Sequence record: NC_031934.1
Length of the DNA stretch: 64,000 bases
Direction: 5' to 3' (one strand)
Source: Escherichia phage MX01
Shown: in pieces, positions 1 through 64,000 of the stretch
How positions within the stretch are numbered: the stretch's first letter is position 1
How the letters are laid out: every line of letters starts with the position of its first letter
The notes under the pieces: generated by a model
What the model was told of the DNA's origin: nothing
What the model saw: the letters and a program-made list of their open reading frames with translations, nothing else
Databases searched by the model: none
Made by a program: the position numbers and the translations under genes

Positions 1-619
1 GGCGCCCTGCTAATGCCACCGCTTCATGGATAGAGTCATGGTCTAGCGTATAAATGGTATCATTAAAGAATGATGATTTGTTTACATCCAATTTAGGATG
101 GGAATAGCTCAACGTTTCTTTTTGACGTTGCAGCATAATTTCCTGGAGCTCTTCGTTCAGGGTGATACCTTTATTACGAAGGTATTTGATGTGGGACATA
201 GTTTTCAGGAAGAAAGGATTATTCTTCAGGAAACGATGAGAGGTTTTGATAGCCAGACAGATATCAGGCGTAGCCCAATAGAAACCTGTAAGACGGTCCT
301 TTTTAATATGATTTTCAGCATATTTCAGGAGACGATAGCTTGAGGTGTAGTCTTCATCTTGGAGCTCACCGGTAATTTCTCGTACATTAGTCAGGGCACG
401 GACGATATAAGCTTCGAAATAGGTTTCTTTACCGTTATGCATACATTTGAAAGCCTGAACATCAGGATTGTCAACGTGTACATGAGCACCGAACATACGT
501 GCTTTAAAGTGGTTCCATGAGCCTTGGTCGGCAATGAAATCCCAATCAGAATTTTCGATATGCTTACTTTCAATCAGACCTGCGTGGTGCAGTGCACGAG
601 AACCAATAACTAACATCAT
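1..619 (-). CDS. hypothetical protein, 3' end beyond window edge; possible nucleotidyltransferase fold
   Basis: Minus-strand frame opens at ATG 617-619 and runs off position 1 without a stop; N-terminus MMLVIGSRAL...DWDFI resembles the GS...DxD pattern of Pol-beta-type nucleotidyltransferases. The track ORFs 98-343(+) and 391-573(-) are in other frames. Confidence 0.4.
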   Translation of the reverse strand, partial: MMLVIGSRALHHAGLIESKHIENSDWDFIADQGSWNHFKARMFGAHVHVDNPDVQAFKCMHNGKETYFEAYIVRALTNVREITGELQDEDYTSSYRLLKYAENHIKKDRLTGFYWATPDICLAIKTSHRFLKNNPFFLKTMSHIKYLRNKGITLNEELQEIMLQRQKETLSYSHPKLDVNKSSFFNDTIYTLDHDSIHEAVALAGR

Positions 620-638
620 AATATTTTCCTCAGTAAAC

Positions 639-878
639 TTAAATTTCAGCAACGTAATCGTTATGCAATTCCCACATATCATCAGAATTATTCTTAATGA
701 TAGGAATTATCTCATTAGAGATTTCTTCTGCATAAGGGTCGTTGATACAGTGGGCATCTTCAAAACGAACACCGTAATCAGACTTCTTATAAGCAAAGCC
801 ATAAATCTTTTTAAACTTGGCACGGGTAATGCGTACCGGTTCATTAGACTTATCGGACATCGGAGCGTAATACCACAT
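639..878 (-). CDS. hypothetical small protein
   Basis: 79-aa ORF; ATG 876-878 preceded by GAGGAGAAC RBS inside the conserved leader cassette. Confidence 0.55.
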   Translation of the reverse strand: MWYYAPMSDKSNEPVRITRAKFKKIYGFAYKKSDYGVRFEDAHCINDPYAEEISNEIIPIIKNNSDDMWELHNDYVAEI

Positions 879-905
879 ATGTTCTCCTCATGTTTGTGTA
901 GGGTA

Positions 906-935
906 ATAGTAACACGTATTTTTAGAGTTGTACAT
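906..935 (-). promoter_or_regulatory. early-type promoter (TGnTACTAT -10, degenerate -35) with conserved leader
   Basis: Minus-strand reading ATGTACAA-N-TGTTACTATTACCCTACACAAACATGAGGAGAAC-ATG; same cassette as at 56468-56497. Confidence 0.4.
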
Positions 936-1251
936 CACTTCTGCAATATTCTAAAAATAATTTATCGTTGTCTACCGTATCCCAACGACGCCAAGATGGA
1001 TTCCAGACCAGAGCGTTGTCACCACAATCATTGAGCTTAAAATGGTCGTAGTACATAGCTATACGTCTAGTTTCGTCACCAGAGAATCCCAGTATAGGCT
1101 CACCATGGGTGTGATACATATGATGGTGCATTGAGAGGTCGCATTTGTAAAACATCTCACGTTTACCGCGAACGAACAAGAAAGCTTGCCCATTCATATA
1201 GAATTCTTTATCTGTTTTCAAAAGATATTTGAATACTGAATCTTTATGCAT
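922..1251 (-). CDS. hypothetical protein with His-rich motif (MHHHMYHTHG)
   Basis: Track ORF 922-1272 uses a non-ATG first codon; internal ATG at 1249-1251 has a GGAGG RBS. Confidence 0.5.
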   Translation of the reverse strand: MHKDSVFKYLLKTDKEFYMNGQAFLFVRGKREMFYKCDLSMHHHMYHTHGEPILGFSGDETRRIAMYYDHFKLNDCGDNALVWNPSWRRWDTVDNDKLFLEYCRSDVQL

Positions 1252-1281
1252 AAGTCCTCCTACCACATCCATGTGGTTAAA

Positions 1282-1509
1282 TTATTTTCCTAACGAAATA
1301 CGAGTAGGTTTTTTACCGAAATAGTCTTCATAAGAACCATCTAAACGACCTGCTTTAGACCGACAATATGAATCGTACTTTTTGTAATAAGTCATCTCAG
1401 TATTATAACGCGGGTGTCTATCAGCCATAATAATACTTAACGGCCAACCTTTGGCATAATCGCGAAGACCATTTATTTTACGAATGTATCTTTTCTTTAA
1501 TTTTAGCAT
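1282..1509 (-). CDS. hypothetical basic small protein
   Basis: 75-aa ORF; ATG overlaps upstream stop (ATGCTAA), suggesting translational coupling. Confidence 0.5.
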   Translation of the reverse strand: MLKLKKRYIRKINGLRDYAKGWPLSIIMADRHPRYNTEMTYYKKYDSYCRSKAGRLDGSYEDYFGKKPTRISLGK

Positions 1510-1727
1510 GAGCTCGGATACCAGATTTTACCATCGGCCTGAGCAACGAAGGTGCGTCCAGCTTCTTCGCCATAACACGAGCTATTCAGCCAATCTTCGA
1601 GACGAACTTCACCGTCATAATCGTCGAGCTCAACACCAAAACTTTGAGCAGAAGCCATATCTTTTACTTTCTTATACAGTGCAGCCAGTTCAAGTGCAGC
1701 TTTTTCTAATTCATTAATATCAGACAT
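1503..1727 (-). CDS. small acidic protein, W-x-S-S-C C-terminal family member 1
   Basis: 74 aa; RBS AAGGTGA; C-terminus ...DGKIWYPSSC. Confidence 0.6.
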   Translation of the reverse strand: MSDINELEKAALELAALYKKVKDMASAQSFGVELDDYDGEVRLEDWLNSSCYGEEAGRTFVAQADGKIWYPSSC

Positions 1728-1738
1728 TTTTTATCACC

Positions 1739-1951
1739 TTAGCAAGACATAGAGGATGTAAACCAGAAACCTTCACCTTCCGGAATACCGTAGTCATCAC
1801 GGACCCATTCGTAATCATCATATTCCGGGTTCTTTGGAGAAATGTATTCTCCACGACCAGAAACACGGAACTCTTCACCCGTTTCGTCAGCCACGGCCTG
1901 GCCTTTACGTACTAATTCGCGGATTTGTTTTTCAATTTCATCAATAGTCAT
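1739..1951 (-). CDS. small acidic protein, W-x-S-S-x-x-C family member 2
   Basis: 70 aa; RBS AAGGAAA; C-terminus ...GEGFWFTSSMSC. Confidence 0.6.
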   Translation of the reverse strand: MTIDEIEKQIRELVRKGQAVADETGEEFRVSGRGEYISPKNPEYDDYEWVRDDYGIPEGEGFWFTSSMSC

Positions 1952-1960
1952 TTTATTTCC

Positions 1961-2242
1961 TTAACATTCAGAAGAAGAGGACACCCATCCACCATTTTCT
2001 AGGCTGGTAGTGTAATCATGTTGGTTTACAATAGCGTACTGAGCTTCACCGTATTCTTCCCAGTGGGCAAGGTCGGCTTTCAAGGCGCCAGGAGAATAAT
2101 AGTCACCGCCCATACCGCGAGCAGGGTATATATTAAAATGAGTCTCATATTTGTTTGCAATTTCCTCAGCACGACGAATAGCTTTATGGATATCATTTAC
2201 TGCTTCAGCCAGCTCTTTATTTTTACGGCAATCATTCATCAT
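1961..2242 (-). CDS. small acidic protein, W-x-S-S-x-x-C family member 3
   Basis: 93 aa; RBS AAGGAAA; C-terminus ...ENGGWVSSSSEC; shares IANKY..F and GDYYSPG motifs with member 4. Confidence 0.6.
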   Translation of the reverse strand: MMNDCRKNKELAEAVNDIHKAIRRAEEIANKYETHFNIYPARGMGGDYYSPGALKADLAHWEEYGEAQYAIVNQHDYTTSLENGGWVSSSSEC

Positions 2243-2251
2243 AGCGTTTCC

Positions 2252-2542
2252 TTAGCACATTGCTGAAGAGGAGACCCAAGCACCAACTGTAACGACGCCG
2301 TTTTCAACTTCACCGCCGTTGTTTTCAATTTCATCTTTAAACCACTGGGAGCATTCATAGCCGATAGGATAATATGTACGTCCTGAACCATAATCACCGG
2401 TACCGAATTGGATACCATACTTATCGGCAATAGCTTCACATTCATGTTCGATGGTATTCGCTTTATTCAGAAGAGCATAGATAGCCTTTTCTGCAGATTT
2501 CTCGTCATTGTGTTCCGGGATTTCGATTTCAATTTTATTCAT
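2252..2542 (-). CDS. small acidic protein, W-x-S-S-x-x-C family member 4
   Basis: 96 aa; C-terminus ...VGAWVSSSAMC; start overlaps upstream stop (ATGA). Confidence 0.6.
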   Translation of the reverse strand: MNKIEIEIPEHNDEKSAEKAIYALLNKANTIEHECEAIADKYGIQFGTGDYGSGRTYYPIGYECSQWFKDEIENNGGEVENGVVTVGAWVSSSAMC

Positions 2543-2892
2543 GATTTACATTCCTTAATAAAGGTTTCAAGGTCATTACGTTTAGTTTGTTTTACATACT
2601 CATTATAATTAGCCATAGCTAAAGCATATCTCTTTTTACGTGGCTTGTTTATTTTATTAGTTTGGGCAATATCAAAGACCCATGGGATAAAAAATCCTAT
2701 TAAAGCCGGAACCCAAATCCATGCAAGGCTCATATCTTCAAACGGATGGCGAGGCATACCATTAATAATCCCACCGACAAGAAATCCAATTATCCCTGCA
2801 GTCATACTAGTAGCAATGCCGAGGAATAAGGAAATAGCTATATCATAATCTGCTAATGCGTAACCAGGGTCGGTTTTACTAGGCTTATGCAT
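2539..2892 (-). CDS. small membrane protein (two predicted TM helices)
   Basis: Track ORF 2539-3066 overlaps the upstream gene; internal ATG 2890-2892 has an AGAGG RBS and sits just after the upstream stop; hydrophobic stretches LFLGIATSMTAGIIGFLVGGII and LAWIWVPALIGFFIPWVF. Confidence 0.5.
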   Translation of the reverse strand: MHKPSKTDPGYALADYDIAISLFLGIATSMTAGIIGFLVGGIINGMPRHPFEDMSLAWIWVPALIGFFIPWVFDIAQTNKINKPRKKRYALAMANYNEYVKQTKRNDLETFIKECKS

Positions 2893-3421
2893 TTTGAACC
2901 TCTTTAGCGTATTCGCGGCATTCAGCAATAAAACGATTAAGCTTCCGTTGTTGTTTTCGAATCTCTGATGTATACTCATTAGCCAAAATAATAAGCTCGT
3001 CTTTATCGTAATTTTTAATATCCGAATAACTCGGGCGGCGGTCGACCATACCAAAGTGGTCACCATTTTCTAACATCAAATAGCATACTAAATGGTAATC
3101 ATCGTCAGCATCAACAAGCTGTTTACAATCACTTGGTTCATTTAAAGCGTATACTGAATAGCATAATCCAGCGAATTCCACTCGTTGAATACCTAGATTT
3201 AAGTCAATAATTTCTAAAGCTTCTGCAAAAGAAAGGTCCTCAGCTAAAGCAAAGATAAAAGGTAATTTGGTAGTATCGCCACGGCTAGATGTTCTGCTTA
3301 AGAAATCGTTTGAATAGCCTAGGTCTTGGCGAATTCTATAAAGAACTGAATTGGTTTCATGGGAAAGACCACTATTTTTAAACCAATCAATATTTGATAT
3401 AAGGTTATCATATAAACTCAT
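2885..3421 (-). CDS. hypothetical protein
   Basis: 178-aa ORF; ATG 3419-3421 with GGAGGAGAGGAG RBS region. Confidence 0.55.
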   Translation of the reverse strand: MSLYDNLISNIDWFKNSGLSHETNSVLYRIRQDLGYSNDFLSRTSSRGDTTKLPFIFALAEDLSFAEALEIIDLNLGIQRVEFAGLCYSVYALNEPSDCKQLVDADDDYHLVCYLMLENGDHFGMVDRRPSYSDIKNYDKDELIILANEYTSEIRKQQRKLNRFIAECREYAKEVQNA

Positions 3422-3444
3422 AATATTCTCCTCTCCTCCAAATA

Positions 3445-3462
3445 GGGAGACCGAAGTCTCCC
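3445..3462 (-). terminator. intergenic stem-loop GGGAGAC-UUCG-GUCUCCC
   Basis: 18-nt hairpin identical (reverse orientation) to the gene 23 terminator hairpin at 41579-41596; lies between two minus-strand genes. Confidence 0.35.
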
Positions 3463-3469
3463 GGTAACA

Positions 3470-4063
3470 TTACTTAAGTGAATTAATGTAGTCTTCGATA
3501 TCAGCAGAAGTCGTATCCATTCCAACTTGTGGGCCTTTAAACGTTTCTACACGCAGTAGGGTGTCTTCAATATCAATCTTAGTCAGTGCAGCGATTTCAA
3601 CAACATCATCGGCAGTAGCAATACCAAGGGCAGCCATATTACGAGTTTCACGGATGTACTCGAGCTTAACAGCCAGTTCCTGACGAGAGTCATCAAGTTC
3701 CTTAACCTTCAGTTTAATTTCATTACGCATTTCGATATAATCATCGGCTTTCTTACGAAGCTGAGTAGCTGTACGACGATAAAGGAGACCGAGTTTAGCA
3801 TGTACCTGGACATCAGAGCCTTCGGCAATCAGTTTACGAATTTCACGTTCTTTAGAAGCAGCGAGCTGGTCTTTTTCATTAGCCAAAGCACGAATACGTT
3901 TTTCTTCATTCACAGACTTAACATGAGCCGTCTGGAGTTCAGTGATTTTATCAATCAGGGTAGAAGCAGCTTTGGTGTATTGGTCTTCGATTGACAGGTT
4001 CTGAGCCATCGCGGTACCCAGTTTAGAACGGATGAATTCAACGATTTTCTTTAAAGTGTTCAT
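3470..4063 (-). CDS. coiled-coil-rich hypothetical protein
   Basis: 197-aa ORF, heptad-like charged repeats throughout; RBS GAAGGAAA. Confidence 0.55.
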
Positions 4064-4105
4064 AGTATTTCCTTCAGTTGATTAAGATTTATAATCCATG
4101 AGGAC

Positions 4106-4135
4106 ATTATACCCTGTCCTCTGAGGTTTGTAAAC
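4106..4135 (-). promoter_or_regulatory. sigma70-type promoter GTTTACA-N18-TATAAT
   Basis: Minus-strand reading GTTTACAAACCTCAGAGGACAGGGTATAAT upstream of the 4063 start. Confidence 0.4.
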
Positions 4136-4138
4136 ATT

Positions 4139-4537
4139 TTATTTCATTTTTGCGAGGCAAATTTCATTGGCTTCCCATTGAGCTTGCTTAATAATAGCTT
4201 TGGATACAGGAGCCCTTTGGCCATAAGTTTTTGACGTTGAGAGAACAATACATTTGTTTGCCTCATTATGCCATCCCCATGATTTTTCGCCATGAGTACC
4301 TTTAACTACAGCAGACACCTCAACAGAGCAACCACCATCAGAAATCTTGGTTTCGACAACCCATTCATTTCTCTCAGCAGCTTCAATTTCTAATCTAGTT
4401 TTTTCTTCATACATCGCGGCCCAATCAGTTTTTGCCAAGTTGAAAGTAAGAGCTTTCTCTAGTTCTTTGGCATATTTTTGTTGTTCAGGTGTTAATGAAT
4501 TATACAACTCTTGCATTTCTTTATCTTCGATATTCAT
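4139..4537 (-). CDS. hypothetical protein
   Basis: 132-aa ORF; RBS GAGGAGAAC before ATG 4535-4537. Confidence 0.55.
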   Translation of the reverse strand: MNIEDKEMQELYNSLTPEQQKYAKELEKALTFNLAKTDWAAMYEEKTRLEIEAAERNEWVVETKISDGGCSVEVSAVVKGTHGEKSWGWHNEANKCIVLSTSKTYGQRAPVSKAIIKQAQWEANEICLAKMK

Positions 4538-4562
4538 TATGTTCTCCTCAAATTATGGGCTC

Positions 4563-4592
4563 ATAATATCTTAATCATGAGCCCATGTAAAC
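4563..4592 (-). promoter_or_regulatory. sigma70-type promoter GTTTACA-N-TATTAT embedded in a 10-bp inverted repeat
   Basis: Minus-strand reading GTTTACATGGGCTCATGATTAAGATATTAT; inverted repeat ATGGGCTCAT (4555-4564) / ATGAGCCCAT (4577-4586). Confidence 0.4.
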
Positions 4593-4595
4593 GTT

Positions 4596-4859
4596 TTATT
4601 TCATATTATTGAAATAATTTTCTGCATCAAAATCATTACCATGGTAAACTTTGGTAGACGATTTGGCGTAACCTTCAGCTGAGAACATATTAATCACAAC
4701 TTTAATTGTATACCACTGTCCATCTTCATTACCCATTACTGCATAGGTTTCATACACCGGGTGTTCAGGACCGATAACTTTAATATCGTTAACAGTAGCA
4801 CCAAATTCTTCAGGGACGCATTTCATAAAGAAATTAAACACTTCACCATAATTATCCAT
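4596..4859 (-). CDS. hypothetical protein
   Basis: Track ORF starts at GTG 4872-4874; ATG 4857-4859 with GAAGGAGAG RBS preferred. Confidence 0.5.
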   Translation of the reverse strand: MDNYGEVFNFFMKCVPEEFGATVNDIKVIGPEHPVYETYAVMGNEDGQWYTIKVVINMFSAEGYAKSSTKVYHGNDFDAENYFNNMK

Positions 4860-4894
4860 TTTACTCTCCTTCACACTGTTGTTTTGATAGGTCT

Positions 4895-4923
4895 ATAGTA
4901 TCATGTTCTACGAAAGAGTAAAC
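4895..4923 (-). promoter_or_regulatory. early-type promoter GTTTAC-N17-TGaTACTAT
   Basis: Minus-strand reading GTTTACTCTTTCGTAGAACATGATACTATAGACCTATCAAAAC. Confidence 0.45.
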
Positions 4924-4945
4924 ATCTTTTTTAAACTTTTTAGAA

Positions 4946-4976
4946 ACAAAAAAAGGCCCAACCTTTCGGAAGGGCC
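4946..4976 (-). terminator. intrinsic terminator (hairpin GGCCC...GGGCC followed by U-run on the minus strand), copy 1 of 3
   Basis: aaaaaaaaGGCCCAACCTTTCGGAAGGGCC; identical to copies at 5572-5599 and 48035-48063. Confidence 0.6.
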
Positions 4977-4981
4977 TAGAA

Positions 4982-5536
4982 TCAGTTCCTGTAGAACCGG
5001 AATGGGTTTATGTGGAAGGCTAACATAGCCTTAGGGATTTTACGAGACAAAAGACTCTTAAGTTTCCAACCACAGTATACACGAAGGTAAAAGGTAATCC
5101 CACCTACTTTAAGATACGGAACTGAAGCAAAGACTCCCCATGCTTCGTCATTCCACATCCATAACCATCCATGATGAGCTTTATCAGGAGAACCGGATTC
5201 AACGTCAGGATTACCACGATAATGGAATTCTGAGCTACAATCGCGTCCAAGTTTATGGTAAGCAAAGTTATAAGCTTTATTTCGCCACAGCCAAGCTACT
5301 CTCTGGAGATAAACACCGCCAGGCATTTTCCTGATTTTAGCCCAACGTTTAATATGGCCTTTGTCACCGTCAATTGGATTATCGTATGTCATCATCCAAT
5401 CAAAGCCATAAGGCAATTTACCGGTCTTTTTATTATGAAAAGGGACTACAAAAGGTGCAAGGATAACAGCCAGAACCATAGAGATAAAATCTAGAGGGAC
5501 CAACAGTACCCAACTCAAATATTTTAAAAGTTTCAT
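4982..5536 (-). CDS. hypothetical Trp-rich protein with N-terminal transmembrane segment
   Basis: 184-aa ORF; N-terminal hydrophobic stretch LSWVLLVPLDFISMVLAVILAPFVVPF; AGGAAA RBS; late promoter upstream. Confidence 0.55.
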   Translation of the reverse strand: MKLLKYLSWVLLVPLDFISMVLAVILAPFVVPFHNKKTGKLPYGFDWMMTYDNPIDGDKGHIKRWAKIRKMPGGVYLQRVAWLWRNKAYNFAYHKLGRDCSSEFHYRGNPDVESGSPDKAHHGWLWMWNDEAWGVFASVPYLKVGGITFYLRVYCGWKLKSLLSRKIPKAMLAFHINPFRFYRN

Positions 5537-5562
5537 ATTATTTCCTAAGTTAGTTTACTACA

Positions 5563-5570
5563 TATTTATA
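5563..5570 (-). promoter_or_regulatory. T4-type late promoter TATAAATA
   Basis: Plus-strand tatttata = TATAAATA on the minus strand, 26 nt upstream of ATG 5536. Confidence 0.5.
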
Positions 5571-5571
5571 C

Positions 5572-5599
5572 AAAAAAGGCCCAACCTTTCGGAAGGGCC
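5572..5599 (-). terminator. intrinsic terminator, copy 2 of 3
   Basis: aaaaaaGGCCCAACCTTTCGGAAGGGCC; ends the tRNA/stable-RNA transcription unit. Confidence 0.6.
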
Positions 5600-5835
5600 T
5601 TTAACCTAGGGTAACCTTGTCGGGGTTCCACCTGCTAGGCAAGTGTTCGGTGCGCCGTTTCTGCTGTGATATAAGGGGACATTAACGAATCGTAAAGATT
5701 TATTAATGCCGGTCCTTAAACAGGGAACATCAGTCCGACGACTTACCGGTAGCGACCCGGTTTCTTGTTTGTTGCGCCGGTGAATGCTGGTAATCAGTCT
5801 TCATACGACGGCTTGACTATATAATAGTCTTCATT
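5600..5835 (-). ncRNA. ORF-free structured region downstream of tRNA-Arg; candidate small stable RNA(s)
   Basis: About 235 nt with no ORF, GC-rich inverted repeats (e.g. CCGGTAGCGACCCGG), between tRNA-Arg and a terminator; T4 encodes stable RNAs beside its tRNA cluster. Confidence 0.25.
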
Positions 5836-5910
5836 TGGTATCCCGCCCTGGGATCGAACCAGGACCGCAAACTTAGAAGGATCGTATGCTATCCATTACA
5901 CCAGCGGGAC
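5836..5910 (-). tRNA. tRNA-Arg (anticodon TCT)
   Basis: Minus-strand reading GTCCCGCTGGTGTAATGGATAGCATACGATCCTTCTAAGTTTGCGGTCCTGGTTCGATCCCAGGGCGGGATACCA; cloverleaf with TTCGATC T-loop, anticodon loop CTTCTAA, encoded CCA. Confidence 0.85.
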
Positions 5911-5915
5911 ATAGT

Positions 5916-5992
5916 TGGTGACCCGGACCAGATTTGAACTGGTAACCTTTCCCTTATGAGGGGACTGCTGCTAACCATTGAGCTACGGGGCC
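5916..5992 (-). tRNA. tRNA with CAT anticodon (Met, or Ile via lysidine)
   Basis: Minus-strand reading GGCCCCGTAGCTCAATGGTTAGCAGCAGTCCCCTCATAAGGGAAAGGTTACCAGTTCAAATCTGGTCCGGGTCACCA; T-arm ACCAG-TTCAAAT-CTGGT, anticodon loop CTCATAA; one acceptor-stem mismatch. Confidence 0.7.
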
Positions 5993-5997
5993 TTAAT

Positions 5998-6264
5998 TTA
6001 AATTACAAATCCAGCGGGAGCATTATCATCTTTAGCCATGTGCTGAATTGTATGATAAGTCATTTCTTCAGGAGCAACCAGATAAGCCGCCGCGTTAACT
6101 AGTGGAATTATTTTCGGTTTAGCGAATGTGCTATCGGCAATTGCCATAAAGGGCTCGCCATCAGTCTCAACTTCGCCAAATTGGCATTCATATGAAATAG
6201 AACAACGTTTGGTAGTTGTTGTCTTGGTTTCCGGGTCATAAAAAGCTAATTTTAATACTAACAT
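5998..6264 (-). CDS. hypothetical protein
   Basis: ATG 6262-6264 with GAGGTG RBS; ends 6 nt upstream of the tRNA. Confidence 0.5.
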   Translation of the reverse strand: MLVLKLAFYDPETKTTTTKRCSISYECQFGEVETDGEPFMAIADSTFAKPKIIPLVNAAAYLVAPEEMTYHTIQHMAKDDNAPAGFVI

Positions 6265-6438
6265 AAACACCTCAAATAAAATTAAGTAAAGTAAGTTTGA
6301 TTAATAGACCTTGTCTATTATGAAAGGCTCTTTGAGGGAAGAACCTTTGGTAATAGAGGGTATTAATGATAGAGTAATAATAACACATTACTCTTAAAGC
6401 ATATTACTATTTTTAGGAATAGTCTGGCCAAATTTGAT

Positions 6439-6729
6439 TCATTGTGGCCACATATTAATGTAATCAAGTTTAATAGAAGCAATCTTCAAAGGATTTTTAA
6501 AGATGTCGTATTCGATCAATCCGTTTTCAGTTGCGGTGTAGAAAGTAAAGTTAACAGAATTATAACGGCGACCATTAACTTTTAGTTTAACGTCGCTTGA
6601 ACTACGACCAATATTAACCTGTTGGACATCAAGCACAGCACCTTTGCCAAAGTTGCGAATCAGTAGCTCTGCTGCAACCTGGTCCGAATTATAGCCATTC
6701 TCTGGATTAGTAACCTTAACGTATAGCAT
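6439..6729 (-). CDS. hypothetical protein
   Basis: 96-aa ORF; RBS GAGGG; start abuts upstream stop. Confidence 0.5.
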   Translation of the reverse strand: MLYVKVTNPENGYNSDQVAAELLIRNFGKGAVLDVQQVNIGRSSSDVKLKVNGRRYNSVNFTFYTATENGLIEYDIFKNPLKIASIKLDYINMWPQ

Positions 6730-7131
6730 TTAACCCTCGTCTACAATAGTATGGGTATTAGCATTAACAATCTGCCACCAGTCACAGTCAAAACGATTAG
6801 AACCGTAACGAGGCTTTTTCTCATTTTCGTTAATAATATCACGTAGTTCGTCTTCAGAAAATGCTTTAGCGATTAAATCGGTATAGCCGCCACGTGGATA
6901 ATAGTTATCACCTGCGAACAGAAGGAAATTTACTTTACCAGAAGGAACATATGCTTCCTTAGGATACTTGTTTCCTGCTTGGTCTACCACTTCAATATAA
7001 CGGTAAGGAATATCGGTACTTTCAACCCATTGCCAAGCTGCAGCAGGGGATTCAAAAGCATCTACACCTAAACGGTTATCTTCATCTTTAGACGGATTAT
7101 TTTCATAATCCGCATATACATAATATTTCAT
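6730..7131 (-). CDS. hypothetical protein
   Basis: Track start is TTG at 7149; ATG 7129-7131 with AAGGTGAG RBS preferred. Confidence 0.5.
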   Translation of the reverse strand: MKYYVYADYENNPSKDEDNRLGVDAFESPAAAWQWVESTDIPYRYIEVVDQAGNKYPKEAYVPSGKVNFLLFAGDNYYPRGGYTDLIAKAFSEDELRDIINENEKKPRYGSNRFDCDWWQIVNANTHTIVDEG

Positions 7132-7132
7132 T

Positions 7133-7318
7133 TTACTCACCTTTTGCAATTTTATCCATAACGATAGCGATTAAACCGATTAGAAATGCTACTACCAATG
7201 AGATAGAATTTTCTGTTGTTGTCAGTAGTCCACAAATGAATCCTACAAACATCGAAAAACTAAAAGCCATTGAAGCAATTACTACAGCAACATTACGAAT
7301 CAGTTCAGCGCGTTTCAT
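7133..7318 (-). CDS. small membrane protein
   Basis: 61 aa, two hydrophobic helices; RBS GAGGAGAAT. Confidence 0.5.
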   Translation of the reverse strand: MKRAELIRNVAVVIASMAFSFSMFVGFICGLLTTTENSISLVVAFLIGLIAIVMDKIAKGE

Positions 7319-7346
7319 TTTATTCTCCTCAGTAGTTGATAGGGTA

Positions 7347-7376
7347 ATAGTATCACTACCCTATCTAAAAGTAAAC
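7347..7376 (-). promoter_or_regulatory. early-type promoter GTTTAC-N18-TGaTACTAT
   Basis: Minus-strand reading GTTTACTTTTAGATAGGGTAGTGATACTAT; -10 sits in the loop of a 6-bp stem AGGGTA/TACCCT. Confidence 0.45.
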
Positions 7377-7387
7377 GGTTTTATAAA

Positions 7388-7696
7388 CTATTTTATTCCG
7401 CGTGATGCAATCGTATTCTGCCGTTTAACGCCAGTTTGTTTAAAGTTATGATTGTCGAGTTGATCGGTACGAGCAACTCCGAATGATGATTTAATCTTAG
7501 CTTTAGATCCTTTAGTTATAGAAATATACATCTCGGGAGCCCCTTTCTTAAAGTCCGAAGCAATTACTTCAACACCGTTCTTAGCAAGTGACTTCAGAAT
7601 TGCTTCCGCATACTCATCATCAAGACCCGCTTGAGTATGAATAATGAATGTCTTTGGTGCAGCCGCTTCATTGATAAATTCTTGATATGTTTTCAT
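7388..7696 (-). CDS. internal protein (ip) with capsid-targeting N-terminus MKTYQEFINEA
   Basis: Begins MKTYQEFI, the conserved leader of T4 internal proteins IPI/IPII/IPIII (from memory); ATG 7694-7696 preferred over the track start. Confidence 0.65.
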   Translation of the reverse strand: MKTYQEFINEAAAPKTFIIHTQAGLDDEYAEAILKSLAKNGVEVIASDFKKGAPEMYISITKGSKAKIKSSFGVARTDQLDNHNFKQTGVKRQNTIASRGIK

Positions 7697-7730
7697 TTTG
7701 ATTTCCATTTAGTTTTGTTTTGATAGGGCT

Positions 7731-7760
7731 ATAGTATCACCACTAAAGCCCGTTGTAAAC
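7731..7760 (-). promoter_or_regulatory. early-type promoter GTTTACA-N17-TGaTACTAT
   Basis: Minus-strand reading GTTTACAACGGGCTTTAGTGGTGATACTAT. Confidence 0.45.
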
Positions 7761-7762
7761 AA

Positions 7763-8035
7763 TTATTTTAAATAAATTGCATACTTTTTATAACCAGCTG
7801 TTTCGTGACGTAGCCCTTTTTCATTAGCAAAACGTTCAATATTGTTAATTTGATTCTGGTCAAGTTCTGAAGTATCAAATACAAAAAAGTTTCGCTTATT
7901 GCCTAAAGTTACGTGATTAGTCAAATCGATGTTATAGAGATGATTTATATCATCAATCATAGTCTTAACAGATTTGTTAATTTTTACTTCCTCATTAAGA
8001 ATAGATTCAGCGATAAATTCTTGATAAGTTTTCAT
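7763..8035 (-). CDS. internal protein, ipI-position homolog, with capsid-targeting N-terminus MKTYQEFIAES
   Basis: Same MKTYQEFI leader; sits immediately after 57B as ipI does in T4; about 35 bp of 5' coding sequence plus leader near-identical to the 7388-7696 gene. Confidence 0.65.
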   Translation of the reverse strand: MKTYQEFIAESILNEEVKINKSVKTMIDDINHLYNIDLTNHVTLGNKRNFFVFDTSELDQNQINNIERFANEKGLRHETAGYKKYAIYLK

Positions 8036-8058
8036 TTTGATTTCCGTGCGGTTAGTTT

Positions 8059-8100
8059 GTTTACAAGGTCTATAGTATCATGCCTATAGACCTTGTAAAC
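8059..8100 (-). promoter_or_regulatory. early promoter inside a perfect 17-bp inverted repeat (promoter/stem-loop cassette)
   Basis: GTTTACAAGGTCTATAG-tatcatgc-CTATAGACCTTGTAAAC; the minus strand carries GTTTAC-N17-TGaTACTAT. Confidence 0.5.
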
Positions 8101-8111
8101 ACCTTTTTAAA

Positions 8112-8789
<678 letters not shown>

Positions 8790-8797
<8 letters not shown>

Positions 8798-9551
8798 TTT
8801 TATTTCCTAATAATTTATCAATAGTGGTGTATAGTTCAGAAAGAGTGCCGTTATTTTCAACAACAACGTCACCAGGTAAAATTGGTAGACCCGCTTCAGT
8901 GATGTGCGAGTCTTGTACTTGACCGGTTTCAGCGCGAACTACATGAATAATCGTAGCACCCATCGCTCTGAGCGAATCAATTTCGTGTGTTTGACGAACA
9001 TCAGGTACGACATAGTATTTCGCATCAGAGTATATTTTATCAAAATAGTCTAAAGCGAACAACTTAACCCAATACATCTTATCAAATTGGTTAACAATAA
9101 TATCAGTCCCAAGGGTCTGCATGAGACGACGTACTGACCAATTGTTATTTTTATTTATTACTTCAAACAGTTGGTCTTTTGTTTCTTCAGACAGATACTG
9201 GACTGGGGTAAGACCATAATGATATGCGGTACGAACGTCCATTCCTGGAATAGGAAGGATATTATTCAGTTTGACAATAGCATTTTCAAAGATATCAATC
9301 ACATCATATGGTTTTAAAGGAAGGATTTCTTCACGGTCGTAACCGATACCTTCAAAACAGTTGAAATCCAGTTTAGGCATATAACTACGGTCGAATACAG
9401 GGTCATCAGAGATGTATTCATAGGCTTCAGCCAGATACTTTTTAATAGGACCTGCGAGCTGAAATTTTACCGAATCCATATTTTCGATTACATAGTTAGC
9501 AACGGTATCCTTACCGCTACGTTTGATTCCTACAATTGATATTAGTTTCAT
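8790..9551 (-). CDS. 1: dNMP kinase
   Basis: MKLISIVGIKRSGKDT P-loop start and C-terminal ...ARAMGATIIHVVR...THITEAGLPI closely match recalled T4 gp1. Confidence 0.9.
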
Positions 9552-10141
9552 TATTTTCTCATAGATGGATGCATAGACATACGAGCCACACGTTGTTCGG
9601 CATACGAATCAATTTGTGGACGACCTGTAACTATTGTACCATCTATTTCTACAGCAAACGATTTGAAGTTGAATGTTGCTGTGGCGATTATCGCTGGGTC
9701 AGAATCCTCTTTATAAGAGTACTGGATTTCCGAGAGGTCGGATGGCCAACCACCGTAGTAATGAATGCTCATTACGATTTTCTGTTTGTTGTTATCAAGG
9801 ATGTGGAGGGTGATAGCTTCAGGTTGACCTTTAGGATGCCAGGCTTCTGAATCATGTGTTACATAGTTGTTTAATGACAACATCCACTTATAAACATCAA
9901 GCCATGATTTCAATTCACGGTCCACAAGAAAGTTCACGATCAGTGGGTCGAATTCTACAGTAGAACCTGGCAGCTTAGCACGATGTATGCCCTGGGTCGA
10001 TCCTGGGACGTCTGAGACCGGAATATGGATACCTGGTAGTGTTACATCTTGTACGTTCAATTTGAATGCCTGCGTCATTCCTGCGTCACTAACCTCTAAG
10101 ATAAAGTTAGTAGTGTTAGTTTGGTTAAATAAGCCGTTCAT
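9551..10141 (-). CDS. 3: tail completion / sheath stabilizer protein gp3 (by position)
   Basis: 196 aa, between genes 1 and 2 as in T4; AGGAA RBS. Confidence 0.6.
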   Translation of the reverse strand: MNGLFNQTNTTNFILEVSDAGMTQAFKLNVQDVTLPGIHIPVSDVPGSTQGIHRAKLPGSTVEFDPLIVNFLVDRELKSWLDVYKWMLSLNNYVTHDSEAWHPKGQPEAITLHILDNNKQKIVMSIHYYGGWPSDLSEIQYSYKEDSDPAIIATATFNFKSFAVEIDGTIVTGRPQIDSYAEQRVARMSMHPSMRK

Positions 10142-10152
10142 AGGGTTCCTAT

Positions 10153-10180
10153 ATTGCTTAAGTCCCAGACAGTGTATAAT
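10153..10180 (+). promoter_or_regulatory. MotA-type middle promoter candidate, antisense to genes 2 and 4
   Basis: ATTGCTTAAG-N-AGTGTATAATGGTCCTA; the 17-nt AGTGTATAATGGTCCTA is identical to the uvsY promoter -10 region, with the same ATTGCT-N16-TATAAT spacing. Confidence 0.35.
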
Positions 10181-10223
10181 GGTCCTAGGTCTGTTCCATT
10201 CAATAACTGGCTGGGATAATAGA

Positions 10224-11060
10224 TTATGAATTCTTCCATACTTTCTGAGCTGAATAACGCTTGCCTTTAGACATGAACTGTTGGAGCGGCATCATTACGA
10301 CATTAGCCCAATCAGACGGTTTTATCTCTACTAAAGGTCCCTTAATATTTCCAGGGATATAAGCCTTAATCATCACGTCGGCGCCAGCGAATCCTTTTAC
10401 CTTACTCCAATCGATTTTTAATTTAGTCGAGTTCGTAATGGTAGGCGTACTCGCGTATTGCTTCAGCAATTCTTCCAGAAATTGCTGACGTGCTTTAGGT
10501 GGAATATAGTGTAAGTTCAGTCCGTACATTAAATTATGCTTACCTAACCCAAGATAAATTATTAAAGGATATTTGTCCCAGTATGGTAGGGTATCCTTAT
10601 GTTTAGCATCATAGATATAAGCATAAAGCTTACCAGGAGACGGTTTAGATACCTGGTGTCCACGAATTCCTTTCTTTAATGTTTCTGTAAACCATTTAGC
10701 TGATTTATTGTTTACGGCAGCGCCTTCGTTAGCAATCTTATCGCGAATACTCTTTCTAAAACTATTCACCAAAATTAATTGACGTTCGGCTTTGGTTAAT
10801 TTATTGCCAGGTTTCTTCTGAAGTTTTTCAACCTGTACAGCAGTTTTAATTCGACTCGAGTATCGAGACATCGCAGATGTAAAGCTAGAATACTTGATGC
10901 CTTTATCTTCAGCGAATTTCTTAGCCGAGACACCTTTAGCCTTGGCATTGGCATATTCAACGCCTAAAGCTATCCATTGTTGTTCTGAACGAGTAGGCTT
11001 AGAACCTTTTGTAGTTTCAGTAGCCTCGTTTATGTAAGAAAATATACTCATCCTTTCCAT
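10224..11060 (-). CDS. 2: gp2 DNA end protector protein
   Basis: 278 aa; position between 4 and 3; overlaps gene 4 by 13 nt. Confidence 0.75.
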
Positions 11061-11497
11061 CCTAATTTTTTCAGTGAGTTTTCGGTAATCAATCTGAAAT
11101 TAATTCCCATTTTATCTGCTGTAGCTTTAGCAGCTTTCCATTTATCTTTATTTACACTCCATGTATAATGTTCGTTGATATATCTCTTTTTAGCAGCTGT
11201 AGTCATTTTAGCAGGTGCCGCTGGAGGATGTGTTTCTTTAAAAGGTTTGACTTCGAAAAAGAATTGTTGTCCATTATCGAACTTCACCCAGAAGTCCATA
11301 AAATACCGACGTTTCTTTCCATCAGCGTTACTAAAATATGGAATCACCACCTCTTCCGAGTTCCACTGGACAACATTAGGATGGTTATCAAGCCAACGCA
11401 TAAGCCATGCTTCCCAAGAGGAACGATATTGGATTTTCTTCCAATCACCTTTATATTTTTGTAAGTTTGTAGGTTTAAATTTCCCTGAGTAGGCCAT
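11048..11497 (-). CDS. 4: gp4 head completion protein
   Basis: MAYSGKF...YRSSWE...[22 protein letters not shown]...FFFEVKP matches recalled T4 gp4. Confidence 0.9.
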
Positions 11498-11507
11498 AGT
11501 GCCTCCT

Positions 11508-11515
11508 TATAAATA
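11508..11515 (+). promoter_or_regulatory. late promoter TATAAATA for gene 53
   Basis: Exact TATAAATA 28 nt upstream of ATG 11543; GGAGG RBS. Confidence 0.6.
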
Positions 11516-11522
11516 TTAATAT

Positions 11523-11530
11523 TATTTATA
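11523..11530 (-). promoter_or_regulatory. late promoter TATAAATA for gene 4 (divergent partner)
   Basis: Plus-strand tatttata; the two late promoters sit back-to-back between GGAGGCAC RBS regions. Confidence 0.6.
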
Positions 11531-11542
11531 CTCGGAGGCACT

Positions 11543-12145
11543 ATGCTCTTCTCATTTTTCGACCCTATCAATTATGAATCAAAAACAGTCAAGCCGGATT
11601 CAGGCTCATTAACCAACGCCGATGTACTGAGCGTGCCGATGACTGATATATTTAGAAATTATAAAGAATATTTTGATAAAGTGGCTAAAAATTATACACT
11701 AAAGACTTATTATATCAATGGGGCCCCTCGTCCAGAAGAATTGGCTAATCAACTTTATGGCAACGTCCAATTATATTGGGTTTTATTGATGTGTAATAAT
11801 GTATACGACCCTTATTACGACTGGATTACAGGTCAAGAAGTTGCATATCAAGCTGCAATCCAAAGATATTCTACTGCAGGCGGTAATCAAGTTCTTTATC
11901 ATGTTAATGAAAAGGGTGAGAAATTCTGGAATCTTGTTAATACTCCAGAAAACCCATATACTTGGTATGATAAAGGCGATACCGAAAAACGTTATCCTCA
12001 ATATGAAGGCCCTTTGGCTGCGGTGGATATTTACGAGGATGCCATTCGTAAAAATGAATATAAGCGTGAAATAAAGATTATAGACCCTAATGACATAGAG
12101 TCCTTTGTTTCTGCCCTTATTCGCGAAATGGAGAAAGCCCTCTAA
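11543..12145 (+). CDS. 53: gp53 baseplate wedge subunit
   Basis: 200 aa, immediately upstream of gene 5 as in T4. Confidence 0.8.
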   Translation: MLFSFFDPINYESKTVKPDSGSLTNADVLSVPMTDIFRNYKEYFDKVAKNYTLKTYYINGAPRPEELANQLYGNVQLYWVLLMCNNVYDPYYDWITGQEVAYQAAIQRYSTAGGNQVLYHVNEKGEKFWNLVNTPENPYTWYDKGDTEKRYPQYEGPLAAVDIYEDAIRKNEYKREIKIIDPNDIESFVSALIREMEKAL

Positions 12146-13887
12146 TGATTAACATGTCTGATAATGTAAGTTGGTTCGTCGGTGTAGTTGAAGACCGAAT
12201 GGACCCACTCCAACAAGGCCGAGTACGCGTGCGCGTATGGGGTATGCACCCCTATGAAAAGGTGCAAGGTCCTGTAAAAGGCCTTCGTACAGAAGATTTA
12301 CCATGGATGTCGGTATTAATGCCTACATCTTCAGCCTCCGTTTCTGGTATCCAAACAGCCATGACTGGTATGGTTCCAGGTACACAGGTTTACGGGCACT
12401 TTCTTGATAAGTGGAAATTAAACGGACTTGTTCTTGGTACATACGGTTCCGCTTCAAGACAGAAGGCTAATCCTAATGAAGGTTTTAGCGACCCGACAGG
12501 TCAATATCCGCTTTATTTAGGTAATGATGCTGCAGCACTAAACCGAGGTGGTGAAGTTGGATATGATGCCACTTCTAACGTAATACAAGATGCAAACACT
12601 GATGTAGGTATTAATCCTGACGGTTTAGATTTAAGTCAAGTCAAACCAGACGATAATCCTAATTTCACAATAGAAAACATGCTTCATCGTGATGAAGGGC
12701 TTCGACTGAAGGTATATTGGGACACCGAAGGTTATCCTACTATAGGTATAGGCCACCTTATTACACCACAACCTATTAGAGATATGAATCGAATAAACAA
12801 AATATTATCTAATCAGGTAGGACGAGAAGTTAAAGGTAACCCTGGTACAATATCAATGGACGAGGTTTCTAAATTATTCCAAGACGACCTTAAAAAAGTC
12901 CAAAATGATATAGGCCGGCATAGTGTTGTAGGTCCTGTTTATAATAAAGAAAACCGTTCGAGACAAATGGCTCTTGAAAACATGGCTTTCCAAATGGGAT
13001 TGGGCGGTTTGGCTAAATTCCGTGGAATGCTTAGTGCAATGTTAATAGGTGATTATAAGAAAGCATTTGAGGAAGCTCGTAATTCAGTATGGTTTAACCA
13101 AACTAAAGGCCGTGCATCAAGGGTATCAATGATTATCCTCACAGGTAACATGGAATCATATGGTATTATGGCCCCTAAAGAAAGAGAATTTAAAGGGCGT
13201 TCGTATAGAATGATTCAAACCTTTGCGGCCCCTACAAATTCAGACCCGGCCGATCCGTGGACTCCAGAAGACACAAGGATTCTTTTTAAAGAACCCGATT
13301 CTAGTTATAAAGGCGAATACCCATATGTCCAGACCATGCAAACTGAAGGTGGACACGTCCAAGAATTTGATAACACCCCAGGGCAAGAGCGTTATCGATT
13401 AATCCATCCTACCGGTAGTTATGAAGAAGTTGCTCCTGATGGTCGCAAAACTTCTAAAACAGTAGCCGATGGGTATTATATGACCCAAGGCGATTCTAAT
13501 ACTTATGTTGGTGGTAATAATAAAGTCAACATAGGCGGTGATGAAACATATTATAATATGGCAAACGTGCGCCGTCAAACTGACGGGTCTGAAAGCATCC
13601 ATATTCGTGGTAATGAAACCAAAACAGTAGAAGGTGATGGAACCCTTATTGTTAAAGGAAATGTCACAGTTCTTGTTGAGGGTAATGCTGATATAACTGT
13701 TAAAGGCGATGCCAAAACCTTAGTTGAAGGCAATCATGACTATACAGTAAATGGAAACGTTAAATGGTCTGTAAATGGAAACGTTGATATGACTGTTGCA
13801 GGTAATTGGTCCGAAACTATGTCGACCATGAGTTCAATTGCATCTGGTCAATATACTATTGATGGTTCGAGGATTGACATTGGCTAA
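12145..13887 (+). CDS. 5: gp5 baseplate hub subunit / tail lysozyme
   Basis: N-terminus ...NWFVGVVEDRMDPLQQGRVRVRVWG and T4-lysozyme-like domain EGLRLKVYWDTEGYPTIGIGHLI. Confidence 0.95.
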   Translation: MINMSDNVSWFVGVVEDRMDPLQQGRVRVRVWGMHPYEKVQGPVKGLRTEDLPWMSVLMPTSSASVSGIQTAMTGMVPGTQVYGHFLDKWKLNGLVLGTYGSASRQKANPNEGFSDPTGQYPLYLGNDAAALNRGGEVGYDATSNVIQDANTDVGINPDGLDLSQVKPDDNPNFTIENMLHRDEGLRLKVYWDTEGYPTIGIGHLITPQPIRDMNRINKILSNQVGREVKGNPGTISMDEVSKLFQDDLKKVQNDIGRHSVVGPVYNKENRSRQMALENMAFQMGLGGLAKFRGMLSAMLIGDYKKAFEEARNSVWFNQTKGRASRVSMIILTGNMESYGIMAPKEREFKGRSYRMIQTFAAPTNSDPADPWTPEDTRILFKEPDSSYKGEYPYVQTMQTEGGHVQEFDNTPGQERYRLIHPTGSYEEVAPDGRKTSKTVADGYYMTQGDSNTYVGGNNKVNIGGDETYYNMANVRRQTDGSESIHIRGNETKTVEGDGTLIVKGNVTVLVEGNADITVKGDAKTLVEGNHDYTVNGNVKWSVNGNVDMTVAGNWSETMSTMSSIASGQYTIDGSRIDIG

Positions 13888-13921
13888 TATCCTACCTATG
13901 AGCACAGATTTAGGAGACTCC

Positions 13922-14419
13922 ATGGAAGGAGCCTCAATCGATGTTACGTTTACCGCTCAATTAGAAACAAACGAAACATTAGTTGAAATAAATATAACAG
14001 AATATGAGCCTACAGAAGGCATTATTGTTGATGGAGCTCATTTATATGGAACCTACGAATCTGTATTTGGATTCTCTGAAGATGCCTTGAAATATCGATT
14101 AAACGATGAATTCGAAACTGCAGGTTCATGGAAAGACCTACCGGCCGACAGTAACACTCAATTATACCTCTGGAAAGCCCCTAGTAATCTCCAGAAGACG
14201 TTTTCTTACACAGTCACATTAACCTATGACTTTAAAGAAGAGTCATCAGGAGGTGATACAGGGAACTCAGGCGGTAGTAACTCTAGAGCTGGCGCAGAAA
14301 CCGATCCGCCTCCGGCTCCTGTAAGAAAAACTCTTACTAAGGTTTATACCAAGGTTATAGTGGGTAATTGGAGTCGCTGGGGAGACCAATTAAGAGAATA
14401 TGTATACGCGAGGTCATAA
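13922..14419 (+). CDS. 5.1: gp5.1-like protein
   Basis: Track ORF 13838-14419 overlaps gene 5; in-frame ATG 13922 has an AGGAGA RBS (ATG 13898 is an alternative). Confidence 0.5.
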
Positions 14420-14712
14420 TGTCGGGCTTAAGTTATAACCAATGTGTAACGGCAGGTCATGAAGCATGGCCTCCTACAGTAATAAATGCCACCCAAGGTA
14501 AAGTATTTACAGGTGGCATTCCTGTATTAGTAGATGGCGACCCTATTACAGAGCACACAGAAATTAAAAAACCATATGAAACCCACGGTGGGGTAACCCA
14601 ACCTAGAACATCAAAGGTATATGTTACAGGCAAAAAGGCCGTCCAGATGGCGGACCCTATTTCGTGCGGAGATACAGTCGCACAAGCCTCATCTAAAGTA
14701 TTCATAAAATAG
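14419..14712 (+). CDS. 5.4: gp5.4 PAAR-repeat spike tip protein
   Basis: 97 aa from ATG 14419 (TAATG overlap); matches T4 gp5.4 length. Confidence 0.8.
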
Positions 14713-14720
14713 GAATTAAA

Positions 14721-16679
14721 ATGGCTACTCCTACGAATTACCAATTAACAAGAACCGTTAACGCTATCCCAAAAGTATTTGTGGGAGCTACGTTTGAAGA
14801 GATTAAAAAGAATATTATCGATTGGCTTTCTAGCCAGGATGAATTTAAGGATTATGATTTCGTAGGTTCGCGAATGAATATCCTGATTGACATGTTAGCT
14901 TACAATACCCTTTATATTCAACAGTTCGCTAACACAGCAGTATATGAATCTTTTATCGGTACTGCTAACTTGCGTTCCTCCGTCGTCCAGGCTGCACAGG
15001 ATAACGGTTATTTGCCAAGTTCTAAATCAGCAGCAAAAACGAGTATTATGTTGACTTGTACTCAGGCCCTGAATGAAAAGAATATTCGTATCCCACGTGG
15101 TACTAAATTCTTGGCCTATGCCCGTGATACTTCAGCAGACCCGTATGCTTTTGTTACTACGGAAAACGTTATTGCCGTACGTGATGTCAATAACCAATAT
15201 CTTCCTATTGTATCTTTAGCACAAGGCCGTATTATTCGTACCGAACTTAAGTATGATCCTAAAACCCCTATTCTTATTCGTGACCCGGATATCGATAGAC
15301 AAGAAGTTAAACTTTATGTCGATGGCGCAGAATGGACTAACTGGACTAATAAATCCATGGTTCATGCTGGTAGTACATCAACAATTTACTATATGCGTGA
15401 AACCGTAGATGGTAATACTGAATTCTTCTTTGGTGAAGGTGTTGCTGAAAAATCAGTTGCAGGTGGGGTATTAGAAGCTAATTATATTGGTGGTTTAAAA
15501 CCTGTTAAAGATGCCACCATTGTTATAGAATACCTTCGTACAGACGGTGAAGTTGCTAACGGGGCGGTGGACTTTAGTTATGCGGATTCTTTGGCGTATA
15601 TTACAGTTGAAAAAATTACAGAAAACTATGATGAAAACCCGGATTATGTAGGTGCTGATGGTGGTGGTGACCCTGAAGATATTGAACGTATTCGTGAACT
15701 TGCCGTAGTTAAACGTGAAGCTCAGATGCGTGCTGTAACTGGTACAGATTATGATACATTCGTTTCAGAGCGATTTGGTTCTATTGTACAAGCAGTACAA
15801 ACCTTTACAGACCCAAATAAACCAGGTTACGCCTTTGTTACCATTAAACCTAAATCAGGATTGTATTTGACTGCGGTTCAACGCGAAGATATCCAAAATT
15901 ATCTTTCAGAATTTAACTTGGCACCTATTACCCCTTCGGTTATTTCTCCTGACTACTTGTTCTTGAAGCATAAAATTAAGGTTTCATATGCACTGAACAA
16001 ATTACAGGAATCCGAACAATGGTTAACGGCTCAAATCCTTTCCCAAATAGACCGTTATTATATTAACGAAGTTGAAATATTCAACCACGGATTTGCCAAG
16101 TCTAAAATGCTGACTTATATTGATAATGCAGACCACAGTATCCTTGGCTCTTCGGCTACGGTAACAATGGTTCGCGAGGTATTAAACTTCTTCAAAACAC
16201 CTGAAGCAGGTATTAAATACTATAATCAATACACCAACCGTTCTGTAACTTCTAGTGAATTTGAGTTCGTCCCAACAAACGTATCTGATGTTGTTAAATC
16301 TTACAACGTACGTATTGTTGCCACAGATAAAGACGAACGAGGCGATGGTAAAATGGTTATAGGTCCTTTCCGACCTGGCGATGTAATTGAAAACCAATAC
16401 ATCCAACCTTACACCGGAGATGACTTCGATAAAATGGCAGCGCCTGCAGACCAATCGGTCTACTATGTTATTGGCGAAATTGATTATTACTCGGACTTTA
16501 TTTTCTGGGATATCGCCGCAATAGGCCTTACTTCCGACCGTTTTGAAGTCCAGTCTATTGAACTTTATGCAGGGCCAGACCAAGACAACATCTTTACCAA
16601 AGACGGTTCTTTAATCGTATTTGAAGATGACCTTCGTCCTCAGTACACAACTATAGAGTTGGAACCAATTACAATATAA
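14721..16679 (+). CDS. 6: gp6 baseplate wedge subunit
   Basis: 652 aa; position and size as T4 gp6. Confidence 0.9.
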   Translation: MATPTNYQLTRTVNAIPKVFVGATFEEIKKNIIDWLSSQDEFKDYDFVGSRMNILIDMLAYNTLYIQQFANTAVYESFIGTANLRSSVVQAAQDNGYLPSSKSAAKTSIMLTCTQALNEKNIRIPRGTKFLAYARDTSADPYAFVTTENVIAVRDVNNQYLPIVSLAQGRIIRTELKYDPKTPILIRDPDIDRQEVKLYVDGAEWTNWTNKSMVHAGSTSTIYYMRETVDGNTEFFFGEGVAEKSVAGGVLEANYIGGLKPVKDATIVIEYLRTDGEVANGAVDFSYADSLAYITVEKITENYDENPDYVGADGGGDPEDIERIRELAVVKREAQMRAVTGTDYDTFVSERFGSIVQAVQTFTDPNKPGYAFVTIKPKSGLYLTAVQREDIQNYLSEFNLAPITPSVISPDYLFLKHKIKVSYALNKLQESEQWLTAQILSQIDRYYINEVEIFNHGFAKSKMLTYIDNADHSILGSSATVTMVREVLNFFKTPEAGIKYYNQYTNRSVTSSEFEFVPTNVSDVVKSYNVRIVATDKDERGDGKMVIGPFRPGDVIENQYIQPYTGDDFDKMAAPADQSVYYVIGEIDYYSDFIFWDIAAIGLTSDRFEVQSIELYAGPDQDNIFTKDGSLIVFEDDLRPQYTTIELEPITI

Positions 16680-16694
16680 ACCTCTTCGGAGGTT
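16679..16694 (+). promoter_or_regulatory. UUCG-tetraloop hairpin at the gene 6/7 junction
   Basis: AACCTC-TTCG-GAGGTT overlapping the gene 6 stop, followed by TAAGGAGATTTAATG. Confidence 0.3.
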
Positions 16695-16706
16695 TAAGGA
16701 GATTTA

Positions 16707-19700
16707 ATGTCTGTACAAGCGCCTTATGTTACTAGTCTGAGAATTGATAAACTCTCGGCTAACCATGTGAGCATTCTTTGGGATGACGTAGGCGCCAACT
16801 TCTATTATTTCGTAGAACTGGCCCAAACGAAGGATGCGGGTGTAGAAATTCCCGACGATAGATTATTTTGGAGAAATTTAGGTTACACCCCTAATAACGA
16901 ATGGTTTGAAGAGGCATTCATTTCTCCTAATTCATTTTATAAAATGCGAGTTGCGGTGGCCGCCCAGGGGTTTGAGCAGTCTGAATGGGTTTACACTGAA
17001 GAATTTGAAACTTTCTCTACCAACGCATATACATTTGAGCATATGCGTGAATTCACTTTGTCTAATAAATTTATTGAAGAAAAATTCACAAAAAATAATC
17101 AGAATTATGTGAACTTTAATACCGATGCCATTATGGCTTCCTTAATGACGGAAGATTTTAACTTTACGCCAGCGTATTCGCATTTGTCATCTATATCAAA
17201 TTATGTTTTAAAAGCAGACCGATTCCATGAAATCCAAGGAAGCATCCAAGCGGTTTGTAAAGACCCTAAACGTTCTATTTTAATGGAACTTGGTGGTGTA
17301 CTTTACCTTTTAGAAAGGTTCCAAAGTACTGCTAAGGTTTCTAATGATAAAGGGCAGAACTGGCATTATATCCGTTTGTTTAATGACCGAGTAGGTAACC
17401 CTGTTTCACGTACGGCACATTACCAAACCAACTCGACCACTTATGTTCTAGGTTATGACCAAATATTTTACGGGCGTAAATCAAGTGACATTCGTTGGTC
17501 TGCTGATGATGTTAGATTTAGTTCCCAGGATGTAACATTTGCTAAAATAGGTAGCGATATCGACCTTCCATTTGAAATTGAGATATTTGGTTCATACGCA
17601 AAGCTTCCTTTGCCTATTTCCACTATTGCCGAGGCCGTGTGCGCATCTGATGAATTCATTTATGTTGCCGGTAGAGACAGAGTTTATAAAGCAAAAACAT
17701 CCGAGGCCCCTATAGACACCGACCCTAGTTCTCCGACTTATGGAGAGAAGATATTTGAAAGCGGATATTCGACTATCACAGGGAACCCTAAAGCTGTTTG
17801 TTATAAATTAGATTCTATCCAAGGCCATACATTTGCTTTAATTACAGGTGAAGTTAAAGAAGAAAAAATGGACCCTACGGTTGAATCTAATGTGGTCGAT
17901 TCTGAATCCAAAGGTGTTTATTGGTTAGACACTTCAACCGATACATGGACCCGTGTGTTCGGAAACACTGAAGAAGAACGTCGTCGTATAGAGCATGGAT
18001 ATACCAGCATGTCTACCGACGGAGAGGAATTATTTTTCAGTTCAAGCAACTTTAGATATGAAGTAGAGGTTGATTCTGAACTTCCTTTGGAATATCCTGA
18101 AATTGTTACCTCAGCCGTTAAATATGTTAAAGACGAACAATGGATTCATGATAAGCATTATTTGATGATGAGTTTTAGGTCCAACTCTAAATCAGATTTT
18201 AAAGAATTTAAACCGGGGCGTATGGCTTATTATGCCGAACCGTTCTTTAGTTGGTCTCGACGTGATGGAACCCGTTCATGGATTACTACTAGCGACCACG
18301 CGATGGTTGTTTATAACGATGCTTTATACCAGAAAATTATCGACCTGAACAGTGGTTCTTCACCTGAACGTATTGTTCATGAGATTTGGAATAAAGGTTT
18401 TTGTAAAGTCACGTCTCCTAATATAGAATTTAACGGCTTTAAGAAATATTCTTCCGGAATGATGATTCACAAATCTACAGGTGAATTGGTTGGATATTTT
18501 GAATTTGACTATCGCGTGCGTGATGAAGTCCGTGTTATTTGGAAGCCTAAAGAAGTTATGTTTACGGCAGAATTACAAAACCAAGAACATGAAATACCGT
18601 GGAAGCCCAAAGAAGAAGTTGGTGAGCAAGACCCGGACCTCCAACCTTTACTGGTTAAAATGGTTCCAGATAGTTATTTGCTTCAAGATTCTAACTTTGA
18701 AAAATTCTGTGAATACTATCTCCAATTTATTAGTGATGGCTCAGGTACACACTATAATAATTTGTTGAATCTTATTCGTAACCAATACCCACGTGAAGAA
18801 GATTCATGGGAATATTTGTGGTCGGAAATCTATAAGCGTAATATCTATTTGTCGAAGGAAAAACGCGATGAAGTTGTTCGTTTTTTCCAGGCGCGCCAAA
18901 GCGATTTTTGGTCTACTAAAGGTACCGAAGCTTCTTATAAGTTCCTGTTTAAATTGCTTTACAACGAAGATGTCGAAATTGATATCGAGTCCAAGAACTC
19001 TATCGAATATGATATCATCGTAGAATCCGACAATATTAGTGAAGATATCGTAGGCCAAACGATTTATACTCCTACGGGTCGTAGTAATGTTACTTATATT
19101 GAACGTAACTATAAACAAGGTAAACTGCAATGGCGTTTAACCATTCATAACCTTTTAGGTCGTTTTATAGTCGGTCAGGAAATTAAATCTGAACGTACTT
19201 CGTTCAAGGGTATGATTGTACGTGGTGTACGTGGTAAAGAACTTTTAAGTAACAATATCGACTATATCAACCGTAACCGCTCTTATTACGTGATGACTAT
19301 TAAATCTAATCTCCCTACCTCTCGTTATCGCAACGATGTTTTGAGATTTGTCCATCCAGTAGGTTTCGGCTTTGTAGGTATAACTTTGCTTTCTATGTTT
19401 GTTAACGTAGGTTTAACGCTAAAACATACAGAAACTATTATTAATATCCTTAAGAACTACAAATGGGACTCAGGTTTGCCATCTGAATGGTATGATAGAG
19501 TTGCTGTAATAGGTTTTGATGGTAATATAGAACGAGACCCTCGTACAGGTGCTCCAACGTACAACGTAGGACCTAAAGCAGGAGAACCGTTTGATATTCC
19601 TGCTGATTATGATGCAGAAAATGATTTCTCTGTATTCCAAGGTCAATTACCACACGAACGTATTAAAAAGCATAGTCCATTGTTTGACCAAAGTGCTGTG

Positions 19701-19802
19701 ACCTTTGCCAATTGGCGTGCACTGGTTGATAAGCGTCTTAAAGACGATATTGGAAATCCTAGAGACCCTAAAGTTCCAACTCAGGTAAAAATTAATGATT
19801 AA
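16707..19802 (+). CDS. 7: gp7 baseplate wedge initiator
   Basis: 1031 aa; position and size as T4 gp7. Confidence 0.9.
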   Translation: MSVQAPYVTSLRIDKLSANHVSILWDDVGANFYYFVELAQTKDAGVEIPDDRLFWRNLGYTPNNEWFEEAFISPNSFYKMRVAVAAQGFEQSEWVYTEEFETFSTNAYTFEHMREFTLSNKFIEEKFTKNNQNYVNFNTDAIMASLMTEDFNFTPAYSHLSSISNYVLKADRFHEIQGSIQAVCKDPKRSILMELGGVLYLLERFQSTAKVSNDKGQNWHYIRLFNDRVGNPVSRTAHYQTNSTTYVLGYDQIFYGRKSSDIRWSADDVRFSSQDVTFAKIGSDIDLPFEIEIFGSYAKLPLPISTIAEAVCASDEFIYVAGRDRVYKAKTSEAPIDTDPSSPTYGEKIFESGYSTITGNPKAVCYKLDSIQGHTFALITGEVKEEKMDPTVESNVVDSESKGVYWLDTSTDTWTRVFGNTEEERRRIEHGYTSMSTDGEELFFSSSNFRYEVEVDSELPLEYPEIVTSAVKYVKDEQWIHDKHYLMMSFRSNSKSDFKEFKPGRMAYYAEPFFSWSRRDGTRSWITTSDHAMVVYNDALYQKIIDLNSGSSPERIVHEIWNKGFCKVTSPNIEFNGFKKYSSGMMIHKSTGELVGYFEFDYRVRDEVRVIWKPKEVMFTAELQNQEHEIPWKPKEEVGEQDPDLQPLLVKMVPDSYLLQDSNFEKFCEYYLQFISDGSGTHYNNLLNLIRNQYPREEDSWEYLWSEIYKRNIYLSKEKRDEVVRFFQARQSDFWSTKGTEASYKFLFKLLYNEDVEIDIESKNSIEYDIIVESDNISEDIVGQTIYTPTGRSNVTYIERNYKQGKLQWRLTIHNLLGRFIVGQEIKSERTSFKGMIVRGVRGKELLSNNIDYINRNRSYYVMTIKSNLPTSRYRNDVLRFVHPVGFGFVGITLLSMFVNVGLTLKHTETIINILKNYKWDSGLPSEWYDRVAVIGFDGNIERDPRTGAPTYNVGPKAGEPFDIPADYDAENDFSVFQGQLPHERIKKHSPLFDQSAVTFANWRALVDKRLKDDIGNPRDPKVPTQVKIND

Positions 19803-20799
19803 TTCTACAGTAGTTTATCGTTCTATTGTTACTTCAAAATTTAGAACGGAAAAAATGTACAACTTTTACAGAACAATAGGTGATGGTGAAGACCAGAACA
19901 CTATGTATGTATCTTTCGGAAGGGCCCGACCATGGGCCGATAACGAAAATGACCCGGGTTTTGCACCACCATATCCTGTAGATGATTCTGAAGGCGTAGA
20001 AGACGTCTGGACCAACATGATGGGTTGTGTTAAGGTTTATAAGAGTATGCTGGATTGTGTTGTCCCTCGCAAAGACTGGGGCGATACCTCTTATCCTAAT
20101 CCGTTTACTTTCCAGATTGGTGAAATTGTAGTAGCGAACAGCCAGCCGCAAAACCGTACTGATGTCGGTGCAGGCTGGATGGTTTATCGTTGTGTAGATA
20201 TTCCTGAATCAGGTACATGTTCTATTTTATCCCTTGATAATAAAACCGAGTGTATTAAACTTGGTGGTAAATGGACTTCAAACGTGCAATCGGTTAAAGC
20301 CCCTGCAGGACAAGGTGATACCGAAGGCATGGTTGATACAGGTGATGGATATCTCTGGGAATATTTGTATGAGATTCCACCTGATGTAAGTATCAACCGT
20401 TGCACTAATGAATATATTGTGGTTCCGTGGCCAGAAGAAATTGCCGAAGACCCGGAACGTTGGGGATACGAGAATAACCTTACTTGGCAGCAAGACGATT
20501 ATGGATTGATTTATCGTATTAAAGGCAATACCATTCGTTTTAAAGCATTCTTAGATTCAGTTTACTTCCCTGAATTTAGTCTTCCCGGTAACAAAGGATT
20601 TAGACAGCTTTCGATAATCTCTAATCCATTAGAAGCTAAAGCTCACCCATCCGATCCGATCATTAAAGCCGAAAAAGAGTACTATGATGTTATAGACCTC
20701 TCCCGCCATTCAGGTGAAATGATTTATATGGAAAACCGTCCTCCGGTTATTCGTTCTATGGACCAAACAGAAGAAATTAACATTATCTTCGAATTCTAA
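19795..20799 (+). CDS. 8: gp8 baseplate wedge subunit
   Basis: 334 aa, same length as T4 gp8. Confidence 0.85.
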   Translation: MINSTVVYRSIVTSKFRTEKMYNFYRTIGDGEDQNTMYVSFGRARPWADNENDPGFAPPYPVDDSEGVEDVWTNMMGCVKVYKSMLDCVVPRKDWGDTSYPNPFTFQIGEIVVANSQPQNRTDVGAGWMVYRCVDIPESGTCSILSLDNKTECIKLGGKWTSNVQSVKAPAGQGDTEGMVDTGDGYLWEYLYEIPPDVSINRCTNEYIVVPWPEEIAEDPERWGYENNLTWQQDDYGLIYRIKGNTIRFKAFLDSVYFPEFSLPGNKGFRQLSIISNPLEAKAHPSDPIIKAEKEYYDVIDLSRHSGEMIYMENRPPVIRSMDQTEEINIIFEF

Positions 20800-20802
20800 T
20801 AA

Positions 20803-20826
20803 GGGCCGCAAGGCCCTTTCGGGTTT
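20803..20826 (+). terminator. intrinsic terminator after gene 8
   Basis: GGGCC-GCAA-GGCCC followed by TTTCGGGTTT. Confidence 0.6.
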
Positions 20827-20860
20827 AATAAATACAGTATATCAATAATGAGGCATACCT

Positions 20861-21721
20861 ATGATTAAGCAAACTGGTAAAGAACTAATTGACGTCGGTG
20901 AAATTGGTAATGCCAGCACCGGCGACATTCTTTATGATGGCGGTGTTAAACTGAACACTGACTTAAACAACATCTATAACACTTTCGGCGACCAACGCAA
21001 AACTGCTTTAACTGGCGAATTAACCGGTCAGAAATTACATGCTACAGGCTACTATCAAAAATTTGGTGATACTGACCAAGCAAGTTCAGTTGATTTAGGC
21101 TCCTTGGTAGATATCGATGCTTCTACCGGTTCTATCGTATTAACCACTGTAAAAGGTGCAGTTGGTGAAGGAATCGAGATTATCAACTCTAACGGAAGTA
21201 TTTCAGCTACTAACTATCTTGAAATCCGTATATTGGATACTTTTGCAAGCCATTCAACTTCGACTTTGCGCATCGTAACACCTTATACACGAGTTCTTTT
21301 ATGGTGTGTATCGGATACAAACGGCGTTGCGGTATGGGATTATTCAATTGAAAGTATGTTTGGTGATAAACGAGTTCCATTAAATAAGACATATAATATA
21401 TCTTCTGTCGCTCGTGATATCCCAGTGGTTTATTCCGGCCAGTACTCATTGCTCAAACTTTTAGTTACGGCAGTGAATGCCAACGAAACCATTTACAAAG
21501 CTTCAGAATATCTTGTGTTTATCGACAACCAAGCTAAAAAGATTTATTCCACTGAATACGGTGTTATTAAACGTGGACAAACTTCAGATGATGACGAAAT
21601 TTATTCTCTAGATTTTAAATTCGATACATCAAACTATATTATCGCGACCGCTTCTTCTGTCAACCCTATGAAGCTTGCAATTAAGGTCGTAGAAACCCAA
21701 ACTATTGGAGTTCCAGTATAA
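20861..21721 (+). CDS. 9: gp9 baseplate wedge / long tail fiber socket
   Basis: KELIDVGEIGNASTGDILYDGG matches recalled T4 gp9 N-terminus. Confidence 0.9.
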   Translation: MIKQTGKELIDVGEIGNASTGDILYDGGVKLNTDLNNIYNTFGDQRKTALTGELTGQKLHATGYYQKFGDTDQASSVDLGSLVDIDASTGSIVLTTVKGAVGEGIEIINSNGSISATNYLEIRILDTFASHSTSTLRIVTPYTRVLLWCVSDTNGVAVWDYSIESMFGDKRVPLNKTYNISSVARDIPVVYSGQYSLLKLLVTAVNANETIYKASEYLVFIDNQAKKIYSTEYGVIKRGQTSDDDEIYSLDFKFDTSNYIIATASSVNPMKLAIKVVETQTIGVPV

Positions 21722-23532
21722 TGAAACAAGACTTAAAAGTAGGTTCCGCTGTTGATGACGGGTCCGGTGATTACCTGCGTGCAGGTGGTCTTAAAATTAA
21801 TAACAACTTCAATGAGCTTTATTACCAATTAGGTGATGGCAACAACCCGCATGCAGCAGGCGCTTGGAAACAGCATTCTACTGCAGATGGTGCTTTGTTG
21901 AACGCTGTAATGGGTCATAGCTATACCCTGAATACTCAAGGTGGGCGTATTAACGTTCAGCTTCCTAAAGGCTCTCCTGAAGAATATAACTTTGTTATCC
22001 GTGTACGTGACGTGTATTCCTCATGGCAAGCTAACCCTGTAACCCTAATCCCTGCCACAGGTGATACCATTAAGGGTTCAGCTACTCAAGTAGAAATTGC
22101 TCGCAACTTCTCTGACCTTGAATTAGTTTATTGTGCCCCGGGACGTTGGGAATATGTTGAAAATAAGCAAGTAAACCGTATTCCAAATAACGACCTTGCC
22201 ACTGTAGCAACCAAGCAGTTTATTGCCACCGAAGGCCAAACGGATTTTCTAGATGTTTTCCCGGGCCTTTCTTATAACGTAGCAAGTTTAAGCGTTTCAC
22301 AACGTGGTAACAATTTGTTCTACGGTATTGATGATATTTTTGATGCGGCTACCGCAGAATTCGGTTCTCCAGGTGCTCAACCAGGTGAATTGGTTGCCTT
22401 GAATGGTAAAGACATCCGTTTAAAATATCCTTGTGAAGCAGGTGATACTGTTATTATCAAATCGTATAATGATGGGCTTGCTCAATGGCGCAGTTCTTAT
22501 AACCGTCGTGATATAACAATCCAAAGTTCAGAATTGACTAAAAACGTTTCTGTTCCTGGTTCTTCTTTCGTCGGAGATTTGAATACTTCGCATGTTATAT
22601 CGGCCGCAGATTTGAATATTTCTGTTAACAGCCCTATCAACCCAAATGCTTGTCAAGTCATGCTTAATAGCACATTACTTCATCAAGCAGGTACAGCAGG
22701 ACTTCCTTCGTTTTATTGTGAAGGTGCTGATGGTCGTACTGCTACCGAGTGTTTTAATGCTGGTGGCCAATGGACCCAATCTAAATCAGACTATATTTTT
22801 AATTTGACTCCTGAAGACAAGATTGAATCCATCGAATTTGGACGTAACTTTGAACATGGCGATATTCTTACAGTAATTTGGTACAATAATGATATCGGTA
22901 CTACCATGGAAATTGATGAGATTTTGGATTATACCAACAACATCTATATTTCTAAAGGTCCATCTATTGATATAACAGGCCAGGTTCGTATTACTGATGT
23001 AGATAATCCTTTTGCACCTAACGTTGAGCCGGTTGCCTCGTCTAATATTACAATAGACACAGCAGCAACATTTTTTGATTTAATTTACCCTATAGGAACT
23101 ATCTATGAGAACACGGTGAACCCTAATAACCCTAAAACTTATATGGGCTTTGGTTCATGGAAGCGTTTATCTGATGTGTTCTTGGTAGGTTGGTCTCCTG
23201 ACGCGGCTTCTTTGTTTAATGCAAATAATAACGATCTGGATTCTGCTGGTATTCCACAGTCAACTGCAGGTGGTACTGGTGGTGCTCATGTGGCTAATTT
23301 GAAATATGAGAATATCCCTGAACTTAATACTGATGATAAAGTCCTTATTGCTGATAACGATGGCCCTATTTTTGTAGGTGGATGTTTAGTTGACCCTGAT
23401 TCACAAGGACCGGCTTATACAAAATATCGTGAAGATAAAGCCAGTATTAATAAGGCTCAAGGAACCACTCCTATCCCGGTTAATACTCTACCACCATACT
23501 TAACTGTTCATCGCTGGATGAGGATTGCATAA
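21721..23532 (+). CDS. 10: gp10 baseplate wedge subunit and tail pin
   Basis: 603 aa; ATGA overlap with gene 9. Confidence 0.9.
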   Translation: MKQDLKVGSAVDDGSGDYLRAGGLKINNNFNELYYQLGDGNNPHAAGAWKQHSTADGALLNAVMGHSYTLNTQGGRINVQLPKGSPEEYNFVIRVRDVYSSWQANPVTLIPATGDTIKGSATQVEIARNFSDLELVYCAPGRWEYVENKQVNRIPNNDLATVATKQFIATEGQTDFLDVFPGLSYNVASLSVSQRGNNLFYGIDDIFDAATAEFGSPGAQPGELVALNGKDIRLKYPCEAGDTVIIKSYNDGLAQWRSSYNRRDITIQSSELTKNVSVPGSSFVGDLNTSHVISAADLNISVNSPINPNACQVMLNSTLLHQAGTAGLPSFYCEGADGRTATECFNAGGQWTQSKSDYIFNLTPEDKIESIEFGRNFEHGDILTVIWYNNDIGTTMEIDEILDYTNNIYISKGPSIDITGQVRITDVDNPFAPNVEPVASSNITIDTAATFFDLIYPIGTIYENTVNPNNPKTYMGFGSWKRLSDVFLVGWSPDAASLFNANNNDLDSAGIPQSTAGGTGGAHVANLKYENIPELNTDDKVLIADNDGPIFVGGCLVDPDSQGPAYTKYREDKASINKAQGTTPIPVNTLPPYLTVHRWMRIA

Positions 23533-24197
23533 TGACTTTAACTGAAATGAAAAGCGGGTTAAAATCCCGCTTAGCTGATTATTTGGAATTATCTTATACC
23601 AGTGACAAGCCTACTGCTGTCGCTGACCAACGACCTATCGGTGGCCCTTCTGCAAACCAAACCCAGAAGGGTGTTTATTTTCCTACGGTCCAAAGTGCAA
23701 TAGATGATATTGCATTTAGAGCAGAGCTTCCTGTGAACTCTGTTATTGTTACTACGGAAAATAGAGCCCCCGGATTTATTCAGCAATCTGATAAAATTAC
23801 ATTTACTGGTTCTATTTCTTCGGGTGGTGAACTTGGCGACCCGGTTATTATTAAAGTGTTTGGACTTCCTGTAGAGGTCTTAGTTGGTGATTCATCCGTA
23901 TTGGTTGCATCTAAAGTAAATGATGTGTTTTTAGACGCTATTGCTAATAGCTATATTTTGGCCGAAACTGCTATTGATGCCTTAGACCAATCTACCTTGA
24001 ATATTAAATACAATGACTATCAGAATCATATTTTTTCACCATATAAACAATCGGGTTGTACAATTTCCCATACCATAGTCCAACAGCCGAGGGCTGGATA
24101 CGGTAAGTGGGAATACTTAGGTAACTCTACCCAATCGTTAGCAGGTGGTACAGTTAACGGCACGATTCCTTTATATTACTATAAGAGATTATATTAA
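23532..24197 (+). CDS. 11: gp11 baseplate wedge subunit and tail pin
   Basis: 221 aa; overlapping start with gene 10. Confidence 0.85.
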   Translation: MTLTEMKSGLKSRLADYLELSYTSDKPTAVADQRPIGGPSANQTQKGVYFPTVQSAIDDIAFRAELPVNSVIVTTENRAPGFIQQSDKITFTGSISSGGELGDPVIIKVFGLPVEVLVGDSSVLVASKVNDVFLDAIANSYILAETAIDALDQSTLNIKYNDYQNHIFSPYKQSGCTISHTIVQQPRAGYGKWEYLGNSTQSLAGGTVNGTIPLYYYKRLY

Positions 24198-25723
24198 TGT
24201 CAACAAACACACTAAAACACATTAGTGATAAATCGGAATTCAAATCATTCGACCCTACTGGGTCGAATTTCCCGCCTGATATTACTAATGTTCAAGAAGC
24301 ATTGGCCACTATTTCATTAATCGGCGTCACAGGTAATGTTCCTTCAGCCACAGAAACATCCCAAGGTATTATTCGTCTGGCCACAACACAAGAAGTAATG
24401 GATGGATTGGATGCTTATAGTGCAGTGACCCCAGCAACTTTAAAAGCCCGTTTAGATATTCCTACTCAGGCAACAGAAACTTATGTAGGTATCACCCGTT
24501 ACGCTACTAACGCTGAAGCCATTGCAGGCACAGAGCCCCAGGCTGCAATCGTAGCAACCTCTTTGAAAGCGGTAATGGATTATACATTTGAGAACCGTTT
24601 ATCAACAGAGAACGCCACAGGCGTTATCAAGATTTCAACTACACCTGCTGCATTAGCTGGTACCGATGATACCACAGCGATGACCCCACTTAAAGTATCG
24701 CAAGCAATTGGTGCAGCGACAGCGGCATTACCGGTTTATTCTACGGCAACGACTACAAATGAAGGTCTAGTTCGTTTAGCGACTAATGCCGAAGTTGGTA
24801 ATGGAAATCTTTCTGTAGGTATCGCTATTTCTCCAGCAGGATTGGCCACATTAACTTCCACCGAAGAACGAAGCGGTATTATTAAACTCGCCGGTTGGGA
24901 TATGGTATCTAATGGCACCGACCACACCGCCGCTGTTACACCTGCTTCTTTGTTAGCTCGTACAGGTAATACCGGACGTATTGGGTTGGTTCGATTATCT
25001 ACTACAGTAGGTCAAGGTGATGGTAATACGGCACTGGCTTATAATGCCAACGTTATTTCTACTTCAGGTGGTGAAATATGGGGTACTTTAAACGTTAATG
25101 GCGCATTACGTCGTAATGGTGTTGATGTTGTTACCCACGACCAATTATCAGATAGTGTTCCGGTCGGTACTATTTGTATGTGGGGCGGCAATGAAGGTAA
25201 TATCCCTGGCAAATGGCGTGCTTGTGTAGGTGGGACTTACACTGGTGGTGCATATTTAAATGCTGTTGGTGGACGTTGGGGATGGTGGGGTGCTATTCCA
25301 GATTTCCGTGGATTATATCCTCGTGGCGCTAATATGGTTGGTGGATATTCTGAAGGTGAAGTTAACCCACATATTGCTGGTAACCGAGGACAAGACGGTA
25401 AAGGTAAGGCCCGTTTAGGCAACGGTGTTGGTTCGTTCCCACAATCTTCTGTTCAAGCCCAAGCGTTACGTTACCATAAACACGCCGGCGGTTTTGGTGA
25501 ACATGATAACTATGGCGCTTTTGGCAACACAGCTAACTCCGGATATGTTGGCACTCGTAAAGGCCTTGACTGGGATAACCGTAGTTATTATACCAACGAA
25601 GGTTTTGAGACCACCGATCCTTGGAACCGTGATGGACATACCACATTGAATAGTGAAGGTCTTATTGCCAACGAAACACGTCCATGGACAATGTCCGTTC
25701 TTTTTATTATTAAAGTAGAATAA
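24197..25723 (+). CDS. 12: gp12 short tail fiber
   Basis: 508 aa with repetitive Gly/Thr/Ala-rich fibre sequence; position after gene 11. Confidence 0.85.
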   Translation: MSTNTLKHISDKSEFKSFDPTGSNFPPDITNVQEALATISLIGVTGNVPSATETSQGIIRLATTQEVMDGLDAYSAVTPATLKARLDIPTQATETYVGITRYATNAEAIAGTEPQAAIVATSLKAVMDYTFENRLSTENATGVIKISTTPAALAGTDDTTAMTPLKVSQAIGAATAALPVYSTATTTNEGLVRLATNAEVGNGNLSVGIAISPAGLATLTSTEERSGIIKLAGWDMVSNGTDHTAAVTPASLLARTGNTGRIGLVRLSTTVGQGDGNTALAYNANVISTSGGEIWGTLNVNGALRRNGVDVVTHDQLSDSVPVGTICMWGGNEGNIPGKWRACVGGTYTGGAYLNAVGGRWGWWGAIPDFRGLYPRGANMVGGYSEGEVNPHIAGNRGQDGKGKARLGNGVGSFPQSSVQAQALRYHKHAGGFGEHDNYGAFGNTANSGYVGTRKGLDWDNRSYYTNEGFETTDPWNRDGHTTLNSEGLIANETRPWTMSVLFIIKVE

Positions 25724-25732
25724 GGGTAAAAA

Positions 25733-27895
25733 ATGATTAACAAATTGGAACTTAGTGAGTTACCATTTGTTGACGGCGTACCTGATGCTCCTCAAAAGCG
25801 TATCCAATGGATACGCGAGGGTGATTGTATGTCTGCAGCAAAAACAAAATACGGCAATGAAGGTAATTTGAACGCTGCTGCTTTAGGAGTTCAGAAAAAC
25901 GTTGAAGCTCTTGATGCGAATGATTTGAAAACCGCAGATAAAGTTAACGAACTGGTAGAAAACGTTAATAATATCAATGATGCCTTAGAAATGGCTACGG
26001 ATATTTCCGTCATCCAACAAATTGAGAAAAACCGTGTTGATATCGTAGAGCTTAAGAGAGTAGAAGGCGAAACCACTACTGGGCTAAACAATTTAACCAT
26101 AAATTTAGACCACCTAAAAGAAGACGTTGGTTACCATGACCCTTTACAAGACGGCCCATATTTAACTTTACGTGAAAATATTGTTCTTCTTAAAACCGAA
26201 ATAGGTCATTATGAAAACCAGGATATAAATGGCAATCCATTGCCTCCTGGTGAAACCAGCGAAGCCACTGGTATGAAACGTCGCATCATTGATAATACCA
26301 CTCAATTGGTCGACCATCGTCTTCGCATTGATACCCTTGAAAGGAATTATGAAGATTCTGACGTCGGGCAACTAGGTATTAAATTAAATGAAATTCGTGC
26401 TGAATTAGGTCCTCATTCCGATACGGTAGGTAAACAACAGGCTTATACCCGAATTTCTGTATTAGAAACGGCTGCAATTAATTTTAATACATCTATCGAC
26501 GAAATTAAGGCTGATATTGATTTCTCCGGTATGCCTATAAAGGACCGAGTAACTACTTTAGAAAGCAAAACTCTTACCCTAGAAAATTCAGTCAACGTTG
26601 ATTTAAAACCTCGTGTAACATCAATTGAAACCCAAATAGGTTCTGAATCAACTCCTACTTCTATTAATGGACGTTTAAGCGGTCTTCGTACTGATGTAAA
26701 TGACCTTAAAACCATAGTAGGTGTTAGTTCAAGTGATGGCTTACGTTTCCAAGTTACTGATATCAACCGCCGTTTAGGTAGTGAAGTATCTCCGGCAGCC
26801 GGGACCATTAATAAGCGTTTAAATGACGTTATTATCCAAGCAAACCAATCTACTTCATCTATCCAGGATATTCAAGTAGAAATTGGAAATAACCAATCTG
26901 GTATTAAGGGTACTTTACTTAAACTCACCAATAAGGTTGATGGGACAAACCCTAACGGTGCTACTGTAGAAGAACGTGGTCTTATTAATGCGGTTACTTC
27001 TTTAGAAACCCAGATGTTAGGTAAGTTGAATGAGGCCCCTTCCGATGGTAAGCTTTATGCTCGTCGTAATGCTACATGGACCGAAGTTATTAATAACTCT
27101 ACTGAGATAGAATCTGTTAAAGCCGATTTGGTTGTTACCGACGGTAAAGTAACGGCCCTGACTTCTAGAGTTGACACTAACGATACCTCAATTTCTTCTC
27201 TTGATACACGTACCGGAGCTTTAAACACTTCGGTTGGTGAGATTAAAGCAGATATCGTTACTATAAAGGCTAAAGACCTTGAACAGGACGGTCGTTTAAC
27301 AGCACTTGAATCTAGTGATGTTACTGTTAATGGAAAAATATCGGCACTTGAATCTAAAACCGATACCACCGATTCTGATGTTACCGCTTTGGCCTTAGAT
27401 GTGAGTTCTATAGAATCACAATTAATTCCTATTAAAGCTGATATAACTAAGAACAAAGGCGATATAGTTACTTTAACCGGACGAGTAGCTGCTAATGAAG
27501 GTGAAATTGCCGATATTAAATTAGACACCGCTAAAATAGCTCCTTTGGCTACTCGAGTCACTACTGCTGAAGGTAAAATTACCACCTTAGAAACAGGTTT
27601 AGCTGCTGTTAAAGTTGAATCCGATAAAGTTGCAGGAATCAATACCCGTTTAGGTACGGTAGAAGGTAAAGTTGGTACTCTTGAAACAGGTTTAGCAGCG
27701 GTTAAAGTTGAATCTGATAAAGTTGCTGATTTAGGAACCCGTTTAACTGCGGCTGAAGGTAAAATCACTGCACTAGAAACTGAGTTGGCCAAACGCCCTC
27801 CTGTTGCTCCTGTAGCTGATGGGCTTCCGTATGTTCTTGTTGATAATGCATGGGTATTATTGTCCGATTTTGTGACTTTAAACTCAGCGCCATAA
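25733..27895 (+). CDS. wac: fibritin (whisker, wac), expanded coiled coil
   Basis: 720 aa of heptad coiled coil ending in a foldon-like ...GLPYVLVDNAWVLLSDFV; position between 12 and 13. Confidence 0.85.
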   Translation: MINKLELSELPFVDGVPDAPQKRIQWIREGDCMSAAKTKYGNEGNLNAAALGVQKNVEALDANDLKTADKVNELVENVNNINDALEMATDISVIQQIEKNRVDIVELKRVEGETTTGLNNLTINLDHLKEDVGYHDPLQDGPYLTLRENIVLLKTEIGHYENQDINGNPLPPGETSEATGMKRRIIDNTTQLVDHRLRIDTLERNYEDSDVGQLGIKLNEIRAELGPHSDTVGKQQAYTRISVLETAAINFNTSIDEIKADIDFSGMPIKDRVTTLESKTLTLENSVNVDLKPRVTSIETQIGSESTPTSINGRLSGLRTDVNDLKTIVGVSSSDGLRFQVTDINRRLGSEVSPAAGTINKRLNDVIIQANQSTSSIQDIQVEIGNNQSGIKGTLLKLTNKVDGTNPNGATVEERGLINAVTSLETQMLGKLNEAPSDGKLYARRNATWTEVINNSTEIESVKADLVVTDGKVTALTSRVDTNDTSISSLDTRTGALNTSVGEIKADIVTIKAKDLEQDGRLTALESSDVTVNGKISALESKTDTTDSDVTALALDVSSIESQLIPIKADITKNKGDIVTLTGRVAANEGEIADIKLDTAKIAPLATRVTTAEGKITTLETGLAAVKVESDKVAGINTRLGTVEGKVGTLETGLAAVKVESDKVADLGTRLTAAEGKITALETELAKRPPVAPVADGLPYVLVDNAWVLLSDFVTLNSAP
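27590..27726 (+). repeat. near-identical tandem DNA repeat inside wac
   Basis: 44-nt segments at 27590-27633 and 27683-27726 differ at about 4 positions; both encode TLETGLAAVKVESDKVA. Confidence 0.7.
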
Positions 27896-27896
27896 T

Positions 27897-27918
27897 AAAA
27901 GGGCTTCGGCCCTTTTTT
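27897..27918 (+). terminator. intrinsic terminator after wac
   Basis: GGGC-TTCG-GCCC followed by TTTTTT. Confidence 0.7.
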
Positions 27919-27920
27919 GC

Positions 27921-27928
27921 TATAAATA
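27921..27928 (+). promoter_or_regulatory. late promoter TATAAATA for gene 13
   Basis: Exact TATAAATA 22 nt upstream of ATG 27950. Confidence 0.6.
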
Positions 27929-27949
27929 CGGTTATTAGAGGAATAAACC

Positions 27950-28885
27950 ATGGCAAGTGAATCATATAACCCTAAGCAACTCAAGGACGCAATCCTGCGC
28001 CGCCTGGGTGCACCGATTACAAATATTGAAGTAACTACAGACCAAGTATACGATTGCATCCAGCGCGCCCTGGAGCTCTACGGTGAATATCATTATAACG
28101 GCTATAACAAAGGTTATCAGGCTTTTTATATAGGCCATGATGACGAAGAAAAATTCCGTAACGGCGTATTTGACCTTAAAGGCCGTAATATATTTGCGGT
28201 AACACAAATTTTGAGAACCAACGTAGGTTCTTTAACATCTATGGATGGCCAAGCGACTTATCCGTGGTTTACTGATTTTGTATTAGGCTTGGCCGGTATT
28301 AATGGTGGTCTTGGAACTTCTTGTAACAGCTTTGGGCCTAATGCCTTTGGTGCTGACCTTGGGTATTTTACACAATTAATGCAATATCGTTCTATGATGC
28401 AGGACCTTTTGGTTCCATTGCCTGATTATTGGTATAACGATGCTACTGAACAGTTGAAGGTAATGGGTAACTTTGTTAAAGGCGATTTTATTGTAATTGA
28501 AGTTTATACTCGCTCTTTTAATGGGGTCGATTCTATGGTAGGAAATACCGCAGGATATGGATACGCCTCTGGTGGGTGCGACGAAAATGAATGGAGCCCC
28601 GGAGCTATTTGGGATAACCCGGCTCGTCGTATTTCAGGTATGAGGGCAGGTGAAGACCTTGGTTTGCAAGATGGTTCATATAATAACCGTTGGGTCAAAG
28701 ATTATGCGACGGCATTGGTTAAAGAAGTCAATGGTAATATTTTGGCCAAACACCAAGGCATGCAACTTGCGGGTGGAACCACTGTAGATGGTATTCGATT
28801 GATTGAAGAAGCTCGTTTAGAAAAAGAACGCCTTCGCGAAGAATTAGATTTACTCGACCCACCAACACCTATTTTAATTGGATAA
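27950..28885 (+). CDS. 13: gp13 neck protein
   Basis: 311 aa; position after wac. Confidence 0.9.
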
Positions 28886-28887
28886 TT

Positions 28888-29514
28888 ATGTTTTATAGAT
28901 TATACGTGACTGAGTTTGAAACGTCGGACGGATTAAAAATTTATGGCGGTAAAAGACATTCGGATAAATCTAATCCAAAGCTGGATTCATACGTTGGCTC
29001 AGGAACGTATATTTCGAATGCTAAGAAAAAATATGGACGAAACTGTATAAAACAGGTATTATGGTCGAAAGATTTCGGTAATCCGGAATTATTAAAGGAA
29101 GCCGAAGAACTTTTAGTCGATATTCTTAAAGAAGATTTTGCTCAGTGTGTTAATTTGGTAAAAGGAGGACAAGGTGGTCCTTCTTATTACAATCCTAAAG
29201 ATAACCCTAATATAGGTAAAACCCGTTCTATAGAATCAAGAAAAAGAATGTCAGAGGCGGCAAAATCAAGAGAATGGACTGAAGAAGGGCTAAAGCGTAG
29301 AAAAGAATCTACCGCATTAATGTGGACGCGTGTGAAACACCCAGATTTTACCGGTAGTAAAAATCCTGCGGCCAGAGCAGTTAGAGTCGGAGAAATGGTA
29401 TTCTCGACAGGTAAAGAATGCGCCGAGTATTTTGGTATAGTCAAAAGCGCAGTTATTAATAGAATAAAGAATGATAAACCTAAATGGAAGGAGTGGAGTT
29501 ATGTCGACATTTGA
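28888..29514 (+). CDS. GIY-YIG family homing endonuclease (Seg-like), free-standing
   Basis: N-terminal ...[12 protein letters not shown]...YVGSG pattern as in T4 Seg proteins; NUMOD-like [11 protein letters not shown]; C-terminal helix-turn-helix-like [22 protein letters not shown]; weak RBS. Confidence 0.65.
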
Positions 29515-30274
29515 TTCTAGTCTTTTCGCCAAACTAGAAAATAATACAGGTTACGCTAATACGAACGAAGCCGAAATTCTCAATCCCTTTGTCAACTTCT
29601 ACAAGCATGAGAATACCCAAACATTGGCTGATGCTTTAGTTGCTGAGTCTATTCAAATGCGTGGTATTGAGCTTTATTATATACCACGTGAATACGTTAA
29701 TCCAGACCAGCTATTTGGCGAAGACCTTCAGAACAAATTTACTAAAGCCTGGAAATTTGCAGGTTATTTGGATTCCTTTGAAGGTTATTCCGGTGACAAT
29801 ACTTATTTCAGTAAGTTCGGTATGATGGTTAATGATGAAGTAACAATCACAATTAACCCTAACCTTTTTAAACATCAATGCAATGGCACTGAACCTGTTT
29901 CAGGTGATTTGATTTATTTCCCAATGGACAACAGCCTATTCGAAATTAACTGGGTACAACCTTACGACCCGTTCTATCAAGTGGGTGCTAACGTCCAGCG
30001 TCGAATCACTGCTACCAAGTTCATTTACAATGGTGAAGAACTTCGTCCTGAATTACAGAGAAATGAAGGTATTAATATTCCTGAGTTTAGTGAGCTTGAT
30101 TTAATGCCTGTTAAGAATATCGACGGATTGGCTGATATCTCCGACATTCAATACGAAGAGGTCAATGAGATTAACGCCGAAGCGGCTGAATTCGTACATC
30201 CTTATGTTGTAATTAATGGACGAGGAGAGGATGCTCCTCCTACAGCATTTGATGATGCTTTTTTAGATGATTAA
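29501..30274 (+). CDS. 14: gp14 neck protein
   Basis: Track ORF starts at 29471; ATG 29501 with GGAGG RBS preferred; overlaps the endonuclease 3' end by 14 nt. Confidence 0.85.
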
Positions 30275-30281
30275 ATAATAC

Positions 30282-30304
30282 ATGGCGCATGGTGCGCCAT
30301 TTTG
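30282..30304 (+). terminator. hairpin after gene 14 (weak U tract)
   Basis: ATGGCGCA-TGG-TGCGCCAT followed by TTTGAG. Confidence 0.45.
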
Positions 30305-30315
30305 AGAGGTGATTT

Positions 30316-31178
30316 ATTTTTGGCCACTGGTACAATTCATCGCTGCGTCGCTATATTGTTTTGATGGGTGATTTATTTTCCCATGTCCAAGTAGCGCGTC
30401 AAAGAGAAGATACAGGACTTAAATTTATTAAGGTCCCTATTACGTATGCTTCTAAAGAAAGATTTATGGCAAATTTGGGTAAATGGACGGCCGTTCAAAA
30501 TATTCCAAATCCTAATATGTCTCCTAAAGAACGAGCTGAACAAAAGGCTAAAGTGGAAACAGTTCTTCCACGTATGAACCTTCAAATGGTTGATATGCTT
30601 TATAACTCACAATACAAAACAGCTCTTCAGAACAGAACACAAATTCAATTTGAGAATGGTGACCCGAGAAAACGAGTCAGCCAATATTCTCCTACTCCGG
30701 TTAAAATGATTTTCGAACTGGGTATTTACACTAGAACCCAAGATGATATGTTCCAAATTGTGGAACAGATTATGCCTTATTTCCAACCTCACTTTAATAC
30801 AACAATCACCGAACTCTATACAAACGAGATTAAATTTGACCGTGATATTCGTATTGTGTTCCAGTCTATTGCAATGGACGAACAATTGGAAGGTGATACC
30901 ACTTCTCGTCGTCGCTTAGAATGGTCTATGATGTTTGAGGTTAACGGATGGTTATATCCTCCTGTGAAGGAAATGGAAGGCGAAATTAAAACCATTTATC
31001 TTGATTTCTTTGCTAATTCAAAGGAACTCGCTCCTGAAGGTAATTTCGAATCGGTTGATAGCGAAGTGGTTCCGAGAGGTGTAGAACAAACAGAATGGGA
31101 TGGAAGTTCCGTTCAAACATATTCACAAGATATTCCAGTGCCTGTCGAGCCAGCGCCTCCAGCACCAAGGAGAAACCC

Positions 31179-31182
<4 letters not shown>
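30316..31182 (+). CDS. 15: gp15 tail sheath stabilizer / completion protein, apparent ATT start
   Basis: Track ORF begins at TTG 30361, but 15 upstream in-frame codons ([15 protein letters not shown]) align with the recalled T4 gp15 N-terminus MFGYFYNSSFRRYAT; the only candidate initiator is ATT 30316, 6 nt after GAGAGG. Confidence 0.75.
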
Positions 31183-33492
<2,310 letters not shown>

Positions 33493-33521
33493 ACAATAAA
33501 GCATAACCAAGAGGATTCAAA

Positions 33522-35504
33522 ATGGCTTTATTATCACCGGGCATTGAGCTCAAAGAAACGTCCGTACAGAGTACTGTCGTTCGTAACGCAACGGGTCGTG
33601 CAGCGCTGGTTGGTAAATTCCAGTGGGGCCCTGCTTTCCAGGTAACTCAGATTACTAATGAAGTTGAACTGGTCGACTTATTTGGAGGTCCTAATAACGA
33701 AGTTGCCGATTACTTCATGTCGGGTATGAACTTCCTCCAGTATGGTAACGACCTTCGTACTGTTCGTGTTGTTAACCGTGAATTCGCTAAAAACGCATCT
33801 CCGGTAGCAGGTAACGTCCAAACCACTATTACTACTGCAGGTTCTAACTATGCGGTAGGCGATAAAATTAATATCAAATATAACCAGACTGTTGTTGAAT
33901 CTGAAGGTCGTGTAACTTCGGTTGATACCGACGGTAAAATTATGTCGGTGTTTATTCCTACCGGCAAGATTATTTCTTATGCTCGTTCTGTTAACCAATA
34001 TCCAGACCTTGGCGCTGCGTGGACTGCTGAAGTAACTTCTGCCTCTTCAGGTGTTTCTGGTACTATTACTGTCGGTAAAATCGTAACCGATTCCGGTATT
34101 CTGTTGACTGAAGCAGAGAACAGTGAAGAAGCTATTACTTCCCTAGAATTCCAAGCATCTCTTAAACAGTTTGGTATGCCTGGTGTAGTTGCTCTTTATC
34201 CTGGCGAAATTGGTAGTACTCTGGAAGTTGAAATTGTTTCTAAAGCGGCTTATGATGCAGGTTCTACTAAAATGTTGGATATTTATCCAAATGGCGGTAC
34301 TCGTGCTTCTGTAGCTAAAGCGGTATTCAACTACGGACCTCAGACCGATAACCAGTACGCTATTATTGTTCGTCGTGACGGTGCAATCGTAGAATCCGTC
34401 GTACTTTCTACCAAAGAAGGCGAAAAAGACGTTTACGGTAATAACATCTATCTGGATGATTATTTCGCTAAAGGTACTTCGAACTATATCTTCGCTACCT
34501 CGCTGAACTGGCCAGCCGGTTTTAGTGGTATCATTAATCTTATGGGTGGTGTATCTGCTAACGACCAGGTTACTGCAGGTGATTTGATGCAGGGTTGGGA
34601 TTTGTTCGCCGACCGTGAAGCACTCCATATTAACCTTTTGATTGCTGGTGCTGTTGCCGGTGAAGGTGATGAAGTTGCTTCTACCGTCCAGAAACACGTT
34701 GTTAGTATTGCTGATGAACGTCAGGATTGCTTAGCATTTATTTCTCCTCCTAAAGGACTGTTGGTTAACGTTCCATTGACTCGTGCAGTAGATAATCTTA
34801 TCGACTGGCGTACCGGTGCAGGTACTTTCGATGCCAACAACATGAACATTAGCACCACTTATGCTGCTATTGATGGTAACTATAAATATCAGTATGACAA
34901 ATATAATGACGTAAACCGTTGGGTGCCTCTGGCCGCTGATATGGCTGGTTTGTGTGCGCGTACAGATGATGTTTCTCAGCCTTGGATGTCTCCGGCCGGT
35001 TATAACCGTGGTCAGATTCTTAACGTTCTGAAATTGGCAATTGAACCACGTCAAGCTCAACGTGACCGCATGTACCAAGAAGCTATTAACCCGGTTGTCG
35101 GTTTTGCTGGTGGTGATGGATTCGTATTGTTTGGTGATAAGACTGCAACTAAAGTTCCATCTCCGATGGACCACATTAACGTTCGCCGTCTGTTCAACAT
35201 GCTTAAGAAAAATATCGGTGATGCCTCTAAATATAAGCTGTTTGAATTGAACGACAACTTCACTCGTTCAAGCTTCCGTATGGAAGTTTCTCAGTATTTA
35301 GATGGTATTAAGGCACTTGGTGGGATTTATGAAGGACGTGTGGTTTGTGATACTACGGTGAACACCCCTGCGGTTATCGACCGTAATGAGTTTATTGCTA
35401 ATATCTATGTTAAACCTTCTCGTTCTATTAACTACATCACGTTGAACTTCGTCGCAACGAGCACTGGTGCTGATTTTGATGAATTGATTGGACCTTTAGT
35501 ATAA
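33522..35504 (+). CDS. 18: gp18 tail sheath protein
   Basis: 660 aa; position and size as T4 gp18. Confidence 0.95.
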   Translation: MALLSPGIELKETSVQSTVVRNATGRAALVGKFQWGPAFQVTQITNEVELVDLFGGPNNEVADYFMSGMNFLQYGNDLRTVRVVNREFAKNASPVAGNVQTTITTAGSNYAVGDKINIKYNQTVVESEGRVTSVDTDGKIMSVFIPTGKIISYARSVNQYPDLGAAWTAEVTSASSGVSGTITVGKIVTDSGILLTEAENSEEAITSLEFQASLKQFGMPGVVALYPGEIGSTLEVEIVSKAAYDAGSTKMLDIYPNGGTRASVAKAVFNYGPQTDNQYAIIVRRDGAIVESVVLSTKEGEKDVYGNNIYLDDYFAKGTSNYIFATSLNWPAGFSGIINLMGGVSANDQVTAGDLMQGWDLFADREALHINLLIAGAVAGEGDEVASTVQKHVVSIADERQDCLAFISPPKGLLVNVPLTRAVDNLIDWRTGAGTFDANNMNISTTYAAIDGNYKYQYDKYNDVNRWVPLAADMAGLCARTDDVSQPWMSPAGYNRGQILNVLKLAIEPRQAQRDRMYQEAINPVVGFAGGDGFVLFGDKTATKVPSPMDHINVRRLFNMLKKNIGDASKYKLFELNDNFTRSSFRMEVSQYLDGIKALGGIYEGRVVCDTTVNTPAVIDRNEFIANIYVKPSRSINYITLNFVATSTGADFDELIGPLV

Positions 35505-35629
35505 TCTATTATCCCAGGCTGTAATATAAAGAACCTAAAACCATTATACCATGTGTTTGGTTACAGCGTACATCACGTAGAATTGCGCCTGGGATTGATT
35601 ATTCTTTAGGAATATGATTTATCAACTGT

Positions 35630-35637
35630 TATAAATA
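35630..35637 (+). promoter_or_regulatory. late promoter TATAAATA for gene 19
   Basis: Exact TATAAATA, followed by leader hairpin GTTCCTGG-tgtgt-CCAGGAAC (35651-35671). Confidence 0.55.
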
Positions 35638-35689
35638 AATTAATCAGAACGTTCCTGGTGTGTCCAGGAACTGACTTATGAGGCATCCC

Positions 35690-36181
35690 ATGGAGTTGAC
35701 AGATATCACTCGTGCATTTGAGTCAGGTGACTTTGCACGCCCTAACCTTTTCGAAGTGGAAATTCCATTTCTTGGTAAAAACTTTAGCTTTAAATGTAAA
35801 GCAGCACCTATGCCGGCAGGCATTGTAGAAAAAGTACCGGTTGGCTACATGAACCGTAAAATTAACGTAGCTGGTGACCGTACGTTTGATGATTGGACCA
35901 TTACCATTTATAACGATGATGCACATGACACTCGTCAAGCAATTGTTGATTGGCAGAATCTCTGTCATGGTATGACCAATGAAATCACCGGTGCAGCACC
36001 TGCAGAATATAAGAAACAAGCAGTAGTTCGCCAGTTCCATCGTGACGGCAAGACTGTGACCAAAGAAGTTACAATTTACGGCTTATGGCCTACTAACGTT
36101 GGTGAAGTCCAGATGGATTGGGACAGCAACAACGAGGTAGAAACTTTCGAATCTACGTTCGCTATCGATTGGTGGGAATGA
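35690..36181 (+). CDS. 19: gp19 tail tube protein
   Basis: From ATG 35690 (GAGG RBS): ...DITRAFESGDFARPNLFEVEI... matches recalled T4 gp19; the track start 35678 adds 4 residues. Confidence 0.9.
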   Translation: MELTDITRAFESGDFARPNLFEVEIPFLGKNFSFKCKAAPMPAGIVEKVPVGYMNRKINVAGDRTFDDWTITIYNDDAHDTRQAIVDWQNLCHGMTNEITGAAPAEYKKQAVVRQFHRDGKTVTKEVTIYGLWPTNVGEVQMDWDSNNEVETFESTFAIDWWE

Positions 36182-36182
36182 G

Positions 36183-36190
36183 TATAAATA
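36183..36190 (+). promoter_or_regulatory. late promoter TATAAATA for gene 20
   Basis: Exact TATAAATA, followed by leader hairpin GGAGC-TTCG-GCTCC (36201-36214). Confidence 0.55.
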
Positions 36191-36238
36191 GAATTATCAA
36201 GGAGCTTCGGCTCCTTATCCCATTCATCGGAGACTCTA

Positions 36239-37813
36239 ATGGCAAACTTTAATACAATATTAAGTTTTCTTAAGCCATGGGCTAATGAAGACGAAAAAGA
36301 ATATAAACAACAAATTAATAACAATTTAGAGTCTGTCACCGCACCTAAGCTTGATGATGGCGCTCGCGAAATTGAGACACAAGAGCAAAATATTCCTTAT
36401 AATGCTCTTATGCAACAGATGTTTGGTAGTAATGAGCCTGAAGTTAAAAATACCAGGGAACTTATTGATACCTACCGTAATTTAATGAACAACTATGAAG
36501 TCGACAACGCCGTACAGGAAATTGTGTCTGACGCTATTGTCTATGAGGATGATAAAGAAGTAGTTGCATTGAATTTAGACGGGACAGAATTTAGTCAAGC
36601 AATTAAAGATAAAATCTTGGCCGAATTCAGTGAAGTTTTAAACCTTTTAAATTTCCAACGTAAAGGCACTGACCATTTCCAGCGCTGGTATGTAGACTCA
36701 AGAATTTTCTTTCATAAAATTATAAACCCTAAAAAAATGAAAGATGGCGTACAAGAGCTTCGTCGCTTAGACCCACGCCAAGTCCAATATATTCGTGAAA
36801 TCGTTACACGTATGGAAGATGGTGTTAAAGTTGTAGACGGATATCGCGAGTTTTTCGTTTATGATACAGGCCATGAAAGTTATTGCGCTGATGGACGCAT
36901 TTATTCAGCCGGGACTAAAGTTAAAATTCCTCGTGCTGCTGTGGTTTATGCACATTCCGGATTATTAGATTGTTGTGGTAAAAACATCATCGGCTATTTG
37001 CAACGCGCTATTAAGCCTGCAAACCAGCTTAAATTGATGGAAGATGCAATGGTCATCTACCGTATTACCCGTGCTCCTGACCGTCGTGTATTCTATATCG
37101 ATACAGGTAATATGCCTTCACGTAAGGCTGCAGCACAAATGCAACATATCATGAACACGATGAAAAACCGTGTGGTGTATGATGCTTCGACAGGTAAAAT
37201 TAAAAACCAACAACACAATATGTCCATGACTGAAGACTATTGGTTGCAACGTCGTGATGGTAAAGCGGTAACAGAAGTTGATACAATGCCAGGTGCTACT
37301 GGTATGAGTGATATGGATGACGTTCTTTATTTCCGCACAGCACTTTACCGTGCGTTGCGTGTTCCTGAATCACGTATCCCTAGCGAGTCTAATTCTGGTG
37401 TTATGTTTGATGCCGGTACAGCAATCACTCGTGACGAATTAAAATTCTCTAAATGGATTCGTCAACTACAAAACAAATTTGAAGAAATTTTCCTAGACCC
37501 GTTAAAAACAAACCTCATTCTTAAAAAGATTATTACAGAAGATGAGTGGGAAAAGGAAATAAATAATATTAAAGTTACGTTTAACCGTGATAGCTATTTC
37601 AGTGAAATGAAAGATGCTGAAATCATGGAACGCAGAATCAATATGCTAACGATGGCTGAACCATTTATTGGTAAGTATATTTCACATCAAACGGCTATGA
37701 AAGATTTCCTCCAAATGACCGACGAAGAAATTAATCAAGAAGCTAAGCAAATTGAAGAAGAGTCTAAAGAGGCTCGTTTCCAAAACCCAGATGAAGAAGA
37801 AGAGGATTTCTAA
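36239..37813 (+). CDS. 20: gp20 portal vertex protein
   Basis: 524 aa, same length as T4 gp20; position before gene 67. Confidence 0.95.
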
Positions 37814-38058
37814 TGGAAGATTTAATCGAAGCTATTAAATCAAACGACCTCGTAGCAGTTCGTAAAGCAGCAGCCCCGCTTATCGAATCTCGAGTAACCG
37901 CTTTGATTGAAGCCCGTAAAGCAGAAATTGCTCGCTCCGTTATGATTGAAGGCGAAGAAGCTGACGAAGATGACGAAGACGACGAAAAATCCGATAAAGC
38001 AGATAAGAAAGACAAAAAAGAATCTGACGATGCGGATGATGACGAGGACGACGAATAA
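37813..38058 (+). CDS. 67: gp67 prohead core protein
   Basis: 81 aa with poly-acidic C-terminus; TAATG overlap with gene 20. Confidence 0.8.
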
Positions 38059-38486
38059 TGTTCCTTATCCCTGATGATTACGAATTAACTCTAGAAAGTG
38101 TAGAGGCCAAAATTCCAGAAGCACAGGGACGTTTTGCTGCTCTTTCTGAAGCGCTCGAGAAAAGCGATATAAATAATCTTGTAGAGAACATGATTGCTGA
38201 AGGCGATATCGAATGTGCTATCGCTCTTGGTTCTTTAAATGAATCAATGGCTCTTAACGAATTTATCGTTAAACACGTTTCCTCTAAAGGTGTGCTTACT
38301 CGTACTAAAGATATTAAAACCCGTCAACGTAACGCATTCCAAACGACAGGTTTATCTAAAGCAAAACGCCGTCAGATTGCTCGTAAAGCATCTAAAACCA
38401 AACGTGCTAACCCGTCTACTCAAGTACGTGCCGAACGTAAGCGTAAGAAAGCCCGTTCTAAACGTAAAGCTTTTGGACTTAACTAA
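38058..38486 (+). CDS. 68: gp68 prohead core protein
   Basis: 142 aa with basic C-terminus; position between 67 and 21. Confidence 0.8.
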
Positions 38487-39121
38487 TGAAACCTGAATTG
38501 CTCATCGAACATTGGGGACAACCAGGTGAAATTATCGATGGGGTTCCTATGTTGGAATCTCATGATGGAAAAAATTCTGGGCTTGCTCCCGGCCTTTATA
38601 TAGAAGGCATTTTCATGCAAGCAGAGGTAGTTAACCGTAATAAACGCCTTTACCCAAAACCTATTTTGGAAAAAGCCGTTTCTGATTATATGGCAGAACA
38701 GGTTGCTACTAAACAAGCTTTAGGAGAATTAAACCATCCACCTCGTGCTAACGTTGACCCCATGCAAGCTGCTATCATTATTGAAGATATGTGGTGGAAA
38801 GGTAATGATGTTTATGGACGTGCACGTATCATCGAAGGTGACCATGGCCCGGGTGACAAACTAGCTGCAAATATCCGAGCTGGCTGGGTTCCTGGTGTTA
38901 GTTCTCGCGGTCTTGGTTCTTTAACTGAAACCAATAAAGGATATAAGCGTGTAAACGAAGGTTATAAATTAACCGTCGGTGTTGATGCAGTATGGGGACC
39001 ATCTGCTCCTGATGCTTATGTAACTCCAAAGCAAATTACAGAATCACAAACGGTAGAAACCGATACCAGTGCCGATGACGCCTTTATGGCTCTCGCAGAG
39101 GCCATGAAAAAAGCGTTATAA
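38486..39121 (+). CDS. 21: gp21 prohead core scaffold protein and protease
   Basis: 211 aa; position between 68 and 22. Confidence 0.9.
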   Translation: MKPELLIEHWGQPGEIIDGVPMLESHDGKNSGLAPGLYIEGIFMQAEVVNRNKRLYPKPILEKAVSDYMAEQVATKQALGELNHPPRANVDPMQAAIIIEDMWWKGNDVYGRARIIEGDHGPGDKLAANIRAGWVPGVSSRGLGSLTETNKGYKRVNEGYKLTVGVDAVWGPSAPDAYVTPKQITESQTVETDTSADDAFMALAEAMKKAL

Positions 39122-39124
39122 ATA
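39117..39124 (+). promoter_or_regulatory. late promoter TATAAATA for gene 22
   Basis: Exact TATAAATA overlapping the gene 21 stop. Confidence 0.55.
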
Positions 39125-39151
39125 TTATTATCTAAACAACAGGACTACAAA

Positions 39152-39967
39152 ATGCTTAAAGAACAACTGATCGCCGAAGCACAGAATATTGATGCTTCCG
39201 TTGCTCTTGATAGTATTTTCGAATCAGTTAATATTTCTCCGGAAGCAAAAGAAACTTTCGGCACTGTATTCGAAGCTACCGTCAAGCAACACGCCGTGAA
39301 ACTGGCTGAATCTCACATCGCTAAAATCGCTGAAAAAGCGGAAGAAGAAGTCGAGAAAAATAAAGAAGAAGCTGAAGAAAAAGCCGATAAGAAAATCCAA
39401 GAAGCTGCCGGTCGTTTCCTTGACCACGTTGCTAAAGAATGGATGGCTGAAAACCAGCTGGCTGTTGATAAAGGTATTAAAGCCGAACTGTTCGAATCCA
39501 TGTTGATGGGTATGAAAGAACTGTTTGTTGAACACAATGTGGTTGTTCCAGAAGAAGCAGTAGATGTTGTTGCTGAAATGGAAGAAGAGCTCCAAGAGCA
39601 GAAAGATGAAACCGCTCGTCTGTTCGAAGAAGTTGGTATGCGCGATGCGTATATTAATTACGTACAGCGTGAAGTTGCTGTTACGGAAGCAACTAAAGAC
39701 CTGACCGAATCTCAAAAAGAAAAAGTCAGTTCTCTGGTAGAAGGCATGGATTATTCCGATGCATTCGGTAAAAAAATTGGCGCTATTGTTGAAATGGTTA
39801 AAGGTCAGTCTGACGTTGGAACCCCAATCACCGAAGCCGCTATAAATAAAAATGTAGACGATGCTGCGGCACTGAATTACATTTCAGAAGCAGTTGAAGA
39901 AAAAGGCGCTAAGCCTACCCTGTCCTTCGCGGACCTGTCTGCAATCGCAGCATCACGAATTTCTTAA
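39152..39967 (+). CDS. 22: gp22 prohead core scaffold protein
   Basis: 271 aa acidic coiled-coil protein upstream of gene 23. Confidence 0.85.
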   Translation: MLKEQLIAEAQNIDASVALDSIFESVNISPEAKETFGTVFEATVKQHAVKLAESHIAKIAEKAEEEVEKNKEEAEEKADKKIQEAAGRFLDHVAKEWMAENQLAVDKGIKAELFESMLMGMKELFVEHNVVVPEEAVDVVAEMEEELQEQKDETARLFEEVGMRDAYINYVQREVAVTEATKDLTESQKEKVSSLVEGMDYSDAFGKKIGAIVEMVKGQSDVGTPITEAAINKNVDDAAALNYISEAVEEKGAKPTLSFADLSAIAASRIS

Positions 39968-39988
39968 TTTAATAAGGTTATACAACAC

Positions 39989-41548
39989 ATGAAAAAGAAT
40001 GCATTAGTTCAAAAATGGTCCGCTCTGCTGGAAAACGAAGCCCTTCCTGAAATCGTGGGTGCTTCTAAACAAGCTATCATCGCTAAAATTTTCGAAAACC
40101 AGGAACAAGACATCCTGACTGCCCCGGAATACCGTGATGAAAAAATCTCTGAAGCATTTGGTTCTTTCCTGACCGAAGCTGAAATTGGTGGTGACCACGG
40201 TTATGATGCTACCAATATCGCAGCTGGCCAGACTTCTGGTGCTGTAACTCAGATTGGGCCGGCAGTAATGGGTATGGTTCGTCGTGCTATTCCTCATCTG
40301 ATTGCTTTTGATATTTGTGGTGTTCAGCCTCTGAATAACCCTACCGGCCAGGTATTTGCCCTTCGTGCAGTTTATGGTAAAGACCCTATCGCTGCTGGCG
40401 CTAAAGAAGCTTTCCATCCGATGTATTCTCCGGACTCTATGTTCTCTGGTCAGGGTGCTGCTGAATCTTTCGAAGCACTGGCTGCAAGCAAAGTTCTGGA
40501 AGTTGGTAAAATTTATTCTCACTTCTTCGAAGCTACCGGTGCTGCACACTTCCAGGCAGTTGAAGCCGTAACCGTTGATGCTGCTGCTACTGATGCCGCT
40601 AAACTGGATGTTGCTGTTACCGCTTTGATTGAAGCTGGTAAGTTGGCTGAAATCGCTGAAGGTATGGCTACTTCTATCGCTGAACTTCAGGAAGGCTTTA
40701 ACGGTTCCCAGGATAACCCGTGGAACGAAATGGGCTTCCGCATCGACAAACAAGTTATCGAAGCTAAATCCCGTCAGCTGAAAGCAAGCTATTCTATCGA
40801 ACTGGCACAGGACCTTCGTGCAGTACACGGTATGGATGCAGACGCTGAACTGTCCGGTATCCTTGCTACCGAAATTATGCTCGAAATCAACCGTGAAGTT
40901 ATCGATTGGATTAACTACTCTGCACAGGTTGGTAAATCTGGCCAGACTCAGACCGTTGGTTCTAAAGCTGGTGTGTTTGACTTCCAGGACCCGATTGATA
41001 TCCGTGGTGCTCGTTGGGCCGGTGAGAGCTTTAAAGCCCTTCTGTTCCAGATTGATAAAGAAGCAGCCGAAATCGCTCGTCAGACCGGTCGTGGTGCTGG
41101 TAACTTCATCATCGCTTCCCGTAACGTAGTTAACGTACTGGCTGCAGTTGATACTTCTGTAAGTTATGCAGCTCAAGGTCTGGGTCAAGGTTTCAACGTT
41201 GACACAACCAAAGCAGTATTTGCCGGTGTTCTTGGTGGTAAATATCGCGTTTACATCGACCAGTATGCACGTTCCGATTACTTCACCATCGGTTATAAAG
41301 GCGCTAACGAAATGGACGCAGGTATCTACTACGCTCCGTACGTTGCACTGACCCCGCTGCGTGGTTCCGATCCGAAGAACTTCCAACCGGTAATGGGCTT
41401 CAAAACTCGTTACGGTATCGGTATCAACCCGTTCGCTGACCCGTCTGCACAGGCTCCTACCAAACGTATTCAGAGCGGTATGCCTGACATCGTTAACAGC
41501 CTTGGTCTGAATGGTTACTTTAGACGCGTCTACGTTAAAGGAATTTAA
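39989..41548 (+). CDS. 23: gp23 major capsid protein
   Basis: 519 aa; size and position as T4 gp23. Confidence 0.97.
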   Translation: MKKNALVQKWSALLENEALPEIVGASKQAIIAKIFENQEQDILTAPEYRDEKISEAFGSFLTEAEIGGDHGYDATNIAAGQTSGAVTQIGPAVMGMVRRAIPHLIAFDICGVQPLNNPTGQVFALRAVYGKDPIAAGAKEAFHPMYSPDSMFSGQGAAESFEALAASKVLEVGKIYSHFFEATGAAHFQAVEAVTVDAAATDAAKLDVAVTALIEAGKLAEIAEGMATSIAELQEGFNGSQDNPWNEMGFRIDKQVIEAKSRQLKASYSIELAQDLRAVHGMDADAELSGILATEIMLEINREVIDWINYSAQVGKSGQTQTVGSKAGVFDFQDPIDIRGARWAGESFKALLFQIDKEAAEIARQTGRGAGNFIIASRNVVNVLAAVDTSVSYAAQGLGQGFNVDTTKAVFAGVLGGKYRVYIDQYARSDYFTIGYKGANEMDAGIYYAPYVALTPLRGSDPKNFQPVMGFKTRYGIGINPFADPSAQAPTKRIQSGMPDIVNSLGLNGYFRRVYVKGI

Positions 41549-41578
41549 TGCTTTAACGTTAAAAATACATAACCTTAT

Positions 41579-41610
41579 GGGAGACTTCGGTCTCCCATTC
41601 TTGTTTCTGT
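41579..41610 (+). terminator. intrinsic terminator after gene 23
   Basis: GGGAGAC-TTCG-GTCTCCC followed by ATTCTTGTTTCTG. Confidence 0.6.
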
Positions 41611-41611
41611 A

Positions 41612-41878
41612 CTATGCAATCTTAACTCGGCGGTTGATGATATCACGGAAGTCAATACGATTTTCTTGGATTTTCAGCCAGTTACCGGATTTGTCTTTGG
41701 TATGGGTAGAATATTCGCCGTTCCACCAGAAATCGGTTTCATAAGCCAGAGCTTCGTATTTCTTAACCAATGCATTAACTGCATTACCATTAGGATTGGT
41801 ACCGAATTTTTCTACCAGAGCTTTGATGTCTTTGTCAAGGTTAGAAAGCGTGGTACGGATAAAGTTTAATTTGTTCAT
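41612..41878 (-). CDS. hypothetical small protein, early gene antisense to the late cluster
   Basis: 88 aa from ATG 41876-41878 (GAGGAG RBS in conserved leader); own early promoter upstream. Confidence 0.55.
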   Translation of the reverse strand: MNKLNFIRTTLSNLDKDIKALVEKFGTNPNGNAVNALVKKYEALAYETDFWWNGEYSTHTKDKSGNWLKIQENRIDFRDIINRRVKIA

Positions 41879-41907
41879 TTTTAATCTCCTCATGTTTTGA
41901 TAGGTCT

Positions 41908-41937
41908 ATAGTAACACGACGCTTTTTGTGTGTAAAC
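41908..41937 (-). promoter_or_regulatory. early-type promoter GTTTACA-N17-TGtTACTAT
   Basis: Minus-strand reading GTTTACACACAAAAAGCGTCGTGTTACTATAGACCTATCAAAACATGAGGAG. Confidence 0.45.
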
Positions 41938-41943
41938 CACTTT

Positions 41944-41951
41944 TATAAATA
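41944..41951 (+). promoter_or_regulatory. late promoter TATAAATA for gene 24
   Basis: Exact TATAAATA 30 nt upstream of ATG 41981. Confidence 0.6.
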
Positions 41952-41980
41952 AAATTATATTCTCAATAAGGAAAATAGCA

Positions 41981-43261
41981 ATGGCTAAAATTAACGACCT
42001 TTTAAAAGAGTCGACCACTACTTCGAGTTCTTCGATTGGTCGTCCAAATTTAGTAGCTTTAACCAGAGCTACGACCAAACTGATTTATACCGACCTTGTA
42101 GCTCAGCAGCGTACTAACCAACCTTTGGCTGCTCTATATGGTATCAAATATCTTACAGAAAAAAACGAATTATCTTTCCAGACAGGTGCTACTTATTCTG
42201 GTGCAGTATCCGCTAAAGACCGTGCCACTATCCCAGTTTTCACAGCAGGTGCTGTTTACGCTAAAGATGATTTGTTCCAATTTGAAAACGTAGTTTATAA
42301 AGCTTTGGTAGCAACACCATTTGCCGGTGCTACTGGTGATGAATACGAACAACTTCAAGAAGCTATTGTTAAATTAACCATTCGTATTATGTCTGACGCC
42401 GCACTGACTGAGCGTTTTGAAGGTCCTCAAGAAGTAGATATCTCTGAAGCCAGATTCATCGTTAATAAATGGAACGCTCCGGTTAAATCCCGTAAGTTGA
42501 AGAGTACTGTTACCGTAGAACTGGCTCAAGACCTCGAAGCAAATGGTTTCGATGCCCCTAATTTCTTGGAAGACCTCCTGGCTACTGAAATGGCTGATGA
42601 AATCAACAAAGATATTCTTCAGTCCCTGGTTACGGTTTCCAAGCGTTATAAAGTTGAAGGTTTGTGTGATGATGGCTTAATTGACCTGAGTTATGCTAAC
42701 TCACCGGAAGCTTCTCGCAAGCTTTATGAAATAGTTTGTGAAATGGTTTCTCATATCCAGCGCGCAACCTCTTATACGGCAACTTATGTAGTAGCGAGTA
42801 CTCGCGTAGCCGCTGTTCTGGCTGGTTCCGGATGGTTAAGACACACCCCACAGAACGACAAATATCTTTCTGCAAATGCATACGGATTCCTGGAAAATGG
42901 TTTGCCTGTGTATTGTGATACCAACACGCCAATTGATTATGTTACTGTAGGTGTTAAAGAGGAATTTGGTGGGAAAGAAGCGGTAGGTTCTTTGTTCTAT
43001 GCGCCGTATACAGAAGGCCTTGATTTGGCTGACCCTGAACATGTGGGTACATTTAAAGTGGTCGTTGACCCTGAAAGCCTGCAACCATCTATTGCATTAA
43101 TGGTTCGTTATGCACTGGCTGCTAACCCTTATACGGTTACTGCTGATGATAAACAAGCCCGTATTATTGATGCGACTAATATGGATTTGATGGCGGGACG
43201 TTCTGATATGTCTGTATTGCTTGGTGTGAAACTTCCTAAAGTTTTGACTGAATTAAACTAA
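41981..43261 (+). CDS. 24: gp24 head vertex protein
   Basis: 426 aa; position after gene 23. Confidence 0.95.
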   Translation: MAKINDLLKESTTTSSSSIGRPNLVALTRATTKLIYTDLVAQQRTNQPLAALYGIKYLTEKNELSFQTGATYSGAVSAKDRATIPVFTAGAVYAKDDLFQFENVVYKALVATPFAGATGDEYEQLQEAIVKLTIRIMSDAALTERFEGPQEVDISEARFIVNKWNAPVKSRKLKSTVTVELAQDLEANGFDAPNFLEDLLATEMADEINKDILQSLVTVSKRYKVEGLCDDGLIDLSYANSPEASRKLYEIVCEMVSHIQRATSYTATYVVASTRVAAVLAGSGWLRHTPQNDKYLSANAYGFLENGLPVYCDTNTPIDYVTVGVKEEFGGKEAVGSLFYAPYTEGLDLADPEHVGTFKVVVDPESLQPSIALMVRYALAANPYTVTADDKQARIIDATNMDLMAGRSDMSVLLGVKLPKVLTELN

Positions 43262-43267
43262 CAAAAA

Positions 43268-43296
43268 GGGACCGTAAGGTCCCTTTGTCGTTTATT
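43268..43296. terminator. bidirectional intrinsic terminator between gene 24 and rnlB
   Basis: aaaaaGGGACC-GTAA-GGTCCC-TTTG; U-run on both strands. Confidence 0.7.
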
Positions 43297-44299
43297 TAGA
43301 TACTAGTTCAATCCATACGTGTCTTAAGGTATCTTTTACGCACTCAACGAGCTGCTTTTTAACTTCAACTGGATTTTCCGCATCAGTTAATTCCAATTCT
43401 TCACGGGTGGCTTCTTCAAGGATATCCTGGACAGTCAAGCCCATTACCTTTCCAAAATCCTTCGGCGATACTTCACCAATCTTACTGATAACGTTGTTAA
43501 TACGGTTAACAGTCACATAATCAGTGAATTGCCACATCAAGTCCATATCGTCTTGGGACAAAACTACAGCAGCCTTAATAGGCTTATCAGACTTTTTCTT
43601 CTCGCTGAATTTAGAGTTCTTACATTTAATCGCCACGCGATTTCCATTAGGAAGCCAGATAGGAGTATCAGGTTTAAGTACAAAGCCTTCAGCCGTGAAT
43701 ACTTTACCTTCTACCTTAGGAATAAAGTCTGTCGAGTTTGCAATAGTTAGGCCCGCGTTATCCACCGCAAAATTATAATCAGGAATAACTGAATCAAAGT
43801 CATTAGGTAATTTAATAAGGTCTTCAAAGCTGCCGGTGGCCAGACATGGAGCTACCTTAAACTTATGGATAATACAGAAGGCTTCCATCAATGTATCGGT
43901 TAGAACAGATTCTGAGCCATCTTCTTTAGTAACTCGGATATCGAACACATAAAAGTCTTTATCGCCGTAGTCCACATTCTTCTGGATACCTGTCCCAGCG
44001 AATTCGCCATAAATCTGGTATGACTGGTAATTAATCGATTCAATTAGATGTTGAACAGATTTAATAGAATCAGCATAGTTCTTAAGTACAATTTCATAGC
44101 CATAGAAATCTTCAGCAGGGAGGATAGGGCCAGTGCGCTTGGCGCATGTGACTGCGTCACGTTCTATGATTAAACTAAAGTTGGTTCCATGAATCTTCTC
44201 ACGTGCCACCCATTCACCACCGGTCAAACCATTAGTACGGAGTTTTTCGATAAACTTACTGTTGTAGTGGTTTTCGAGACTGCTATATTTCTTGAACAT
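43292..44299 (-). CDS. rnlB: RNA ligase 2
   Basis: [20 protein letters not shown]...[19 protein letters not shown] matches recalled T4 Rnl2, including the KxHG adenylation lysine motif. Confidence 0.95.
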
Positions 44300-44385
44300 A
44301 AATCACCATAATAAATATAATTAAATAGAAGAGCTAGTAGTCTTCTGTCACCAAGCCAAATGGTTTAACGGAAGGACCTAGACCC

Positions 44386-44413
44386 ATTATAACACACCTA
44401 AATTTAAAGCATA
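44386..44413 (-). promoter_or_regulatory. MotA-type middle promoter candidate for rnlB
   Basis: Minus-strand reading ATGCTTTA-N13-TATAAT. Confidence 0.4.
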
Positions 44414-44623
44414 TTACTTTGAACTAGAACGCGCTTTGCGCCGAACCTTGTTGTTCAATCTTTTACGATAAACAACCTTTTCTTTCGCTTTAAATTTGGC
44501 CTTGGCTTGTTCTACATCAACCCATGCTTTGGCCATATCCTTAGCGGTCCCACCCATTTTTTTAGCAATTTCTATAAAATTCAACCCAGATTCGTGTAAA
44601 AAATGTACTTTAACCTTATCCAT
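44414..44623 (-). CDS. hypothetical small basic protein
   Basis: 69-aa ORF with Lys/Arg-rich C-terminus; sigma70-like promoter upstream. Confidence 0.5.
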   Translation of the reverse strand: MDKVKVHFLHESGLNFIEIAKKMGGTAKDMAKAWVDVEQAKAKFKAKEKVVYRKRLNNKVRRKARSSSK

Positions 44624-44699
44624 AACAATTCTCTCGTTGAGTTGGTAAAACCCATCTTAACATAGAATTTTTAACTTGTAAACAGGAATTTTGTACTTT

Positions 44700-44723
44700 A
44701 ATGCAAAATGGGCCGAAAGGCCC
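44700..44723 (-). terminator. intrinsic terminator after hoc
   Basis: Minus-strand reading GGGCC-UUUC-GGCCC followed by AUUUUGCAUU. Confidence 0.6.
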
Positions 44724-44727
44724 ATAA

Positions 44728-45576
44728 TTAGTAAACGTAATCGTATATAACACCAGCTTCTAAAGCGGTGCGATGAATAATTCGACCATTACGAGATTCT
44801 TGTACATCAACCTCTGAATAGTCGGTAATCATTTTTTGAAGTGTATATCGGTGCAAATAATACGGGCTATCCGGGTCATCTGTTTTCCAGTCTTTGCCTT
44901 CAAGAGTCATTTTCTGGATTTCATCCATAACCCACCAACCAACCCAAATATATGCTGAATTACGAACAGGGAGTGGATGAACGTAAGGTAATTCGCCATC
45001 CGGAACCGGTGCGACTTTAGCCGTGACTGTTACATTACCGGTTTTTGTGACAGTCGCCGGGTTATAATCAGTCGCCGAAACCACAACAGAAACTTCAATA
45101 ACCTGTGAACCTTCAGTGCTTGTATCGATTGCTAGAGTATCCGTGGTGCCAACTACAGGAGAACCGTCTTTCTTCCAAGAATAGGCAAAAGTAGCACCAG
45201 CAGGCGCGCCGACCACATCCGCTTTAAAAGAAGCTGGAGTACCTTCCGGAACATTAATTGATTCTGGGGTTAATGTCACAGAAACACCAGACATAGTTTT
45301 ATTCTGGATAGTTAAAGTCGTCTCAGCTTCAGCAGTTTCCGGTTCGCCGTCCGCTGGTGTAGTTGTTGCAACAACTTTAATAGTCTTGCTGCCTGCTGGA
45401 CCAACAGCAACATAATCCATTGCAGCAGTCACAGAAGATTGAGGAACACCATCAACGGTCCAGACAAATGATTCGGTACCTTCAGCTGCAGCACCGGAAC
45501 CGGTCGCAGTGAAATTGGTTGTTGCTCCAATAACGGCCGTAGCCGCCAAAGGAGCAATATCTACGGTATAAGCCAT
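44728..45576 (-). CDS. hoc: Hoc outer capsid protein, shorter than T4 Hoc
   Basis: 282 aa; Ig-like region and C-terminal ...LPYVHPLPVRNSAYIWVGWWVMDEIQKMT...YYLHRYTLQKM match recalled T4 Hoc. Confidence 0.85.
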   Translation of the reverse strand: MAYTVDIAPLAATAVIGATTNFTATGSGAAAEGTESFVWTVDGVPQSSVTAAMDYVAVGPAGSKTIKVVATTTPADGEPETAEAETTLTIQNKTMSGVSVTLTPESINVPEGTPASFKADVVGAPAGATFAYSWKKDGSPVVGTTDTLAIDTSTEGSQVIEVSVVVSATDYNPATVTKTGNVTVTAKVAPVPDGELPYVHPLPVRNSAYIWVGWWVMDEIQKMTLEGKDWKTDDPDSPYYLHRYTLQKMITDYSEVDVQESRNGRIIHRTALEAGVIYDYVY

Positions 45577-45585
45577 AATAAACCC

Positions 45586-46257
45586 TTATTTTAAAGTGAC
45601 AAAAGATGAGTTACGAGTTTCTCGTACTAATACTGAACCATTACGATTAATGTAATAAATCAGACTAAATAATGTTTGGTGGGCAGAAGGATGTTGGAAA
45701 GCAGTTGGACGTTCTTTCCAATCTGGAGTCTCAGAAATCCATTGGTAAATCCACCAAGGAACGGTGCAATAACCTGGGTTCTTACCGATAAGCAAAAGAT
45801 TAGGACTGAAGTTTTCAGGTAAAGAGAATACAGGTTTTTCCGATTCAATAACCTTGGCTACGGCCTCTTTGAATTTCTCTTCGACAAATGGGACATCCTC
45901 TTCAATAATCTCTACCTTAGGAAGTTCGGCCACCTCAATGACTTCGACTACAGCCTCAGGAGCATCGAACAGCAGGGTTGCTTCTTCTTTAGCAGGTTCA
46001 GCACCATCAATAAATTCATTAGAACCTGTAAGTTCGTCAGCGGCATCAATCAAATCAGAAATAGACAACCCTTCGGTTTCTGGAAGTGGTTCGTCAGCCA
46101 AGGCTTTAAGACCTTCAGTGATATCGATAATCAAATTATCAAACGAACGGGTTTTCTTAAGTTTTAAACCGAACTGTTCGCCGTATTCGATTAACTTAGC
46201 TTTAGCTTCTTTTTTATCTTCGAGTGCACGAAGCTCTTCAATATATTGAGTATCCAT
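45586..46257 (-). CDS. inh: Inh-like protein (inhibitor of prohead protease), by position
   Basis: 223 aa; between hoc and uvsW as in T4; late promoter upstream. Confidence 0.5.
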   Translation of the reverse strand: MDTQYIEELRALEDKKEAKAKLIEYGEQFGLKLKKTRSFDNLIIDITEGLKALADEPLPETEGLSISDLIDAADELTGSNEFIDGAEPAKEEATLLFDAPEAVVEVIEVAELPKVEIIEEDVPFVEEKFKEAVAKVIESEKPVFSLPENFSPNLLLIGKNPGYCTVPWWIYQWISETPDWKERPTAFQHPSAHQTLFSLIYYINRNGSVLVRETRNSSFVTLK

Positions 46258-46276
46258 AATTAGTCTCTTGTTGGTG

Positions 46277-46284
46277 TATAAATA
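46277..46284 (+). promoter_or_regulatory. late promoter TATAAATA for uvsW
   Basis: Exact TATAAATA 29 nt upstream of ATG 46313. Confidence 0.55.
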
Positions 46285-46290
46285 TAACTA

Positions 46291-46298
46291 TATTTATA
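46291..46298 (-). promoter_or_regulatory. late promoter TATAAATA for inh-hoc (divergent partner)
   Basis: Plus-strand tatttata, 34 nt from the inh ATG. Confidence 0.55.
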
Positions 46299-46312
46299 AC
46301 TGAGAATTACTT

Positions 46313-47809
46313 ATGCAAATTCAAGTACATTTCGATAATTTTAGTCATGTTCGTATTGAGTGTGATGAATCCACATTCTACGAACTCAGAGACTATTTTA
46401 GCTTTGAAGCTGATGGATATAAATTCAACCCTAAATTTCGTTATGGTCAATGGGACGGACGTATTCGCCTTCTGGATTATAATCGTAAACTTCCTTATGG
46501 ATTGGTTCCGCAGATTAAAAAATTCGCTGAACAATTTGAATACTCTCTGTGGATTGACCCACGTATTCTTGAACAGGAAGATATTTCTCGTGAAGATTTT
46601 GACTCATGGGTGGCATCTCAAGAAATTTATTCAGGGTCTACCAAGATTGAGCCCCATTGGTATCAGAATGAAGCCGTATACAACGGCCTGACAAAACGTC
46701 GTGCAATTCTGAATTTACCTACATCCGCAGGTAAATCATTGATTCAGGCGCTCTTGAGTCGATATTACGTTGAGAACTATGAAGGTAAAATCCTTATTCT
46801 GGTTCCTACTACTGCACTCGTTGACCAGATGATTAATGACTTCATCGATTATCGTCTGTTCCCTAAAGCAGCAATGCTGGGTATTCGTTCAGGTACTGCT
46901 CGTGATTCTGATGCAATGATTTACGTTTCGACTTATCAAACTGCTATTAAGCAACCTAAAGAATGGTTTGCTCAGTTTGGTATGTTTATGAACGACGAAT
47001 GCCATTTGGCCACAGGTAAATCAATTTCTACTATCATCGAAGGCCTAACCAACTGTATGTTTAAATTCGGTTTGTCTGGTTCTTTAAAAGATGGTAAAGC
47101 TAATTTAATGCAATATATGGGTTTGTTTGGTGATGTGTTTAAGCCAGTATCCACCTCCCAGTTAATGGAAGAAGGACAGGTTACAGACCTTAAAATCAAC
47201 AGTATTTTCCTTCGATACCCAGACGAATTCACTGTTAAGATGAAAGGTAAAGATTACCAATCAGAAATTAAAGTCATTACTAAGGCTACTCGTCGTAATA
47301 AATGGGTTGCTAATTTAGCTGTTAAACTCGCTAAGAAAGAAGAGAACGTATTCCTGATGTTTAAAAACATCGAACACGGTAAAACTCTTTTTGAAATGGT
47401 TAAAGAGCAACATAAAGAAGTTTATTACGTATCAGGTGAAGTTAATACCGAAACGCGTAATGCTCTGAAAGTAATGGCGGAAAATGGTAAGGGTATTATT
47501 GTTGTGGCAAGTTATGGTGTGTTCTCTACTGGTATTTCCGTTAAGAACCTTCACCACGTTGTATTTGCCCATCCAGTAAAATCTAAAATCATTGTACTCC
47601 AGACAATTGGTCGTGTACTCCGTAAACATGCCTCTAAATCAACAGCACAGGTGTGGGATATCATTGACGACATGGGTGTTAAGCCTAAATCAGCTACGGC
47701 TAAAAAGAAATATGTTCATTTGAACTACGCCCTCAAACACGCTTTAGAACGTATTCAACGTTATGCTGATGAGAAATTTAATTACGTAATGAAACAGGTG
47801 GATTTATGA
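46313..47809 (+). CDS. uvsW: UvsW DNA/RNA helicase
   Basis: ...VHFDNFSHVRIECDESTF..., Walker A LPTSAGKS and MNDECHL box match recalled T4 UvsW. Confidence 0.95.
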   Translation: MQIQVHFDNFSHVRIECDESTFYELRDYFSFEADGYKFNPKFRYGQWDGRIRLLDYNRKLPYGLVPQIKKFAEQFEYSLWIDPRILEQEDISREDFDSWVASQEIYSGSTKIEPHWYQNEAVYNGLTKRRAILNLPTSAGKSLIQALLSRYYVENYEGKILILVPTTALVDQMINDFIDYRLFPKAAMLGIRSGTARDSDAMIYVSTYQTAIKQPKEWFAQFGMFMNDECHLATGKSISTIIEGLTNCMFKFGLSGSLKDGKANLMQYMGLFGDVFKPVSTSQLMEEGQVTDLKINSIFLRYPDEFTVKMKGKDYQSEIKVITKATRRNKWVANLAVKLAKKEENVFLMFKNIEHGKTLFEMVKEQHKEVYYVSGEVNTETRNALKVMAENGKGIIVVASYGVFSTGISVKNLHHVVFAHPVKSKIIVLQTIGRVLRKHASKSTAQVWDIIDDMGVKPKSATAKKKYVHLNYALKHALERIQRYADEKFNYVMKQVDL

Positions 47810-48033
47810 AAACCTTTAAAGAAGTTATTCAGGAAGCATCTATTGAAAGCTTCATGTCTAAAATTAGTTCTTGTCAGACCATGGACGGTCTGGAGGAATT
47901 GGAGAAGTATTACAAAACTCGTAGTAAGGAAGCCGAACTTCGTGATTCGGATGATATCAGCGTACGCGATGCATTGGCTGGTAAGAGAGCTGAATTGGAG
48001 TCGATGGACGACGAGGAAGAGGAAGATTTCTAA
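47806..48033 (+). CDS. uvsW.1: UvsW.1 small acidic protein
   Basis: 75 aa; ATGA overlap with uvsW. Confidence 0.75.
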   Translation: MKTFKEVIQEASIESFMSKISSCQTMDGLEELEKYYKTRSKEAELRDSDDISVRDALAGKRAELESMDDEEEEDF

Positions 48034-48034
48034 A

Positions 48035-48063
48035 CAAAAAAGGCCCAACCTTTCGGAAGGGCC
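48035..48063 (-). terminator. intrinsic terminator, copy 3 of 3
   Basis: Identical aaaaaaGGCCCAACCTTTCGGAAGGGCC; good U-run only in the minus direction. Confidence 0.55.
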
Positions 48064-48092
48064 AATAACCATAAATGGCTATACACACTAGA

Positions 48093-48260
48093 CTAAAGTA
48101 GTAATTGGGTTTCGTTCAGCTGTTCTTCAGTGTTTTCCGTAACCGGCAAGCTTTGAACGTAATTATAGCATGAGCCCGGATGAACCGGACCTTTTTCTGT
48201 TTCAACAACCAATGCAGCATCGATTGGAGTTTTACAGACAACGCAAATCTTATCTGACAT
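48093..48260 (-). CDS. hypothetical small Cys-containing protein
   Basis: 55 aa MSDKICVVCKTPID...HPGSC; AAGGAG RBS; below the ORF-track length cutoff. Confidence 0.45.
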   Translation of the reverse strand: MSDKICVVCKTPIDAALVVETEKGPVHPGSCYNYVQSLPVTENTEEQLNETQLLL

Positions 48261-48288
48261 GATTGTCTCCTTAGTTTAACTTACATAC

Positions 48289-48387
48289 CTATTTATTACT
48301 TGCTAAAGCAGCATTAATGAATTCTTGGAGAAGTTTCATCTTATCGGCATCTACTTTAATGGGTTTGGTATTTTTAGTACGTCTCAT
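48289..48387 (-). CDS. 32-aa basic micro-ORF coupled to uvsY
   Basis: MRRTKNTKPIKVDADKMKLLQEFINAALASNK; ATG overlaps the uvsY stop (TAATG). Confidence 0.3.
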   Translation of the reverse strand: MRRTKNTKPIKVDADKMKLLQEFINAALASNK

Positions 48388-48821
48388 TATTTACCCGCCT
48401 CAAATTGTCTCATCTCATGCATGGTCTTAAGGTTAAAACCACGCGCCTTAATAGCATCAAGTGCTGAACTACAAAAGTCTTGTAATAAAGCCCAATACTG
48501 AATTGATGTGTCGATTTTAATTACACTAGAATCCGCAGCCATAACGGTCTTTAATTCAGATTTCTCATATTGGTCCATACAAACCTCATCACCAGGCTCT
48601 CCACGTCCCGTGTAGAAATCTAATCGCTTCTTAAGTGAGGTCTTTTTCTGGATTTCTAATCTCATTATTTCTTTCTTACAATTCGTATACAGCCTTAGCC
48701 ATTTGCTGTGCAGCAAAACGTTGTTCTGTACTTCGTACTGTAAACGAGTCCCATCAATCTTTAAATCCTCGTCTAATGCGTCCTGGAATGATTCTAACTT
48801 ATATTCAATCTCTTTACTCAT
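48387..48821 (-). CDS. uvsY: UvsY recombination mediator
   Basis: From ATG 48819-48821 (AGGAAA RBS): ...LQYEVQNNVLLHSKW...LKTVMAADSSVIKIDTSIQYWALLQDFCSSALDAIKARGF...FEAGK matches recalled T4 UvsY; the track ORF extends 11 codons upstream. Confidence 0.9.
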   Translation of the reverse strand: MSKEIEYKLESFQDALDEDLKIDGTRLQYEVQNNVLLHSKWLRLYTNCKKEIMRLEIQKKTSLKKRLDFYTGRGEPGDEVCMDQYEKSELKTVMAADSSVIKIDTSIQYWALLQDFCSSALDAIKARGFNLKTMHEMRQFEAGK

Positions 48822-48852
48822 CGCATGTTTCCTGTGTAATAACCATAGGACC

Positions 48853-48880
48853 ATTATACACTATTCATTTGAACAGCAAT
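48853..48880 (-). promoter_or_regulatory. MotA-type middle promoter candidate for uvsY
   Basis: Minus-strand reading ATTGCTGTTCAAATGAATAGTGTATAATGGTCCTA; T4 uvsY is a classic middle-promoter gene. Confidence 0.45.
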
Positions 48881-49269
48881 TAACCACTCTGTGAGAGCTG
48901 GATTCTAATTTGCTCTAATGTATCTGGGTCATCAACAATACTAAACTGAACGGTCACGATAATCGAGTTATCATCGTACACAGGTGTCACACCTACAGCC
49001 AAGGCAGAAATTCTGGGTTCGAAGTTCCGCACAGCGGAAACTATATTACGCTTAATGGTGTCTGTGATTAATGGAGTAATATTCTCAAACAATTGGTTGC
49101 TGATGTCACAACCGAATTCAGGCATAAAAGGGCGTGAACCTTTGCGAGTAGTAATAATGCCTAACAAACTATTTTTTACTGCACGAGCACCTGTAGCTTT
49201 AGCAACGTCTCTATCCCAAGACGTTCTCATCTCAGGGTCTAAATCCGAATACATTTTATTGATATTCAT
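48880..49269 (-). CDS. 25: gp25 baseplate wedge subunit
   Basis: ...DLDPEM...NSLLGIITTRKGSRPFMPEFGCD...VRNFEPRI matches recalled T4 gp25. Confidence 0.9.
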   Translation of the reverse strand: MNINKMYSDLDPEMRTSWDRDVAKATGARAVKNSLLGIITTRKGSRPFMPEFGCDISNQLFENITPLITDTIKRNIVSAVRNFEPRISALAVGVTPVYDDNSIIVTVQFSIVDDPDTLEQIRIQLSQSG

Positions 49270-49892
49270 TACATCACCTTAAAGAACTCTTTAAGTCCCT
49301 CAATAACATGGACGGTATGTTCACCACATTCGCAGGAAATAGGTATGGCCAAAATAGGCTTAGGGGCGACTAGAGCATCATAAACTTCTTTTATGTCTTT
49401 TTCTGTTATCACAGAATAAAGGTCATCAAGTTCCGCATCGCTTAAATCGGAAAGAAAAAGCTTTTCGCCTGCAGAAGTTAAAATATAATCGATACACCCT
49501 GCGACCATCATAGCCCTATTTTTATCTTCAAAGAGTTTAGGATATCTGAAAACAATTTTAAAGTTGCCAAAGTCTTTAATAACATCAGGCTCTTTACCTA
49601 ATGTTGCGCGAGTTAGTGTCATAGGGACAACCTGTGAGCGACCGCAACTACAAACCCACTCACGTTCTATATTCACTTCAGCTAATGAATGGGCCCACAG
49701 GTTTATCACCAGGAGCTCAGATTCTTGCTTGTTTAAATCACGAGCATCTGTGCAATTGGAAATGAGTTCATTGATAAAGGACTCTATTCTGCCTTCTAAT
49801 TTAGCTTGGAGCAAGTCCTTATACTCTCTGAGGGTAAATGCTCTGCATTTTATGGTTTTGTTTTTAATTTTTACGTCAAAAGTATAATTCAT
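49269..49892 (-). CDS. 26: gp26 baseplate hub subunit
   Basis: 207 aa; between 25 and 51; AAGGAGAAG RBS. Confidence 0.85.
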   Translation of the reverse strand: MNYTFDVKIKNKTIKCRAFTLREYKDLLQAKLEGRIESFINELISNCTDARDLNKQESELLVINLWAHSLAEVNIEREWVCSCGRSQVVPMTLTRATLGKEPDVIKDFGNFKIVFRYPKLFEDKNRAMMVAGCIDYILTSAGEKLFLSDLSDAELDDLYSVITEKDIKEVYDALVAPKPILAIPISCECGEHTVHVIEGLKEFFKVM

Positions 49893-49910
49893 TGTCTTCT
49901 CCTTTAAGCT

Positions 49911-49918
49911 TATTTATA
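49911..49918 (-). promoter_or_regulatory. late promoter TATAAATA for genes 26-25
   Basis: Plus-strand tatttata 19 nt from the gene 26 ATG; overlaps the plus-strand late promoter. Confidence 0.5.
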
Positions 49919-49922
49919 AATA
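49915..49922 (+). promoter_or_regulatory. late promoter TATAAATA for gene 51 and downstream hub genes
   Basis: TATTTATAAATA contains both orientations; 22 nt before ATG 49944. Confidence 0.5.
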
Positions 49923-49943
49923 CATCAATAAGAGGATACCCTT

Positions 49944-50696
49944 ATGGCTAATATAGTACGTTGTGAAATGCCTGACGGAGTCCACCGATTTAAACCTTTT
50001 ACAGTAGCTGATTATCGTGATTTTATTTTGATTCGAAATGACATGAATAATAAATCGCCTGAAGAGCAAAAACAAATTTTAGATGAGTTACTGGAAGAAT
50101 ACTTCGGTGAATATCCTATGTCATGGCGCCCGTATATGTTCATTGAACTTTACACGTCATCACTCGGCAAGACCAAAATTCCTATCCGATACACTTGCAG
50201 TAAGTGTGAAAAGGATAGACAAGTTTTATTCAATTTGAAACAGACCAAGTTAGATAATCCCACAATTGAAGTGGCAGGCTTGAAGCTAACATTCAAATTT
50301 CCGGAAATAGAATATCAAGACAAATCTGAATTGATTTTGAACACCCTCCAAACCGTAGAAGATGAAAACGGAAAATATAATTGGACTGACCTTTCTGAAG
50401 AAGACCAATTAGCGGTAATAGATGCTATAGACTTATCCACTTTAGAGGATATAGTCAAACAAACCAGCCCTATTAATTTCGAACTCAAATATGGATGCTG
50501 CAATCGTAGAACAATTGCGTATACCGATATTTTAGAGGTGTTTAAGCTTATAGTCAATCCAGATGAGATATTTTTATTTTACCAAATAAACCATTTATTG
50601 GTAAAGAACAATTATTCATTAGAAAGCATTATGCAGATGATTCCAATCGAACGCGGTATTGCTTTGTCTTTGGTTGAAAAGGACCTTAAGAAATGA
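49944..50696 (+). CDS. 51: gp51 baseplate hub assembly catalyst
   Basis: 250 aa; position between 26 and 27. Confidence 0.85.
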
Positions 50697-51862
50697 GTTC
50701 AAAAACTATGCAGCGTGAAGGCTTTCCTAATATTAGTATACGCCTTTACGAAGATTATGACGCCTGGTTAGAGCATCGTTTTGTTGAACTAGGCGCGACA
50801 TTTACTACTCTAACAATGCGTGATGGACTTTATGGTAGTAATGAAGGATTGCTTCAGTTTTATGATGCAAAGAACCTTCATACTAAAATGGATGGCGAAC
50901 AGATTATTCAAATTTCTGTTAAGAACGCTAACTCCGAGCGTACCCAGTCAAGAATTTATGGAAGCAAACACTTTGCTGTAGGAGTGGATTCGAAGGGCGA
51001 CAATATCATAACAATACAACTCGCCCCAATCCACTTTTTAGAGAATCTTAAATTTAGTCGTATGTTCTTCCCCAGTGTTCAAGAAACATTAACTGAAATG
51101 ATTGGTGTTATTTATCAAGACCGTCCACTTCTTGCACCCCCATTGAACGGGATAAACGTTTATGTTCCTAATGTTCCTTGGTGTGATTCAATGGACCGTT
51201 ATATGGAATTTGTACGGGAAGTAGGTATGGCCGTTGAATCTGATAAATTTGTATTTGTATGGGAAGATATAGATGGTATTTCTATCATGGACTACGAATT
51301 TATGGTTAATCAAGAGCCAATTAATTTTGTGGTAGGTGAGCCTCGTTTAATAGGCCAATACGTCCAAGATATGGACACTCCTATCGCATTTGATTTTGAA
51401 TGGTTAACTAAAGCCAACCAACATTCCAGAAAACCATATGAAAACGCTACTGTATACGCCCACTCTTTCTTAGACAAAAACGCCACACGAATTACTTTTG
51501 GTGACGGGCAAAACAGTATATTGGTTTCTCGCTCCGGTGGATATTCTGATTATACCTACCGAAACGGTTTTGAAGAAGCCGATAGATTAGTTACTATGGC
51601 CCAATACGATGGATACGCTCATTGTAAGGTATATGGTAACTTTGAACTAACTCCAGGCGATAAGATTAATTTCTATGACCCTAAAAACCAATTCCAGTAC
51701 GATTTTTATGTAGACGAAGTTATTCATGAAGTGAGTAACAATACATCAATTACAAACCTTTATATGTTTACTAATGGTAAGCCTATTAAGATTGAAGAAC
51801 CGCCGAAGGTTAAAAATGAACTTAAAACTGATACTCCCGATCAAGAAAATAACGCTGGGTGA
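50693..51862 (+). CDS. 27: gp27 baseplate hub subunit
   Basis: 389 aa; position and size as T4 gp27. Confidence 0.9.
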
Positions 51863-52343
51863 CAAAGAGATTTCCATTCCTAAATTGGGTCTTAAACACC
51901 AGAAATTGGTTAAAGATGAAAAGGACCCTTACAAGGCCCTCTATATGACAATGGAATCCATTTGTAAAGGACTGTCTGCAGCAGAAACAGATTTTGCTGC
52001 TTTACACCTTTTAGAATTCAACGGACGATTAAAAGAAAAAGTAACTAAAGATGGATTCACATATAATTTAAATGACCTTTATATTTGCCAACGACTTGAA
52101 TTCCAGTTCCAAGGTAAGACATTTAAATTTAAATCACACGAACCATTTCAAACATTTGGTCCTGTTGATAGTGTACTACAATCTCTTTATCTTGGTGATG
52201 ATGTACCAGATTTTCTGGATATGCCTGCCTTTGTTGCTACATGGGCCGACGATATAACTTCTACTGTAGCTATCCCTGGTCCTAATGGTCCTATCAAAGG
52301 ATTGCTTAAAATCATGGATATCTTAAATGAAGAACGAATCTAA
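51816..52343 (+). CDS. 28: gp28 baseplate hub distal subunit
   Basis: Track ORF starts at 51774 (non-ATG); ATG 51816 gives 175 aa, close to T4 gp28. Confidence 0.8.
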
Positions 52344-54063
52344 TCAGAATAGTTTTCGTCGCAATAAACTGATTGAAGAAATGGCTCCTCAGCGTCGTGC
52401 CGAGGCGCTAGCCCAAACTCAGAACGACGAATTAGGAAATATATCAGATGTTTTATCCGATTCCCAGGCGGCGTCTGAATTGCTCTCTGAAGTTGTTGAG
52501 ACAAAGTCTAACCAGATTATTAATTCTGTAGACCGAGTAGACAAAAGCGTCCAAGATGTTGTCGCTGGAACAGAATTAACGGCCGAAGCCATATCAGAAC
52601 AAACCCAACAGTCTAAAGCTCTTTCGGATGCATTAAACGAAAAGATTAATAAGCTTTCTAATATGTTGGAGGCTAAATTTTCTGGTATTTCTATTCCACC
52701 GGAAGGGAGCTCATTAAAGGTTATTGAAGACTCTATTCCTGAAGAACCTAAGGCCGAAACTCCTAAAGTTCCAGCCGTTATTGAAGATGTTCTTCCACCT
52801 GAAGATAATAAACCTGACGCTGAATTTATGCCGGAGCCTCCTAAAAATTCAGATGAAGGTAAAGAAGGTGATAAGACTTCTCTTTCTGGTAAAATTGAAG
52901 CCCTTACTAAAATAACTGAAAAGGGATTTAAAGCTTCTATAGGCGTCGCTGATAGAATTTCAGGCATGCTTTTTAAGTATACCATTACCGCCGCCGCTGA
53001 AGCTGCTAAACTCGCTGCAGGTTTGGTCCTTTTAATATTTGGTATAGATGCCATTCGTGTATACTTCCAATATTTCATGGACCAATTTGAGTCAGGGTGG
53101 AAAGAATTTAACGATAAGTTTAAAGAGTGGGGACCATTACTTGAAGGGTTAATGACATGGGCCAAGAATGCTGAAGCCATGTTTAGTGAAGGGAACTGGT
53201 TAGGTCTGGCCGAAGCTATTATTCGTGGTATGGTCAATCTTACTAAAAATATGGCACAGCTTTTAATGCTTGGTATTTCTAAGTTAATTTCTGCTATTTT
53301 AAGTAAAATACCTGGTATGGGTGATTTGGCTGAAAACGTAGAGGCTTCCGCTTTAATGTCATATCAACAAAATACTGGAGCTACTTTAGATGACGAGGAC
53401 CAAACTAAGATAGCCAAGTACCATGATAGACGTTCTGCCGAGGCTTTAGAAACAGCCGAGAAAATGAATAAGAAGTATAAGGATAAACCTGAGCTTATAA
53501 ACCGGGCAGAGAAATACGGCAATCTTACTAAAGAGCAAGCCGACCAATTACGCGCAGGTGGAATTGACACAAGCTTCCGTGACCTCCCTGAAGAAGAACG
53601 TTTAGAGTATTTCAAGAAACGTGATAAGACCCAAGCTGATATTATTCGTTTGACTCAAACTGCTGATAATATAATGAAGCCTGATTCTAAAGATATCGAA
53701 AATGCTAAAGCATTTAAAGCTGATATCGAGAAACAATTAGCCGACCCTATTATGGCTAAAGGTGGAGCACCGAAGGACCTTAATATCCAACAATTACTTG
53801 ATAAGATGAATAAATCTTTAGAGAAATTTAACGAAGCTGAAAAGCCTAAACCTGCTTCTGTAGCGGAATCTCCTGAAAATACCCAGGTTAAAAAGGTTGA
53901 TGAGCAAATGAGAGCAAAGGAAAATGCTAAATATAGTCAGCAAGCTCCAACTCAAATAAATCAGCAAACGAATATCAAGAAAACGAGTAAGACTAGTTAT
54001 AATTTACCGCCACAGTCTTCTACTCCTGCTCCTGGTATGCGTCAAGCTACTAAAGTTAATTAG
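52327..54063 (+). CDS. 29: gp29 baseplate hub subunit / tail length determinator
   Basis: 578 aa; position between 28 and 48. Confidence 0.85.
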   Translation: MKNESNQNSFRRNKLIEEMAPQRRAEALAQTQNDELGNISDVLSDSQAASELLSEVVETKSNQIINSVDRVDKSVQDVVAGTELTAEAISEQTQQSKALSDALNEKINKLSNMLEAKFSGISIPPEGSSLKVIEDSIPEEPKAETPKVPAVIEDVLPPEDNKPDAEFMPEPPKNSDEGKEGDKTSLSGKIEALTKITEKGFKASIGVADRISGMLFKYTITAAAEAAKLAAGLVLLIFGIDAIRVYFQYFMDQFESGWKEFNDKFKEWGPLLEGLMTWAKNAEAMFSEGNWLGLAEAIIRGMVNLTKNMAQLLMLGISKLISAILSKIPGMGDLAENVEASALMSYQQNTGATLDDEDQTKIAKYHDRRSAEALETAEKMNKKYKDKPELINRAEKYGNLTKEQADQLRAGGIDTSFRDLPEEERLEYFKKRDKTQADIIRLTQTADNIMKPDSKDIENAKAFKADIEKQLADPIMAKGGAPKDLNIQQLLDKMNKSLEKFNEAEKPKPASVAESPENTQVKKVDEQMRAKENAKYSQQAPTQINQQTNIKKTSKTSYNLPPQSSTPAPGMRQATKVN

Positions 54064-54071
54064 GACTAATA

Positions 54072-55160
54072 ATGAAAGCAAAAGAAATTGACATTGATGT
54101 AGCCTCCTTGTTTAAAGGAGGTTCAAAAATCTCCGCGGGTCAATCTAAAACACAAGCAATACAAACCACGGTAACCGCTCAGTATCCTGCTGAGCGGGCA
54201 TCAGGTAATGACACGTCAACAGACATGGTATTAAACGACCTCTATAAAAACGGATTGCTTTTTACCGCATATAATTTTAGCTCTCGTGTATCTCCTGATT
54301 TGCGTAATGACCGATCAAGCCAAATGACTAAAAAGTTTTCAAAGGCCGCTAGTAAACTTACCGGTAATACCGGAGGATTCAGTGCAGTTAAAAACTTGTT
54401 TAGTAATAACTCTAAGGGAGTTAAATTTGACAGCCAAGCTTTGGCAAATATTTTACTCCCACGTTCTAAATCTGATGTGGATTCAGTGTCGCATAAATTT
54501 AACGATGTGGGCGAATCATTGATTACTAAAGGTGGTGGTACTGCTACAGGTATTTTGAGTAACGTGGCAAGTACTGCGGTATTTGGTGCATTGGAATCCG
54601 TGACTAATGGCGTTATGGCAGATTCAGGTGAACAAATATACACCACTGCCCGTAGTATGTACGCTGGCCCGGATAACCGTACTAAGGTATTTACCTGGGA
54701 AATGACCCCACGAAACGCTCAAGACCTTATCCAGATTATTAAAATATATGAAATCTTTAACTATTATTCTTATGGCGAAACAGGCAATTCGGCCTTCGCA
54801 GGCGAATTAAAAGAGAAGATTGATACCTGGTATCGTTCTACGTTTAAAAAAGAAGCTATTGACAAGTTTGACGGTAAGCTATTAGGGGAAAGTATTACAA
54901 GCTTCCTTTCTAATGTTATTGTGGTAAGTAACCCGACCATTTGGTATATCCGAAACTTTGGCGATAGCAGTTCATATGACGGCCGTGAAGATATTTTTGG
55001 CCCATGCCAAATCCAAAGTATACGATTTGATAAAACTCCGGATGGGCATTTTAACGGATTGGCTATTGCTCCTAACTTACCATCTACATTTAGTTTAGAA
55101 GTTACTTTCCGTGAAATTATTACTCTGAACCGTGGCTCACTTTATACGGAAGGATTCTAA
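54072..55160 (+). CDS. 48: gp48 baseplate tail tube cap
   Basis: 362 aa; position and size as T4 gp48. Confidence 0.9.
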   Translation: MKAKEIDIDVASLFKGGSKISAGQSKTQAIQTTVTAQYPAERASGNDTSTDMVLNDLYKNGLLFTAYNFSSRVSPDLRNDRSSQMTKKFSKAASKLTGNTGGFSAVKNLFSNNSKGVKFDSQALANILLPRSKSDVDSVSHKFNDVGESLITKGGGTATGILSNVASTAVFGALESVTNGVMADSGEQIYTTARSMYAGPDNRTKVFTWEMTPRNAQDLIQIIKIYEIFNYYSYGETGNSAFAGELKEKIDTWYRSTFKKEAIDKFDGKLLGESITSFLSNVIVVSNPTIWYIRNFGDSSSYDGREDIFGPCQIQSIRFDKTPDGHFNGLAIAPNLPSTFSLEVTFREIITLNRGSLYTEGF

Positions 55161-56113
55161 TGTATACTTTACAAGAATTTCAGAACCAGGCAATTAATAT
55201 TGACCTGCAGAGGAATAACCTGTTTAGTGTGGTATTTGCTACAGTTCCTTCTTCTAAATCTCAAGCGCTCCTCGACCAGTTCGGTGGAGCCTTATTTAAC
55301 AACATTCCATTGAATACCGATTTGTTTGGTATTACACAAGGAGAGTTGACCCAAGGTGTTACGACATTAGTGACAGCGGGCACTCAGAAGCTCATTCGTA
55401 AGTCAGGCATAAGTAAATATCTGATTGGAGCTATGTCATCCAGGGTTGTGCAGAGCTTACTAGGAGAGTTTGAAGTAGGCACCTATCTAATGGACTTTTT
55501 CAATATGGCTTATCCTACTGCTGGCCTTTTAGTCCATGCTGTTAAAATCCCGGATAATACTTTGAATTATGAAATGGATTTGAACCACAACTCGCCTAAT
55601 ATCAAAATTACCGGAAGAGAATATTCTCCGTTGGTATTAAGCTTCCGTATGGATTCTGAAGCTGCTAACTACCGTGCTTTTAATGATTGGGTCAATAGTG
55701 TCCAAGACCCAATCACACAGTTAAGAGCCTTACCTGAGGATGTTGAAGCCGACATTCAAGTCAACCTTCATTCTCGTAATGGATTACCACATACTGTAGT
55801 AATGCTTAACGGGTGTGTTCCTGTTAGTGTTTCATCGCCTGAATTATCTTATGACGGTGATAACCAAATTGCTTCGTTTGATGTTACATTTGCCTATAGA
55901 AGTGTGCAGACGGGTGCAGTGGGTAAACAGGCCGCTTATGAGTGGTTAGAAGATAAGATTATTAAAGGTATGGCTGGGATAAGTGAGAGTAATTCACTGA
56001 GTTCTTCAGTAGCTAAATTAAGCCGACTTTCAGGAGCTTCTAGTGGATTGACTGGATTGGTTAATACATTTGGTGGGCGTGCTATTAATAACGGAATATC
56101 GAGGTTGTTATAA
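55160..56113 (+). CDS. 54: gp54 baseplate tail tube initiator
   Basis: 317 aa; position and size as T4 gp54. Confidence 0.9.
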   Translation: MYTLQEFQNQAINIDLQRNNLFSVVFATVPSSKSQALLDQFGGALFNNIPLNTDLFGITQGELTQGVTTLVTAGTQKLIRKSGISKYLIGAMSSRVVQSLLGEFEVGTYLMDFFNMAYPTAGLLVHAVKIPDNTLNYEMDLNHNSPNIKITGREYSPLVLSFRMDSEAANYRAFNDWVNSVQDPITQLRALPEDVEADIQVNLHSRNGLPHTVVMLNGCVPVSVSSPELSYDGDNQIASFDVTFAYRSVQTGAVGKQAAYEWLEDKIIKGMAGISESNSLSSSVAKLSRLSGASSGLTGLVNTFGGRAINNGISRLL

Positions 56114-56120
56114 CAAAAAA

Positions 56121-56146
56121 GGAGAGCATATGCTCTCCTTTAGGGG
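56121..56146. terminator. bidirectional intrinsic terminator after gene 54
   Basis: aaaaaaGGAGAGCA-TA-TGCTCTCC-TTTAGGGGGTTT. Confidence 0.65.
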
Positions 56147-56148
56147 GT

Positions 56149-56439
56149 TTATTTACGGAACGAAATGAAACCTGCTGCAGTCATTAATGGTTGCTTTTTA
56201 ACAAACACTGTGACTGAAATAGGAGCTTCAGATTCAAGCTGACCAGTCACTACACCATTAAAGATATTTTCAGTTTGTTCTGGATGAGAAAAATTCTCAA
56301 CAGGTCGGATATCAAACTGTTTGTCTTCACCGAAAACTCGACGTAATTCATTACCTACGGCACTGTCAAACACTTCAGAAGCAGGGATAACGTTTTCAAC
56401 TACCAGTTCTTGACCATTAAAACGGAATGCAGATTTCAT
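56149..56439 (-). CDS. hypothetical protein
   Basis: 96 aa; ATG 56437-56439 with GAGGAGAAC RBS in the conserved leader. Confidence 0.5.
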   Translation of the reverse strand: MKSAFRFNGQELVVENVIPASEVFDSAVGNELRRVFGEDKQFDIRPVENFSHPEQTENIFNGVVTGQLESEAPISVTVFVKKQPLMTAAGFISFRK

Positions 56440-56467
56440 AATGTTCTCCTCATGTTTGTGTAAGGTA

Positions 56468-56497
56468 ATAGTACCACATCCTTGTGGTGTTGTAAAC
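56468..56497 (-). promoter_or_regulatory. early-type promoter GTTTACA-N18-TGgTACTAT with conserved leader
   Basis: Minus-strand reading GTTTACAACACCACAAGGATGTGGTACTATTACCTTACACAAACATGAGGAGAAC; -35 overlaps the stop of the upstream alt paralog. Confidence 0.45.
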
Positions 56498-58620
56498 TAC
56501 ATTTTGAATTTATTTGATAAAGAAGAGATGTCCAAAGATGCAGCAAGGATTTCCATAGCTTCGTTGCTTTCAGAAACGGATTCATTAACCAAGAATTGAC
56601 TGAATCCATCCATCAGGCGAACTTCACCAGTTTCCATCAAATGGTCACCATCGTAAACAGATTCGCTGAGCTCTGAAGGAGGTGTTACGGTAGCTTCCAT
56701 AAGGTATTTGTGAGATACTCTATCATTCATGGCAAAAGCTGCTACTTTATCAACCTTCAACAATAATCCACGCGGAAGGATAATTTCTGCTTCTTCGGCA
56801 TATTCTGTAAGGTCACCAGGAGCGATAACTTTAACTGCTTCAGCACCTCGAATAACCATACCAATTTCAGCAATTCTATCTGCAGGACCTTCAGGTGCAA
56901 TTGGATTACCAAACTCGTCTTCTTCCCATTCTACCTCTTCATCATCGACTTCACCCACATCAGATGAACTACCGCTAGCCAATTTAAACAACTCATCAGC
57001 GGAGGATAAAGAACCTTCACCACCAACAAAAACGGCTTGGTTGTCGAGGGCCATATAATTTTTACCAAATTCGCCAAAGATGTTAGGCTTTAATGAGGCT
57101 GACACAAAGTTCTTAAAGTAAAATGTTTTGTTATCGATATTATGACGCAGAATTTTGTATGGCAAATCCTGACCACGATACAAAATAGTACCCTTAGGAA
57201 GTTTAATACCCTTAGTAAATGCTGAGTCTAAATCCTTAATCAATTTAATAGCCGTTGTATTGTTTTCGGATTCAGGTTTACCTAAAAGGAACAAGTTCAT
57301 AGGAGCATATTCAGCTGCGCAATATTCAATAATAGCATTGCTTTCGTCTTTGGTTAGGCCCTTAGGTTTAATGAGCTCACCTGAATAAGCATATGCATCA
57401 CTAATAGAATCGTTAATTAGTTTATAAACGGCTTCCATAGCGAAAGCAATTCGGGATGCTTTCTCTGAAGGGGAGCCTTTAAAACGGGTACTCAGGTTAT
57501 TAACAATTTTCTTAATAATATCCAGACTATTGGTTGTATTGATTTGCGAAAGGCCACTTAAAAGTCTATCGACTTCTGTATTAAAAAATGCCATATTATT
57601 AGAGTAAATTTCAAACCCTTGTTTATCTCTATTAGCATAATTTAGTTTAAATTTACTATCAGTCATTAAAGCGTGTGTGAGAGCAATAGTGTATCTAAAG
57701 TTGGCAAGGTCCTCGCTCTTAGATTTAAACTGAGAAGCCTGGCGCATTTTGGTAATAGCACCTTTTTTAAAGTTCTGACTAATCTGTTCAATACCTTCGT
57801 TCTCAGGGCCTTCAGCCGTGTGAACCGGTACAGAAGCTTCAAACTCGTTATAAACCTGCAATTCTTTAGGGGACAAAGTTTCAGGCTCAGCAGTAGAATA
57901 CTGCGCCGCCGCTGCCATACGACGCGAAATCTTAGTACGAGTAATGACAGCCTTATCAGTACGTTTCTCTTCAACTTGTGCAATAGATGCCGCTACGGCT
58001 TCGACCTTACTTACGGCCTGGCCGGTTTTCTTAGAAACATACACTTCGCCAACTTTAGACTCAACTTTAGTATAAAGATCGGCATTAATTTCAGGCATAC
58101 CCTTGATATCTTCAATATTAGCACCACGACGTACTAAAAGAACGTAGGTATGTTTTCCGCTGAATTGGAACATGTCGTCAACAACTTTAAACTTACCACC
58201 GGTACGAGCCATAGCCAAGCGAGCTAATACGCGCTGAACGGTAGGACCTTTACCTTTCATTTTCTTAGTAGGGAAACGGAACAAAACCGCGTCCATTTTA
58301 AGTTTGTTTATTTGTTCATATATGGTATCGAAAATGGTGTTCAGTGTACCGAGTGGATCGGTACCCAAACCACCCTTGAGTTCTGCCGGAGCGCCTTTAG
58401 CAGATAAACTCATTAAGATAACATGGACGTACTTATCACCCGGCTTAACCATTTTAATAGCATCGCCTTCAGACGCGTATGAAACCATACGCGCTACTAA
58501 ATTGTCATTACCAGGAGCATGGACCGCAAAAATCTGCGGTACGCCCGAGCCAGGTTTAAGATTTGTTACTGGGTAATTTTTTTTATCGCTTTTATCAAAA
58601 ACTTCGTTTAAATTTTCCAT
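56497..58620 (-). CDS. alt: Alt-like ADP-ribosyltransferase paralog 3
   Basis: 707 aa; conserved N-terminal 230 aa; C-terminal R-S-ExE pattern (ILYRGQ, FYFKNFVSASL, EAEIILPRG). Confidence 0.8.
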   Translation of the reverse strand: MENLNEVFDKSDKKNYPVTNLKPGSGVPQIFAVHAPGNDNLVARMVSYASEGDAIKMVKPGDKYVHVILMSLSAKGAPAELKGGLGTDPLGTLNTIFDTIYEQINKLKMDAVLFRFPTKKMKGKGPTVQRVLARLAMARTGGKFKVVDDMFQFSGKHTYVLLVRRGANIEDIKGMPEINADLYTKVESKVGEVYVSKKTGQAVSKVEAVAASIAQVEEKRTDKAVITRTKISRRMAAAAQYSTAEPETLSPKELQVYNEFEASVPVHTAEGPENEGIEQISQNFKKGAITKMRQASQFKSKSEDLANFRYTIALTHALMTDSKFKLNYANRDKQGFEIYSNNMAFFNTEVDRLLSGLSQINTTNSLDIIKKIVNNLSTRFKGSPSEKASRIAFAMEAVYKLINDSISDAYAYSGELIKPKGLTKDESNAIIEYCAAEYAPMNLFLLGKPESENNTTAIKLIKDLDSAFTKGIKLPKGTILYRGQDLPYKILRHNIDNKTFYFKNFVSASLKPNIFGEFGKNYMALDNQAVFVGGEGSLSSADELFKLASGSSSDVGEVDDEEVEWEEDEFGNPIAPEGPADRIAEIGMVIRGAEAVKVIAPGDLTEYAEEAEIILPRGLLLKVDKVAAFAMNDRVSHKYLMEATVTPPSELSESVYDGDHLMETGEVRLMDGFSQFLVNESVSESNEAMEILAASLDISSLSNKFKM

Positions 58621-58623
58621 TAT

Positions 58624-60669
58624 TTACCCTTGGATGAATTTTTCTGGGATTTCGTCAAAATTAATACATGAAGCTAAAATAGGCATTATATCCACCTTGG
58701 TCGATTTGACAAATGAATCAAAAGACACAGGGTTGTCGGTCTCTGTTTCTACACCTTGGTAAACAACCAATTCGCCTGTTTCCATCAATGCATCGCCATC
58801 ATAGATAACCGCATTTTCTGCTAGTTGGTCTGTGGTCTGGATATCTGCTTCCAATAATTTGGTGTTGTAGTTTCCTTTATATGAGGCATCAGTAATTTTA
58901 GTAATCTTAACTGTAGTTCCACGTGGAAGAATAACCTCTTGTTCTGTTGGAGAACCTGACAATTCACCAGGCATAATTACGTTAATAGAGTCTGCACCAG
59001 AAATTTTCCAGCCGATGTTCATCATTGTATTTTCGGAACTCGTCAGCATACTTGGAAGAACAATTTCATTATCGCCTTGGAAAGATGTCCCAGCGCGATA
59101 GTCTTGATGTACTGCTGCCATTGCGACGTTTGATACCCAGCCGCCAAAGATAATTGGCTTAAGGGACGTTGATACATAGTTCCTGAAATAAAACAATTTT
59201 GAGTGTTTGATTTTATCAAAAGTGTTAACATTTAAATATTGCCCACGCCAAAGTGTAATATCAGGTGGCAATTTATGGCCAATTTCAAATGCCGCATCCA
59301 TATCGTTAATTACTTCAATTACACGCTGGCTATCAATGAATTCTGCATCCTCTTCATAATAATTACCCAACAAATAATTATTAACATCGGTATAATATTG
59401 GCCACAATAAGAAGAAATAGCCTCACGCTGCTCATACTCAAATCGATTATCGCTATAACCGGCTGTAAAATGCATAAGACTTTCTGATGCTTCATTAGCA
59501 AAGTCGGTAACAGCAGCACTTATACGTTGAGCATACTCTTGTTCCCAAAGCTCTGCTGCATATTCTGACGCATCCATATTAGGAGGGGCCTCATTCACTT
59601 TTCTTTCGATAAATGCAGCTTTGCGAAGGTTAAGAATCTCTGCACATGATTCGGCAAAAATCTGCATCTGCTTCATACTGCCAACAGGAGCACGTTTAAG
59701 TTCACGATGCATACGGTTAAAAATTGGGTCAGAGTCTTCGACTCGAATTTCTTCTTTCCAAACACCATTTGCTCGCATAGCCGTATCTGCCGCGCGCATA
59801 CGGTCCATAGTATTCGTTTCAGAAGGTCGAACAAAAATTTCTAGTTCTTCATAATCATCGATAAGTTCTGCCGTAGCCGGTCGACTAAACTTAGCAGCTT
59901 CTGCATCAATTTCGTCCCAACCTTCCGGAACTTCATCTCGAGGAGAATACTGGGCTGCGGCCACAGCACGCCTAGAAATCTTGGTAGTAGTAATAACAGC
60001 CTTATCCGTACGTTTTTCTTCGACTGCCGCTATACTAGCAGATAGTGCTTCTATTTTGGTTACTGATTGGCCGGTTTTCTTAGAAACATAAACCTCACCA
60101 ACTTTAGACTCAACCTTAGTGTAAAGGTCTGCATCAATTTCAGGCATACCTTTTATGTCCTCAATATTAGCTTGTTTACGAACCAGTAAAACGTATGTAT
60201 GTTTGCCTGTAAATTGATACATATCATCGACAACTTTAAACTTGCCGCCAGTACGAGCCATCGCCAAACGTGCCAATACACGTTGAACAGTAGGACCCTT
60301 ACCTTTCATTTTCTTGGTAGGGAAGCGGAAAAGAACTGCATCCATTTTAAGTTTATTTACCTGTTCATATACCGTATCGAAAATGGTATTCAATGTACCA
60401 AATGGGTCAGAACCTAACCCACCTTTCAACTCGGCTGGGGTACCCTTAGCAGACAAACTCATTAGAATAACGTGGACATATTTGTCGCCTGGCTTAACCA
60501 TTTTAATAGCGTCTCCTTGAGACGCATAAGATACCATACGAGCAACCAAGTTATCATTACCTGGTGCTTGGATAGAGAAAATCTGTGGAATACCGGAACC
60601 TGGTTTAAGATTTATTACTGGATAGTTTTTAGCGGAATCACTATCAAAAACTTCGTTTAAATTTTCCAT
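58624..60669 (-). CDS. alt: Alt-like ADP-ribosyltransferase paralog 2
   Basis: 681 aa; same N-terminal module; ITLWRGQ, FYFRNYVSTSL, EQEVILPRG. Confidence 0.8.
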   Translation of the reverse strand: MENLNEVFDSDSAKNYPVINLKPGSGIPQIFSIQAPGNDNLVARMVSYASQGDAIKMVKPGDKYVHVILMSLSAKGTPAELKGGLGSDPFGTLNTIFDTVYEQVNKLKMDAVLFRFPTKKMKGKGPTVQRVLARLAMARTGGKFKVVDDMYQFTGKHTYVLLVRKQANIEDIKGMPEIDADLYTKVESKVGEVYVSKKTGQSVTKIEALSASIAAVEEKRTDKAVITTTKISRRAVAAAQYSPRDEVPEGWDEIDAEAAKFSRPATAELIDDYEELEIFVRPSETNTMDRMRAADTAMRANGVWKEEIRVEDSDPIFNRMHRELKRAPVGSMKQMQIFAESCAEILNLRKAAFIERKVNEAPPNMDASEYAAELWEQEYAQRISAAVTDFANEASESLMHFTAGYSDNRFEYEQREAISSYCGQYYTDVNNYLLGNYYEEDAEFIDSQRVIEVINDMDAAFEIGHKLPPDITLWRGQYLNVNTFDKIKHSKLFYFRNYVSTSLKPIIFGGWVSNVAMAAVHQDYRAGTSFQGDNEIVLPSMLTSSENTMMNIGWKISGADSINVIMPGELSGSPTEQEVILPRGTTVKITKITDASYKGNYNTKLLEADIQTTDQLAENAVIYDGDALMETGELVVYQGVETETDNPVSFDSFVKSTKVDIMPILASCINFDEIPEKFIQG

Positions 60670-60672
60670 TAT

Positions 60673-62757
60673 TTACCCTTGGATGAATTTTTCTGGGATG
60701 TCATAGAGGTCTATGCATGAAGCCAAAAGAGACAGCACATCAACCCGTGTAGATTTAACAAATGAATCAAAAGATACAGGGCTTTCGGAAGTATCGAAAT
60801 CATCTTGATATACGACCAACTCGCCGGTTTCCATTAGTACGTCACCATCATACACCACAGATTCTTGAAGCTCATCTGTTGTCATAACTTCGGCTTGGAT
60901 GAGTTTTGTATTATTAGATGTTGTTCCATCATTATTAGAAGCATCTGTTATTTTATTAACTTTGACCATTAATCCACGTGGTAGAATAACTTCAGCTTCA
61001 GTTGCTATTCCGAGATTTCCTGGATATACAACATTAACTTTATGAGCCCCATCAATCGCCCATCCTATTTGAACTTTAACGTATTCAGGATTTTCTTTAT
61101 ATGCTCTTATTTCATTAGGATTGATAGTTATTCCTTCTTCATTTTTATCGACTGTCAATTCATTGCGAACTTCAGGTTCTAAAAGACCAATACCTGCGTG
61201 GGTAACACCAAAACGTCCGAAAATGATAGGAGTTAATGAAGTAGATACAAAATTTCTAAAATAAAACACTTTATTTTTAACTAGTGCTTCGTATATAGGA
61301 GCAGTCATACTCTGTGCACGATAAACTGTGATGCCTTCTGGTATACGGTCGCCATTTTCAAAAGCAGAATCCAAATTATTAACTGCAGATTCGATATCTT
61401 TTTCACTCATAATCTCATAGTTATGAGGATTGTAACGACCTAAAAGAAGGTTATTTATATCGCCGTATCCAGAGCCACAATATTCTCTGATGCCACGCTT
61501 TTGCGATGGGGTATATTTAGAACCCTCACGAGCAATAGTAATATCAACCATTGAACCACCACCCACACCAGCAAAACTATATACGCGTTTTTTAATGAAT
61601 TTGGTCTTGGCTGCTTTCCACTTGGACTCGGTCAATTCATTCCAGAGGTCATCAGGTTGTCCTTTACGAGTTTTGTTATGCGTAGCCAACCACTCGCCTT
61701 TGTATTCTTCGAAAACGGTATTAATAGCAGAGGCATATTTTTCTAGAGCTTTAACAGATGTCAAAGGTTCGTTTTTGATGGCTGATAGGATTTTCTCTTT
61801 AATTTTCTCTTTGATTTCACCTATACCGTGAAGAGGAAACATTTTATAATCGTAATGCAATTCTTCAGCAGTACCTTCAGCTACTATATTAGCAACCTTA
61901 TTTTTAGCCGCAGGAGAATTGTTATTAGTAACCATTTCCTGGGCCTCAGGGATTAATGGAACTGTTGCCGGTTTATTAAAATCCGCTGCAGTAGCTTCAT
62001 ATTTCTTAAACAATTCACTTTCATTACGATAAGATTCCAATGATTGGCTTGCTGCAATGGCGCGCCTAGAAATCTTAGTCTTGGTTATAACCATTTTATC
62101 AGTGCGACGTTCTTCAACCTTAGCAATACTGCCGGCAATAGCAGTTTCTTTAGTAACCTGCACACCTTCTTTTTTGGAAATATAAACTTCACCGACATCA
62201 GAATCTACCTTAGTATACAATTCAGCATTAATTCCAGGCATACCTTTGATATCTTCGATATCAGCTTGTTTACGGACTACCAGGATGTAAGTATGTTTAC
62301 CGGTAAATTGGTACATAGCCGGAACCACTTTAAAACGTCCACCGGTTTTCTGTGTTACCAAACGTTGGATAATACGTTGAACGATAGGGCCTTGACCTTT
62401 CATTTTCTTGGTAGGAAAACGGAACATCACGGCATCCATACGAAGCTTTTTAACTTGGTCATAAACCACATCAAAAATAGTATTAATCGCATCTACAGGA
62501 GTAGGGCCAAGGCCACCTTTAAGTTCGGCTGGAGTACCTTTAGCTGAAAGGCTCATAAGGATAACGTGGGCATATTTATCACCCATTTTAACTTGTTTAA
62601 TAGCATCACCTTCAGAAGCGTAGGATACCATACGAGCAACTAATTGGGACTCTGCATCGCCAATCTTCCAAATCTGGGGTACTTTAAGTTTTGGGTTCAA
62701 GTTTACTGTAGGCAGAGTGCCTTCGGACTCAAACACTTCATTTAATTGTTCGGTCAT
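60673..62757 (-). CDS. alt: Alt-like ADP-ribosyltransferase paralog 1
   Basis: 694 aa; same N-terminal module (more diverged); ITVYRAQ, FYFRNFVSTSL, EAEVILPRG; AGAGGAA RBS. Confidence 0.8.
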   Translation of the reverse strand: MTEQLNEVFESEGTLPTVNLNPKLKVPQIWKIGDAESQLVARMVSYASEGDAIKQVKMGDKYAHVILMSLSAKGTPAELKGGLGPTPVDAINTIFDVVYDQVKKLRMDAVMFRFPTKKMKGQGPIVQRIIQRLVTQKTGGRFKVVPAMYQFTGKHTYILVVRKQADIEDIKGMPGINAELYTKVDSDVGEVYISKKEGVQVTKETAIAGSIAKVEERRTDKMVITKTKISRRAIAASQSLESYRNESELFKKYEATAADFNKPATVPLIPEAQEMVTNNNSPAAKNKVANIVAEGTAEELHYDYKMFPLHGIGEIKEKIKEKILSAIKNEPLTSVKALEKYASAINTVFEEYKGEWLATHNKTRKGQPDDLWNELTESKWKAAKTKFIKKRVYSFAGVGGGSMVDITIAREGSKYTPSQKRGIREYCGSGYGDINNLLLGRYNPHNYEIMSEKDIESAVNNLDSAFENGDRIPEGITVYRAQSMTAPIYEALVKNKVFYFRNFVSTSLTPIIFGRFGVTHAGIGLLEPEVRNELTVDKNEEGITINPNEIRAYKENPEYVKVQIGWAIDGAHKVNVVYPGNLGIATEAEVILPRGLMVKVNKITDASNNDGTTSNNTKLIQAEVMTTDELQESVVYDGDVLMETGELVVYQDDFDTSESPVSFDSFVKSTRVDVLSLLASCIDLYDIPEKFIQG

Positions 62758-62779
62758 AATAATTCCTCTTTAATAACCT

Positions 62780-62787
62780 TATTTATG
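62780..62787 (-). promoter_or_regulatory. late-promoter-like CATAAATA upstream of the alt array
   Basis: Plus-strand tatttatg = CATAAATA on minus (7 of 8 vs TATAAATA), 23 nt before ATG 62757. Confidence 0.35.
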
Positions 62788-62790
62788 CCA

Positions 62791-62810
62791 GAAAAGGCCC
62801 GAAGGCCTTA
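62791..62810 (-). terminator. intrinsic terminator after the gene 30 operon
   Basis: Minus-strand reading GGCC-UUCG-GGCC followed by UUUUC. Confidence 0.5.
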
Positions 62811-62990
62811 AAGTGGTAGCAACGTACGGTATACTTCAAATTTAGGACCCTTTTCATAGCGGTCGAAATTATCTTTAAAATCAGCGAATGCGATTTCATT
62901 TTCAAATTCAAGGACAATTTGGGACACTGCAGTGGAGACATCCCCACCTTCTTTATATCCAATAACCACGGTTTCTAAATAAGCTTTCAT
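62808..62990 (-). CDS. hypothetical small protein downstream of ligase
   Basis: Track ORF 62808-63032 overlaps the ligase 3' end; ATG 62988-62990 lies 1 nt after the ligase stop; no clear RBS. Confidence 0.35.
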   Translation of the reverse strand: MKAYLETVVIGYKEGGDVSTAVSQIVLEFENEIAFADFKDNFDRYEKGPKFEVYRTLLPL

Positions 62991-62991
62991 A

Positions 62992-64000
62992 TTATAGTCC
63001 AGTTTGAGACCAATCACCAAATACATCTTCAAATGTATCAGCTTCTGTTTTATCGAAACGCCAACCTTTAATGATTGGAAGGAAAATACCTACAGTATCG
63101 GTACGTCCTTTAGAATGAACCCAACCATTACATTCACAGTCAGCAATACGTCCAATCAACTTACCTTCACGAGCTTGTTTCATAAGAAGTTCACGGTCTA
63201 AATCAGGACGGTCTTCCAATGGAATCAATACTTTTTTACCTGATTTATCTTTCTTATGGGTGGTATCTTTAAAGCCTGAACCACAGTCGCTTGTAATTCG
63301 ACGACAACGTGATACCAACTCGACACCACCTAGCTTGTTAGGGTCCTTCGAGTGTTCATAATAACCCACCACTTCTAAAGCAATATCGATTACTTCTTTG
63401 AACTTGATAAGATTCTTAGAACGACGGTTTTCCCAGTAGGAGTCCATGTTCTTAAGGATAATGCCTTCCAGACCCTGGTCGACATATTTCTTATAAACGA
63501 CTTTAGCTTCTTCAAGATTATTAACCCACCGGTTTTCGATAGCTTCAACACGCGTTGTACCATGCAATACGACATTATGAGCAACCATAAGTTCTAAGGC
63601 TGTAAAGCGTACATCATACTTATCGCCTTTAATTTTACCTTCGGAATATACGACATCCAATGGGACATAATCCCATGCCTGTAATACCATACCAGCGGCT
63701 TCAGTAGCCGAAATAGTTCCTTGAAGAGCTTTGTTAGCCAAGCCATTTGACGTAGAACGATTGGCGACAGTTTGGAATTCCTTAGCCTTACTTAATTCAG
63801 GAAGTTCCTCGTCAAACATACTAAACAAATCATTAGATGCTTTAGGTTCTACCTTAGGAGTATGGTAAACTAATTCGCCATCAATCATAACGCCATTAGG
63901 ATGGCGTTGTCGAGCTTCTTCGGTCATGGCCATTAATTCAGCCGCCAAAAGATTAAGCCCTTGATATTCGTTACCACCACGAGTAAGGAATGTCACACCA
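62992..64000 (-). CDS. 30: DNA ligase, C-terminal part (5' end beyond window)
   Basis: ...RGGNEYQGLNLLAAELMAMTEEARQ...GVMIDGELVYH...DQGLEGIILKN...CECNGW...TFEDVFGDW matches recalled T4 DNA ligase C-terminal half. Confidence 0.9.
   Translation of the reverse strand, partial: GVTFLTRGGNEYQGLNLLAAELMAMTEEARQRHPNGVMIDGELVYHTPKVEPKASNDLFSMFDEELPELSKAKEFQTVANRSTSNGLANKALQGTISATEAAGMVLQAWDYVPLDVVYSEGKIKGDKYDVRFTALELMVAHNVVLHGTTRVEAIENRWVNNLEEAKVVYKKYVDQGLEGIILKNMDSYWENRRSKNLIKFKEVIDIALEVVGYYEHSKDPNKLGGVELVSRCRRITSDCGSGFKDTTHKKDKSGKKVLIPLEDRPDLDRELLMKQAREGKLIGRIADCECNGWVHSKGRTDTVGIFLPIIKGWRFDKTEADTFEDVFGDWSQTGL

Follow-up and report, generated by a model that had tools for sequence, protein, structure and literature searches.

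Repeated, probable early-promoter cassettes in a JS98-like T4-type phage, with a hairpin-bearing subset and probable crossover points in the internal-protein/tRNA region

Ten copies of a minus-strand cassette in a 64,000-nt stretch of the Escherichia phage MX01 genome (NC_031934.1; hereafter the window) are probably sigma-70-dependent early promoters of the JS98-like type, a subset of them bearing hairpins and those of the internal-protein (IP)/tRNA region acting as crossover points. The motif is a standard strong JS98-like early promoter, an element of a kind known from T4 early promoters (Pe) and from the promoter-early stem-loop (PeSL) cassettes, not catalogued before from this lineage. In the proposed unit an A/T-rich UP region would precede GTTTAC, a gap of 14-15 nt, TGnTACTAT and AGACCT / ATCAAC, with transcription predicted to start at the A seven bases past the -10; a leader of 20-30 nt would then run up to GAGGAG, a Shine-Dalgarno sequence of the type that RegB cleaves, and a small minus-strand early ORF would follow. 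To judge by consensus, strand, position and conservation, host RNA polymerase would fire these promoters right after infection.

The first 12 kb of the window resembles JS98-like T4-type coliphages (genus Dhakavirus), with WG01 as the top match (96% over 100% of the query). The minus strand of positions 1-11,500 corresponds to the e.x / tRNA / internal-protein / 57B-57A-1-3-2-4 region, and late baseplate and head genes lie on the plus strand from 11,543 onwards. Seven of the ten cassette copies fall in the e.x/tRNA/IP region (1-8200), which holds indel junctions relative to seven related phages, and the remaining three adjoin small accessory ORFs among core genes. Every site is followed, 20-40 nt downstream on the minus strand, by an ORF that matches a PHROG over its full length (internal head proteins, n=2; unknown function, n=8). 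Positions and elements of the individual copies are given in Table 1.

Table 1. Early-promoter cassettes and associated repeats in the window. PWM, position weight matrix trained on JS98; z, score of the fold from -35 to ATG.
Feature	Position	Strand	Sequence elements	Downstream gene or setting	PWM score	Hairpin
Focal copy	879..935	-	weak -35 ATGTAC (930-935); extended -10 TGTTACTAT (906-914); leader TACCCTACACAAACATGAGGAGAACAT		19.0	z -0.05
Gene downstream of the 906 copy	639-878		79-aa ORF; ATG 876-878, just beyond 879..935	phrog_3723
Early-type promoter	4106..4135	-	GTTTAC-N18-TATAAT, no TGn	e.6-like ORF 3470-4063 (phrog_1203)	22.8	inverted repeat GAGGAC/GTCCTC flanks -10; local hairpin in fold, overall z -1.2
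Early-type promoter	4563..4592	-	GTTTAC-N18-TATTAT	ORF 4139-4537		10-bp inverted repeat ATGGGCTCAT/ATGAGCCCAT, 13 pairs in fold, -10 in loop; -20.1 kcal/mol, z -5.84
Consensus early promoter	4895..4923	-	GTTTAC-N14-TGATACTAT; leader AGACCTATCAAAAC...GAAGGAGAG	e.8-like ORF 4596-4859	49.7
Intrinsic-terminator repeat, 3 copies (family D8)	4939..4983, 5562-5606, 48026-48070	-	GGCCCTTCCGAAAGGTTGGGCC(T)6-7
Early promoter	7347..7376	-		trna.4-like ORF 7133-7318		9-bp inverted repeat GATAGGGTA/TACCCTATC, 12 pairs in fold, encloses -10; z -2.77
Shine-Dalgarno/start and capsid-targeting sequence (MKTYQEFI) repeat (family D15)	7667..7706, second copy 8006-8045	-	copies 93% identical
Early promoter	7731..7760	-		internal head protein ORF 7388-7696 (MKTYQEFINE; phrog_2667)		GGGCT..AGCCC stem around -10; z -3.87
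Early promoter in palindrome	8058..8101 (promoter 8072-8100)	-		internal head protein ORF 7763-8035		perfect 17-18 bp, GTTTACAAGGTCTATAG / CTATAGACCTTGTAAAC; -28.1 kcal/mol, z -8.19
Consensus early promoter	41908..41937	-		between late genes 23 and 24; antisense 88-aa ORF 41612-41878 (JS98 orf173)	47.9	none, z -0.10
Weaker early-type promoter	44654..44683	-	GTTTAC-N15-TGTTAAGAT	24.3-like ORF 44414-44623	21.8
Second focal copy	56441..56497	-	GTTTAC-N15-TGGTACTAT; leader TACCTTACACAAACATGAGGAGAACAT	between alt paralogue and alt.-3 (ORF 56149-56439)	34.1	small, confined to spacer; z -1.1

The initial annotation had listed seven of these sites (all except 4106, 4563 and 44654) as sharing GTTTAC, a spacing of 17 or 18 nt, TGnTACTAT and a conserved leader, and all seven were found at the coordinates it gave. 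GTTTAC and TGnTACTAT together are exact in six; the seventh (906-935) has ATGTAC as its -35 because that hexamer falls within the final codons of the ORF before it (922-1272). The spacing is correct when counted from hexamer to hexamer, and a search with N16-19 between GTTTAC and TGNTACTAT accordingly returned no match in the window. With GTTTAC-N14-17-TGNTACTAT there were six exact matches, every one of them minus-strand, where 100 dinucleotide shuffles gave an expectation of 0.00, and the extended -10 plus leader (TGNTACTATWRMCCTWNMM, at most one mismatch) recovered exactly the seven sites against 0.05 expected. The comparison with shuffled sequence had been fixed beforehand as the test of the motif, and in both searches the motif lay far above chance. 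An unsupervised repeat finder recovered the same families (D4, D6, D9 and D10).

Three sites had been overlooked, at 4106-4135 (TATAAT), 4563-4592 (TATTAT) and 44654-44683 (TAAGAT), the last with a JS98 orthologue at 110156-110185. Across all ten, the -35 is exactly GTTTAC in nine, the exception being 906-935, and the extended -10 is TGnTACTAT in seven and TGTTAAGAT in one; 4106 and 4563 lack the TG. The two hexamers stand 17 or 18 nt apart in all ten. When the window was scanned with a position weight matrix trained on JS98 alone, eight sites scored above the maximum of 12 shuffle scans (21.5) and none lay on the plus strand; the 906 copy was borderline, just below that maximum, and is kept in 7/7 relatives. 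A generic sigma-70 scan of the window returned 40 sites against 37.4 expected and is therefore uninformative for these sites. An Rfam search matched two tRNAs only, with nothing at the cassettes.

The anatomy of the promoter was taken from JS98, whose whole genome was assembled and searched for GTTTAC-N14-17-TGNTANNNT. All 33 matches genome-wide lie on the minus, early-transcribed strand (33/33), and their consensus is AaAaAa.tGTTTAC...CATGaTACTATAGaCCTATCAActa, with AGACCTATCAAC as the discriminator/start region; the UP region, AaAaAa in JS98, has the consensus AAAatAtTTaAAAAAg upstream of the -35 hexamers in the window. In three orthologous promoters compared across eight Dhakavirus genomes, variable columns numbered 0/18 in the -35, 1/27 in the extended -10 and 15/44 in the spacer, and such near-invariant hexamers around a variable spacer are the pattern expected of working sigma-70 promoters. 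This conservation, the T4-type architecture, the real ORFs downstream and the strand of the JS98 matches together support well, at the level of sequence, the proposal that the sites are early promoters.

T4 early promoters reportedly belong to an 'uber' UP/-35/TGn/-10 sigma-70 type, a description credited to Wilkens and Rueger and to Miller et al. in 2003. Like them, the sites described here have an A-rich UP region, the -35 GTTTAC, TGn and a TAnnnT-type -10, keep a hexamer spacing of 17-18 nt and lie ahead of early-strand genes; several T4 promoters also have TACTAT and a leader ending ...ATCAACTACTGAGGA. The sites differ in that Dhakavirus favours TACTAT over TATAAT and in that its discriminator/start region (AGACCTATCAAC) is more strongly conserved. 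Conserved positions beyond the UP, -35, TGn and -10 elements have been described for T4 early promoters (Hinton 2010, PMC2988021).

The conserved leader of the initial annotation is present at all seven of its sites but does not form a separate element. Since the genus-wide JS98 consensus spans AGACCT (-6 to -1) and ATCAAC, this leader is largely the promoter discriminator and the first transcribed bases; a variable stretch follows, and then the GAGGAG Shine-Dalgarno sequence. Conservation extending beyond +1 as far as roughly +6 (ATCAAC) and returning at the Shine-Dalgarno sequence could also mean that what follows the -10 works as an RNA element of the 5'-UTR and not as part of the promoter; a phage or host factor might bind or process it, for instance as a RegB/S1 or RNase E determinant, or it might be a translational operator. 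The likeness of the focal pair across the whole leader and the RegB-type context GGAG[A/G]A[C/T]A found in leaders would suit such an element. On the other hand, the information content of the JS98 sites is greatest within -6 to +6, at 0.3-1.1 bits for each position up to +5, and falls off beyond, the stretch from +8 to the Shine-Dalgarno sequence varies in length and sequence among copies, the leaders alone have no significant fold and match no Rfam family, and RB69 early-promoter logos already include comparable positions, with C preferred at -3 to -1 (PMC1524935). We therefore regard a separate RNA element as improbable and retain the reading of AGACCT and ATCAAC as discriminator and start. 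RegB is encoded by JS98, and the Shine-Dalgarno contexts GGAGAACA and GGAGAATAAAA resemble the strong RegB site GGAGRAYARAA, of which the leaders match the 5' part, with one full match at 7318; both observations fit early genes.

The two focal copies, at 879-935 and 56441-56497, had been described as near-identical over about 50 nt. Between the TG of the extended -10 and the ATG, 37 of the 40 aligned positions are the same in both, so the near-identity holds over about 40 nt and not 50; both contain CAAACATGAGGAGAAC, and farther upstream they have only TACAAC in common. At the second copy the TAG stop codon of the alt paralogue (56497-56499) and the -35 (GTTTAC, 56492-56497) share a single G, the first base of the hexamer. 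Dispersed copies, the perfect palindrome at 8058-8101 and the insertion of homing endonuclease genes hereabouts in some relatives might be taken to indicate a small mobile element, either MITE-like or the target of a homing endonuclease, whose likeness to a promoter is accidental. However, terminal inverted repeats and target duplications are absent, every copy has the same orientation and a fixed distance to the start codon, conservation follows the pattern of promoter hexamers, and the homing-endonuclease insertions of the relatives lie at other junctions (5910-5919 and 10217-10227). A mobile element is thus very improbable, and this reading was dropped on the orientation and position of the copies in favour of early promoters.

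Several of the promoters had been said to place the -10 in a stem-loop. In folds running from the -35 to the ATG, with z scores calculated per site, this proved true of 7347, 7731 and 8072 among the seven listed sites but not of 906, 4895, 41908 and 56468, where |z| was at most about 1.1. With 4563 added, four window promoters have a significant hairpin that holds the -10 (z -2.8 to -8.2), and no significant hairpin was found in the other six of the ten (906, 4106, 4895, 41908, 44654 and 56468). In the hairpin subset, the spacer between -35 and -10 is predicted to pair with sequence just past the -10, which would leave the -10 in the loop. In JS98, the spacer of 10/32 promoters can form a perfect stem of 7 bp or more with downstream sequence, compared with 2.5% for shuffled spacers; the mean stem length is 6.28, compared with 4.93 under partner permutation and 4.51 for shuffled spacers, where the sd of the mean is 0.13. 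Stems longer than under both shuffling and permutation imply that the arms are matched promoter by promoter.

The hairpins might nevertheless be non-regulatory by-products of quasi-palindrome-templated mutation and cassette recombination, tolerated in a free spacer. Such an origin would account for the window-only, multi-base change of CCTATCAAAAC to CCTTGTAAAC at 8072, which perfects a 17-bp palindrome with the -35, for arms that are swapped or broken in relatives (the JS98 promoter at 10654 retains CTATAG only), and for the six window promoters that lack a significant hairpin. It sits poorly with the frequency and partner specificity of the JS98 stems, with paired T>C / A>G changes in AnYang that compensate for each other and keep the 4563 stem, with similar stems at other promoters of T4 (e.g. 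GGGACC/GGTCCC and GACAAGACTA/TAGTCTTGTC), and with the finding that one PeSL stem-loop cut downstream lacZ expression about as far as the rrnB T1 terminator (PMC2839356; PMC4122927). We consider by-products an unlikely explanation.

With their 5' arm upstream of +1, the hairpins can arise only where the sequence is single-stranded DNA or part of a read-through transcript. No U-tract follows them on the sense strand, which sets them apart from canonical intrinsic terminators. The sole hairpin that scores as a terminator, 8058-8101, does so on the opposite strand: read on the plus strand it is followed by CCTTTTT and is the best terminator-like match of that strand. By analogy with the PeSLs of RB49/phi1, the promoter hairpins most likely attenuate or insulate transcription arriving from upstream. 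The promoter at 4895 has a copy of the intrinsic-terminator repeat (within 4939-4983) just upstream, and the two together make up a terminator-plus-promoter unit.

A second kind of complementarity was found in the JS98 spacers. CTCC occurs in the spacer of 11/33 JS98 promoters, against 0.7-1.7 expected, and ten of these eleven spacers pair with the GGAG of their own gene's leader, with covarying flanks, as in TTCTCCTCATG/CATGAGGAGAA, ATCTCCTGTAG/CTACAGGAGAT and ATCTCCATTAG/CTAATGGAGAT. No CTCC spacer of this kind was present among eight T4 promoters, and in the window only 4895 shows spacer-Shine-Dalgarno pairing (TTTACTCT with AGAGTAAA). These pairings suggest translational silencing of read-through RNA at the JS98 genes concerned. 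In T4, the promoters of e, soc, 49 and I-TevI lie within a hairpin of which both arms are present only in transcripts from upstream (PMC3014915). In JS98 class-1 hairpins the spacer likewise pairs with the Shine-Dalgarno sequence, but the T4 cases are late promoters of single genes, whereas those of Dhakavirus are early promoters and recurrent, and the stems in the window mostly miss the Shine-Dalgarno sequence. A more general proposal, to which we attach a low probability, is that the promoter-embedded hairpins of Dhakavirus form a systematic insulation code in which the spacer is complementary either to the start region or to the downstream gene's Shine-Dalgarno sequence. Read-through RNA would then fold, hide GGAG from ribosomes and RegB and stay silent, and only RNA begun at the gene's own promoter, without the 5' arm, would be translated.

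The cassettes had also been put forward as a plausible substrate for recombinational shuffling of accessory genes, to be checked by asking whether they mark boundaries of gene presence and absence. The idea that modules are shuffled at promoter cassettes is already published, for PeSLs. Colinear BLAST chains between positions 1-11,500 of the window and seven relatives gave 16 junctions, five of which fall within cassettes. That at 4941-4950, where JS98, AnYang and MN04 have an insertion of 685-695 nt, has the terminator T-run on one side and the UP region on the other; those at 7328 and 7691 lie inside two leaders and are the ends of a 362-nt module (7329-7690) that comprises the IP7 ORF and the 7347 promoter and that the window shares with WG01 alone; that at 8013-8042 lies within the shared Shine-Dalgarno/MKTYQEFI repeat, with a 30-nt overlap; and that at 8114-8120 is at the edge of a UP region. 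The repeat at 7667-7706 and 8006-8045 offers a patch of homology at which an extra IP gene could be gained or lost. An origin of the IP7 module by a single crossover or deletion between the two present-day window cassettes was rejected, as the leader of the relatives has a middle segment (TGAGTGATT) that is absent from both.

Chimeric cassettes point the same way. In the WG01 promoter at L001 9294 a UP region of the 7731 type is followed by a spacer of the 7347 type, and the JS98 promoter at L002 10654 joins an 8072-type 5' half to the 3' half AGCCCTATC. The trna.4 gene is under a 7347-type promoter in the window and WG01 and directly under a 7731-type promoter in the six other relatives, and similarity among copies extends over 30-110 nt. 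In the hyperplastic IP/tRNA region the copies have probably served as crossover points at which modules of an ORF plus its promoter were swapped, as seen in comparison with relatives, and elsewhere they are stable.

Five of 16 junctions in 7% of the sequence is above uniform chance (P=0.0045). When promoter-bearing gaps were compared with other intergenic gaps, however, there was no enrichment (5/13 junctions vs 41% expected, P=0.67), and four of the ten copies have no junction (906, 41908, 44654 and 56468; 41908 was compared with JS98). The other junctions lie at Shine-Dalgarno/ATG repeats, the ends of paralogous ORFs, terminator T-runs, the tRNA cluster and homing-endonuclease insertions. 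All of this could be expected if the likeness of the copies reflected convergent or purifying selection for an optimal promoter and ribosome-binding site, with no role in shuffling, given that gene indels must end intergenically. A 60-nt cassette query fits this account too: its matches were 100% in Dhakavirus and about 80% at non-orthologous loci in T4-like phages of Klebsiella, Enterobacter and Serratia, the latter as a shared promoter consensus would give. Selection by itself would not readily explain the chimeric cassettes of close relatives, the placing of trna.4 under different promoters in different phages, or two junctions inside shared leader or capsid-targeting sequence with overlaps of 16-30 nt, and PeSL crossovers of a like kind have been shown experimentally in RB49/phi1. 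We regard selection without shuffling as possible but doubtful. Support for recombinational shuffling at the cassettes is confined to the IP/tRNA region, at 7300-8120 and at junction 4941-4950, where the chimeric cassettes are found; the two focal copies, 41908 and 44654 mark no presence/absence boundary.

The closest published counterparts of the crossover copies are the PeSL cassettes of RB49/phi1, PST/T4 and nt-1/KVP40 (Arbiol 2010, PMC2839356; Comeau 2014, PMC4122927), and 'PeSL-like sequences' have already been named in JS98, at the g43 locus (PMC2839356). Both kinds of cassette combine an AT-rich region, an early promoter, a Shine-Dalgarno sequence and an ATG with a stem-loop, the latter significant at four of the ten window copies, and both are concentrated in hyperplastic regions. 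The commonest PeSL layouts according to their authors have the stem-loop between -35 and -10 or over the -10 (PMC2839356). Crossovers in RB49/phi1, shown experimentally through mini-circles, fall between the -10 and the Shine-Dalgarno sequence/ATG (PMC2839356; PMC4122927), the zone in which window junctions 7328 and 7691 lie. The stems in the window are AT-rich or mixed, unlike the GGGG...CCCC of PeSLs, and six of the ten copies lack a significant one; window promoters have the T4-type GTTTAC and PeSL promoters TTGACA; and mini-circles and terminator activity have been shown only for RB49/phi1. As Repoila 1994 (EMBO J 13:4181) is summarised in PMC2839356, early-promoter repeats and weak AT-rich stem-loops flank variable IP genes in T-even phages, and variability there is limited to the IP loci. 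The window at 7300-8120 is similar, including the shared MKTYQEFI capsid-targeting sequence, but belongs to another phage genus and has other IP genes (IP7-, IP8- and IP9-like).

These results yield a genus-specific early-promoter model for annotating early transcription units and small accessory genes in JS98-like phages, which are candidates for phage therapy. They set a limit on the shuffling idea, as most copies are stable and junctions at them are not above those in other intergenic DNA. They also give independent support for PeSLs from another T4-like lineage, where crossovers in the internal-protein locus, which is relevant to host range and anti-defence, would fall at promoter, leader and capsid-targeting repeats. 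The anti-Shine-Dalgarno spacers of JS98 are the sole part that could lead to something new: if the proposed silencing is true, the translation of each small early gene would be tied to the period when its own promoter is active, and the device known from gene e, soc, 49 and I-TevI would be extended from a few late promoters to a class of early promoters.

The early promoter at 8072-8100 lies within a palindrome, 8058-8101, where the window alone carries CCTTGTAAAC and all seven of the relatives compared carry CCTATCAAAAC. With this multi-base change from CCTATCAAAAC to CCTTGTAAAC the stem, 10-11 bp long in its original form, extends to 17 bp as a perfect palindrome that takes in the -35 element; the change looks like a quasi-palindrome-templated mutation. 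The same segment is the top plus-strand terminator-like site of the first 12 kb. A 60-nt cassette of early promoter and leader was matched at 100% in phage Ec2-ASingh (GenBank PQ561418.1).

Indels relative to the other genomes were also found at sequences other than early promoters. Direct repeats of 20-34 nt at 617-636 and 1954-1987 flank small-ORF indels and consist of Shine-Dalgarno/start regions (TGAGGAAAATATTATG) or paralogous ORF ends; thus non-promoter homology patches serve too. An orphan GTTTAC, lacking a -10 element, was noted at 632-637. Two of the three copies of a near-identical intrinsic terminator flank the indel junctions at 4941-4950 and 5528-5552, and one copy is directly followed by a late-promoter-like site. 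In both JS98 and WG01 a terminator copy precedes an internal head protein-like gene with the N-terminus MKTYNEF, driven by the late promoter at the corresponding position. A further indel junction, 6404-6412, adjoins the upstream edge of a putative middle promoter. This promoter, with orf137 and the tRNA genes downstream, carries an inverted repeat of its own (AGAGTAAT/ATTACTCT) together with a leader resembling the early ones (TACTCTATCA).

Putative middle and late promoters and a terminator repeat in the window, and examples of JS98 early promoters with CTCC in the spacer
Feature	Coordinates	Strand	Sequence or position
Putative MotA-type middle promoter	6377-6402	minus	ATGCTTTA + 12 nt + TATTAT
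Intrinsic terminator repeat, three near-identical copies	4939-4983, 5562-5606, 48026-48070	minus	GGCCCTTCCGAAAGGTTGGGCC + T-run
Late-promoter-like site	5563-5570	minus	TATAAATA; right after terminator copy, upstream of ORF 4982-5536
CTCC-spacer promoters (JS98 record)	7782-7810, 56788-56816, 59096-59124, 137873-137901, 168056-168084		

Copy number differed at two loci. The window encodes three tandem paralogues of alt, the RNA polymerase ADP-ribosyltransferase (707, 681 and 694 aa; 56497-62757; repeat spacing 2049/2094 nt), versus two in JS98, and a single gene 24, versus two in JS98. Just past gene 23, the segment 41575-41611 shows 95-100% identity to distant T4-like phages of Enterobacter, Serratia and Escherichia, and is probably a conserved gene 23 terminator common to the converging early ORF 41612-41878.

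In JS98, 11 of 33 early promoters contain CTCC within the -35/-10 spacer (0.7-1.7 expected), whereas this spacer type was found in none of the eight T4 early promoters examined. The JS98 CTCC spacers share 6-12 bp of complementarity with the Shine-Dalgarno region of their own downstream gene, and the flanks covary. Given this pairing potential, RNA reading through these promoters would sequester the ribosome-binding site.

Follow-up and report, generated by a model that had tools for sequence, protein, structure and literature searches.

Small acidic phage proteins with a near-invariant Trp-Ser-Ser-Cys tail are encoded upstream of a predicted Pol-β-type nucleotidyltransferase

Small acidic proteins that end in a near-invariant tail made of a Trp, two Ser residues and a terminal Cys are encoded, in phages of several families, upstream of and on the same strand as the gene of a predicted Pol-β-type nucleotidyltransferase. 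The combination of this tail family with its linkage to one enzyme points to an undescribed enzyme-partner pair, and neither the tail motif nor the enzyme linkage is recorded in the databases and papers that we searched. Four members of the family lie in tandem in the stretch of DNA analysed here, 64,000 nucleotides of Escherichia phage MX01 (NC_031934.1), which we refer to as the window and to which all positions relate. As the most likely of the readings considered below, and still tentatively, we regard the small proteins as clients of the nucleotidyltransferase and their tail as its acceptor or pseudo-substrate.

The four array ORFs are located on the minus strand at the coordinates reported in an earlier note on this DNA, and their translations carry the C-termini quoted there. 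In the order in which they would be transcribed they are member 4 (2252..2542, 96 aa, pI 4.4), which belongs to a GDYGSGRTYYP-type subfamily and ends in GAWVSSSAMC; member 3 (1961..2242, 93 aa, pI 5.1), of a YGMGG-type subfamily, ending in GGWVSSSSEC; member 2 (1739..1951, 70 aa, pI 4.3), ending in GFWFTSSMSC; and member 1 (1503..1727, 74 aa, pI 4.2), of a double-motif subfamily, ending in KIWYPSSC. Each ORF is preceded at a distance of 6–9 nt by an AGGA/GGTGA-type ribosome-binding site, as the earlier note had it, and within the array each such site after the first overlaps the stop codon of the gene before it (TG[CT]TAAGGA). The last codons of member 1 overlap the ATG of the following ORF (1282-1509). 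Calculation of charge and pI bore out that the four proteins are acidic (pI 4.2–5.1, net charge −6 to −10), and the IA(N/D)KY..F and GDY motifs described as common to members 3 and 4 are seen in the translations. The N-termini of the four proteins read MSDINELEK, MTIDEIEK, MMNDCRKN and MNKIEIEI.

All four ORFs end in W-x-[S/A/P/T]-S-S-x(0-3)-C with the Cys as the last residue. The shared tail described in the earlier note is thus present throughout the array, although the motif given in its title, W-x-S-S-x-x-C, is one residue short for members 2–4, where the motif spans eight residues (W-x-[S/T]-S-S-x-x-C), and does not hold for member 1, which lacks the spacer between Ser-Ser and Cys (W-x-P-S-S-C). 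Member 1 also contains a second, internal copy of the motif, DWLNSSCYGE, in addition to its spacer-less terminal IWYPSSC. The six reading frames of the window contain 903 stop-to-stop ORFs of at least 30 aa. Cys is the last residue of 31 of them, and the tail pattern W..S[SA].{0,3}C$ is matched by the four array ORFs alone; the array tails are not the product of chance. The Ser codons of the tails are drawn from the TCN and AGC families alike, which indicates that conservation acts at the protein level.

The four ORFs all match phrog_899 over the C-terminal part of the profile, with E values of 4.9e-23 (member 4), 4.5e-20 (member 3), 4.7e-14 (member 2) and 1.4e-9 (member 1). Scans of the four proteins against Pfam, NCBIfam and PADLOC gave no significant match, so that no known family in these collections explains the termini, and phrog_899 itself is annotated only as "unknown function". 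This agrees with the earlier note, in which the proteins were not recognised as a characterised T4 family. The AlphaFold2 model of member 4 (pLDDT 88, pTM 0.76) consists of a long N-terminal helix (residues 14–42), a small sheet and a second helix (residues 66–74), followed by the tail, which is predicted with lower confidence. When compared with BFVD, this model matched only uncharacterised members of its own family, including RB69ORF139c.

The description of the array as locally duplicated and diversifying is not supported: the genes do form a paralogous set of small acidic proteins, but an old one. BLASTP detected no pair among the four proteins, and in a multiple alignment the identity of the others to member 1 was only 27–41%. 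By contrast, each member has orthologs of its own in other genera. Member 1 is 70% identical to a Marfavirus protein and 38–43% identical to proteins of Karamvirus, Moonvirus, Aeromonas phage 44RR2.8t and a Phapecoctavirus; member 2 has an ortholog in Marfavirus (39%); member 3 has orthologs in Marfavirus (58%), Mosigvirus (55%) and Moonvirus (61%); and orthologs of member 4 occur in Mosigvirus (65%), Karamvirus, Marfavirus, Moonvirus, Phapecoctavirus and Aeromonas phages. Cross-genus orthologs of 39–70% identity, together with the lack of a BLASTP match between members, rule out recent tandem duplication. These comparisons indicate that the array is a set of four ancient subfamilies of one family and not a fast-diversifying local expansion.

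A search with a 14-sequence profile against 1.84 billion representative proteins (cut-off E ≤ 1e-3) revealed 228 representative relatives, each standing for a cluster at 50% identity. Relatives are also encoded in at least 391 phage records, as judged by tblastn with member 4 as the query, among them Dhakavirus, Mosigvirus, Karamvirus, T4-like phages of Klebsiella, Citrobacter, Serratia and Pectobacterium, and Aeromonas phages. The tail is kept in these homologs. Among the best 150 of the 228 relatives, 138 have a terminal Cys and 135 carry W..SS.{0,4}C at the very end, while the tails that do not match mostly run one residue past the Cys or are truncated. Of the 135 Cys-ending tails, 132 have Trp at position −7, 134 have Ser at −4 and 131 have Ser at −3, and the residue at −5 is Ser, Ala or Pro. 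Ser-Ser and Cys are separated by two residues in 133 of about 140 representatives and by three in some family members, whereas member 1 and its orthologs have no spacer. There is no Cys other than the terminal one in 90 of 147 proteins.

The remainder of the protein is far more variable, with a mean column identity of 25% in a 77-sequence family alignment. The part before the tail commonly consists of a long helix that ends in ..AE.IADE.G..F, often followed by YGMGGTYYP or GDYGSGRTYYP, and then a variable acidic linker; in 24 of the 150 representatives this linker contains further copies of W-x-x-S-S. The family medians for pI and charge are 4.46 and −8.5. Phrog_899 includes hypothetical proteins such as those similar to RB69 ORF136c, ORF137c and ORF139c. 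GenBank records name family members "tail completion protein", "major capsid protein" or "prohead assembly scaffold protein", and these product names disagree between records for orthologous genes.

The partner gene begins at position 619 of the window and runs on the minus strand off its left edge, such that the first 206 codons (1..619) are present. It encodes a protein similar to RB69 ORF134c (phrog_2141) that is composed of the Pfam domains DUF7277 and DUF7275 and has a length of about 310–320 aa. The partner was found in 732 phage records. When 38 partner homologs were scanned against Pfam at E ≤ 10, DUF7275 and DUF7277 were the only models detected, with no hit to AbiEii/DUF1814 or any other nucleotidyltransferase model, and sequence and profile searches of the PDB gave only matches to PsaB that we discarded as spurious. 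The AlphaFold2 model of the partner (pLDDT 89, pTM 0.84) displays the nucleotidyltransferase core fold, and its sequence contains the G-[GS]...[DE]-x-[DE]...third carboxylate signature that, with this fold, defines the Pol-β superfamily. Specifically, G5-S6, D24-x-D26 and E68 are invariant in the 38 homologs, which extend down to 33% identity. Invariant residues of the C-terminal domain include K124, H127, K138, R164, D192-H193-D194, H197 and E239-E240, as well as E247-R248, S273, S276, G277 and R280. The nearest solved relatives are the toxins MenT1, MenT3 and MenT4 along with ANT(2'') and LnuA, with MenT1 nearest of all, and every one of these transfers an NMP or nucleotidyl group to a hydroxyl. 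On the basis of model and motifs, the partner is predicted to be a Pol-β-type nucleotidyltransferase.

Linkage between the small proteins and this enzyme is evident in the window, where the array (1503-2542, minus strand) lies upstream of the enzyme gene (619 to the left edge, minus strand). About 880 nt separate member 1 from the start of the enzyme gene, an interval that contains three unrelated small ORFs. The same arrangement, family members upstream of the partner and on the same strand, was observed at nine annotated loci from eight genera. We examined the linkage on a larger scale in both directions, from the enzyme at 80 viral-contig loci and from the YGMGGTY motif at 43 loci. Starting from the enzyme, an HMM identified one to six family members at 67 of the 80 loci, nearly all of them upstream, on the same strand and within about 2 kb; at 8 of the other 13 loci, divergent members recognised by the tail pattern lie directly upstream, which brings the count to at least 75 of 80. 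Starting from YGMGGTY, the enzyme was found downstream on the same strand at 41 of 43 loci, and at the two exceptions the contig ends just past the small genes. When all plus-strand ORFs of the 80 loci were clustered, the small-protein and enzyme families were the only ones common throughout. Loci contain one copy (28 loci), two (28), three (15), five (1) or six (2) of the small gene, and the last member is separated from the enzyme gene by a median of 386 nt, the distance being at most 50 nt in 17 of 74 loci. In phages Moon and Schickermooser, the depositors annotated terminators between the small genes and the enzyme gene.

The module spans Straboviridae, Stephanstirmvirinae, Otagovirus and jumbo-phage contigs. 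Aeromonas phages carry both partners together next to nrdD, in a neighbourhood other than the slot between e and the tRNA genes, and the enzyme gene likewise follows the small genes in one Phapecoctavirus (Stephanstirmvirinae) and one Pseudomonas Otagovirus. Linkage within the hyperplastic regions of T4-like phages can owe something to shared ancestry; however, the occurrence of the module in unrelated phage families argues against shared ancestry as its cause. Cellular genomes yielded five loci in 185,579 bacterial and archaeal species (one genome each), all of them metagenome-assembled, and the module is essentially phage-only. Wherever sequence downstream of the small genes was available, the enzyme gene was present too. 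The converse does not hold: a CC31-like locus has seven tRNA genes in place of the small genes, and a metagenomic clade has another upstream gene, yet both retain the enzyme. In Gram-positive phages the enzyme was recognisable in its C-terminal half only and no small members were found.

From family membership, tail invariance, gene linkage and the modelled nucleotidyltransferase fold with its catalytic motifs, we infer physical contact between the partners, a chemistry and downstream targets as follows. The small proteins and the downstream same-strand nucleotidyltransferase would constitute one functional module, in which the tail, held in place by its conserved Trp, reaches with its flexible Ser-Ser-x-x-Cys end into the active site of the enzyme. 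There, a Ser hydroxyl, or else the terminal Cys, would most likely accept a nucleotidyl group from an NTP. A single enzyme would mature one to six paralogous small proteins, and the variable acidic bodies of the matured proteins may then act on different targets in early to mid infection. We arrive at this reading from four observations taken together, namely the near-invariance of the tail at a mean column identity of 25%, the obligate presence of a nucleotidyltransferase, the occurrence of several paralogs and the internal copies of the motif. In particular, the presence of 1, 2, 3, 5 or 6 paralogs per enzyme and of internal W-x-x-S-S copies fits an enzyme with multiple substrates or acceptor sites. 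The earlier note had suggested that the invariant terminal Cys marks a modification or metal site, and the strict linkage to a nucleotidyltransferase provides indirect support for the tail as a site of modification. Counted against the small proteins as clients are the gap of about 880 nt with three ORFs in the window, the median gap of 386 nt and the annotated terminators. Moreover, the spacer-less Ser-Ser-Cys of member 1 and its orthologs means that a single geometric model of the tail must allow both forms. There is a real chance, though a less than even one, that the pair represents an undescribed phage protein-modification system, in which a dedicated Pol-β-type enzyme nucleotidylates a tail Ser or the terminal Cys, perhaps with subsequent elimination and ring closure, and thereby yields the enzyme-matured small effectors or carrier-like proteins of many unrelated lytic phages of Gram-negative bacteria.

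Nucleotidyltransferases that have a small dedicated partner protein are of a known kind, and the phage pair would belong among them. In the type VII toxin-antitoxin system HepT-MntA, a Pol-β-fold nucleotidyltransferase AMPylates HepT on Tyr; in the PII-GlnD system, such an enzyme uridylylates the small partner PII on Tyr; and in the CitD-CitX system, another enzyme of this fold joins a nucleotide-derived prosthetic group covalently to CitD, a small acidic carrier, at a Ser. Modification of a hydroxyl side chain on a small dedicated partner, as in these three systems, is the chemistry proposed for the phage pair. Unlike HepT, PII and CitD, to which we detected no homology, the phage proteins would carry the acceptor in a C-terminal Ser-Ser-x-x-Cys tail and not in an internal loop. 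LysW/ArgW is a small acidic amino-group carrier whose Trp-containing extreme C-terminus (EDWGE) is the covalent handle for dedicated enzymes; LysW has a zinc-finger body and works with ATP-grasp enzymes in amino-acid biosynthesis. The phage proteins resemble LysW in their small acidic body and conserved Trp-containing C-terminus but differ from it in sequence, fold and partner enzyme.

The serious rival to a client role casts the small proteins as antitoxin-like inhibitors or regulators of a MenT/AbiEii-like enzyme, with a tail that remains unmodified and acts as a pseudo-substrate or a metal-chelating plug. We consider this unlikely, even though the nearest solved relatives of the enzyme are the toxins MenT1, MenT3 and MenT4 and the gene order has a close parallel: MenA1, a protein of 68 aa with a long helix at its core, has its gene upstream of that of MenT1 and occludes the MenT1 active site (PMC10435456). 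The phage proteins, too, begin with a long helix and are encoded upstream on the same strand, at times abutting the enzyme gene. The C-terminus of MenA1 is dispensable (PMC10435456), whereas the phage small proteins are acidic α/β proteins with an invariant W..SS..C-COOH tail, and no sequence or fold similarity of the array proteins to MenA1 was found. The systems differ in other respects. The phage module is phage-only and has one to six small paralogs per enzyme, unlike MenAT1 of Mycobacterium tuberculosis; the phage enzyme, at about 315 aa, has a large extra helical domain (DUF7275) compared to MenT1; and the phage partners show no sequence or Pfam similarity to their MenAT1 counterparts. 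A picture in which an acidic mimic binds a basic enzyme is unsupported by net charge, as the median pI of the enzyme is 6.5. The finding that sets the two readings apart is that the enzyme persists at the CC31-like locus and in the metagenomic clade without small proteins, while the small proteins were not seen without the enzyme in loci with downstream sequence, which fits clients better than antitoxins.

The other alternatives are progressively less likely than an inhibitor. The small proteins could be stand-alone host-takeover or anti-defence proteins, such as nucleic-acid mimics or sponges, that use the tail for a function of their own (oligomerisation, metal bridging or binding of a host protein), with the enzyme taking part in the same pathway but making no contact with them. 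This is close to the speculation in the earlier note and we think it quite unlikely; it is in keeping with the acidity of the array and of the family, the accessory region behind a middle-promoter-like site (see below), the different copy numbers between phages and, in some phages, the genes and annotated terminators that separate the array from the enzyme gene, but no fold or sequence similarity of the array proteins to the known DNA mimics Ocr, ArdA and Arn was found. A ring-forming tail of the RiPP kind, in which Ser(−3) is nucleotidylated and eliminated to dehydroalanine and the Cys thiol then adds to give a lanthionine- or AviCys-like S-x-x-C ring, appears very unlikely. Epidermin has the S-x-x-C spacing in its terminal AviCys ring, as do many lanthionine rings, 133 of about 140 representatives have exactly the required Ser(−3)-x-x-Cys(0)-COOH arrangement, and the partner enzyme could provide Ser with a leaving group. 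However, no LanB, LanM, LanKC, LanD, YcaO or radical-SAM protein is found among the neighbours, which have domains of unknown function only, AlphaFold2 predicts a folded domain and not a leader-core peptide, and the spacer is missing from member 1 and its orthologs and is three residues long in some other members. A role as packaged internal head proteins or other virion proteins, for which the presence of ipII and Ip9 genes in the same genome region and the virion-type product names in several GenBank records might be cited, is the reading to which we give almost no weight. These names are inconsistent across orthologs and the PHROG has no assigned function; none of the four proteins starts with a motif like the T4 capsid-targeting MKTYQEFIAE, as true internal-protein genes in nearby loci do; and the enzyme linkage would be left unexplained.

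The pair is found in groups of phages used for therapy and research, namely Mosigvirus (the genus of RB69), Dhakavirus, Karamvirus, Phapecoctavirus, T4-like phages of Acinetobacter and Aeromonas, and jumbo phages. Our searches of the literature for phrog_899 or the RB69 ORFs, and for DUF7275 or DUF7277, retrieved no paper, and those on phage nucleotidyltransferases or a C-terminal cysteine retrieved nothing on either family. Coupled as it is to one enzyme, the near-invariant four-residue C-terminal signature lends itself to pointed and inexpensive experiments. A tail that proves to be an acceptor would mean a new type of protein nucleotidylation and an enzyme-client pair new to phage host takeover; a tail that proves to be an inhibitor would make the pair the first of the MenT-like toxin-regulator type to be native to lytic phages. 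With either outcome two sets of "hypothetical protein" entries can be re-annotated, and several wrong GenBank product names are flagged.

The array is situated in a variable part of the phage genome. The first 3.2 kb of the window are 98.6% identical to Escherichia phage LHE83 and 92–98% identical to other Dhakavirus (Tevenvirinae) genomes, for example QL01, WG01, Bp7 and IME08. In the annotated IME08 record this region lies between e/nudE/e.2 and e.6/e.8/tRNA genes; it is a variable accessory stretch that contains e.3–e.5 in T4, and the internal-protein genes ipII and Ip9 belong to the same genome region. The syntenic e-to-tRNA region of T4 has neither a small-protein gene nor an enzyme gene. 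The array is near what is the tRNA cluster of T4-like phages, and seven tRNA genes replace the small genes in the CC31-like locus. A link to tRNA genes was considered and rejected as a general feature, since a tRNA gene is present within about 5 kb at 7 of 58 diverse loci.

Promoter-like sites in the region as a whole are no more frequent than in its shuffles. A site that matches the consensus of T4-type middle (MotA-dependent) promoters is present on the minus strand at 2602..2629, about 60 nt upstream of the start codon of member 4, and consists of TATGCTTTA, a 12-nt spacer and TATAAT. The pattern TGCTTNA-N11-13-TATAAT has three matches in the window compared to 0.10 expected from shuffles, and 9 of 11 Dhakavirus loci (the exceptions being L013 and L015) have the looser TGCTTNA-N11-13-TANNNT at the corresponding position, about 57–80 nt before the first array gene. 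Judged by the published T4 middle-promoter consensus, the 2602-2629 site may serve as a middle promoter for the array. A strong sigma-70-like site, TTTACA-17-TATAAT, is found by consensus match at 4134-4106, before an e.6-like gene.

The array of small acidic genes is preceded by a site that resembles a T4 middle promoter in textbook form (2602–2629, minus strand), with a MotA box (TATGCTTTA), a 12-nt spacer and TATAAT. The site lies within the 3' end of the ORF upstream of the array, about 60 nt from the first array gene, and the window contains two other full matches of this kind, at 10155–10180 (plus strand) and 44386–44411 (minus strand). Farther upstream, a strong sigma-70-like site (4106–4134, minus strand; TTTACA-17-TATAAT, 11/12) is located immediately 5' of an e.6-like gene (3470–4063). 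This site could serve as an early promoter driving the entire leftward gene block, and no convincing terminator-like site was found between it and the array. The same block includes a further conserved gene of unknown function (4982–5536, minus strand), which encodes a basic protein of 184 aa with a hydrophobic segment at its N-terminus and a match to Pfam DUF7338 (E 5e-63).

The ORF directly upstream of member 4 was called as 175 aa (2539–3066, minus strand), which overlaps the upstream 178-aa gene (2885–3421) by 182 nt. Its match to the PHROG family phrog_2330 starts at residue 59, a methionine (MHKPSK...), and therefore the true gene is probably 2539–2892, encoding a hydrophobic, basic protein of 117 aa. 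This shorter gene adjoins member 4 through an ATGA start/stop overlap. At the other end of the array, three ORFs (1282–1509, 922–1272 and 639–878) separate the small genes from the gene for the predicted nucleotidyltransferase, referred to here as the enzyme. The first, on the minus strand, encodes a very basic protein of 75 aa (pI 10.0; phrog_7065), and its ATG falls within the final codons of acidic member 1 (TCATGCTAA), an arrangement that suggests translational coupling of the two. Of the 80 loci centred on the enzyme, just 12 were found to contain the family of the 79-aa ORF (639–878).

The composition of the module varies among the compared loci. The largest arrays were found in four metagenomic viral contigs of ~168 kb (L078, L083, L084 and L104), with five family members 5' of the enzyme and one downstream, and with divergent tails such as WMASASSC, WNSSNC, WQGSSC, WKNSSSYC, WYSSHC and WQPSAGIC. 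In a CC31-like Karamvirus contig (IMGVR_UViG_650627040_000001; locus L032, 3612–4564), seven tRNA genes (Ile, Lys, Glu, Asn, Asp, Met and Gln) fill the slot immediately 5' of the enzyme, which is the position of the small genes in related phages. The final ORF fragment ahead of the enzyme in this contig ends in ...RYTSSC and is possibly what is left of a gene of the member 1 type. Locus L074 (4746–5714) belongs to an enzyme clade that has no small-family genes upstream, and its enzyme gene is broken into two ORFs of 69 and 252 aa; thus, this gene may be decaying.

Thioredoxin- or glutaredoxin-like genes (nrdC.2, nrdH and "glutaredoxin-like protein") are located no more than a few genes away from the module in phages from two unrelated groups, namely Aeromonas phages 44RR2.8t and Aes012 (L004 and L007) and Pseudomonas phage M5.1 (L134, 1–422). 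In M5.1 such a gene immediately adjoins a family member. These neighbours might be relevant to whether the terminal Cys is oxidised or reduced, but their presence may also be coincidental.

In GenBank records, including MT150133, NC_018855, MK295203 and OM386655, orthologs of the enzyme, of member 3 and of a small neighbour gene bear structural product names that conflict with one another: "tail completion protein", "major capsid protein", "prohead assembly scaffold protein" and "baseplate hub subunit". These names appear to be artefacts of annotation pipelines, and the enzyme is named "nucleotidyltransferase" in a few records.

Follow-up and report, generated by a model that had tools for sequence, protein, structure and literature searches.

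Results

Organization of the tRNA operon

The window analyzed in this study, a 64,000-nt stretch of the genome of Escherichia phage MX01 (NC_031934.1), groups with the T4-like Dhakavirus, and a blastn search of 50,697 phage records showed that phages LHE83, QL01 and WG01 are 97-98% identical to it at the locus described here. The two tRNA genes mentioned in an initial annotation made from the sequence lie on the minus strand, and both were found by ARAGORN and Rfam (Table 1). A tRNA with the anticodon CAU heads the stable RNAs of the operon. It is the orthologue of T4 tRNA-Ile(CAU), from which it differs at 2 positions; it is labelled Met(CAT) by ARAGORN and is probably an isoleucine tRNA (tRNA-Ile2) after lysidine modification. 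A spacer of 5 nt (5911-5915) separates it from a tRNA-Arg(UCU) that is 100% identical to T4 tRNA-Arg and whose CCA end is encoded. Ahead of the tRNAs, a TGCTTTA box, a 12-nt spacer and a TATTAT sequence (6401 to 6377) probably constitute, judging from the pattern, a MotA-dependent middle promoter that feeds the operon.

The strong terminator with which the region had been proposed to end was recovered as AGGCCCUUCCGAAAGGUUGGGCCU followed by U6 (-15.6 kcal/mol, z = -3.75); a simple terminator scanner missed it because of a UU/UU internal loop. The 30-nt terminator module AGGCCCTTCCGAAAGGTTGGGCCTTTTT occurs three times on the minus strand of the window (5572-5600, 4949-4977 and 48034-48063), one copy being located directly after a 184-aa ORF at 4982-5536. 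The T4 late-promoter consensus TATAAATA is found on the same strand at 5563-5570, starting 1 nt past the U-run of the operon terminator.

The approximately 235 nt that follow the tRNAs had been described as free of ORFs, richer in GC than their surroundings and furnished with several inverted repeats, and these descriptions hold. No ORF of more than 25 aa is present in any frame between 5835 and the terminator; the GC content of 5600-5835 is 46.6%, compared with 39.9% in the whole window and 39-40.5% in the flanking CDSs; and a 266-nt stretch has a minimum free energy (MFE) of -84.5 kcal/mol (z = -3.61), a stability equalled by none of 200 dinucleotide shuffles, so that the inverted repeats exceed chance. 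The span first proposed, 5600-5835, thus marks a real feature, but its extent was drawn slightly too short, as the feature continues to 5572.

It had also been stated that no tRNA cloverleaf could be folded here. ARAGORN and the Rfam tRNA model (RF00005) found only the two known tRNAs and none within 5572-5835, even at E <= 10. One feature does recall a tRNA arm, namely the geometry of a hairpin of 5 bp and 7 nt (P1, described below), but this hairpin lies 5' of the terminal helix, unlike in a cloverleaf. Similarly, a 24-codon ATG ORF (5804 to 5730) and a 25-codon ORF on the plus strand can be read from the sequence, but they span the boundary between the mini element and rnaD (both described below), which occurs in only 25 records, have no Shine-Dalgarno sequence and are not conserved, and the substitutions in this region follow helices, not codons. 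We therefore regard it as extremely improbable that the region is a small protein gene or a degenerate tRNA.

Table 1. Features of the tRNA/rnaD operon in the window and locations of rnaD in two Vequintavirinae phages
Feature	Position	Strand	Evidence or description
Candidate MotA-dependent middle promoter	6377..6401	-	Pattern match only
tRNA, anticodon CAU	5916..5992	-	ARAGORN; Rfam tRNA, 50.7 bits
tRNA-Arg(UCU)	5836..5910	-	ARAGORN; Rfam, 48.8 bits
Mini element, 65 nt	5771..5835	-	Alignment with LHE83, RB27 and T4
rnaD, 120 nt	5649..5768	-	Alignment to annotated RB27 and T4 rnaD
rnaD P1	5745..5761	-	5 bp, ACCGG/CCGGU; nearly invariant 7-nt loop GUCGCUA
rnaD rod	5650..5742	-	Pair counts, alignments A2 and A3
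Junction without rnaC	5645..5649	-	Three-way alignment
3' trailer (external transcribed spacer), ~50 nt	5598..5648	-	Cross-genus conservation
Intrinsic terminator of the tRNA/rnaD operon	5572..5600	-	Fold and U6
rnaD in A5-4	L023:9809-9909 and 10703-10822		
rnaD in A7_1	L024:9324-9424		

Identification of an rnaD orthologue

The central 120 nt of the region align end to end with an ncRNA of phage RB27 that bears the annotation rnaD ("species II RNA") and with the T4 misc_RNA rnaD ("small, stable RNA; species 2 RNA"); the neighboring T4 rnaC is annotated as "species 1". Over these 120 nt, the identity to T4 rnaD is 86.0% (match at NC_000866 71050-71168) and that to rnaD of RB10/RB14 is ~94%. 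A covariance model of rnaD built in this study (R1) scored 139.6 bits at the same position (E about 1e-32), and the conserved block extends from ACAAGAAACC to GGCGCACC. The gene order is also retained: the RB27 annotation runs tRNA-Arg, rnaD, rnaC, and in the window rnaD is likewise located downstream of tRNA-Arg on the same strand and upstream of the operon terminator, the sole difference in synteny from the T4 type being a 65-nt element, here called the mini element, between tRNA-Arg and rnaD. An Rfam 15 scan, which had been proposed as a check in the initial annotation, returned nothing besides the two tRNAs, whether at the gathering score or at E <= 10; the best matches of the region reach 11-13 bits against thresholds of 42-88, and rnaD and rnaC of RB27 have no matching Rfam 15 family either.

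The ends of rnaD can be delimited by comparison. In all five contexts compared, conservation begins with (A/U)NGAA and stops with GCGCA(C/U)C; rnaD is preceded in these contexts by one of two types of tRNA-Arg, by a CDS, by the mini element or, in Vequintavirinae, by tRNA-Met or tRNA-Tyr. The borders match the ends annotated in T4. From that annotation and this conservation we infer the likely transcript ends in MX01. Taken as a whole, the minus-strand region from 5835 to 5572 is, with high probability, the tail of a tRNA operon of the T4 type; this tail is non-coding, and its core is the orthologue of T4 rnaD. Its membership in the rnaD family is assigned by sequence, synteny and structure, and accumulation as a stable RNA is a property known from T4.

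The initial annotation had considered the 235 nt as a candidate for one or more small stable RNAs, by analogy with those encoded in the tRNA cluster of T4. The homology and synteny of rnaD bear out this proposal, but the stretch is not a single RNA: a three-way and a nine-way alignment resolve the segment, and the 235 nt comprise four parts (the mini element, rnaD, the trailer and the start of the terminator). It holds only one of the two T4 RNAs because rnaC is missing.

Secondary structure and covariation of rnaD

Each of the 23 distinct homologues, folded singly, adopts a common layout. We derived the structure with RNAalifold and explicit pair counts on two alignments, A2 (22 sequences, MAFFT) and A3 (25 sequences, covariance-model-based). 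Hairpin P1 is joined by a linker AA to a rod, the base of which is P2, formed by GUCGUCG (5742-5736) and CGGCG-C-AC (5657-5650) with an invariant bulged C. Between P2 and P3 (UGUU, 5729-5726, with AGCA, 5665-5662) lies the internal loop GACUGA/GAAA, and between P3 and P5 (5719-5715 with 5675-5671) the loop CCCUG/UCAC, both of them invariant; the rod ends in an exchangeable apical stem-loop (5710-5678). Tandem G-A pairs adjoining P3 are possible in this model.

The comparative evidence for these helices is as follows. In P1, 100% of the cells are paired, and three of the five pairs have changed on both sides (AU/GC/GU; CG/UA; CG/AU). Over the whole structure, 91.7% (A2) and 93.0% (A3) of the cells are paired, compared with 29-45% when the 3' partners are slid, and 10 (A2) or 12 (A3) pairs, located in P1, P3, P5 and the apical stem, have changed on both sides; examples from P3 and P5 are the column pairs 40:112 (UA 13, AU 6, GC 1), 52:102 (UA 18, GC 4) and 53:101 (AU 18, UA 4). 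None of 500 shuffles of A3 reached the observed values in four of five measures, the fifth, further pair types, being reached in 37/500; for A2, the count was 0/500 in three of five measures and 22/500 for pairs changed on both sides. The analysis of folding and covariation across relatives that had been suggested at the outset therefore finds a conserved region with compensatory changes in P1, P3, P5 and the apical stem, although part of this signal is phylogenetic because the sampled sequences are closely related. While P1, P3 and P5 covary, P2 shows only changes from G-C to G-U and no double compensatory change, so that it is supported by energy and G-U-compatible changes only.

Several other readings of the structure were discarded. 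The single-sequence MFE pairs CUG with CAG and UGU with ACA, but these pairings show no covariation and are broken in 7-9 of the 22 sequences, and they were replaced by P3. A hammerhead-like reading (CUGAUG...GAAA) fails on inspection, since U40 and G42, which would belong to the "core", show Watson-Crick covariation and only two helices, not three, meet at the junction. A canonical kink-turn or box C/D motif, again by inspection, did not fit.

The unchanging parts of rnaD are mostly unpaired (the P1 loop and the two internal loops), P2 with its bulged C being nearly invariant as well. The apical domain, in contrast, comes in a short version of 16 nt and in at least three others that cannot be aligned with one another, and every version is a hairpin. 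Selection thus preserves most of the sequence in the basal part (the loops and P2), whereas in the apical part it preserves the fold alone. We considered whether the region might nevertheless be non-functional, that is, a processing by-product or a decaying remnant with chance structure. In about 50 years no function has been found, the neighboring rnaC can be lost, and the mini element is perhaps itself a decayed copy. However, large portions of rnaD, among them P2, the adjoining GACUGA loop and the 3' GAAACGG, are identical in three genera and in the Vequintavirinae between unrelated flanks, the helices are kept by compensatory changes, swapped apical domains still fold, and an adaptive single-nucleotide change, described below, restores a pair. 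We accordingly give this explanation very little credence.

The mini element

The mini element is present in LHE83 and absent from RB27 and T4; it occurs in 25 phage records only, all at least 98.7% identical. Its leader, AAUGAA, is followed by the hairpin GACUAU-UAU-AUAGUC, an AA linker and a rod of 39 nt (GCCGUCG..UGAA..CUG-AUUAC-CAG..UUCA.CGGCGC), with an MFE of -16.4 kcal/mol (z = -3.06). This layout, a 6-bp hairpin followed by a rod, is that of rnaD minus the apical domain. Moreover, the start AAUGAA is similar to the start of T4 rnaD, AAUGAG, each following an identical tRNA-Arg, and the corresponding segments in the mini element and rnaD are AAGCCGUCG (counterpart of AAGUCGUCG), an identical GACUGAU, CAGCA, and CGGCGCAAC (counterpart of CGGCGCACC). 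The local alignment of the two beats 1983 of 2000 shuffles (p about 0.009). The rnaD model scores 9.4 bits end to end on the mini element (E = 0.002 in 77 nt, E = 2.3 in 88 kb), a score also attained by an unrelated site in the window, and a 9-nt direct repeat, AUGAAGACU, found twice in the mini element, could explain part of the similarity. On this comparison of sequences, we put the chances that the mini element derives from rnaD, as a shrunken second copy or a remnant, slightly above even; that it is functional we rate lower.

Absence of rnaC and conservation of the trailer

Downstream of rnaD, the sequence reads GGCGCACC-GAA-CACUUGCC, and a three-way alignment showed that 146 nt of LHE83 (L002:1713-1858), RB27 and T4 are precisely absent at this junction. 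No significant match to T4 rnaC was found by BLAST in the 64-kb window (none with E < 0.9). The identical junction without rnaC is present at L010, L016, L017, L020 and L022, with vB_EcoM_005 and IME341 among its carriers, and VR20-type phages contain an ORF-bearing insert of ~0.5 kb in the rnaC slot. Since rnaC is thus present, absent or replaced, the boundary between rnaD and the trailer is a recurrent point of cassette exchange, and the natural genomes without rnaC show that rnaD and rnaC are separable. In LHE83 (L002:780-1445), a homing-endonuclease gene lies between the two tRNAs, like segB of T4, whereas the window has none; without the endonuclease and without rnaC, the window holds the most reduced version of the locus.

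T4, RB27, RB69 and the closest relative of MX01, LHE83, carry rnaC (species 1 RNA; T4s001) as a second small stable RNA in this operon. T4 rnaC is 139 nt long, has no sequence similarity to rnaD and contains a tRNA-like T arm, CCGGG-UUCGAAU-CCCGG. The T arm is canonical, and rnaC may be descended from a tRNA and contain a large insertion. The rnaC of phage G4507 (L006:766-859) is a 94-nt "tRNA-Lys(ttt)" according to ARAGORN and the GenBank record.

Following the junction, the first ~36 nt of the trailer, ACACUUGCC(U)UAGCAGGUGGAACCCCGACAAGG, are identical in all but 5 columns among 19 distinct loci of Tequatrovirus, Mosigvirus and Dhakavirus. This near-invariance holds with rnaC, without rnaC or with the ORF-bearing insert and goes far beyond the needs of a spacer. 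The structure of the trailer is unremarkable (z = -0.47). In older T4 work, an RNase III cut was placed downstream of species 1. Candidate roles for the trailer are a processing signal for 3' maturation and an independent RNA of the 3'ETS type. A comparison can be made with 3'ETS-leuZ of the E. coli glyW-cysT-leuZ tRNA operon, reportedly an sRNA sponge according to work by Lalaouna and colleagues from 2015: the trailer, too, follows the final stable RNA of its tRNA operon and precedes an intrinsic terminator. This likeness, one of position, is an analogy for the trailer, not for rnaD. We dropped the idea that it is part of the T4 origin oriE, which a review places near repEA with no mention of the tRNA region.

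Distribution and genomic contexts of rnaD

Homologues of rnaD were found in 733 of the 50,697 phage records, in phages of Escherichia, Shigella, Yersinia, Salmonella, Citrobacter and Serratia. None of 5,426 complete E. coli genomes contains a match, and a host origin was rejected on this basis. A scan of IMG/VR yielded 14 rnaD loci, on T4-like contigs as far as checked, and a scan of metagenomes yielded 11 true matches, all on T4-like contigs, together with 1 further chance match; no new context was found there. Unexpectedly, rnaD is also carried by the Vequintavirinae A5-4 and A7_1, where the copies start 0-3 nt after the CCA end of a tRNA (Table 1). A 101-nt form with an apical domain of 16 nt instead of 35 nt directly follows tRNA-Met, and the second copy of A5-4, of the 120-nt form, directly follows tRNA-Tyr. 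These occurrences suggest that rnaD moves horizontally as a self-contained unit.

The constant association with tRNAs raises the question of whether the segment acts only in cis, as a structured spacer in the tRNA precursor that would guide or protect the processing of the neighboring tRNAs, for instance as a barrier to 3' exonucleases or an insulator of folding, and would have no role once released. In favor of this, rnaD always lies within tRNA operons and is placed 0-3 nt past the CCA end in T4, RB27, JS98-type phages and both Vequintavirinae copies. However, in RB69-, G4507- and BW-1-type phages, a CDS of ~115 aa parts tRNA-Arg from rnaD, which is equally conserved there, and in the window it is the mini element, not rnaD, that adjoins the tRNA. 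Invariant loop sequences would be superfluous in a barrier, and the T4 homologue is among the accumulating late RNAs identified by RNA-seq (PMC9697503). We consider the spacer explanation unlikely, although it retains some weight.

A single-nucleotide change in rnaD of phage BW-1

The one lead to the function of rnaD comes from a study of phage BW-1. Three lines of this phage were adapted to E. coli ECOR34; the only SNP common to them is in rnaD, and the virulence score used in that study (RBG) rose from 0.17 to 0.98 (PMC12685909). The original paper gave the location of this SNP as "at position 41 ... 3' end" and made no mention of a restored pair (PMC12685909). We map it (L007:674; OR125554 position 164264) to nt 76 of rnaD, where it is A>G on the RNA strand. 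The change converts CACAG...CUAUG into a fully paired apical stem, CACAG...CUGUG, by restoring a C-G pair; the predicted MFE falls from -25.9 to -31.0 kcal/mol, and the fold shifts to the family consensus. G at nt 76 is the majority natural allele, being present in most type-B alleles. This argues that a correctly folded rnaD matters on some hosts; alternatively, the SNP could act via neighboring genes instead of rnaD.

Discussion

The two small RNAs of T4, rnaD and rnaC, were seen in the 1970s, and T4 deletions of the tRNA region that include both are viable on laboratory hosts. Few orphan RNAs have been known to molecular biology for as long, and neither is in Rfam. The roles of species 1 and 2 RNAs have been described as unknown (PMC3014915). 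In T4, the reported start of the transcript with the tRNAs and species I-II is a middle promoter that precedes the cluster, and species I and II are contained in a precursor of ~1.75 kb that ends after species I (PMC2330249). More recently, RNAC and RNAD were classed by RNA-seq as accumulating late RNAs, a northern probe being described only for RNAC, and both were called "small regulatory RNAs" without data (PMC9697503).

How might rnaD of MX01 be produced, and what might it do? We propose that transcription would start near 6401, at the MotA-type promoter, or from a point farther upstream, would run through a 90-aa ORF, tRNA-Ile2, tRNA-Arg, the mini element, rnaD and the trailer in this order, and would stop at the operon terminator. 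Host tRNA-processing nucleases, by inference from T4, would then release the tRNAs and an rnaD of ~120 nt. We further propose that rnaD would be stable because its ends are locked in P2 of the long rod, behind the small hairpin. As for its action, we tentatively favor, at somewhat less than even chances, a trans-acting RNA that binds a protein or serves as a decoy and thereby tunes infection on particular hosts. The basal loops would then be the binding site, and the role would be an accessory one of the host-range type, not an essential one.

A base-pairing regulatory sRNA is a different possibility, in which GUCGCUA, GGACUGA and CCCUG would be seeds directed against host or phage mRNAs. The invariant unpaired segments of rnaD and an operon with an intrinsic terminator fit such a function, and the "small regulatory RNAs" label given without data (PMC9697503) points the same way. 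Nevertheless, the mature 3' end in the T4 annotation is not the terminator U-tail used by Hfq-dependent sRNAs, and the candidate seeds are not long enough to search a genome meaningfully; we therefore judge this possibility rather improbable. Similarly doubtful, in our estimation, is a broader scenario in which the operon tail comprises several independent ncRNAs, namely a functional mini paralogue reduced to the hairpin and the basal rod, a separate 3'ETS-type RNA made up of the nearly invariant trailer and the terminator, and a host-range rnaD that interacts with a defence system or another host factor. If true, such a role of rnaD would explain both the modular move of rnaD into the Vequintavirinae and the single-nucleotide adaptation of BW-1.

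The value of the MX01 locus lies in comparison. The rnaD in the window is a real feature but is already known in kind, and nothing in the window is categorically new. What the comparison yields is a structure supported by covariation with invariant nucleotides in its loops and, in addition, genomes that lack rnaC, exchangeable apical domains, rnaD in an unrelated phage subfamily and a structural reading of the SNP. Together, the structure, the natural variants and the mapping of the SNP make the function of rnaD easier to test.

Among rod-shaped bacterial RNAs that bind proteins, no Rfam model of 4.5S/SRP RNA, 6S RNA or the Y-RNA-like YrlA matches the region, even at E <= 10. Nevertheless, rnaD resembles these families in having its ends paired in a terminal helix, conserved internal loops that hold the invariant nucleotides and a variable distal part, and in being, as known from T4, a stable and abundant RNA. 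The closest known system is T4 itself, of which the MX01 arrangement is a minor variant: a mini element precedes rnaD, and both rnaC and a segB-like endonuclease between the tRNAs are lacking. T4 rnaD (T4s002, NC_000866 71053-71171) starts 1 nt after the CCA of tRNA-Arg, whereas the 65-nt element intervenes in MX01; rnaC follows 6 nt downstream of rnaD in T4 and is missing in MX01; the apical stems differ at several positions, in part compensatorily; and the CCA-like end is CACCA in T4 and CACCG in the window. The P1 loop, P2, the internal loops and the 3' end are identical in the two, and in both phages rnaD lies after tRNA-Arg on the same strand and is followed by the same type of trailer and terminator.

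Follow-up and report, generated by a model that had tools for sequence, protein, structure and literature searches.

Ip9 and Ip7, two members of known internal-protein families, and their promoter/stem-loop modules in the T4-like Escherichia phage MX01

Ip9 and Ip7 lie between 57B and trna.4

We analysed a stretch of 64,000 nucleotides of Escherichia phage MX01 (NC_031934.1), hereafter called the window. It comes from a T4-like phage, and its ip locus is closest to that of the Dhakavirus phage WG01, with which it shares 93.9% nucleotide identity. An original prediction, made from the nucleotide sequence, had placed in this locus two internal-protein genes starting with the same capsid-targeting leader. 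Both open reading frames are indeed present on the minus strand at the predicted coordinates, and both start with MKTYQEFI(A/N)E. In the order of the coding strand, the region encodes gene 1 (dNMP kinase), 57A, 57B, an ORF of 90 aa, an ORF of 102 aa, trna.4, trna.3, and trna.2. The genes that matter for the analysis, including two located elsewhere in the window, are the following:

8112-8567, minus strand: 57B, of the Acb1 anti-CBASS phosphodiesterase family (84% identical to T4 57B; Pfam Acb1, E = 8e-59), a conserved flank of the ip locus
7763-8035, minus strand: Ip9 gene, an ORF encoding a 90-aa precursor that starts with MKTYQEFIAES (phrog_7673, full length)
7388-7696, minus strand: Ip7 gene, an ORF encoding a 102-aa precursor that starts with MKTYQEFINEA (phrog_2667, full length)
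7133-7318, minus strand: trna.4 homologue, encoding a 61-aa predicted membrane protein (84% identical to T4 Trna.4; phrog_1692, E = 1e-32), the other conserved flank
38486-39121, plus strand: gp21 prohead protease, the expected remover of the leader (88% identical to T4 gp21 over 212 aa; Pfam Peptidase_S77, E = 2.8e-103)
39152-39967, plus strand: gp22 scaffolding-core protein (77% identical to T4 gp22; Pfam T4_CASP, E = 7e-90)

Internal-protein genes are expected either between 57B and trna.4 or beside gene e, and Ip9 and Ip7 occupy the first of these locations. The interval that holds them is the one that holds ipI in T4 and ip5 with ip7 in T2. The right-hand gene had been predicted to sit at the ipI position beside 57B, and this stands: 57B and trna.4 bracket both genes as they bracket ipI in T4. 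The protease and the scaffold on which internal proteins depend in T4, gp21 and gp22, are encoded in the same genome as Ip9 and Ip7.

The 90-aa protein matches phrog_7673 (‘internal head protein’) over positions 1-90 of 90 (E = 2e-56). Identity is 96-99% with the proteins of WG01 and IME08 that are annotated as Ip9 and 79% with RB15 Ip9 (UniProt Q38376), and 15 cluster representatives show 74-96% identity. We found the mature part of the protein in 191 deposited phage genomes; in that of Salmonella phage ABTNLS3, its identity reaches 100%. In length (90 aa), leader, locus, and full-length homology, the ORF is like the Ip9 of T-even phages (RB15/K3 Ip9, Q38376; phrog_7673), from which it shows allelic differences only. 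On this homology, it is a member of the already-named Ip9 family, whose name is traced by citing papers to Repoila et al. (1994, EMBO J 13:4181).

The 102-aa protein matches phrog_2667, also annotated ‘internal head protein’, over positions 1-102 (E = 2e-41). It is 95% identical to WG01 Ip7, and its homologues span 66-95% identity. The mature part is 90% identical to that of T2 Ip7 and occurs in 282 phage genomes, including those of T2 and CC31 and, at around 45% identity, those of many Klebsiella phages. Its length (102 aa) and full-length homology are those of the Ip7 of T-even phages (T2 ip7, CC31 ip7, WG01 Ip7; phrog_2667), and the gene is next to trna.4, as is T2 ip7. By the same reasoning from homology, it belongs to the already-named Ip7 family. 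We placed the start codon at 7696 because the other candidate, an in-frame ATG at 7708, lacks a Shine-Dalgarno sequence and the homologues, with few exceptions, start at MKT. Both Ip7 and Ip9 have a wide distribution and are found in hundreds of sequenced phages of Escherichia, Salmonella, Shigella, Enterobacter, and Klebsiella.

Leaders, promoter/stem-loop modules, and cassette exchange

The leaders of the two precursors are encoded at these positions:

8006-8035, minus strand: Ip9 codons 1-10, capsid-targeting sequence MKTYQEFIAE ending in I-A-E, identical to the T4 IPII/IPIII leader at 10 of 10 residues
7667-7696, minus strand: Ip7 codons 1-10, capsid-targeting sequence MKTYQEFINE ending in I-N-E, identical to the T4 IPII/IPIII leader at 9 of 10 residues and differing only at residue 9

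The alignment with T4 leaders bears out the earlier identification of MKTYQEFI as a T4 capsid-targeting leader. The idea that this leader is common to all T4 internal proteins does not hold, since it equals that of IPII/IPIII and not that of T4 IPI, which is MKTFKEFTSTTTPVSTITE and has 19 residues. A review of the experiments of Mullaney and Black reports that the first ten residues of IPIII are enough for packaging, and that residues 4 and 7 matter for targeting and residues 8 and 10 for processing (PMC9026906). The gp22 scaffolding core would be the structure to which the leader binds. Ip9 and Ip7 both have such an IPIII-like targeting sequence, with Y4, F7, I8, and E10 all present, and both have a gp21-type cleavage site, (L/I)-x-E, at residues 8-10. 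Across the families, I8 and E10 are invariant in the alignment of Ip9 and invariant or nearly so in that of Ip7. The asparagine at position 9 of the Ip7 of the window falls within the variation of its family, whose leaders include MKTYQEFINE, MKTFKEFINE, and MKTYKEFIAE. A degenerate DNA pattern of the leader has exactly two matches in the 64 kb of the window, at these genes (expectation from shuffling: 0.02), and we found no further leader-bearing gene in the window, except for the leader-like start of a UvsW.1 homologue.

The leaders are part of a direct repeat. The near-identical repeat of about 35 bp noted earlier is real. Its true extent is 40 nt (7667-7706 and 8006-8045, 93% identical), and the second interval had been placed 1 nt off. 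The repeat spans the ribosome-binding region (GGAAATCAAA) and codons 1-10, and much of its identity is what an identical peptide and a common ribosome-binding site would give anyway. The rest of each protein had been described as unrelated to the other, and our comparisons agree: BLASTP aligns residues 1-11 alone, and a search for a more remote relationship, using hhalign on the two family alignments, aligned the leader region only.

Each gene is preceded by a promoter lying over a stem-loop, and a third such module follows Ip7:

8058-8101, minus strand: early promoter over an 18-bp perfect inverted repeat, upstream of Ip9 and directly downstream of 57B (TTTACA, 16-nt spacer, TACTAT preceded by TG; promoter match from 8099 to 8072; terminator-like match)
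7715-7762, minus strand: early promoter over an imperfect stem-loop, between Ip9 and Ip7 (TTTACA, 17-nt spacer, TACTAT preceded by TG; promoter match from 7759 to 7731)
7338-7376, minus strand: third promoter/stem-loop, between Ip7 and trna.4, at the downstream edge of the Ip7 cassette (GTTTAC, then GTGATACTAT; 12-bp stem; repeats D1 and D2)

The first module, a promoter/terminator of the PeSL type, has the lowest fold energy (-28.2 kcal/mol, z = -8.0), followed by the second (-16.7 kcal/mol, z = -4.2) and the third (-16.4 kcal/mol, z = -3.1). Their promoters have the same form, TTTAC(A/T), a spacer of 16-17 nt, and TACTAT preceded by TG. The direct-repeat families D1, D2, and D5 tie the second module to the other two, and all three can be aligned with the module that precedes T4 ipI. 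PeSLs, or promoter-early stem-loops, are mobile regulatory cassettes of T4-type phages (Arbiol 2010, PMC2839356; Comeau 2014, PMC4122927). All three modules have the features of such a cassette: an early promoter over a stem-loop, placed between variable ORFs and at breakpoints. They are like the PeSLs of the T4/PST group (TTTACW, N17, TAYWAT) in promoter type, in the overlap with the stem-loop, in their location in a hyperplastic region, and in their coincidence with rearrangement breakpoints. They differ from them in that the exchange homology here does not end at the ribosome-binding site but continues over the first ten codons, so that coding sequence is part of the recombination module.

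We found no match to the T4 late-promoter consensus (TATAAATA) directly upstream of Ip9 or Ip7, the nearest one on the same strand being at 11523-11530. The proteins needed for head assembly would therefore have to come from early synthesis or from read-through. The early promoters, and the distance of any late promoter, would also suit genes that encode ordinary early cytoplasmic proteins that are never packaged, in which case the leader would simply hitch-hike as part of a recombination module. The existence of Ip9-like domains in small proteins without a recognisable leader (see below) points the same way. We nevertheless find this scenario very hard to sustain, because family members whose DNA has diverged still have a conserved leader peptide, with I8 and E10 among the conserved residues, and because the ten-residue leader alone packages foreign proteins in T4 (PMC9026906).

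We compared the locus with that of eight relatives and used BLASTN to place the breakpoints. The gene orders are:

Window: 57B, Ip9, Ip7, trna.4
WG01: 57B, two further leader-bearing ORFs, Ip9, Ip7, trna.4
IME08: 57B, two further leader-bearing ORFs, Ip9, trna.4 (without Ip7)
NC-G: 57B, Ip7, Ip9, trna.4
ABTNLS3: 57B, Ip9, trna.4
G4498: 57B, Ip9, Ip7, one further ip, trna.4
ESCO47: 57B, Ip7, Ip9, one further ip, trna.4
T2: 57B, ip5, ip7, trna.4
T4: 57B, ipI, trna.4

Content and order are unlike those of the window in all eight relatives, and the order of Ip9 and Ip7 is reversed in two of them (NC-G and ESCO47). The breakpoints against the relatives fall at 7336-7359, 7667-7731, and 8003-8062, that is, within the promoter/stem-loop/leader modules; the first of these zones is seen against NC-G, ABTNLS3, and ESCO47. 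In the comparison with WG01, the homology of the Ip9 cassette stops 3 nt past the start codon, and homology to the region upstream of ORF146 starts within the leader codons, leaving an overlap of 26 bp at 8013-8038. This is the trace that would be left by a crossover within the leader-coding repeat. We propose that the common promoter/stem-loop/leader module would serve as the homology by which recombination swaps, deletes, and reorders cassettes between related phages.

This pattern of breakpoints agrees with the published model of PeSL and ip-locus shuffling (PMC4122927), and the shuffling of cassettes at the ip locus is itself credited to Repoila et al. (1994) by later papers (PMC4122927, PMC3012670, PMC9026906). 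Shuffling at this locus had already been described in 1994, and once more in 2010-2014, and the window provides one further combination of alleles. Both genes belong to families that are already named and annotated, and the window brings no new family, architecture, or principle. The original prediction is correct in its observation and sound in its interpretation, but the gene families and the evolutionary mechanism that it came upon were already known.

Packaging and possible function of Ip9 and Ip7

The features described above suggest a life cycle for the two proteins modelled on that of T4. Each gene would be transcribed from its own T4-type early promoter, set within the stem-loop. The ten N-terminal residues of the precursors would bind the gp22 scaffolding core, and the proteins would in this way be built into the prohead. 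The gp21 protease would cut after Glu10, between I-A-E and S in Ip9 and between I-N-E and A in Ip7, and the resulting mature proteins of 80 and 92 aa would be trapped with the DNA. At the next infection, they would be injected with it, ahead of any phage gene expression, and their most probable action would then be to bind a particular defence enzyme of the host and neutralise it. If T4 Ip1, Ip2, and Ip3 are a guide, this target might be a modification-dependent nuclease (type IV, GmrSD-like). We found no report of Ip7 or Ip9 in virions in the literature that we searched; given the leaders, the cleavage sites, and the presence of gp21 and gp22, we nonetheless consider it likely that both are packaged, processed, and injected internal proteins.

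The internal proteins of T-even phages are a diverse set that counters host defences and whose only common element is the targeting sequence (PMC3012670). No other anti-defence factor of these phages is in place at the moment of DNA entry. In T4, as Silas et al. (2025) demonstrated, Ip1, Ip2, and Ip3 have nothing but the leader in common, and every one of them inhibits a GmrSD type IV enzyme of its own (PMC12373910). A further point in favour of an anti-defence function is the neighbouring gene 57B, which encodes the anti-CBASS enzyme Acb1. Calling the two proteins candidate injected anti-defence effectors, as the earlier description did, agrees with how the literature now sees proteins of this kind (PMC3012670, PMC12373910). 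Relative to T4 IPII and IPIII (Ip2 and Ip3, the injected inhibitors of GmrSD(ECOR21) and GmrSD(ECOR17)), Ip9 and Ip7 have an identical or near-identical leader and cleavage motif and a similar context of promoter and ribosome-binding site. They differ from them in having unrelated mature regions, in their locus, which for IPII and IPIII is beside gene e in T4, and in that the targets of IPII and IPIII are known. The likeness to T4 IPI/IPI* (Ip1, the injected inhibitor of GmrSD(CT596)) is of another kind: the same slot between 57B and trna.4, a similar promoter/stem-loop upstream, and a similar size.

The mature proteins themselves give few indications of what they bind. Scans of both proteins against Pfam, NCBIfam, and PADLOC gave nothing above noise, and a sequence search of the PDB with both family profiles gave no match. 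The mature regions of Ip7 and Ip9 have no detected homology to those of Ip1, Ip2, or Ip3. Neither resembles IPI* or any solved structure, and the predicted folds are generic small alpha/beta sandwiches that are uninformative. Mature Ip9, as predicted by a cut after Glu10, has 80 aa, 9.4 kDa, and a pI of 6.8; its AF2 model (pLDDT 80) has the order helix-strand-strand-helix-strand-strand and is predicted to be compact. Mature Ip7 is predicted to have 92 aa, 9.9 kDa, a pI of 9.7, and 15 lysines and arginines. Its AF2 model has a pLDDT of 58, which rises to around 78 in the core (residues 15-60) and falls below 50 in the tail (residues 66-102). The C-terminal tail of Ip7 is basic and, according to this model, probably disordered, which would also fit a non-specific DNA-binding role.

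The latter possibility raises the question of whether the two proteins are mainly structural passengers, which neutralise the charge on the packaged DNA, organise it, or help its ejection, and have no specific host target. T4 heads hold around 1000 molecules of internal proteins embedded in the DNA (PMC3012670), and a basic protein with a long low-confidence tail, such as mature Ip7, could be one of many acting in this way. Such a role fits poorly with mature Ip9, which is neutral and predicted to be compact. It also fits poorly with the distribution of the genes, whose presence varies between close relatives: ABTNLS3 lacks Ip7 and T4 lacks both. Such variation would be surprising for an obligatory structural component and speaks rather for accessory functions tied to particular hosts. 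T4 Ip1-3, moreover, turned out to be specific inhibitors (PMC12373910). We thus regard a mainly structural role as improbable. The alternative that we favour, by analogy with T4, is that Ip9 and Ip7 are specific anti-defence inhibitors, and we consider the case for it evenly balanced.

The nature of the defence that they would inhibit is a more delicate matter. In the same study of T4, ip4-10 were screened against 15 groups of GmrSD without reproducible inhibition, and an apparent effect of ip7 on CLS_011 failed on repeat (PMC12373910). A type IV nuclease as the target of Ip9 and Ip7 is therefore only an analogy, and we put it forward tentatively, with less assurance than anti-defence function itself. 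The negative screen would be expected if the proteins were packaged and injected and acted on another defence, such as a different nuclease, an abortive-infection sensor, or nucleotide signalling, possibly at the incoming end of the DNA. The neighbourhood of the locus is not restriction-specific, since it adjoins acb1 (anti-CBASS). Furthermore, Ip9-like domains are found in Kuttervirus phages, whose DNA modification is different from that of T-even phages. Against this, the three internal proteins with known targets (3 of 3) all inhibit GmrSD enzymes, and the diversity of GmrSD is very large, of which the screen sampled only 15 groups (PMC12373910). On balance, a target outside GmrSD seems to us rather unlikely. 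Ip7 and Ip9 are reasonable candidates for determinants of host range in therapeutic T4-like phages.

Ip9-like domains outside T4-like phages

We searched 1.84 billion representative proteins with the profile of Ip9 and found only 19 relatives, which fall into three groups. The first gathers small proteins whose N-termini are divergent but leader-like (MKFNEFLTEA, MKSFKEYLTES, MKTFQEFLNEA, MKSFKEFVTES). The second is made of small proteins without a recognisable leader; they are encoded on short contigs, with no informative neighbours. The third is a protein of 861 aa in which the domain occupies residues 662-734. In this protein, the Ip9-like segment is followed by the usual C-terminus of the family, and the segment therefore looks like an insertion.

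An Ip9-like domain is also present at residues 671-736 of gp082 of the Kuttervirus phage maane (755 aa), with 36% identity and E-values of 8e-12 in the pairwise comparison and 2.4e-8 with phrog_7673. Over residues 1-679, this protein matches CBA120 orf111 at 81% identity; beyond that point, the two sequences diverge. Homologues of its N-terminal body in Limestonevirus are annotated as ‘confirmed structural protein’. These observations suggest that the Ip9 domain may also be carried in the virions of an unrelated phage family, and they give an independent hint in favour of the life cycle proposed above. One could speculate further that mature Ip9 is a portable effector delivered by virions, in T4-like phages by means of a cleavable leader and in Kuttervirus (Ackermannviridae) by insertion near the C-terminus of a large virion protein, and that its target is a host defence common to phages infecting Enterobacteria; we judge this improbable as a whole. 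If it were true, the Kuttervirus fusion would provide a second, independent handle on the target of Ip9.

The Ip9 domain in a wider family and in Kuttervirus proteins

The mature domain of Ip9, the 90-residue internal protein, defines a small wider family (P0030-P0047 among the homologous proteins collected), whose conserved core consists, in order, of GNKRNFF.FD, NIER, and G.R.E..G.KK.AI. Some of its members start with divergent leader-like sequences (MKFNEFLTEA, MKSFKEYLTES, or MKSFKEFVTES), and others have no recognisable leader. In Kuttervirus (Ackermannviridae), an Ip9-like domain lies close to the C-terminus of proteins of 755-861 aa. We found it at residues 671-736 of the protein of Salmonella phage maane (NC_049508; 473-2740 of locus L005), with 36% identity and a pairwise E of 8e-12, and at residues 662-734 of P0036. 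The CBA120 protein orf111 shows 81% identity across residues 1-679 but lacks the Ip9-like domain. The N-terminal body has Limestonevirus homologues, which carry annotations as confirmed structural proteins of the virion. The Kuttervirus fusion may be a second delivery route for the same Ip9 domain.

A paralogue and an apparent chimera of Ip7

Dhakavirus phages encode a paralogue of Ip7, the 102-residue internal protein, at a second locus (~46% identity), at 59147-59407 in IME08 (NC_014260) and at 57554-57814 in JS10. This locus is ~11 kb upstream of the ipI locus, and the equivalent MX01 region is outside the window.

One collected protein, the 77-residue 'ip7 protein' of Escherichia phage OLB35 (P0029), appears from its sequence to be a chimera, in which an Ip7-like N-terminal part is followed by an Ip9-like C-terminus (...IKSSF|DENQFNNIQRFANDKGLRHEPGGYKKYAIYLK). 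This structure suggests recombination or deletion between neighbouring cassettes, within the coding regions.

Surroundings of the ip cassettes and other leader-like starts

Immediately upstream, the ip cassettes are flanked by a gene that matches an anti-CBASS nuclease family, Acb1; this match places the ip locus in an anti-defence neighbourhood:

8112-8567, minus strand: 57B, Pfam Acb1 match (E 8e-59)

Larger leader-bearing ORFs, starting with MKTYNEFL.E, sit between e.8 and the tRNA/trna.2 region in WG01 (154 aa; 722-1186 of locus L001) and IME08 (205 aa; 1075-1692 of locus L002). The window has no leader-bearing ORF in this interval, where a different ORF lies. From e.8 to trna.2 it has only two tRNA genes, against eight in T4 and three in the IME08 annotation:

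4982-5536: the different ORF, 184 aa
5836-5992, minus strand: tRNA genes Arg-tct and Met-cat

A leader-like N-terminus, MKTFKEVIQEA, was also observed just after uvsW:

47806-48033, plus strand: UvsW.1 homologue, 75 aa (phrog_1143)

It shares I8 and E10 with the capsid-targeting leader but carries V7 in place of F7; the likeness is probably coincidental.

Follow-up and report, generated by a model that had tools for sequence, protein, structure and literature searches.

Few phage regulatory systems have been studied as thoroughly as middle transcription of bacteriophage T4, whose list of promoters is taken to be nearly complete. Among the mapped MotA-dependent promoters is PuvsY, which is also the primer promoter of oriF, one of five origins (oriA, oriC and oriE as well as oriF and oriG) reported to be active early in infection; at oriG, the primer RNA runs opposite to the adjacent gene 34. 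Classical hybridisation studies of T4 in the 1970s reportedly detected 'anti-late RNA', a pre-late RNA complementary to late messages and under delayed-early control, and we know of no promoter ever assigned to it. A 2010 review compiled 58 experimentally mapped T4 middle-promoter starts (Hinton 2010, PMC2988021), and stranded RNA-seq of T4 wild type versus motA-amber exists (PMC6024815). T4-like phages also carry promoter–stem-loop cassettes, termed PeSL and PmSL (Arbiol 2010; Comeau, Arbiol and Krisch 2014, PMC4122927), of which the Mot-box version, PmSL, is known from Vibrio phage nt-1 (PMC4122927).

Here we report a computational analysis of a middle-promoter motif that lies in antisense orientation between late genes 3 and 2 of a T4-like phage. 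The site is probably a genuine MotA/AsiA-dependent (sigma-appropriation) middle promoter, long kept at its position, that makes non-coding anti-late RNA. Promoters of this class are known, and oriG offers a precedent for a middle promoter that is antisense in late DNA; the gene 3/2 instance is apparently unreported. Among the papers covered by our literature search, none reports antisense middle promoters at the gene 3/2 junction or, where T4 has a second such motif, at srd/modA; an older mention is possible.

The motif between genes 3 and 2

The window, the whole 64-kb stretch of phage DNA that was analysed, is 98.4% identical to the annotated Escherichia phage WG01 over positions 9000–11500 and belongs to Dhakavirus (Tevenvirinae; JS98/WG01-like). 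Open reading frame (ORF) calls, combined with the WG01 and QL01 annotations, give the following gene order:

8790–9551, minus strand: gene 1
9551–10141, minus strand: gene 3
10224–11060, minus strand: gene 2
11048–11497, minus strand: gene 4
from 11543, plus strand: gene 53

The motif sits on the plus strand in the 82-nt spacer at 10142–10223, flanked by the minus-strand late genes 3 and 2. Its parts, and those of the element that surrounds it, are:

10152–10161, plus strand: MotA box TATTGCTTAA (consensus WWWTGCTTtA), 13 nt 5′ of the −10 hexamer and including ATTGCT
10175–10180, plus strand: −10 hexamer TATAAT, inside the 17-mer (10171–10187) common to the uvsY promoter
10181–10187, plus strand: GGTCCTA stretch after the −10 hexamer, outside the general middle-promoter consensus
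10187, plus strand: predicted start A, 7 nt past the −10 hexamer, like the mapped starts of T4 PuvsY and P34i
10164–10215, both strands: inverted repeat with arms CCCAGACAGT (10164–10173) and ACTGGCTGGG (10206–10215), which flank the −10 hexamer and the predicted start
10215–10226, plus strand: GATAATAGA and then TTA, the gene 2 stop codon in reverse complement; far end of the element

The box lies near −30 and follows the consensus (a/t)(a/t)(a/t)TGCTT(t/c)a (PMC2988021), and TATAAT begins 13 bp past the 10-mer box, within the 12 ± 1 bp typical of the class. Under the same definition, spacings among the 58 mapped T4 middle promoters include 12 (29 cases), 13 (17) and 11 (9). A scan of the plus strand over 10140–10190 with the σ70 consensus returned no promoter, as expected for a class that has no −35 element at 16–18 bp, and a terminator scan found no intrinsic terminator at the gene 3/2 site. 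The string GATAATAGA occurs only twice in the window, each time ending an antisense element beside a late-gene stop codon, and it is kept in T4, RZ, PEi20 and PectoPM2. When the window spacer was checked by eye, no minus-strand late promoter (TATAAATA) for gene 3 was seen. The reverse complement of the T4 MotA box reads TATAAAGC, which we take as incidental.

An earlier note on this DNA had drawn attention to the site as an antisense copy of the uvsY promoter region. The exact 17-nt repeat on which it relied, AGTGTATAATGGTCCTA, is present at exactly two window sites even when up to two mismatches are permitted, at 10171–10187 (plus) and 48846–48862 (minus); the note had placed the second copy 7 nt away, at 48853–48869. 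The chance expectation for this double occurrence is 0.01, and two matches arose in 0 of 100 shuffles. The ATTGCT box recurs at equal spacing, as had been described, at 10153–10158 (plus) and 48875–48880 (minus), in both cases 16 nt 5′ of TATAAT and 12 nt 5′ of the 17-mer. The gene context from ORF calls and WG01 likewise agrees with the claim that the plus-strand motif points antisense to late genes 2 and 4. The note's further MotA-type candidate before rnlB, ATATGCTTTA-N13-TATAAT with its −10 at 44386–44391 (minus), is real and is the best match in the window. Its reading of the gene 3/2 site as a MotA-type middle-promoter motif also holds, given the TATTGCTTAA box with TATAAT, a score of 19.3 bits and retention in relatives.

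These scores come from a two-block position-weight model (MotA box, spacer and extended −10) trained on the 58 mapped T4 promoters. When the whole T4 genome (168,903 bp, both strands) was scanned, the best match was the antisense site between genes 3 and 2 (plus strand, −10 at 75988), followed by a plus-strand site at 11885, between srd and modA and antisense to early genes, and by PuvsY in third place; mapped promoters made up 12 of the 14 top matches. Thus, T4's two best matches both face against the local genes, and both are absent from the 58-promoter list, which holds nothing between P1 (75393) and PrnlB (109763) (PMC2988021). The absence of the T4 gene 3/2 site from this list could mean that it was tested and silent instead of never tested. 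Scans of the locus (3–5.5 kb) in eight phages placed the antisense site at the top in T4 and six of seven relatives and second in HX01, with the orthologue of the mapped P1 promoter recovered as a positive control. In the window, the rnlB site scores highest (23.5 bits), the gene 3/2 site ranks fifth (19.3 bits) and the uvsY site scores 16.8 bits, whereas the best scores in shuffled windows have a mean of 16.5 and a maximum of 20.0 bits. The window score of the gene 3/2 site taken alone is therefore borderline, and conservation carries the case. Positions after the −10 hexamer contribute only about 0.1 bit each in the 58 mapped T4 promoters, so the shared GGTCCTA lies outside the general consensus, and the likeness to the uvsY promoter goes beyond that consensus, which supports the uvsY-like reading of the earlier note.

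Conservation of the site and its hairpin

To place the site across T4-like phages, a genus-level sample was drawn from tblastn matches in a phage collection, and 11 representatives were anchored on the −10 hexamer: three Dhakavirus phages, Gaprivervirus RZ, the Pectobacterium phage PM2 lineage, Kanagawavirus PEi20, Winklervirus Vettismorki, Karamvirus Ent31, Tequatrovirus T4, Mosigvirus HX01 and the Acinetobacter Lazarusvirus AB-Navy97. The motif is present at the same junction and in the same orientation in T4 and at least eight other phage genera (about ten genera in all). TATAAT is invariant (11/11), as is the GG directly 3′ of it (11/11); the distance from GCTT to TATAAT is the same in nine representatives and differs by 1 nt in the remaining two, and the 13-nt spacer and the flanks are mostly different. 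In T4, the plus strand, antisense to genes 3 and 2, reads TAATGCTTTA-taactgttggtgg-TATAAT-gggtctaag. The interval between the MotA box and the gene 3 ATG is not constant, being about 45 nt longer in AB-Navy97 and about 18 nt longer in Vettismorki. Because the distance of the box to the −10 hexamer is fixed whereas that to the gene 3 ATG is variable, the arrangement fits a promoter rather than a ribosome-binding feature of gene 3. The antisense promoter motif is thus ancient and positionally conserved.

MotA homologues are encoded by close relatives of the site-bearing representatives, namely the Dhakaviruses KIT01 and IME281, Edwardsiella phage PEi26, and Enterobacter, Gaprivervirus-type and Acinetobacter phages. 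The motA gene itself falls outside the 64-kb window; the homologues of KIT01, which is 97.9% identical to the window at this locus, and of IME281 have 50% identity to T4 MotA. In the Klebsiella phage lineages Roth34 and PWKp18, genes 2 and 3 overlap and there is no antisense site. Roth34-like Klebsiella phages encode MotA homologues (KSKp), and the absence of the site from these MotA-encoding lineages implies that the site is dispensable. RB49- and RB43-type phages are without MotA (Nolan et al. 2006). The junction of these phages and of a Slopekvirus is instead taken up by antisense ORFs (Krischvirus, Pseudotevenvirus and Slopekvirus), and in KpF2 a σ70-type promoter, TTGACC-17-TATAAT, stands in place of the MotA-type site. 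In QL01, C6, VR7 and VR25, a homing-endonuclease gene is located between gene 2 and the element. Searched against Pfam, neither the QL01 endonuclease nor the antisense ORFs found in KpF2, Olmo and W115 gave a match that reached the Pfam cut-off. From these occupants, the junction looks to be an insertion hot spot.

On the late mRNA, the hairpin at 10164–10215 directly follows the gene 2 stop codon. Its minimum free energy in the window is −22.2 kcal/mol on the sense strand and −23.7 kcal/mol on the antisense strand (z = −3.1 and −2.3, respectively), and fold energies among the representatives are significant on both strands (z of about −2.3 to −3.3). The arms flank the −10 hexamer and the start in Dhakavirus, Kanagawavirus, Pectobacterium PM2 and Gaprivervirus. 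As judged by reading the sequences, they differ among phages yet pair, with CCCGGCCAGT/ACTGGCCGGG in PEi20, CCCAGTTT/AAACTGGG in PectoPM2 and TCAGTGTTAT/ATAACACTGA in RZ. The stems of T4 and HX01 are located entirely downstream of the −10 hexamer and start, and both phages still keep the promoter motif. After gene 18, the stem-loop of Dhakavirus contains a promoter, whereas that of T4 at the same position is plain. The use of G–U pairs to decide which strand the hairpin serves gave a mixed outcome, as JS98 folds better on the antisense strand and RZ and T4 on the sense strand. A Dhakavirus RNA starting at 10187 would hold only the 3′ arm, so any role of the hairpin as RNA there would be on the late mRNA. 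No U-run follows the hairpin, and an Rfam search of 9800–10600 on both strands (E ≤ 1) returned no match. In the sense alignment, conservation is highest in the columns of the stop-codon context, of ACCATTATA, which is TATAATGGT in reverse complement, and of AAGC, likewise GCTT in reverse complement; they are the promoter elements and not the stems. Within the conserved block of the Dhakaviruses, where the arms flank the −10 hexamer, conservation could owe part to sense-strand RNA structure.

A family of promoter cassettes within genomes

The gene 3/2 site is a member of a small repeat family marked by an unusual GG(T/G)YCTA after the −10 hexamer, whose other members are PuvsY/oriF, PnrdC.7, PrnlB and an antisense copy between genes 18 and 19, with T4 P34i/oriG close to it. 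The window has four copies, of which two are in sense orientation (uvsY and rnlB) and two, at gene 3/2 and gene 18/19, are antisense. The three copies other than the gene 3/2 site are:

48846–48881, minus strand: uvsY promoter orthologue, with MotA-like box AATTGCTGTT at 48872–48881, −10 at 48853–48858 and the 17-mer at 48846–48862
44377–44414, minus strand: sense member upstream of rnlB, ATATGCTTTA-N13-TATAATGGGTCTAGG, the top score in the window
35505–35571, minus strand: antisense member between genes 18 and 19, GTACGCTGTA-N13-TATAATGGTTTTAGG ... GGGATAATAGA, abutting the gene 18 stop codon

The first of these is located about 30 nt 5′ of uvsY, just past gene 25, and is therefore taken as the orthologue of T4 PuvsY/oriF. 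The third lies between gene 18 (33522–35504, plus strand) and gene 19 (35678–36181, plus strand). Inverted-repeat arms flank its −10 hexamer, and it ends like the gene 3/2 copy, in GGGATAATAGA-TTA, where TTA is the reverse complement of the late-gene stop codon.

A search of T4 for strings like TATAATGGTTCTAAG, the sequence of the mapped PnrdC.7, recovered PnrdC.7, the mapped PuvsY, the gene 3/2 site and the 11885 site, the last of which abuts the modA stop codon. The T4 copies share a downstream TCTAAGTCC(N)TCCA, and the gene 3/2 site and PuvsY/oriF of T4 have GTGGTATAATG..TCTAAGTCC in common. T4 P34i/oriG (AAGTGTATAATGGTCCCA) is identical to the window 17-mer at 16 of 17 positions. An IMG/VR scan with the pattern GCTT-N14-16-TATAATGGTYCTA located Gaprivervirus copies at five places (gene 3/2 and 18/19, both antisense; uvsY; rnlB; and one unplaced), with up to five per genome, and showed that Dhakaviruses additionally carry an nrdC.7 orthologue. 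Among Acinetobacter phages, one genome has four near-identical cassettes and another has two (about 80 nt compared in each).

We compared the gene 3/2 site with the site at the uvsY position (3′ of gene 25) in six genomes over 31 flanking positions, leaving out TATAAT. Mean identities were:

gene 3/2 versus uvsY site, same genome: 17.2/31
gene 3/2 versus uvsY site, different genomes: 13.6/31
gene 3/2 versus gene 3/2, orthologues: 15.4/31
uvsY versus uvsY, orthologues: 13.2/31

Within single genomes, the identities out of 31 were 16 in the window, 18 in T4, 18 in RZ, 9 in PEi20, 13 in Vettismorki and 29 in AB-Navy97, and none of 265 derangements of the genome labels reached the observed total. 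The two sites have TATAATGGTTCTAGACC in common in RZ and about 80 nt in AB-Navy97. This pattern points to family copies that evolve in concert, through ongoing sequence exchange or a lineage-specific shared constraint, and not to a single duplication. That copies within one genome stay alike would explain the exact 17-nt identity of the gene 3/2 and uvsY sites. Two parts of the earlier interpretation fall away here. A local, recent event, implied by the words 'duplicated' and 'recombination relic', does not agree with a position kept in T4 and other genera between which the spacers have diverged. Nor is the site a one-off copy of PuvsY, as it belongs to a multi-copy family and the near-identity recurs in T4, Gaprivervirus and Acinetobacter phages.

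Proposed role, alternatives and known systems

We infer promoter activity, MotA dependence and a biological role from the motif, its conservation and its family. At middle times, MotA would bind TATTGCTTAA (10152–10161) and the AsiA-remodelled σ70 RNA polymerase would take TATAAT (10175–10180). A discriminator that starts with GG should favour a stable open complex through contacts with σ70 region 1.2. Transcription would start near A10187 on the plus strand, enter gene 2 head-on at its 3′ end and proceed antisense through genes 2 and 4, yielding an antisense product over gene 2 and perhaps gene 4 that might continue into the plus-strand genes 53 and 5. The product is predicted to be non-coding because there is no conserved ORF downstream: none was found on the plus strand between the predicted start and gene 53 in seven phages, with none of at least 40 aa in Ent31. 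A search for a conserved plus-strand terminator also found none, the window having only a weak candidate at 11116–11133 and T4 none at the equivalent place. Acting as anti-late RNA, by transcriptional interference or both, the transcription could keep genes 2 and 4 silent, or block minus-strand read-through, before late transcription begins; the gene 18/19 copy would act likewise on gene 18, and the T4 11885 copy on modA. According to the T4 annotation, the gene 2 product caps DNA ends, and recombination-dependent replication needs free ends; a conflict between the two may be one reason to silence gene 2 early. Anti-late RNA is thus a reasonable functional guess. If the T4 sites at gene 3/2 and srd/modA fire, they would provide a concrete molecular source of antisense ('anti-late') RNA and a means to silence or insulate specific genes at middle times. 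Homogenisation of the cassettes means that T4-like promoter sequences evolve in concert, which matters for promoter prediction and for module shuffling.

Two alternatives deny the site a promoter function. One sees in it the non-functional remnant of a mobile promoter cassette, either PeSL/PmSL-like or left behind when a homing-endonuclease gene or an antisense ORF was inserted, that resembles PuvsY only through exchange. Such a remnant would be at home at an insertion hot spot, where an endonuclease gene is found in QL01, C6, VR7 and VR25 and antisense ORFs elsewhere, and it would agree with the homogenised copies within one genome, the loss of the site in two lineages (Roth34 and PWKp18) and the place of the T4 copy outside the mapped list; exchange with a functional PuvsY could keep a silent copy without selection. 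However, the shared stretch is mostly about 17–20 nt, which is short for efficient exchange, the persistence of TATAAT, GG and a spaced GCTT over about ten genera with saturated spacers is hard to account for without selection, and a decaying relic would not be expected to be its genome's best consensus match, as the T4 copy is. We consider the remnant unlikely. The other alternative places the function on the sense strand, as a hairpin 3′ of gene 2 (a stabiliser or attenuator) joined to the translation initiation region of gene 3, with the promoter reading incidental. A stable hairpin (z = −2.3 to −3.3) does follow the gene 2 stop in most representatives with arms that stay complementary, TAATCTATTATC, which follows the stop codon, is conserved and is found again behind gene 18, and the plain stem-loop of T4 after gene 18 occupies the position of the Dhakavirus promoter–stem-loop. 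Yet the most conserved residues are in the loop, form no sense-strand pairs and read TATAATGG on the opposite strand; the motif is kept in T4 and HX01 even though their hairpin is wholly downstream of the −10 hexamer, and it occurs in sense orientation at mapped promoters. Rfam is null on both strands, and the hairpin has no U-run after it. This alternative is very unlikely. Both are weakened because the promoter elements are invariant across about ten genera and the T4 site has the top score in its genome.

A third alternative keeps the promoter active and gives it another role, and is in that sense a sub-case of an active promoter. The site would serve an R-loop replication origin or a recombination hotspot as a promoter of the oriF/oriG type, and its transcript would stay annealed past the start and prime leading-strand synthesis clockwise, in the direction of genes 53 and 5. 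With the two proven origin promoters (oriF and oriG) the site has the extended −10 and discriminator in common, oriG is likewise antisense within a late gene, and the gene 3/2 site supplies, at the level of the motif, the middle-mode promoter that an origin of this type requires. It is near oriE, for which a review states that there is no middle-mode promoter nearby. The five closest family members in T4 start at about 11.9, 53.3, 76.0, 115.4 and 153.0 kb; two of these are the oriF and oriG promoters, and the remaining three are separated from the annotated oriA by 4.9 kb, from rI.-1, the gene marked near oriC, by about 5.7 kb, and from the annotated oriE by 3.4 kb. Such distances of 3–6 kb are a post hoc match, however, and the annotated priming at oriE is on the minus strand and comes from an early promoter. 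In addition, oriF and oriG combine a middle promoter with about 50 bp of A+T-rich DNA, whereas the A+T and G content past the start at gene 3/2 is like that of ordinary middle promoters, among which the known origins are not outliers: the A+T content of +1 to +60 is 65% in the window, 68% at the T4 site, 68 ± 5% in the 58 middle promoters, 70% at oriF and 62% at oriG. An A+T-rich or G-poor unwinding element was accordingly rejected as an origin signature, since the measure does not discriminate. The family also includes the ordinary sense promoters PrnlB and PnrdC.7, and plasmid screens for T4 origins reportedly recovered only oriF and oriG. We regard an origin at gene 3/2 as distinctly unlikely, and still more so, as highly improbable, the broader proposal that the family of Mot promoters with a GG discriminator is the missing feature common to T4-type origins, with the gene 3/2 promoter (10152–10187) feeding initiation in the oriE region. 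Were the origin reading true, it would bear on what makes a site in T4 an origin.

Compared with known systems, the putative antisense middle promoter is closest to the middle promoters of T4, with which it shares a WWWTGCTTtA MotA box 12 ± 1 bp from a σ70 −10 hexamer and no −35 element. Its GG(T/G)YCTA matches the mapped T4 PnrdC.7 and P34i, and PuvsY more loosely (GAATCTA). Unlike the mapped promoters, this candidate opposes both flanking genes and has no ORF after it. P34i, at ori(34)/oriG, is likewise a middle promoter antisense in late-gene DNA, and its −10 region agrees with the window 17-mer at 16 of 17 positions; it is situated within coding DNA, whereas an intergenic hairpin element that abuts a stop codon harbours the gene 3/2 site. 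The PeSL and PmSL cassettes resemble the family in being short units of promoter and stem-loop, present in several near-identical copies per genome and, perhaps, associated with indels. The window has a repeated composite of this kind, in four copies, two of which have flanking inverted repeats. PeSLs have a stem-loop 5′ of the promoter and a downstream ORF with a ribosome-binding site, whereas here the arms flank the −10 hexamer and the promoter faces the 3′ end of gene 2, with no conserved ORF after it. PeSLs also occupy mostly hyperplastic (highly variable) regions, whereas the gene 3/2 site is in the conserved core of structural genes, although its junction differs between lineages in endonuclease genes and antisense ORFs, and, unlike PeSLs, two window copies are directed backwards, into late genes. 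RNA like the classical anti-late RNA of T4 is what one would expect from a MotA-dependent antisense promoter, and by this analogy we infer a link between that RNA and the gene 3/2 site.

Mot-type motifs elsewhere in the window and in T4

A second antisense Mot-type element lies between two further genes of the window:

33522..35504, plus strand, gene 18
35505-35571, minus strand, second antisense Mot-type element
35678..36181, plus strand, gene 19

This element, which adjoins the gene 18 stop codon, reads GTACGCTGTA-N13-TATAATGGTTTTAGG ... GGGATAATAGA and contains the inverted-repeat arms GCTGTAA/TTACAGC and CCCAGGC/GCCTGGG. BLAST matches to its sequence are confined to Dhakavirus (49 records); despite this restriction, Gaprivervirus likewise carries an antisense Mot-type promoter motif at the 19/18 junction. 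T4 has a plain stem-loop there.

T4 has an antisense Mot-type site of its own:

NC_000866 11860-11910, plus strand, Mot-type site between srd and modA

The site, AAATGCTTTA-N12-TATAATGAATCTAAGTCCTTCCATTATAGATTA, is antisense to the early genes srd and modA and terminates at the modA stop codon. Of all middle-promoter matches across the T4 genome it ranks second, and the list of 58 experimentally mapped T4 middle promoters (PMC2988021) does not include it. An early-type srd promoter (GTTTAC ... TATAGT, read by eye) stands back to back with it.

Other strong Mot-type matches occur in the window:

63363, minus strand
6382, minus strand, similar to T4 PtRNAE and P31 (ATATGCTTTA-N12-TATTAT)
2607, minus strand
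9638, minus strand, within the 3′ part of gene 3, a match to P1, the mapped promoter of T4 gene 1

The gene 2/gene 3 junction in other phages

At the junction of gene 2 with the antisense element, a 216-residue gene annotated as a homing endonuclease shows a presence/absence polymorphism, and, where present, is inserted precisely where the stop codon of gene 2 meets the element's TAATCTATTATC end. The insertion, in sense orientation, is seen in members of both Dhakavirus and Gaprivervirus, comprising QL01 together with C6, LQ5, E33, VR7 and VR25. The product had no Pfam match at E ≤ 0.01. Function-unassigned antisense ORFs lie between genes 2 and 3 in one Krischvirus, one Pseudotevenvirus and one Slopekvirus, and in the spacer of Proteus phage PM2 a very A+T-rich repeat (roughly 75 bp, by eye) occurs twice in tandem, the antisense strand of each copy containing AAAAGTATAAT or AAAAGTATAGT.

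QL01 locus 1725-2375, sense, 216-residue gene
KpF2 locus 329-1273, antisense ORF
Olmo locus 435-1220, antisense ORF
W115 locus 1057-1311, antisense ORF
PM2 locus 1289-1494, gene 2/gene 3 spacer

KpF2 has a TTGACC-17-TATAAT promoter where Tevenvirinae hold the Mot-type promoter. MotA has been reported absent from RB49- and RB43-type phages (Nolan et al. 2006).

Repeated cassettes and the T4 origins

In Acinetobacter T4-like phages a promoter cassette (TGCTTTAyAAAATTTTGATGkTATAATGGTTCTACCGGTTCACCGCTCTAATTATATCT...) recurs in near-identical form at least four times per genome, and a second Acinetobacter phage carries a lineage-specific version of its own. These cassettes clearly exemplify concerted evolution.

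AB-Navy97, L036 5390-5594 and L021 1397-1488, cassettes
IMGVR_UViG_2974608788, loci L081, L087, L092 and L115, cassettes

The five T4 promoters of the GG-discriminator subfamily map at about 11.9, 53.3, 76.0, 115.4 and 153.0 kb. Two are located at oriF and oriG. For the remaining three, the distances are 3.4 kb to the annotated oriE, 4.9 kb to the annotated oriA and ~5.7 kb to rI.-1, the gene marked near oriC. By a rough estimate for this post hoc comparison, the chance of three such non-trivial matches between subfamily and origins is ~2e-3.
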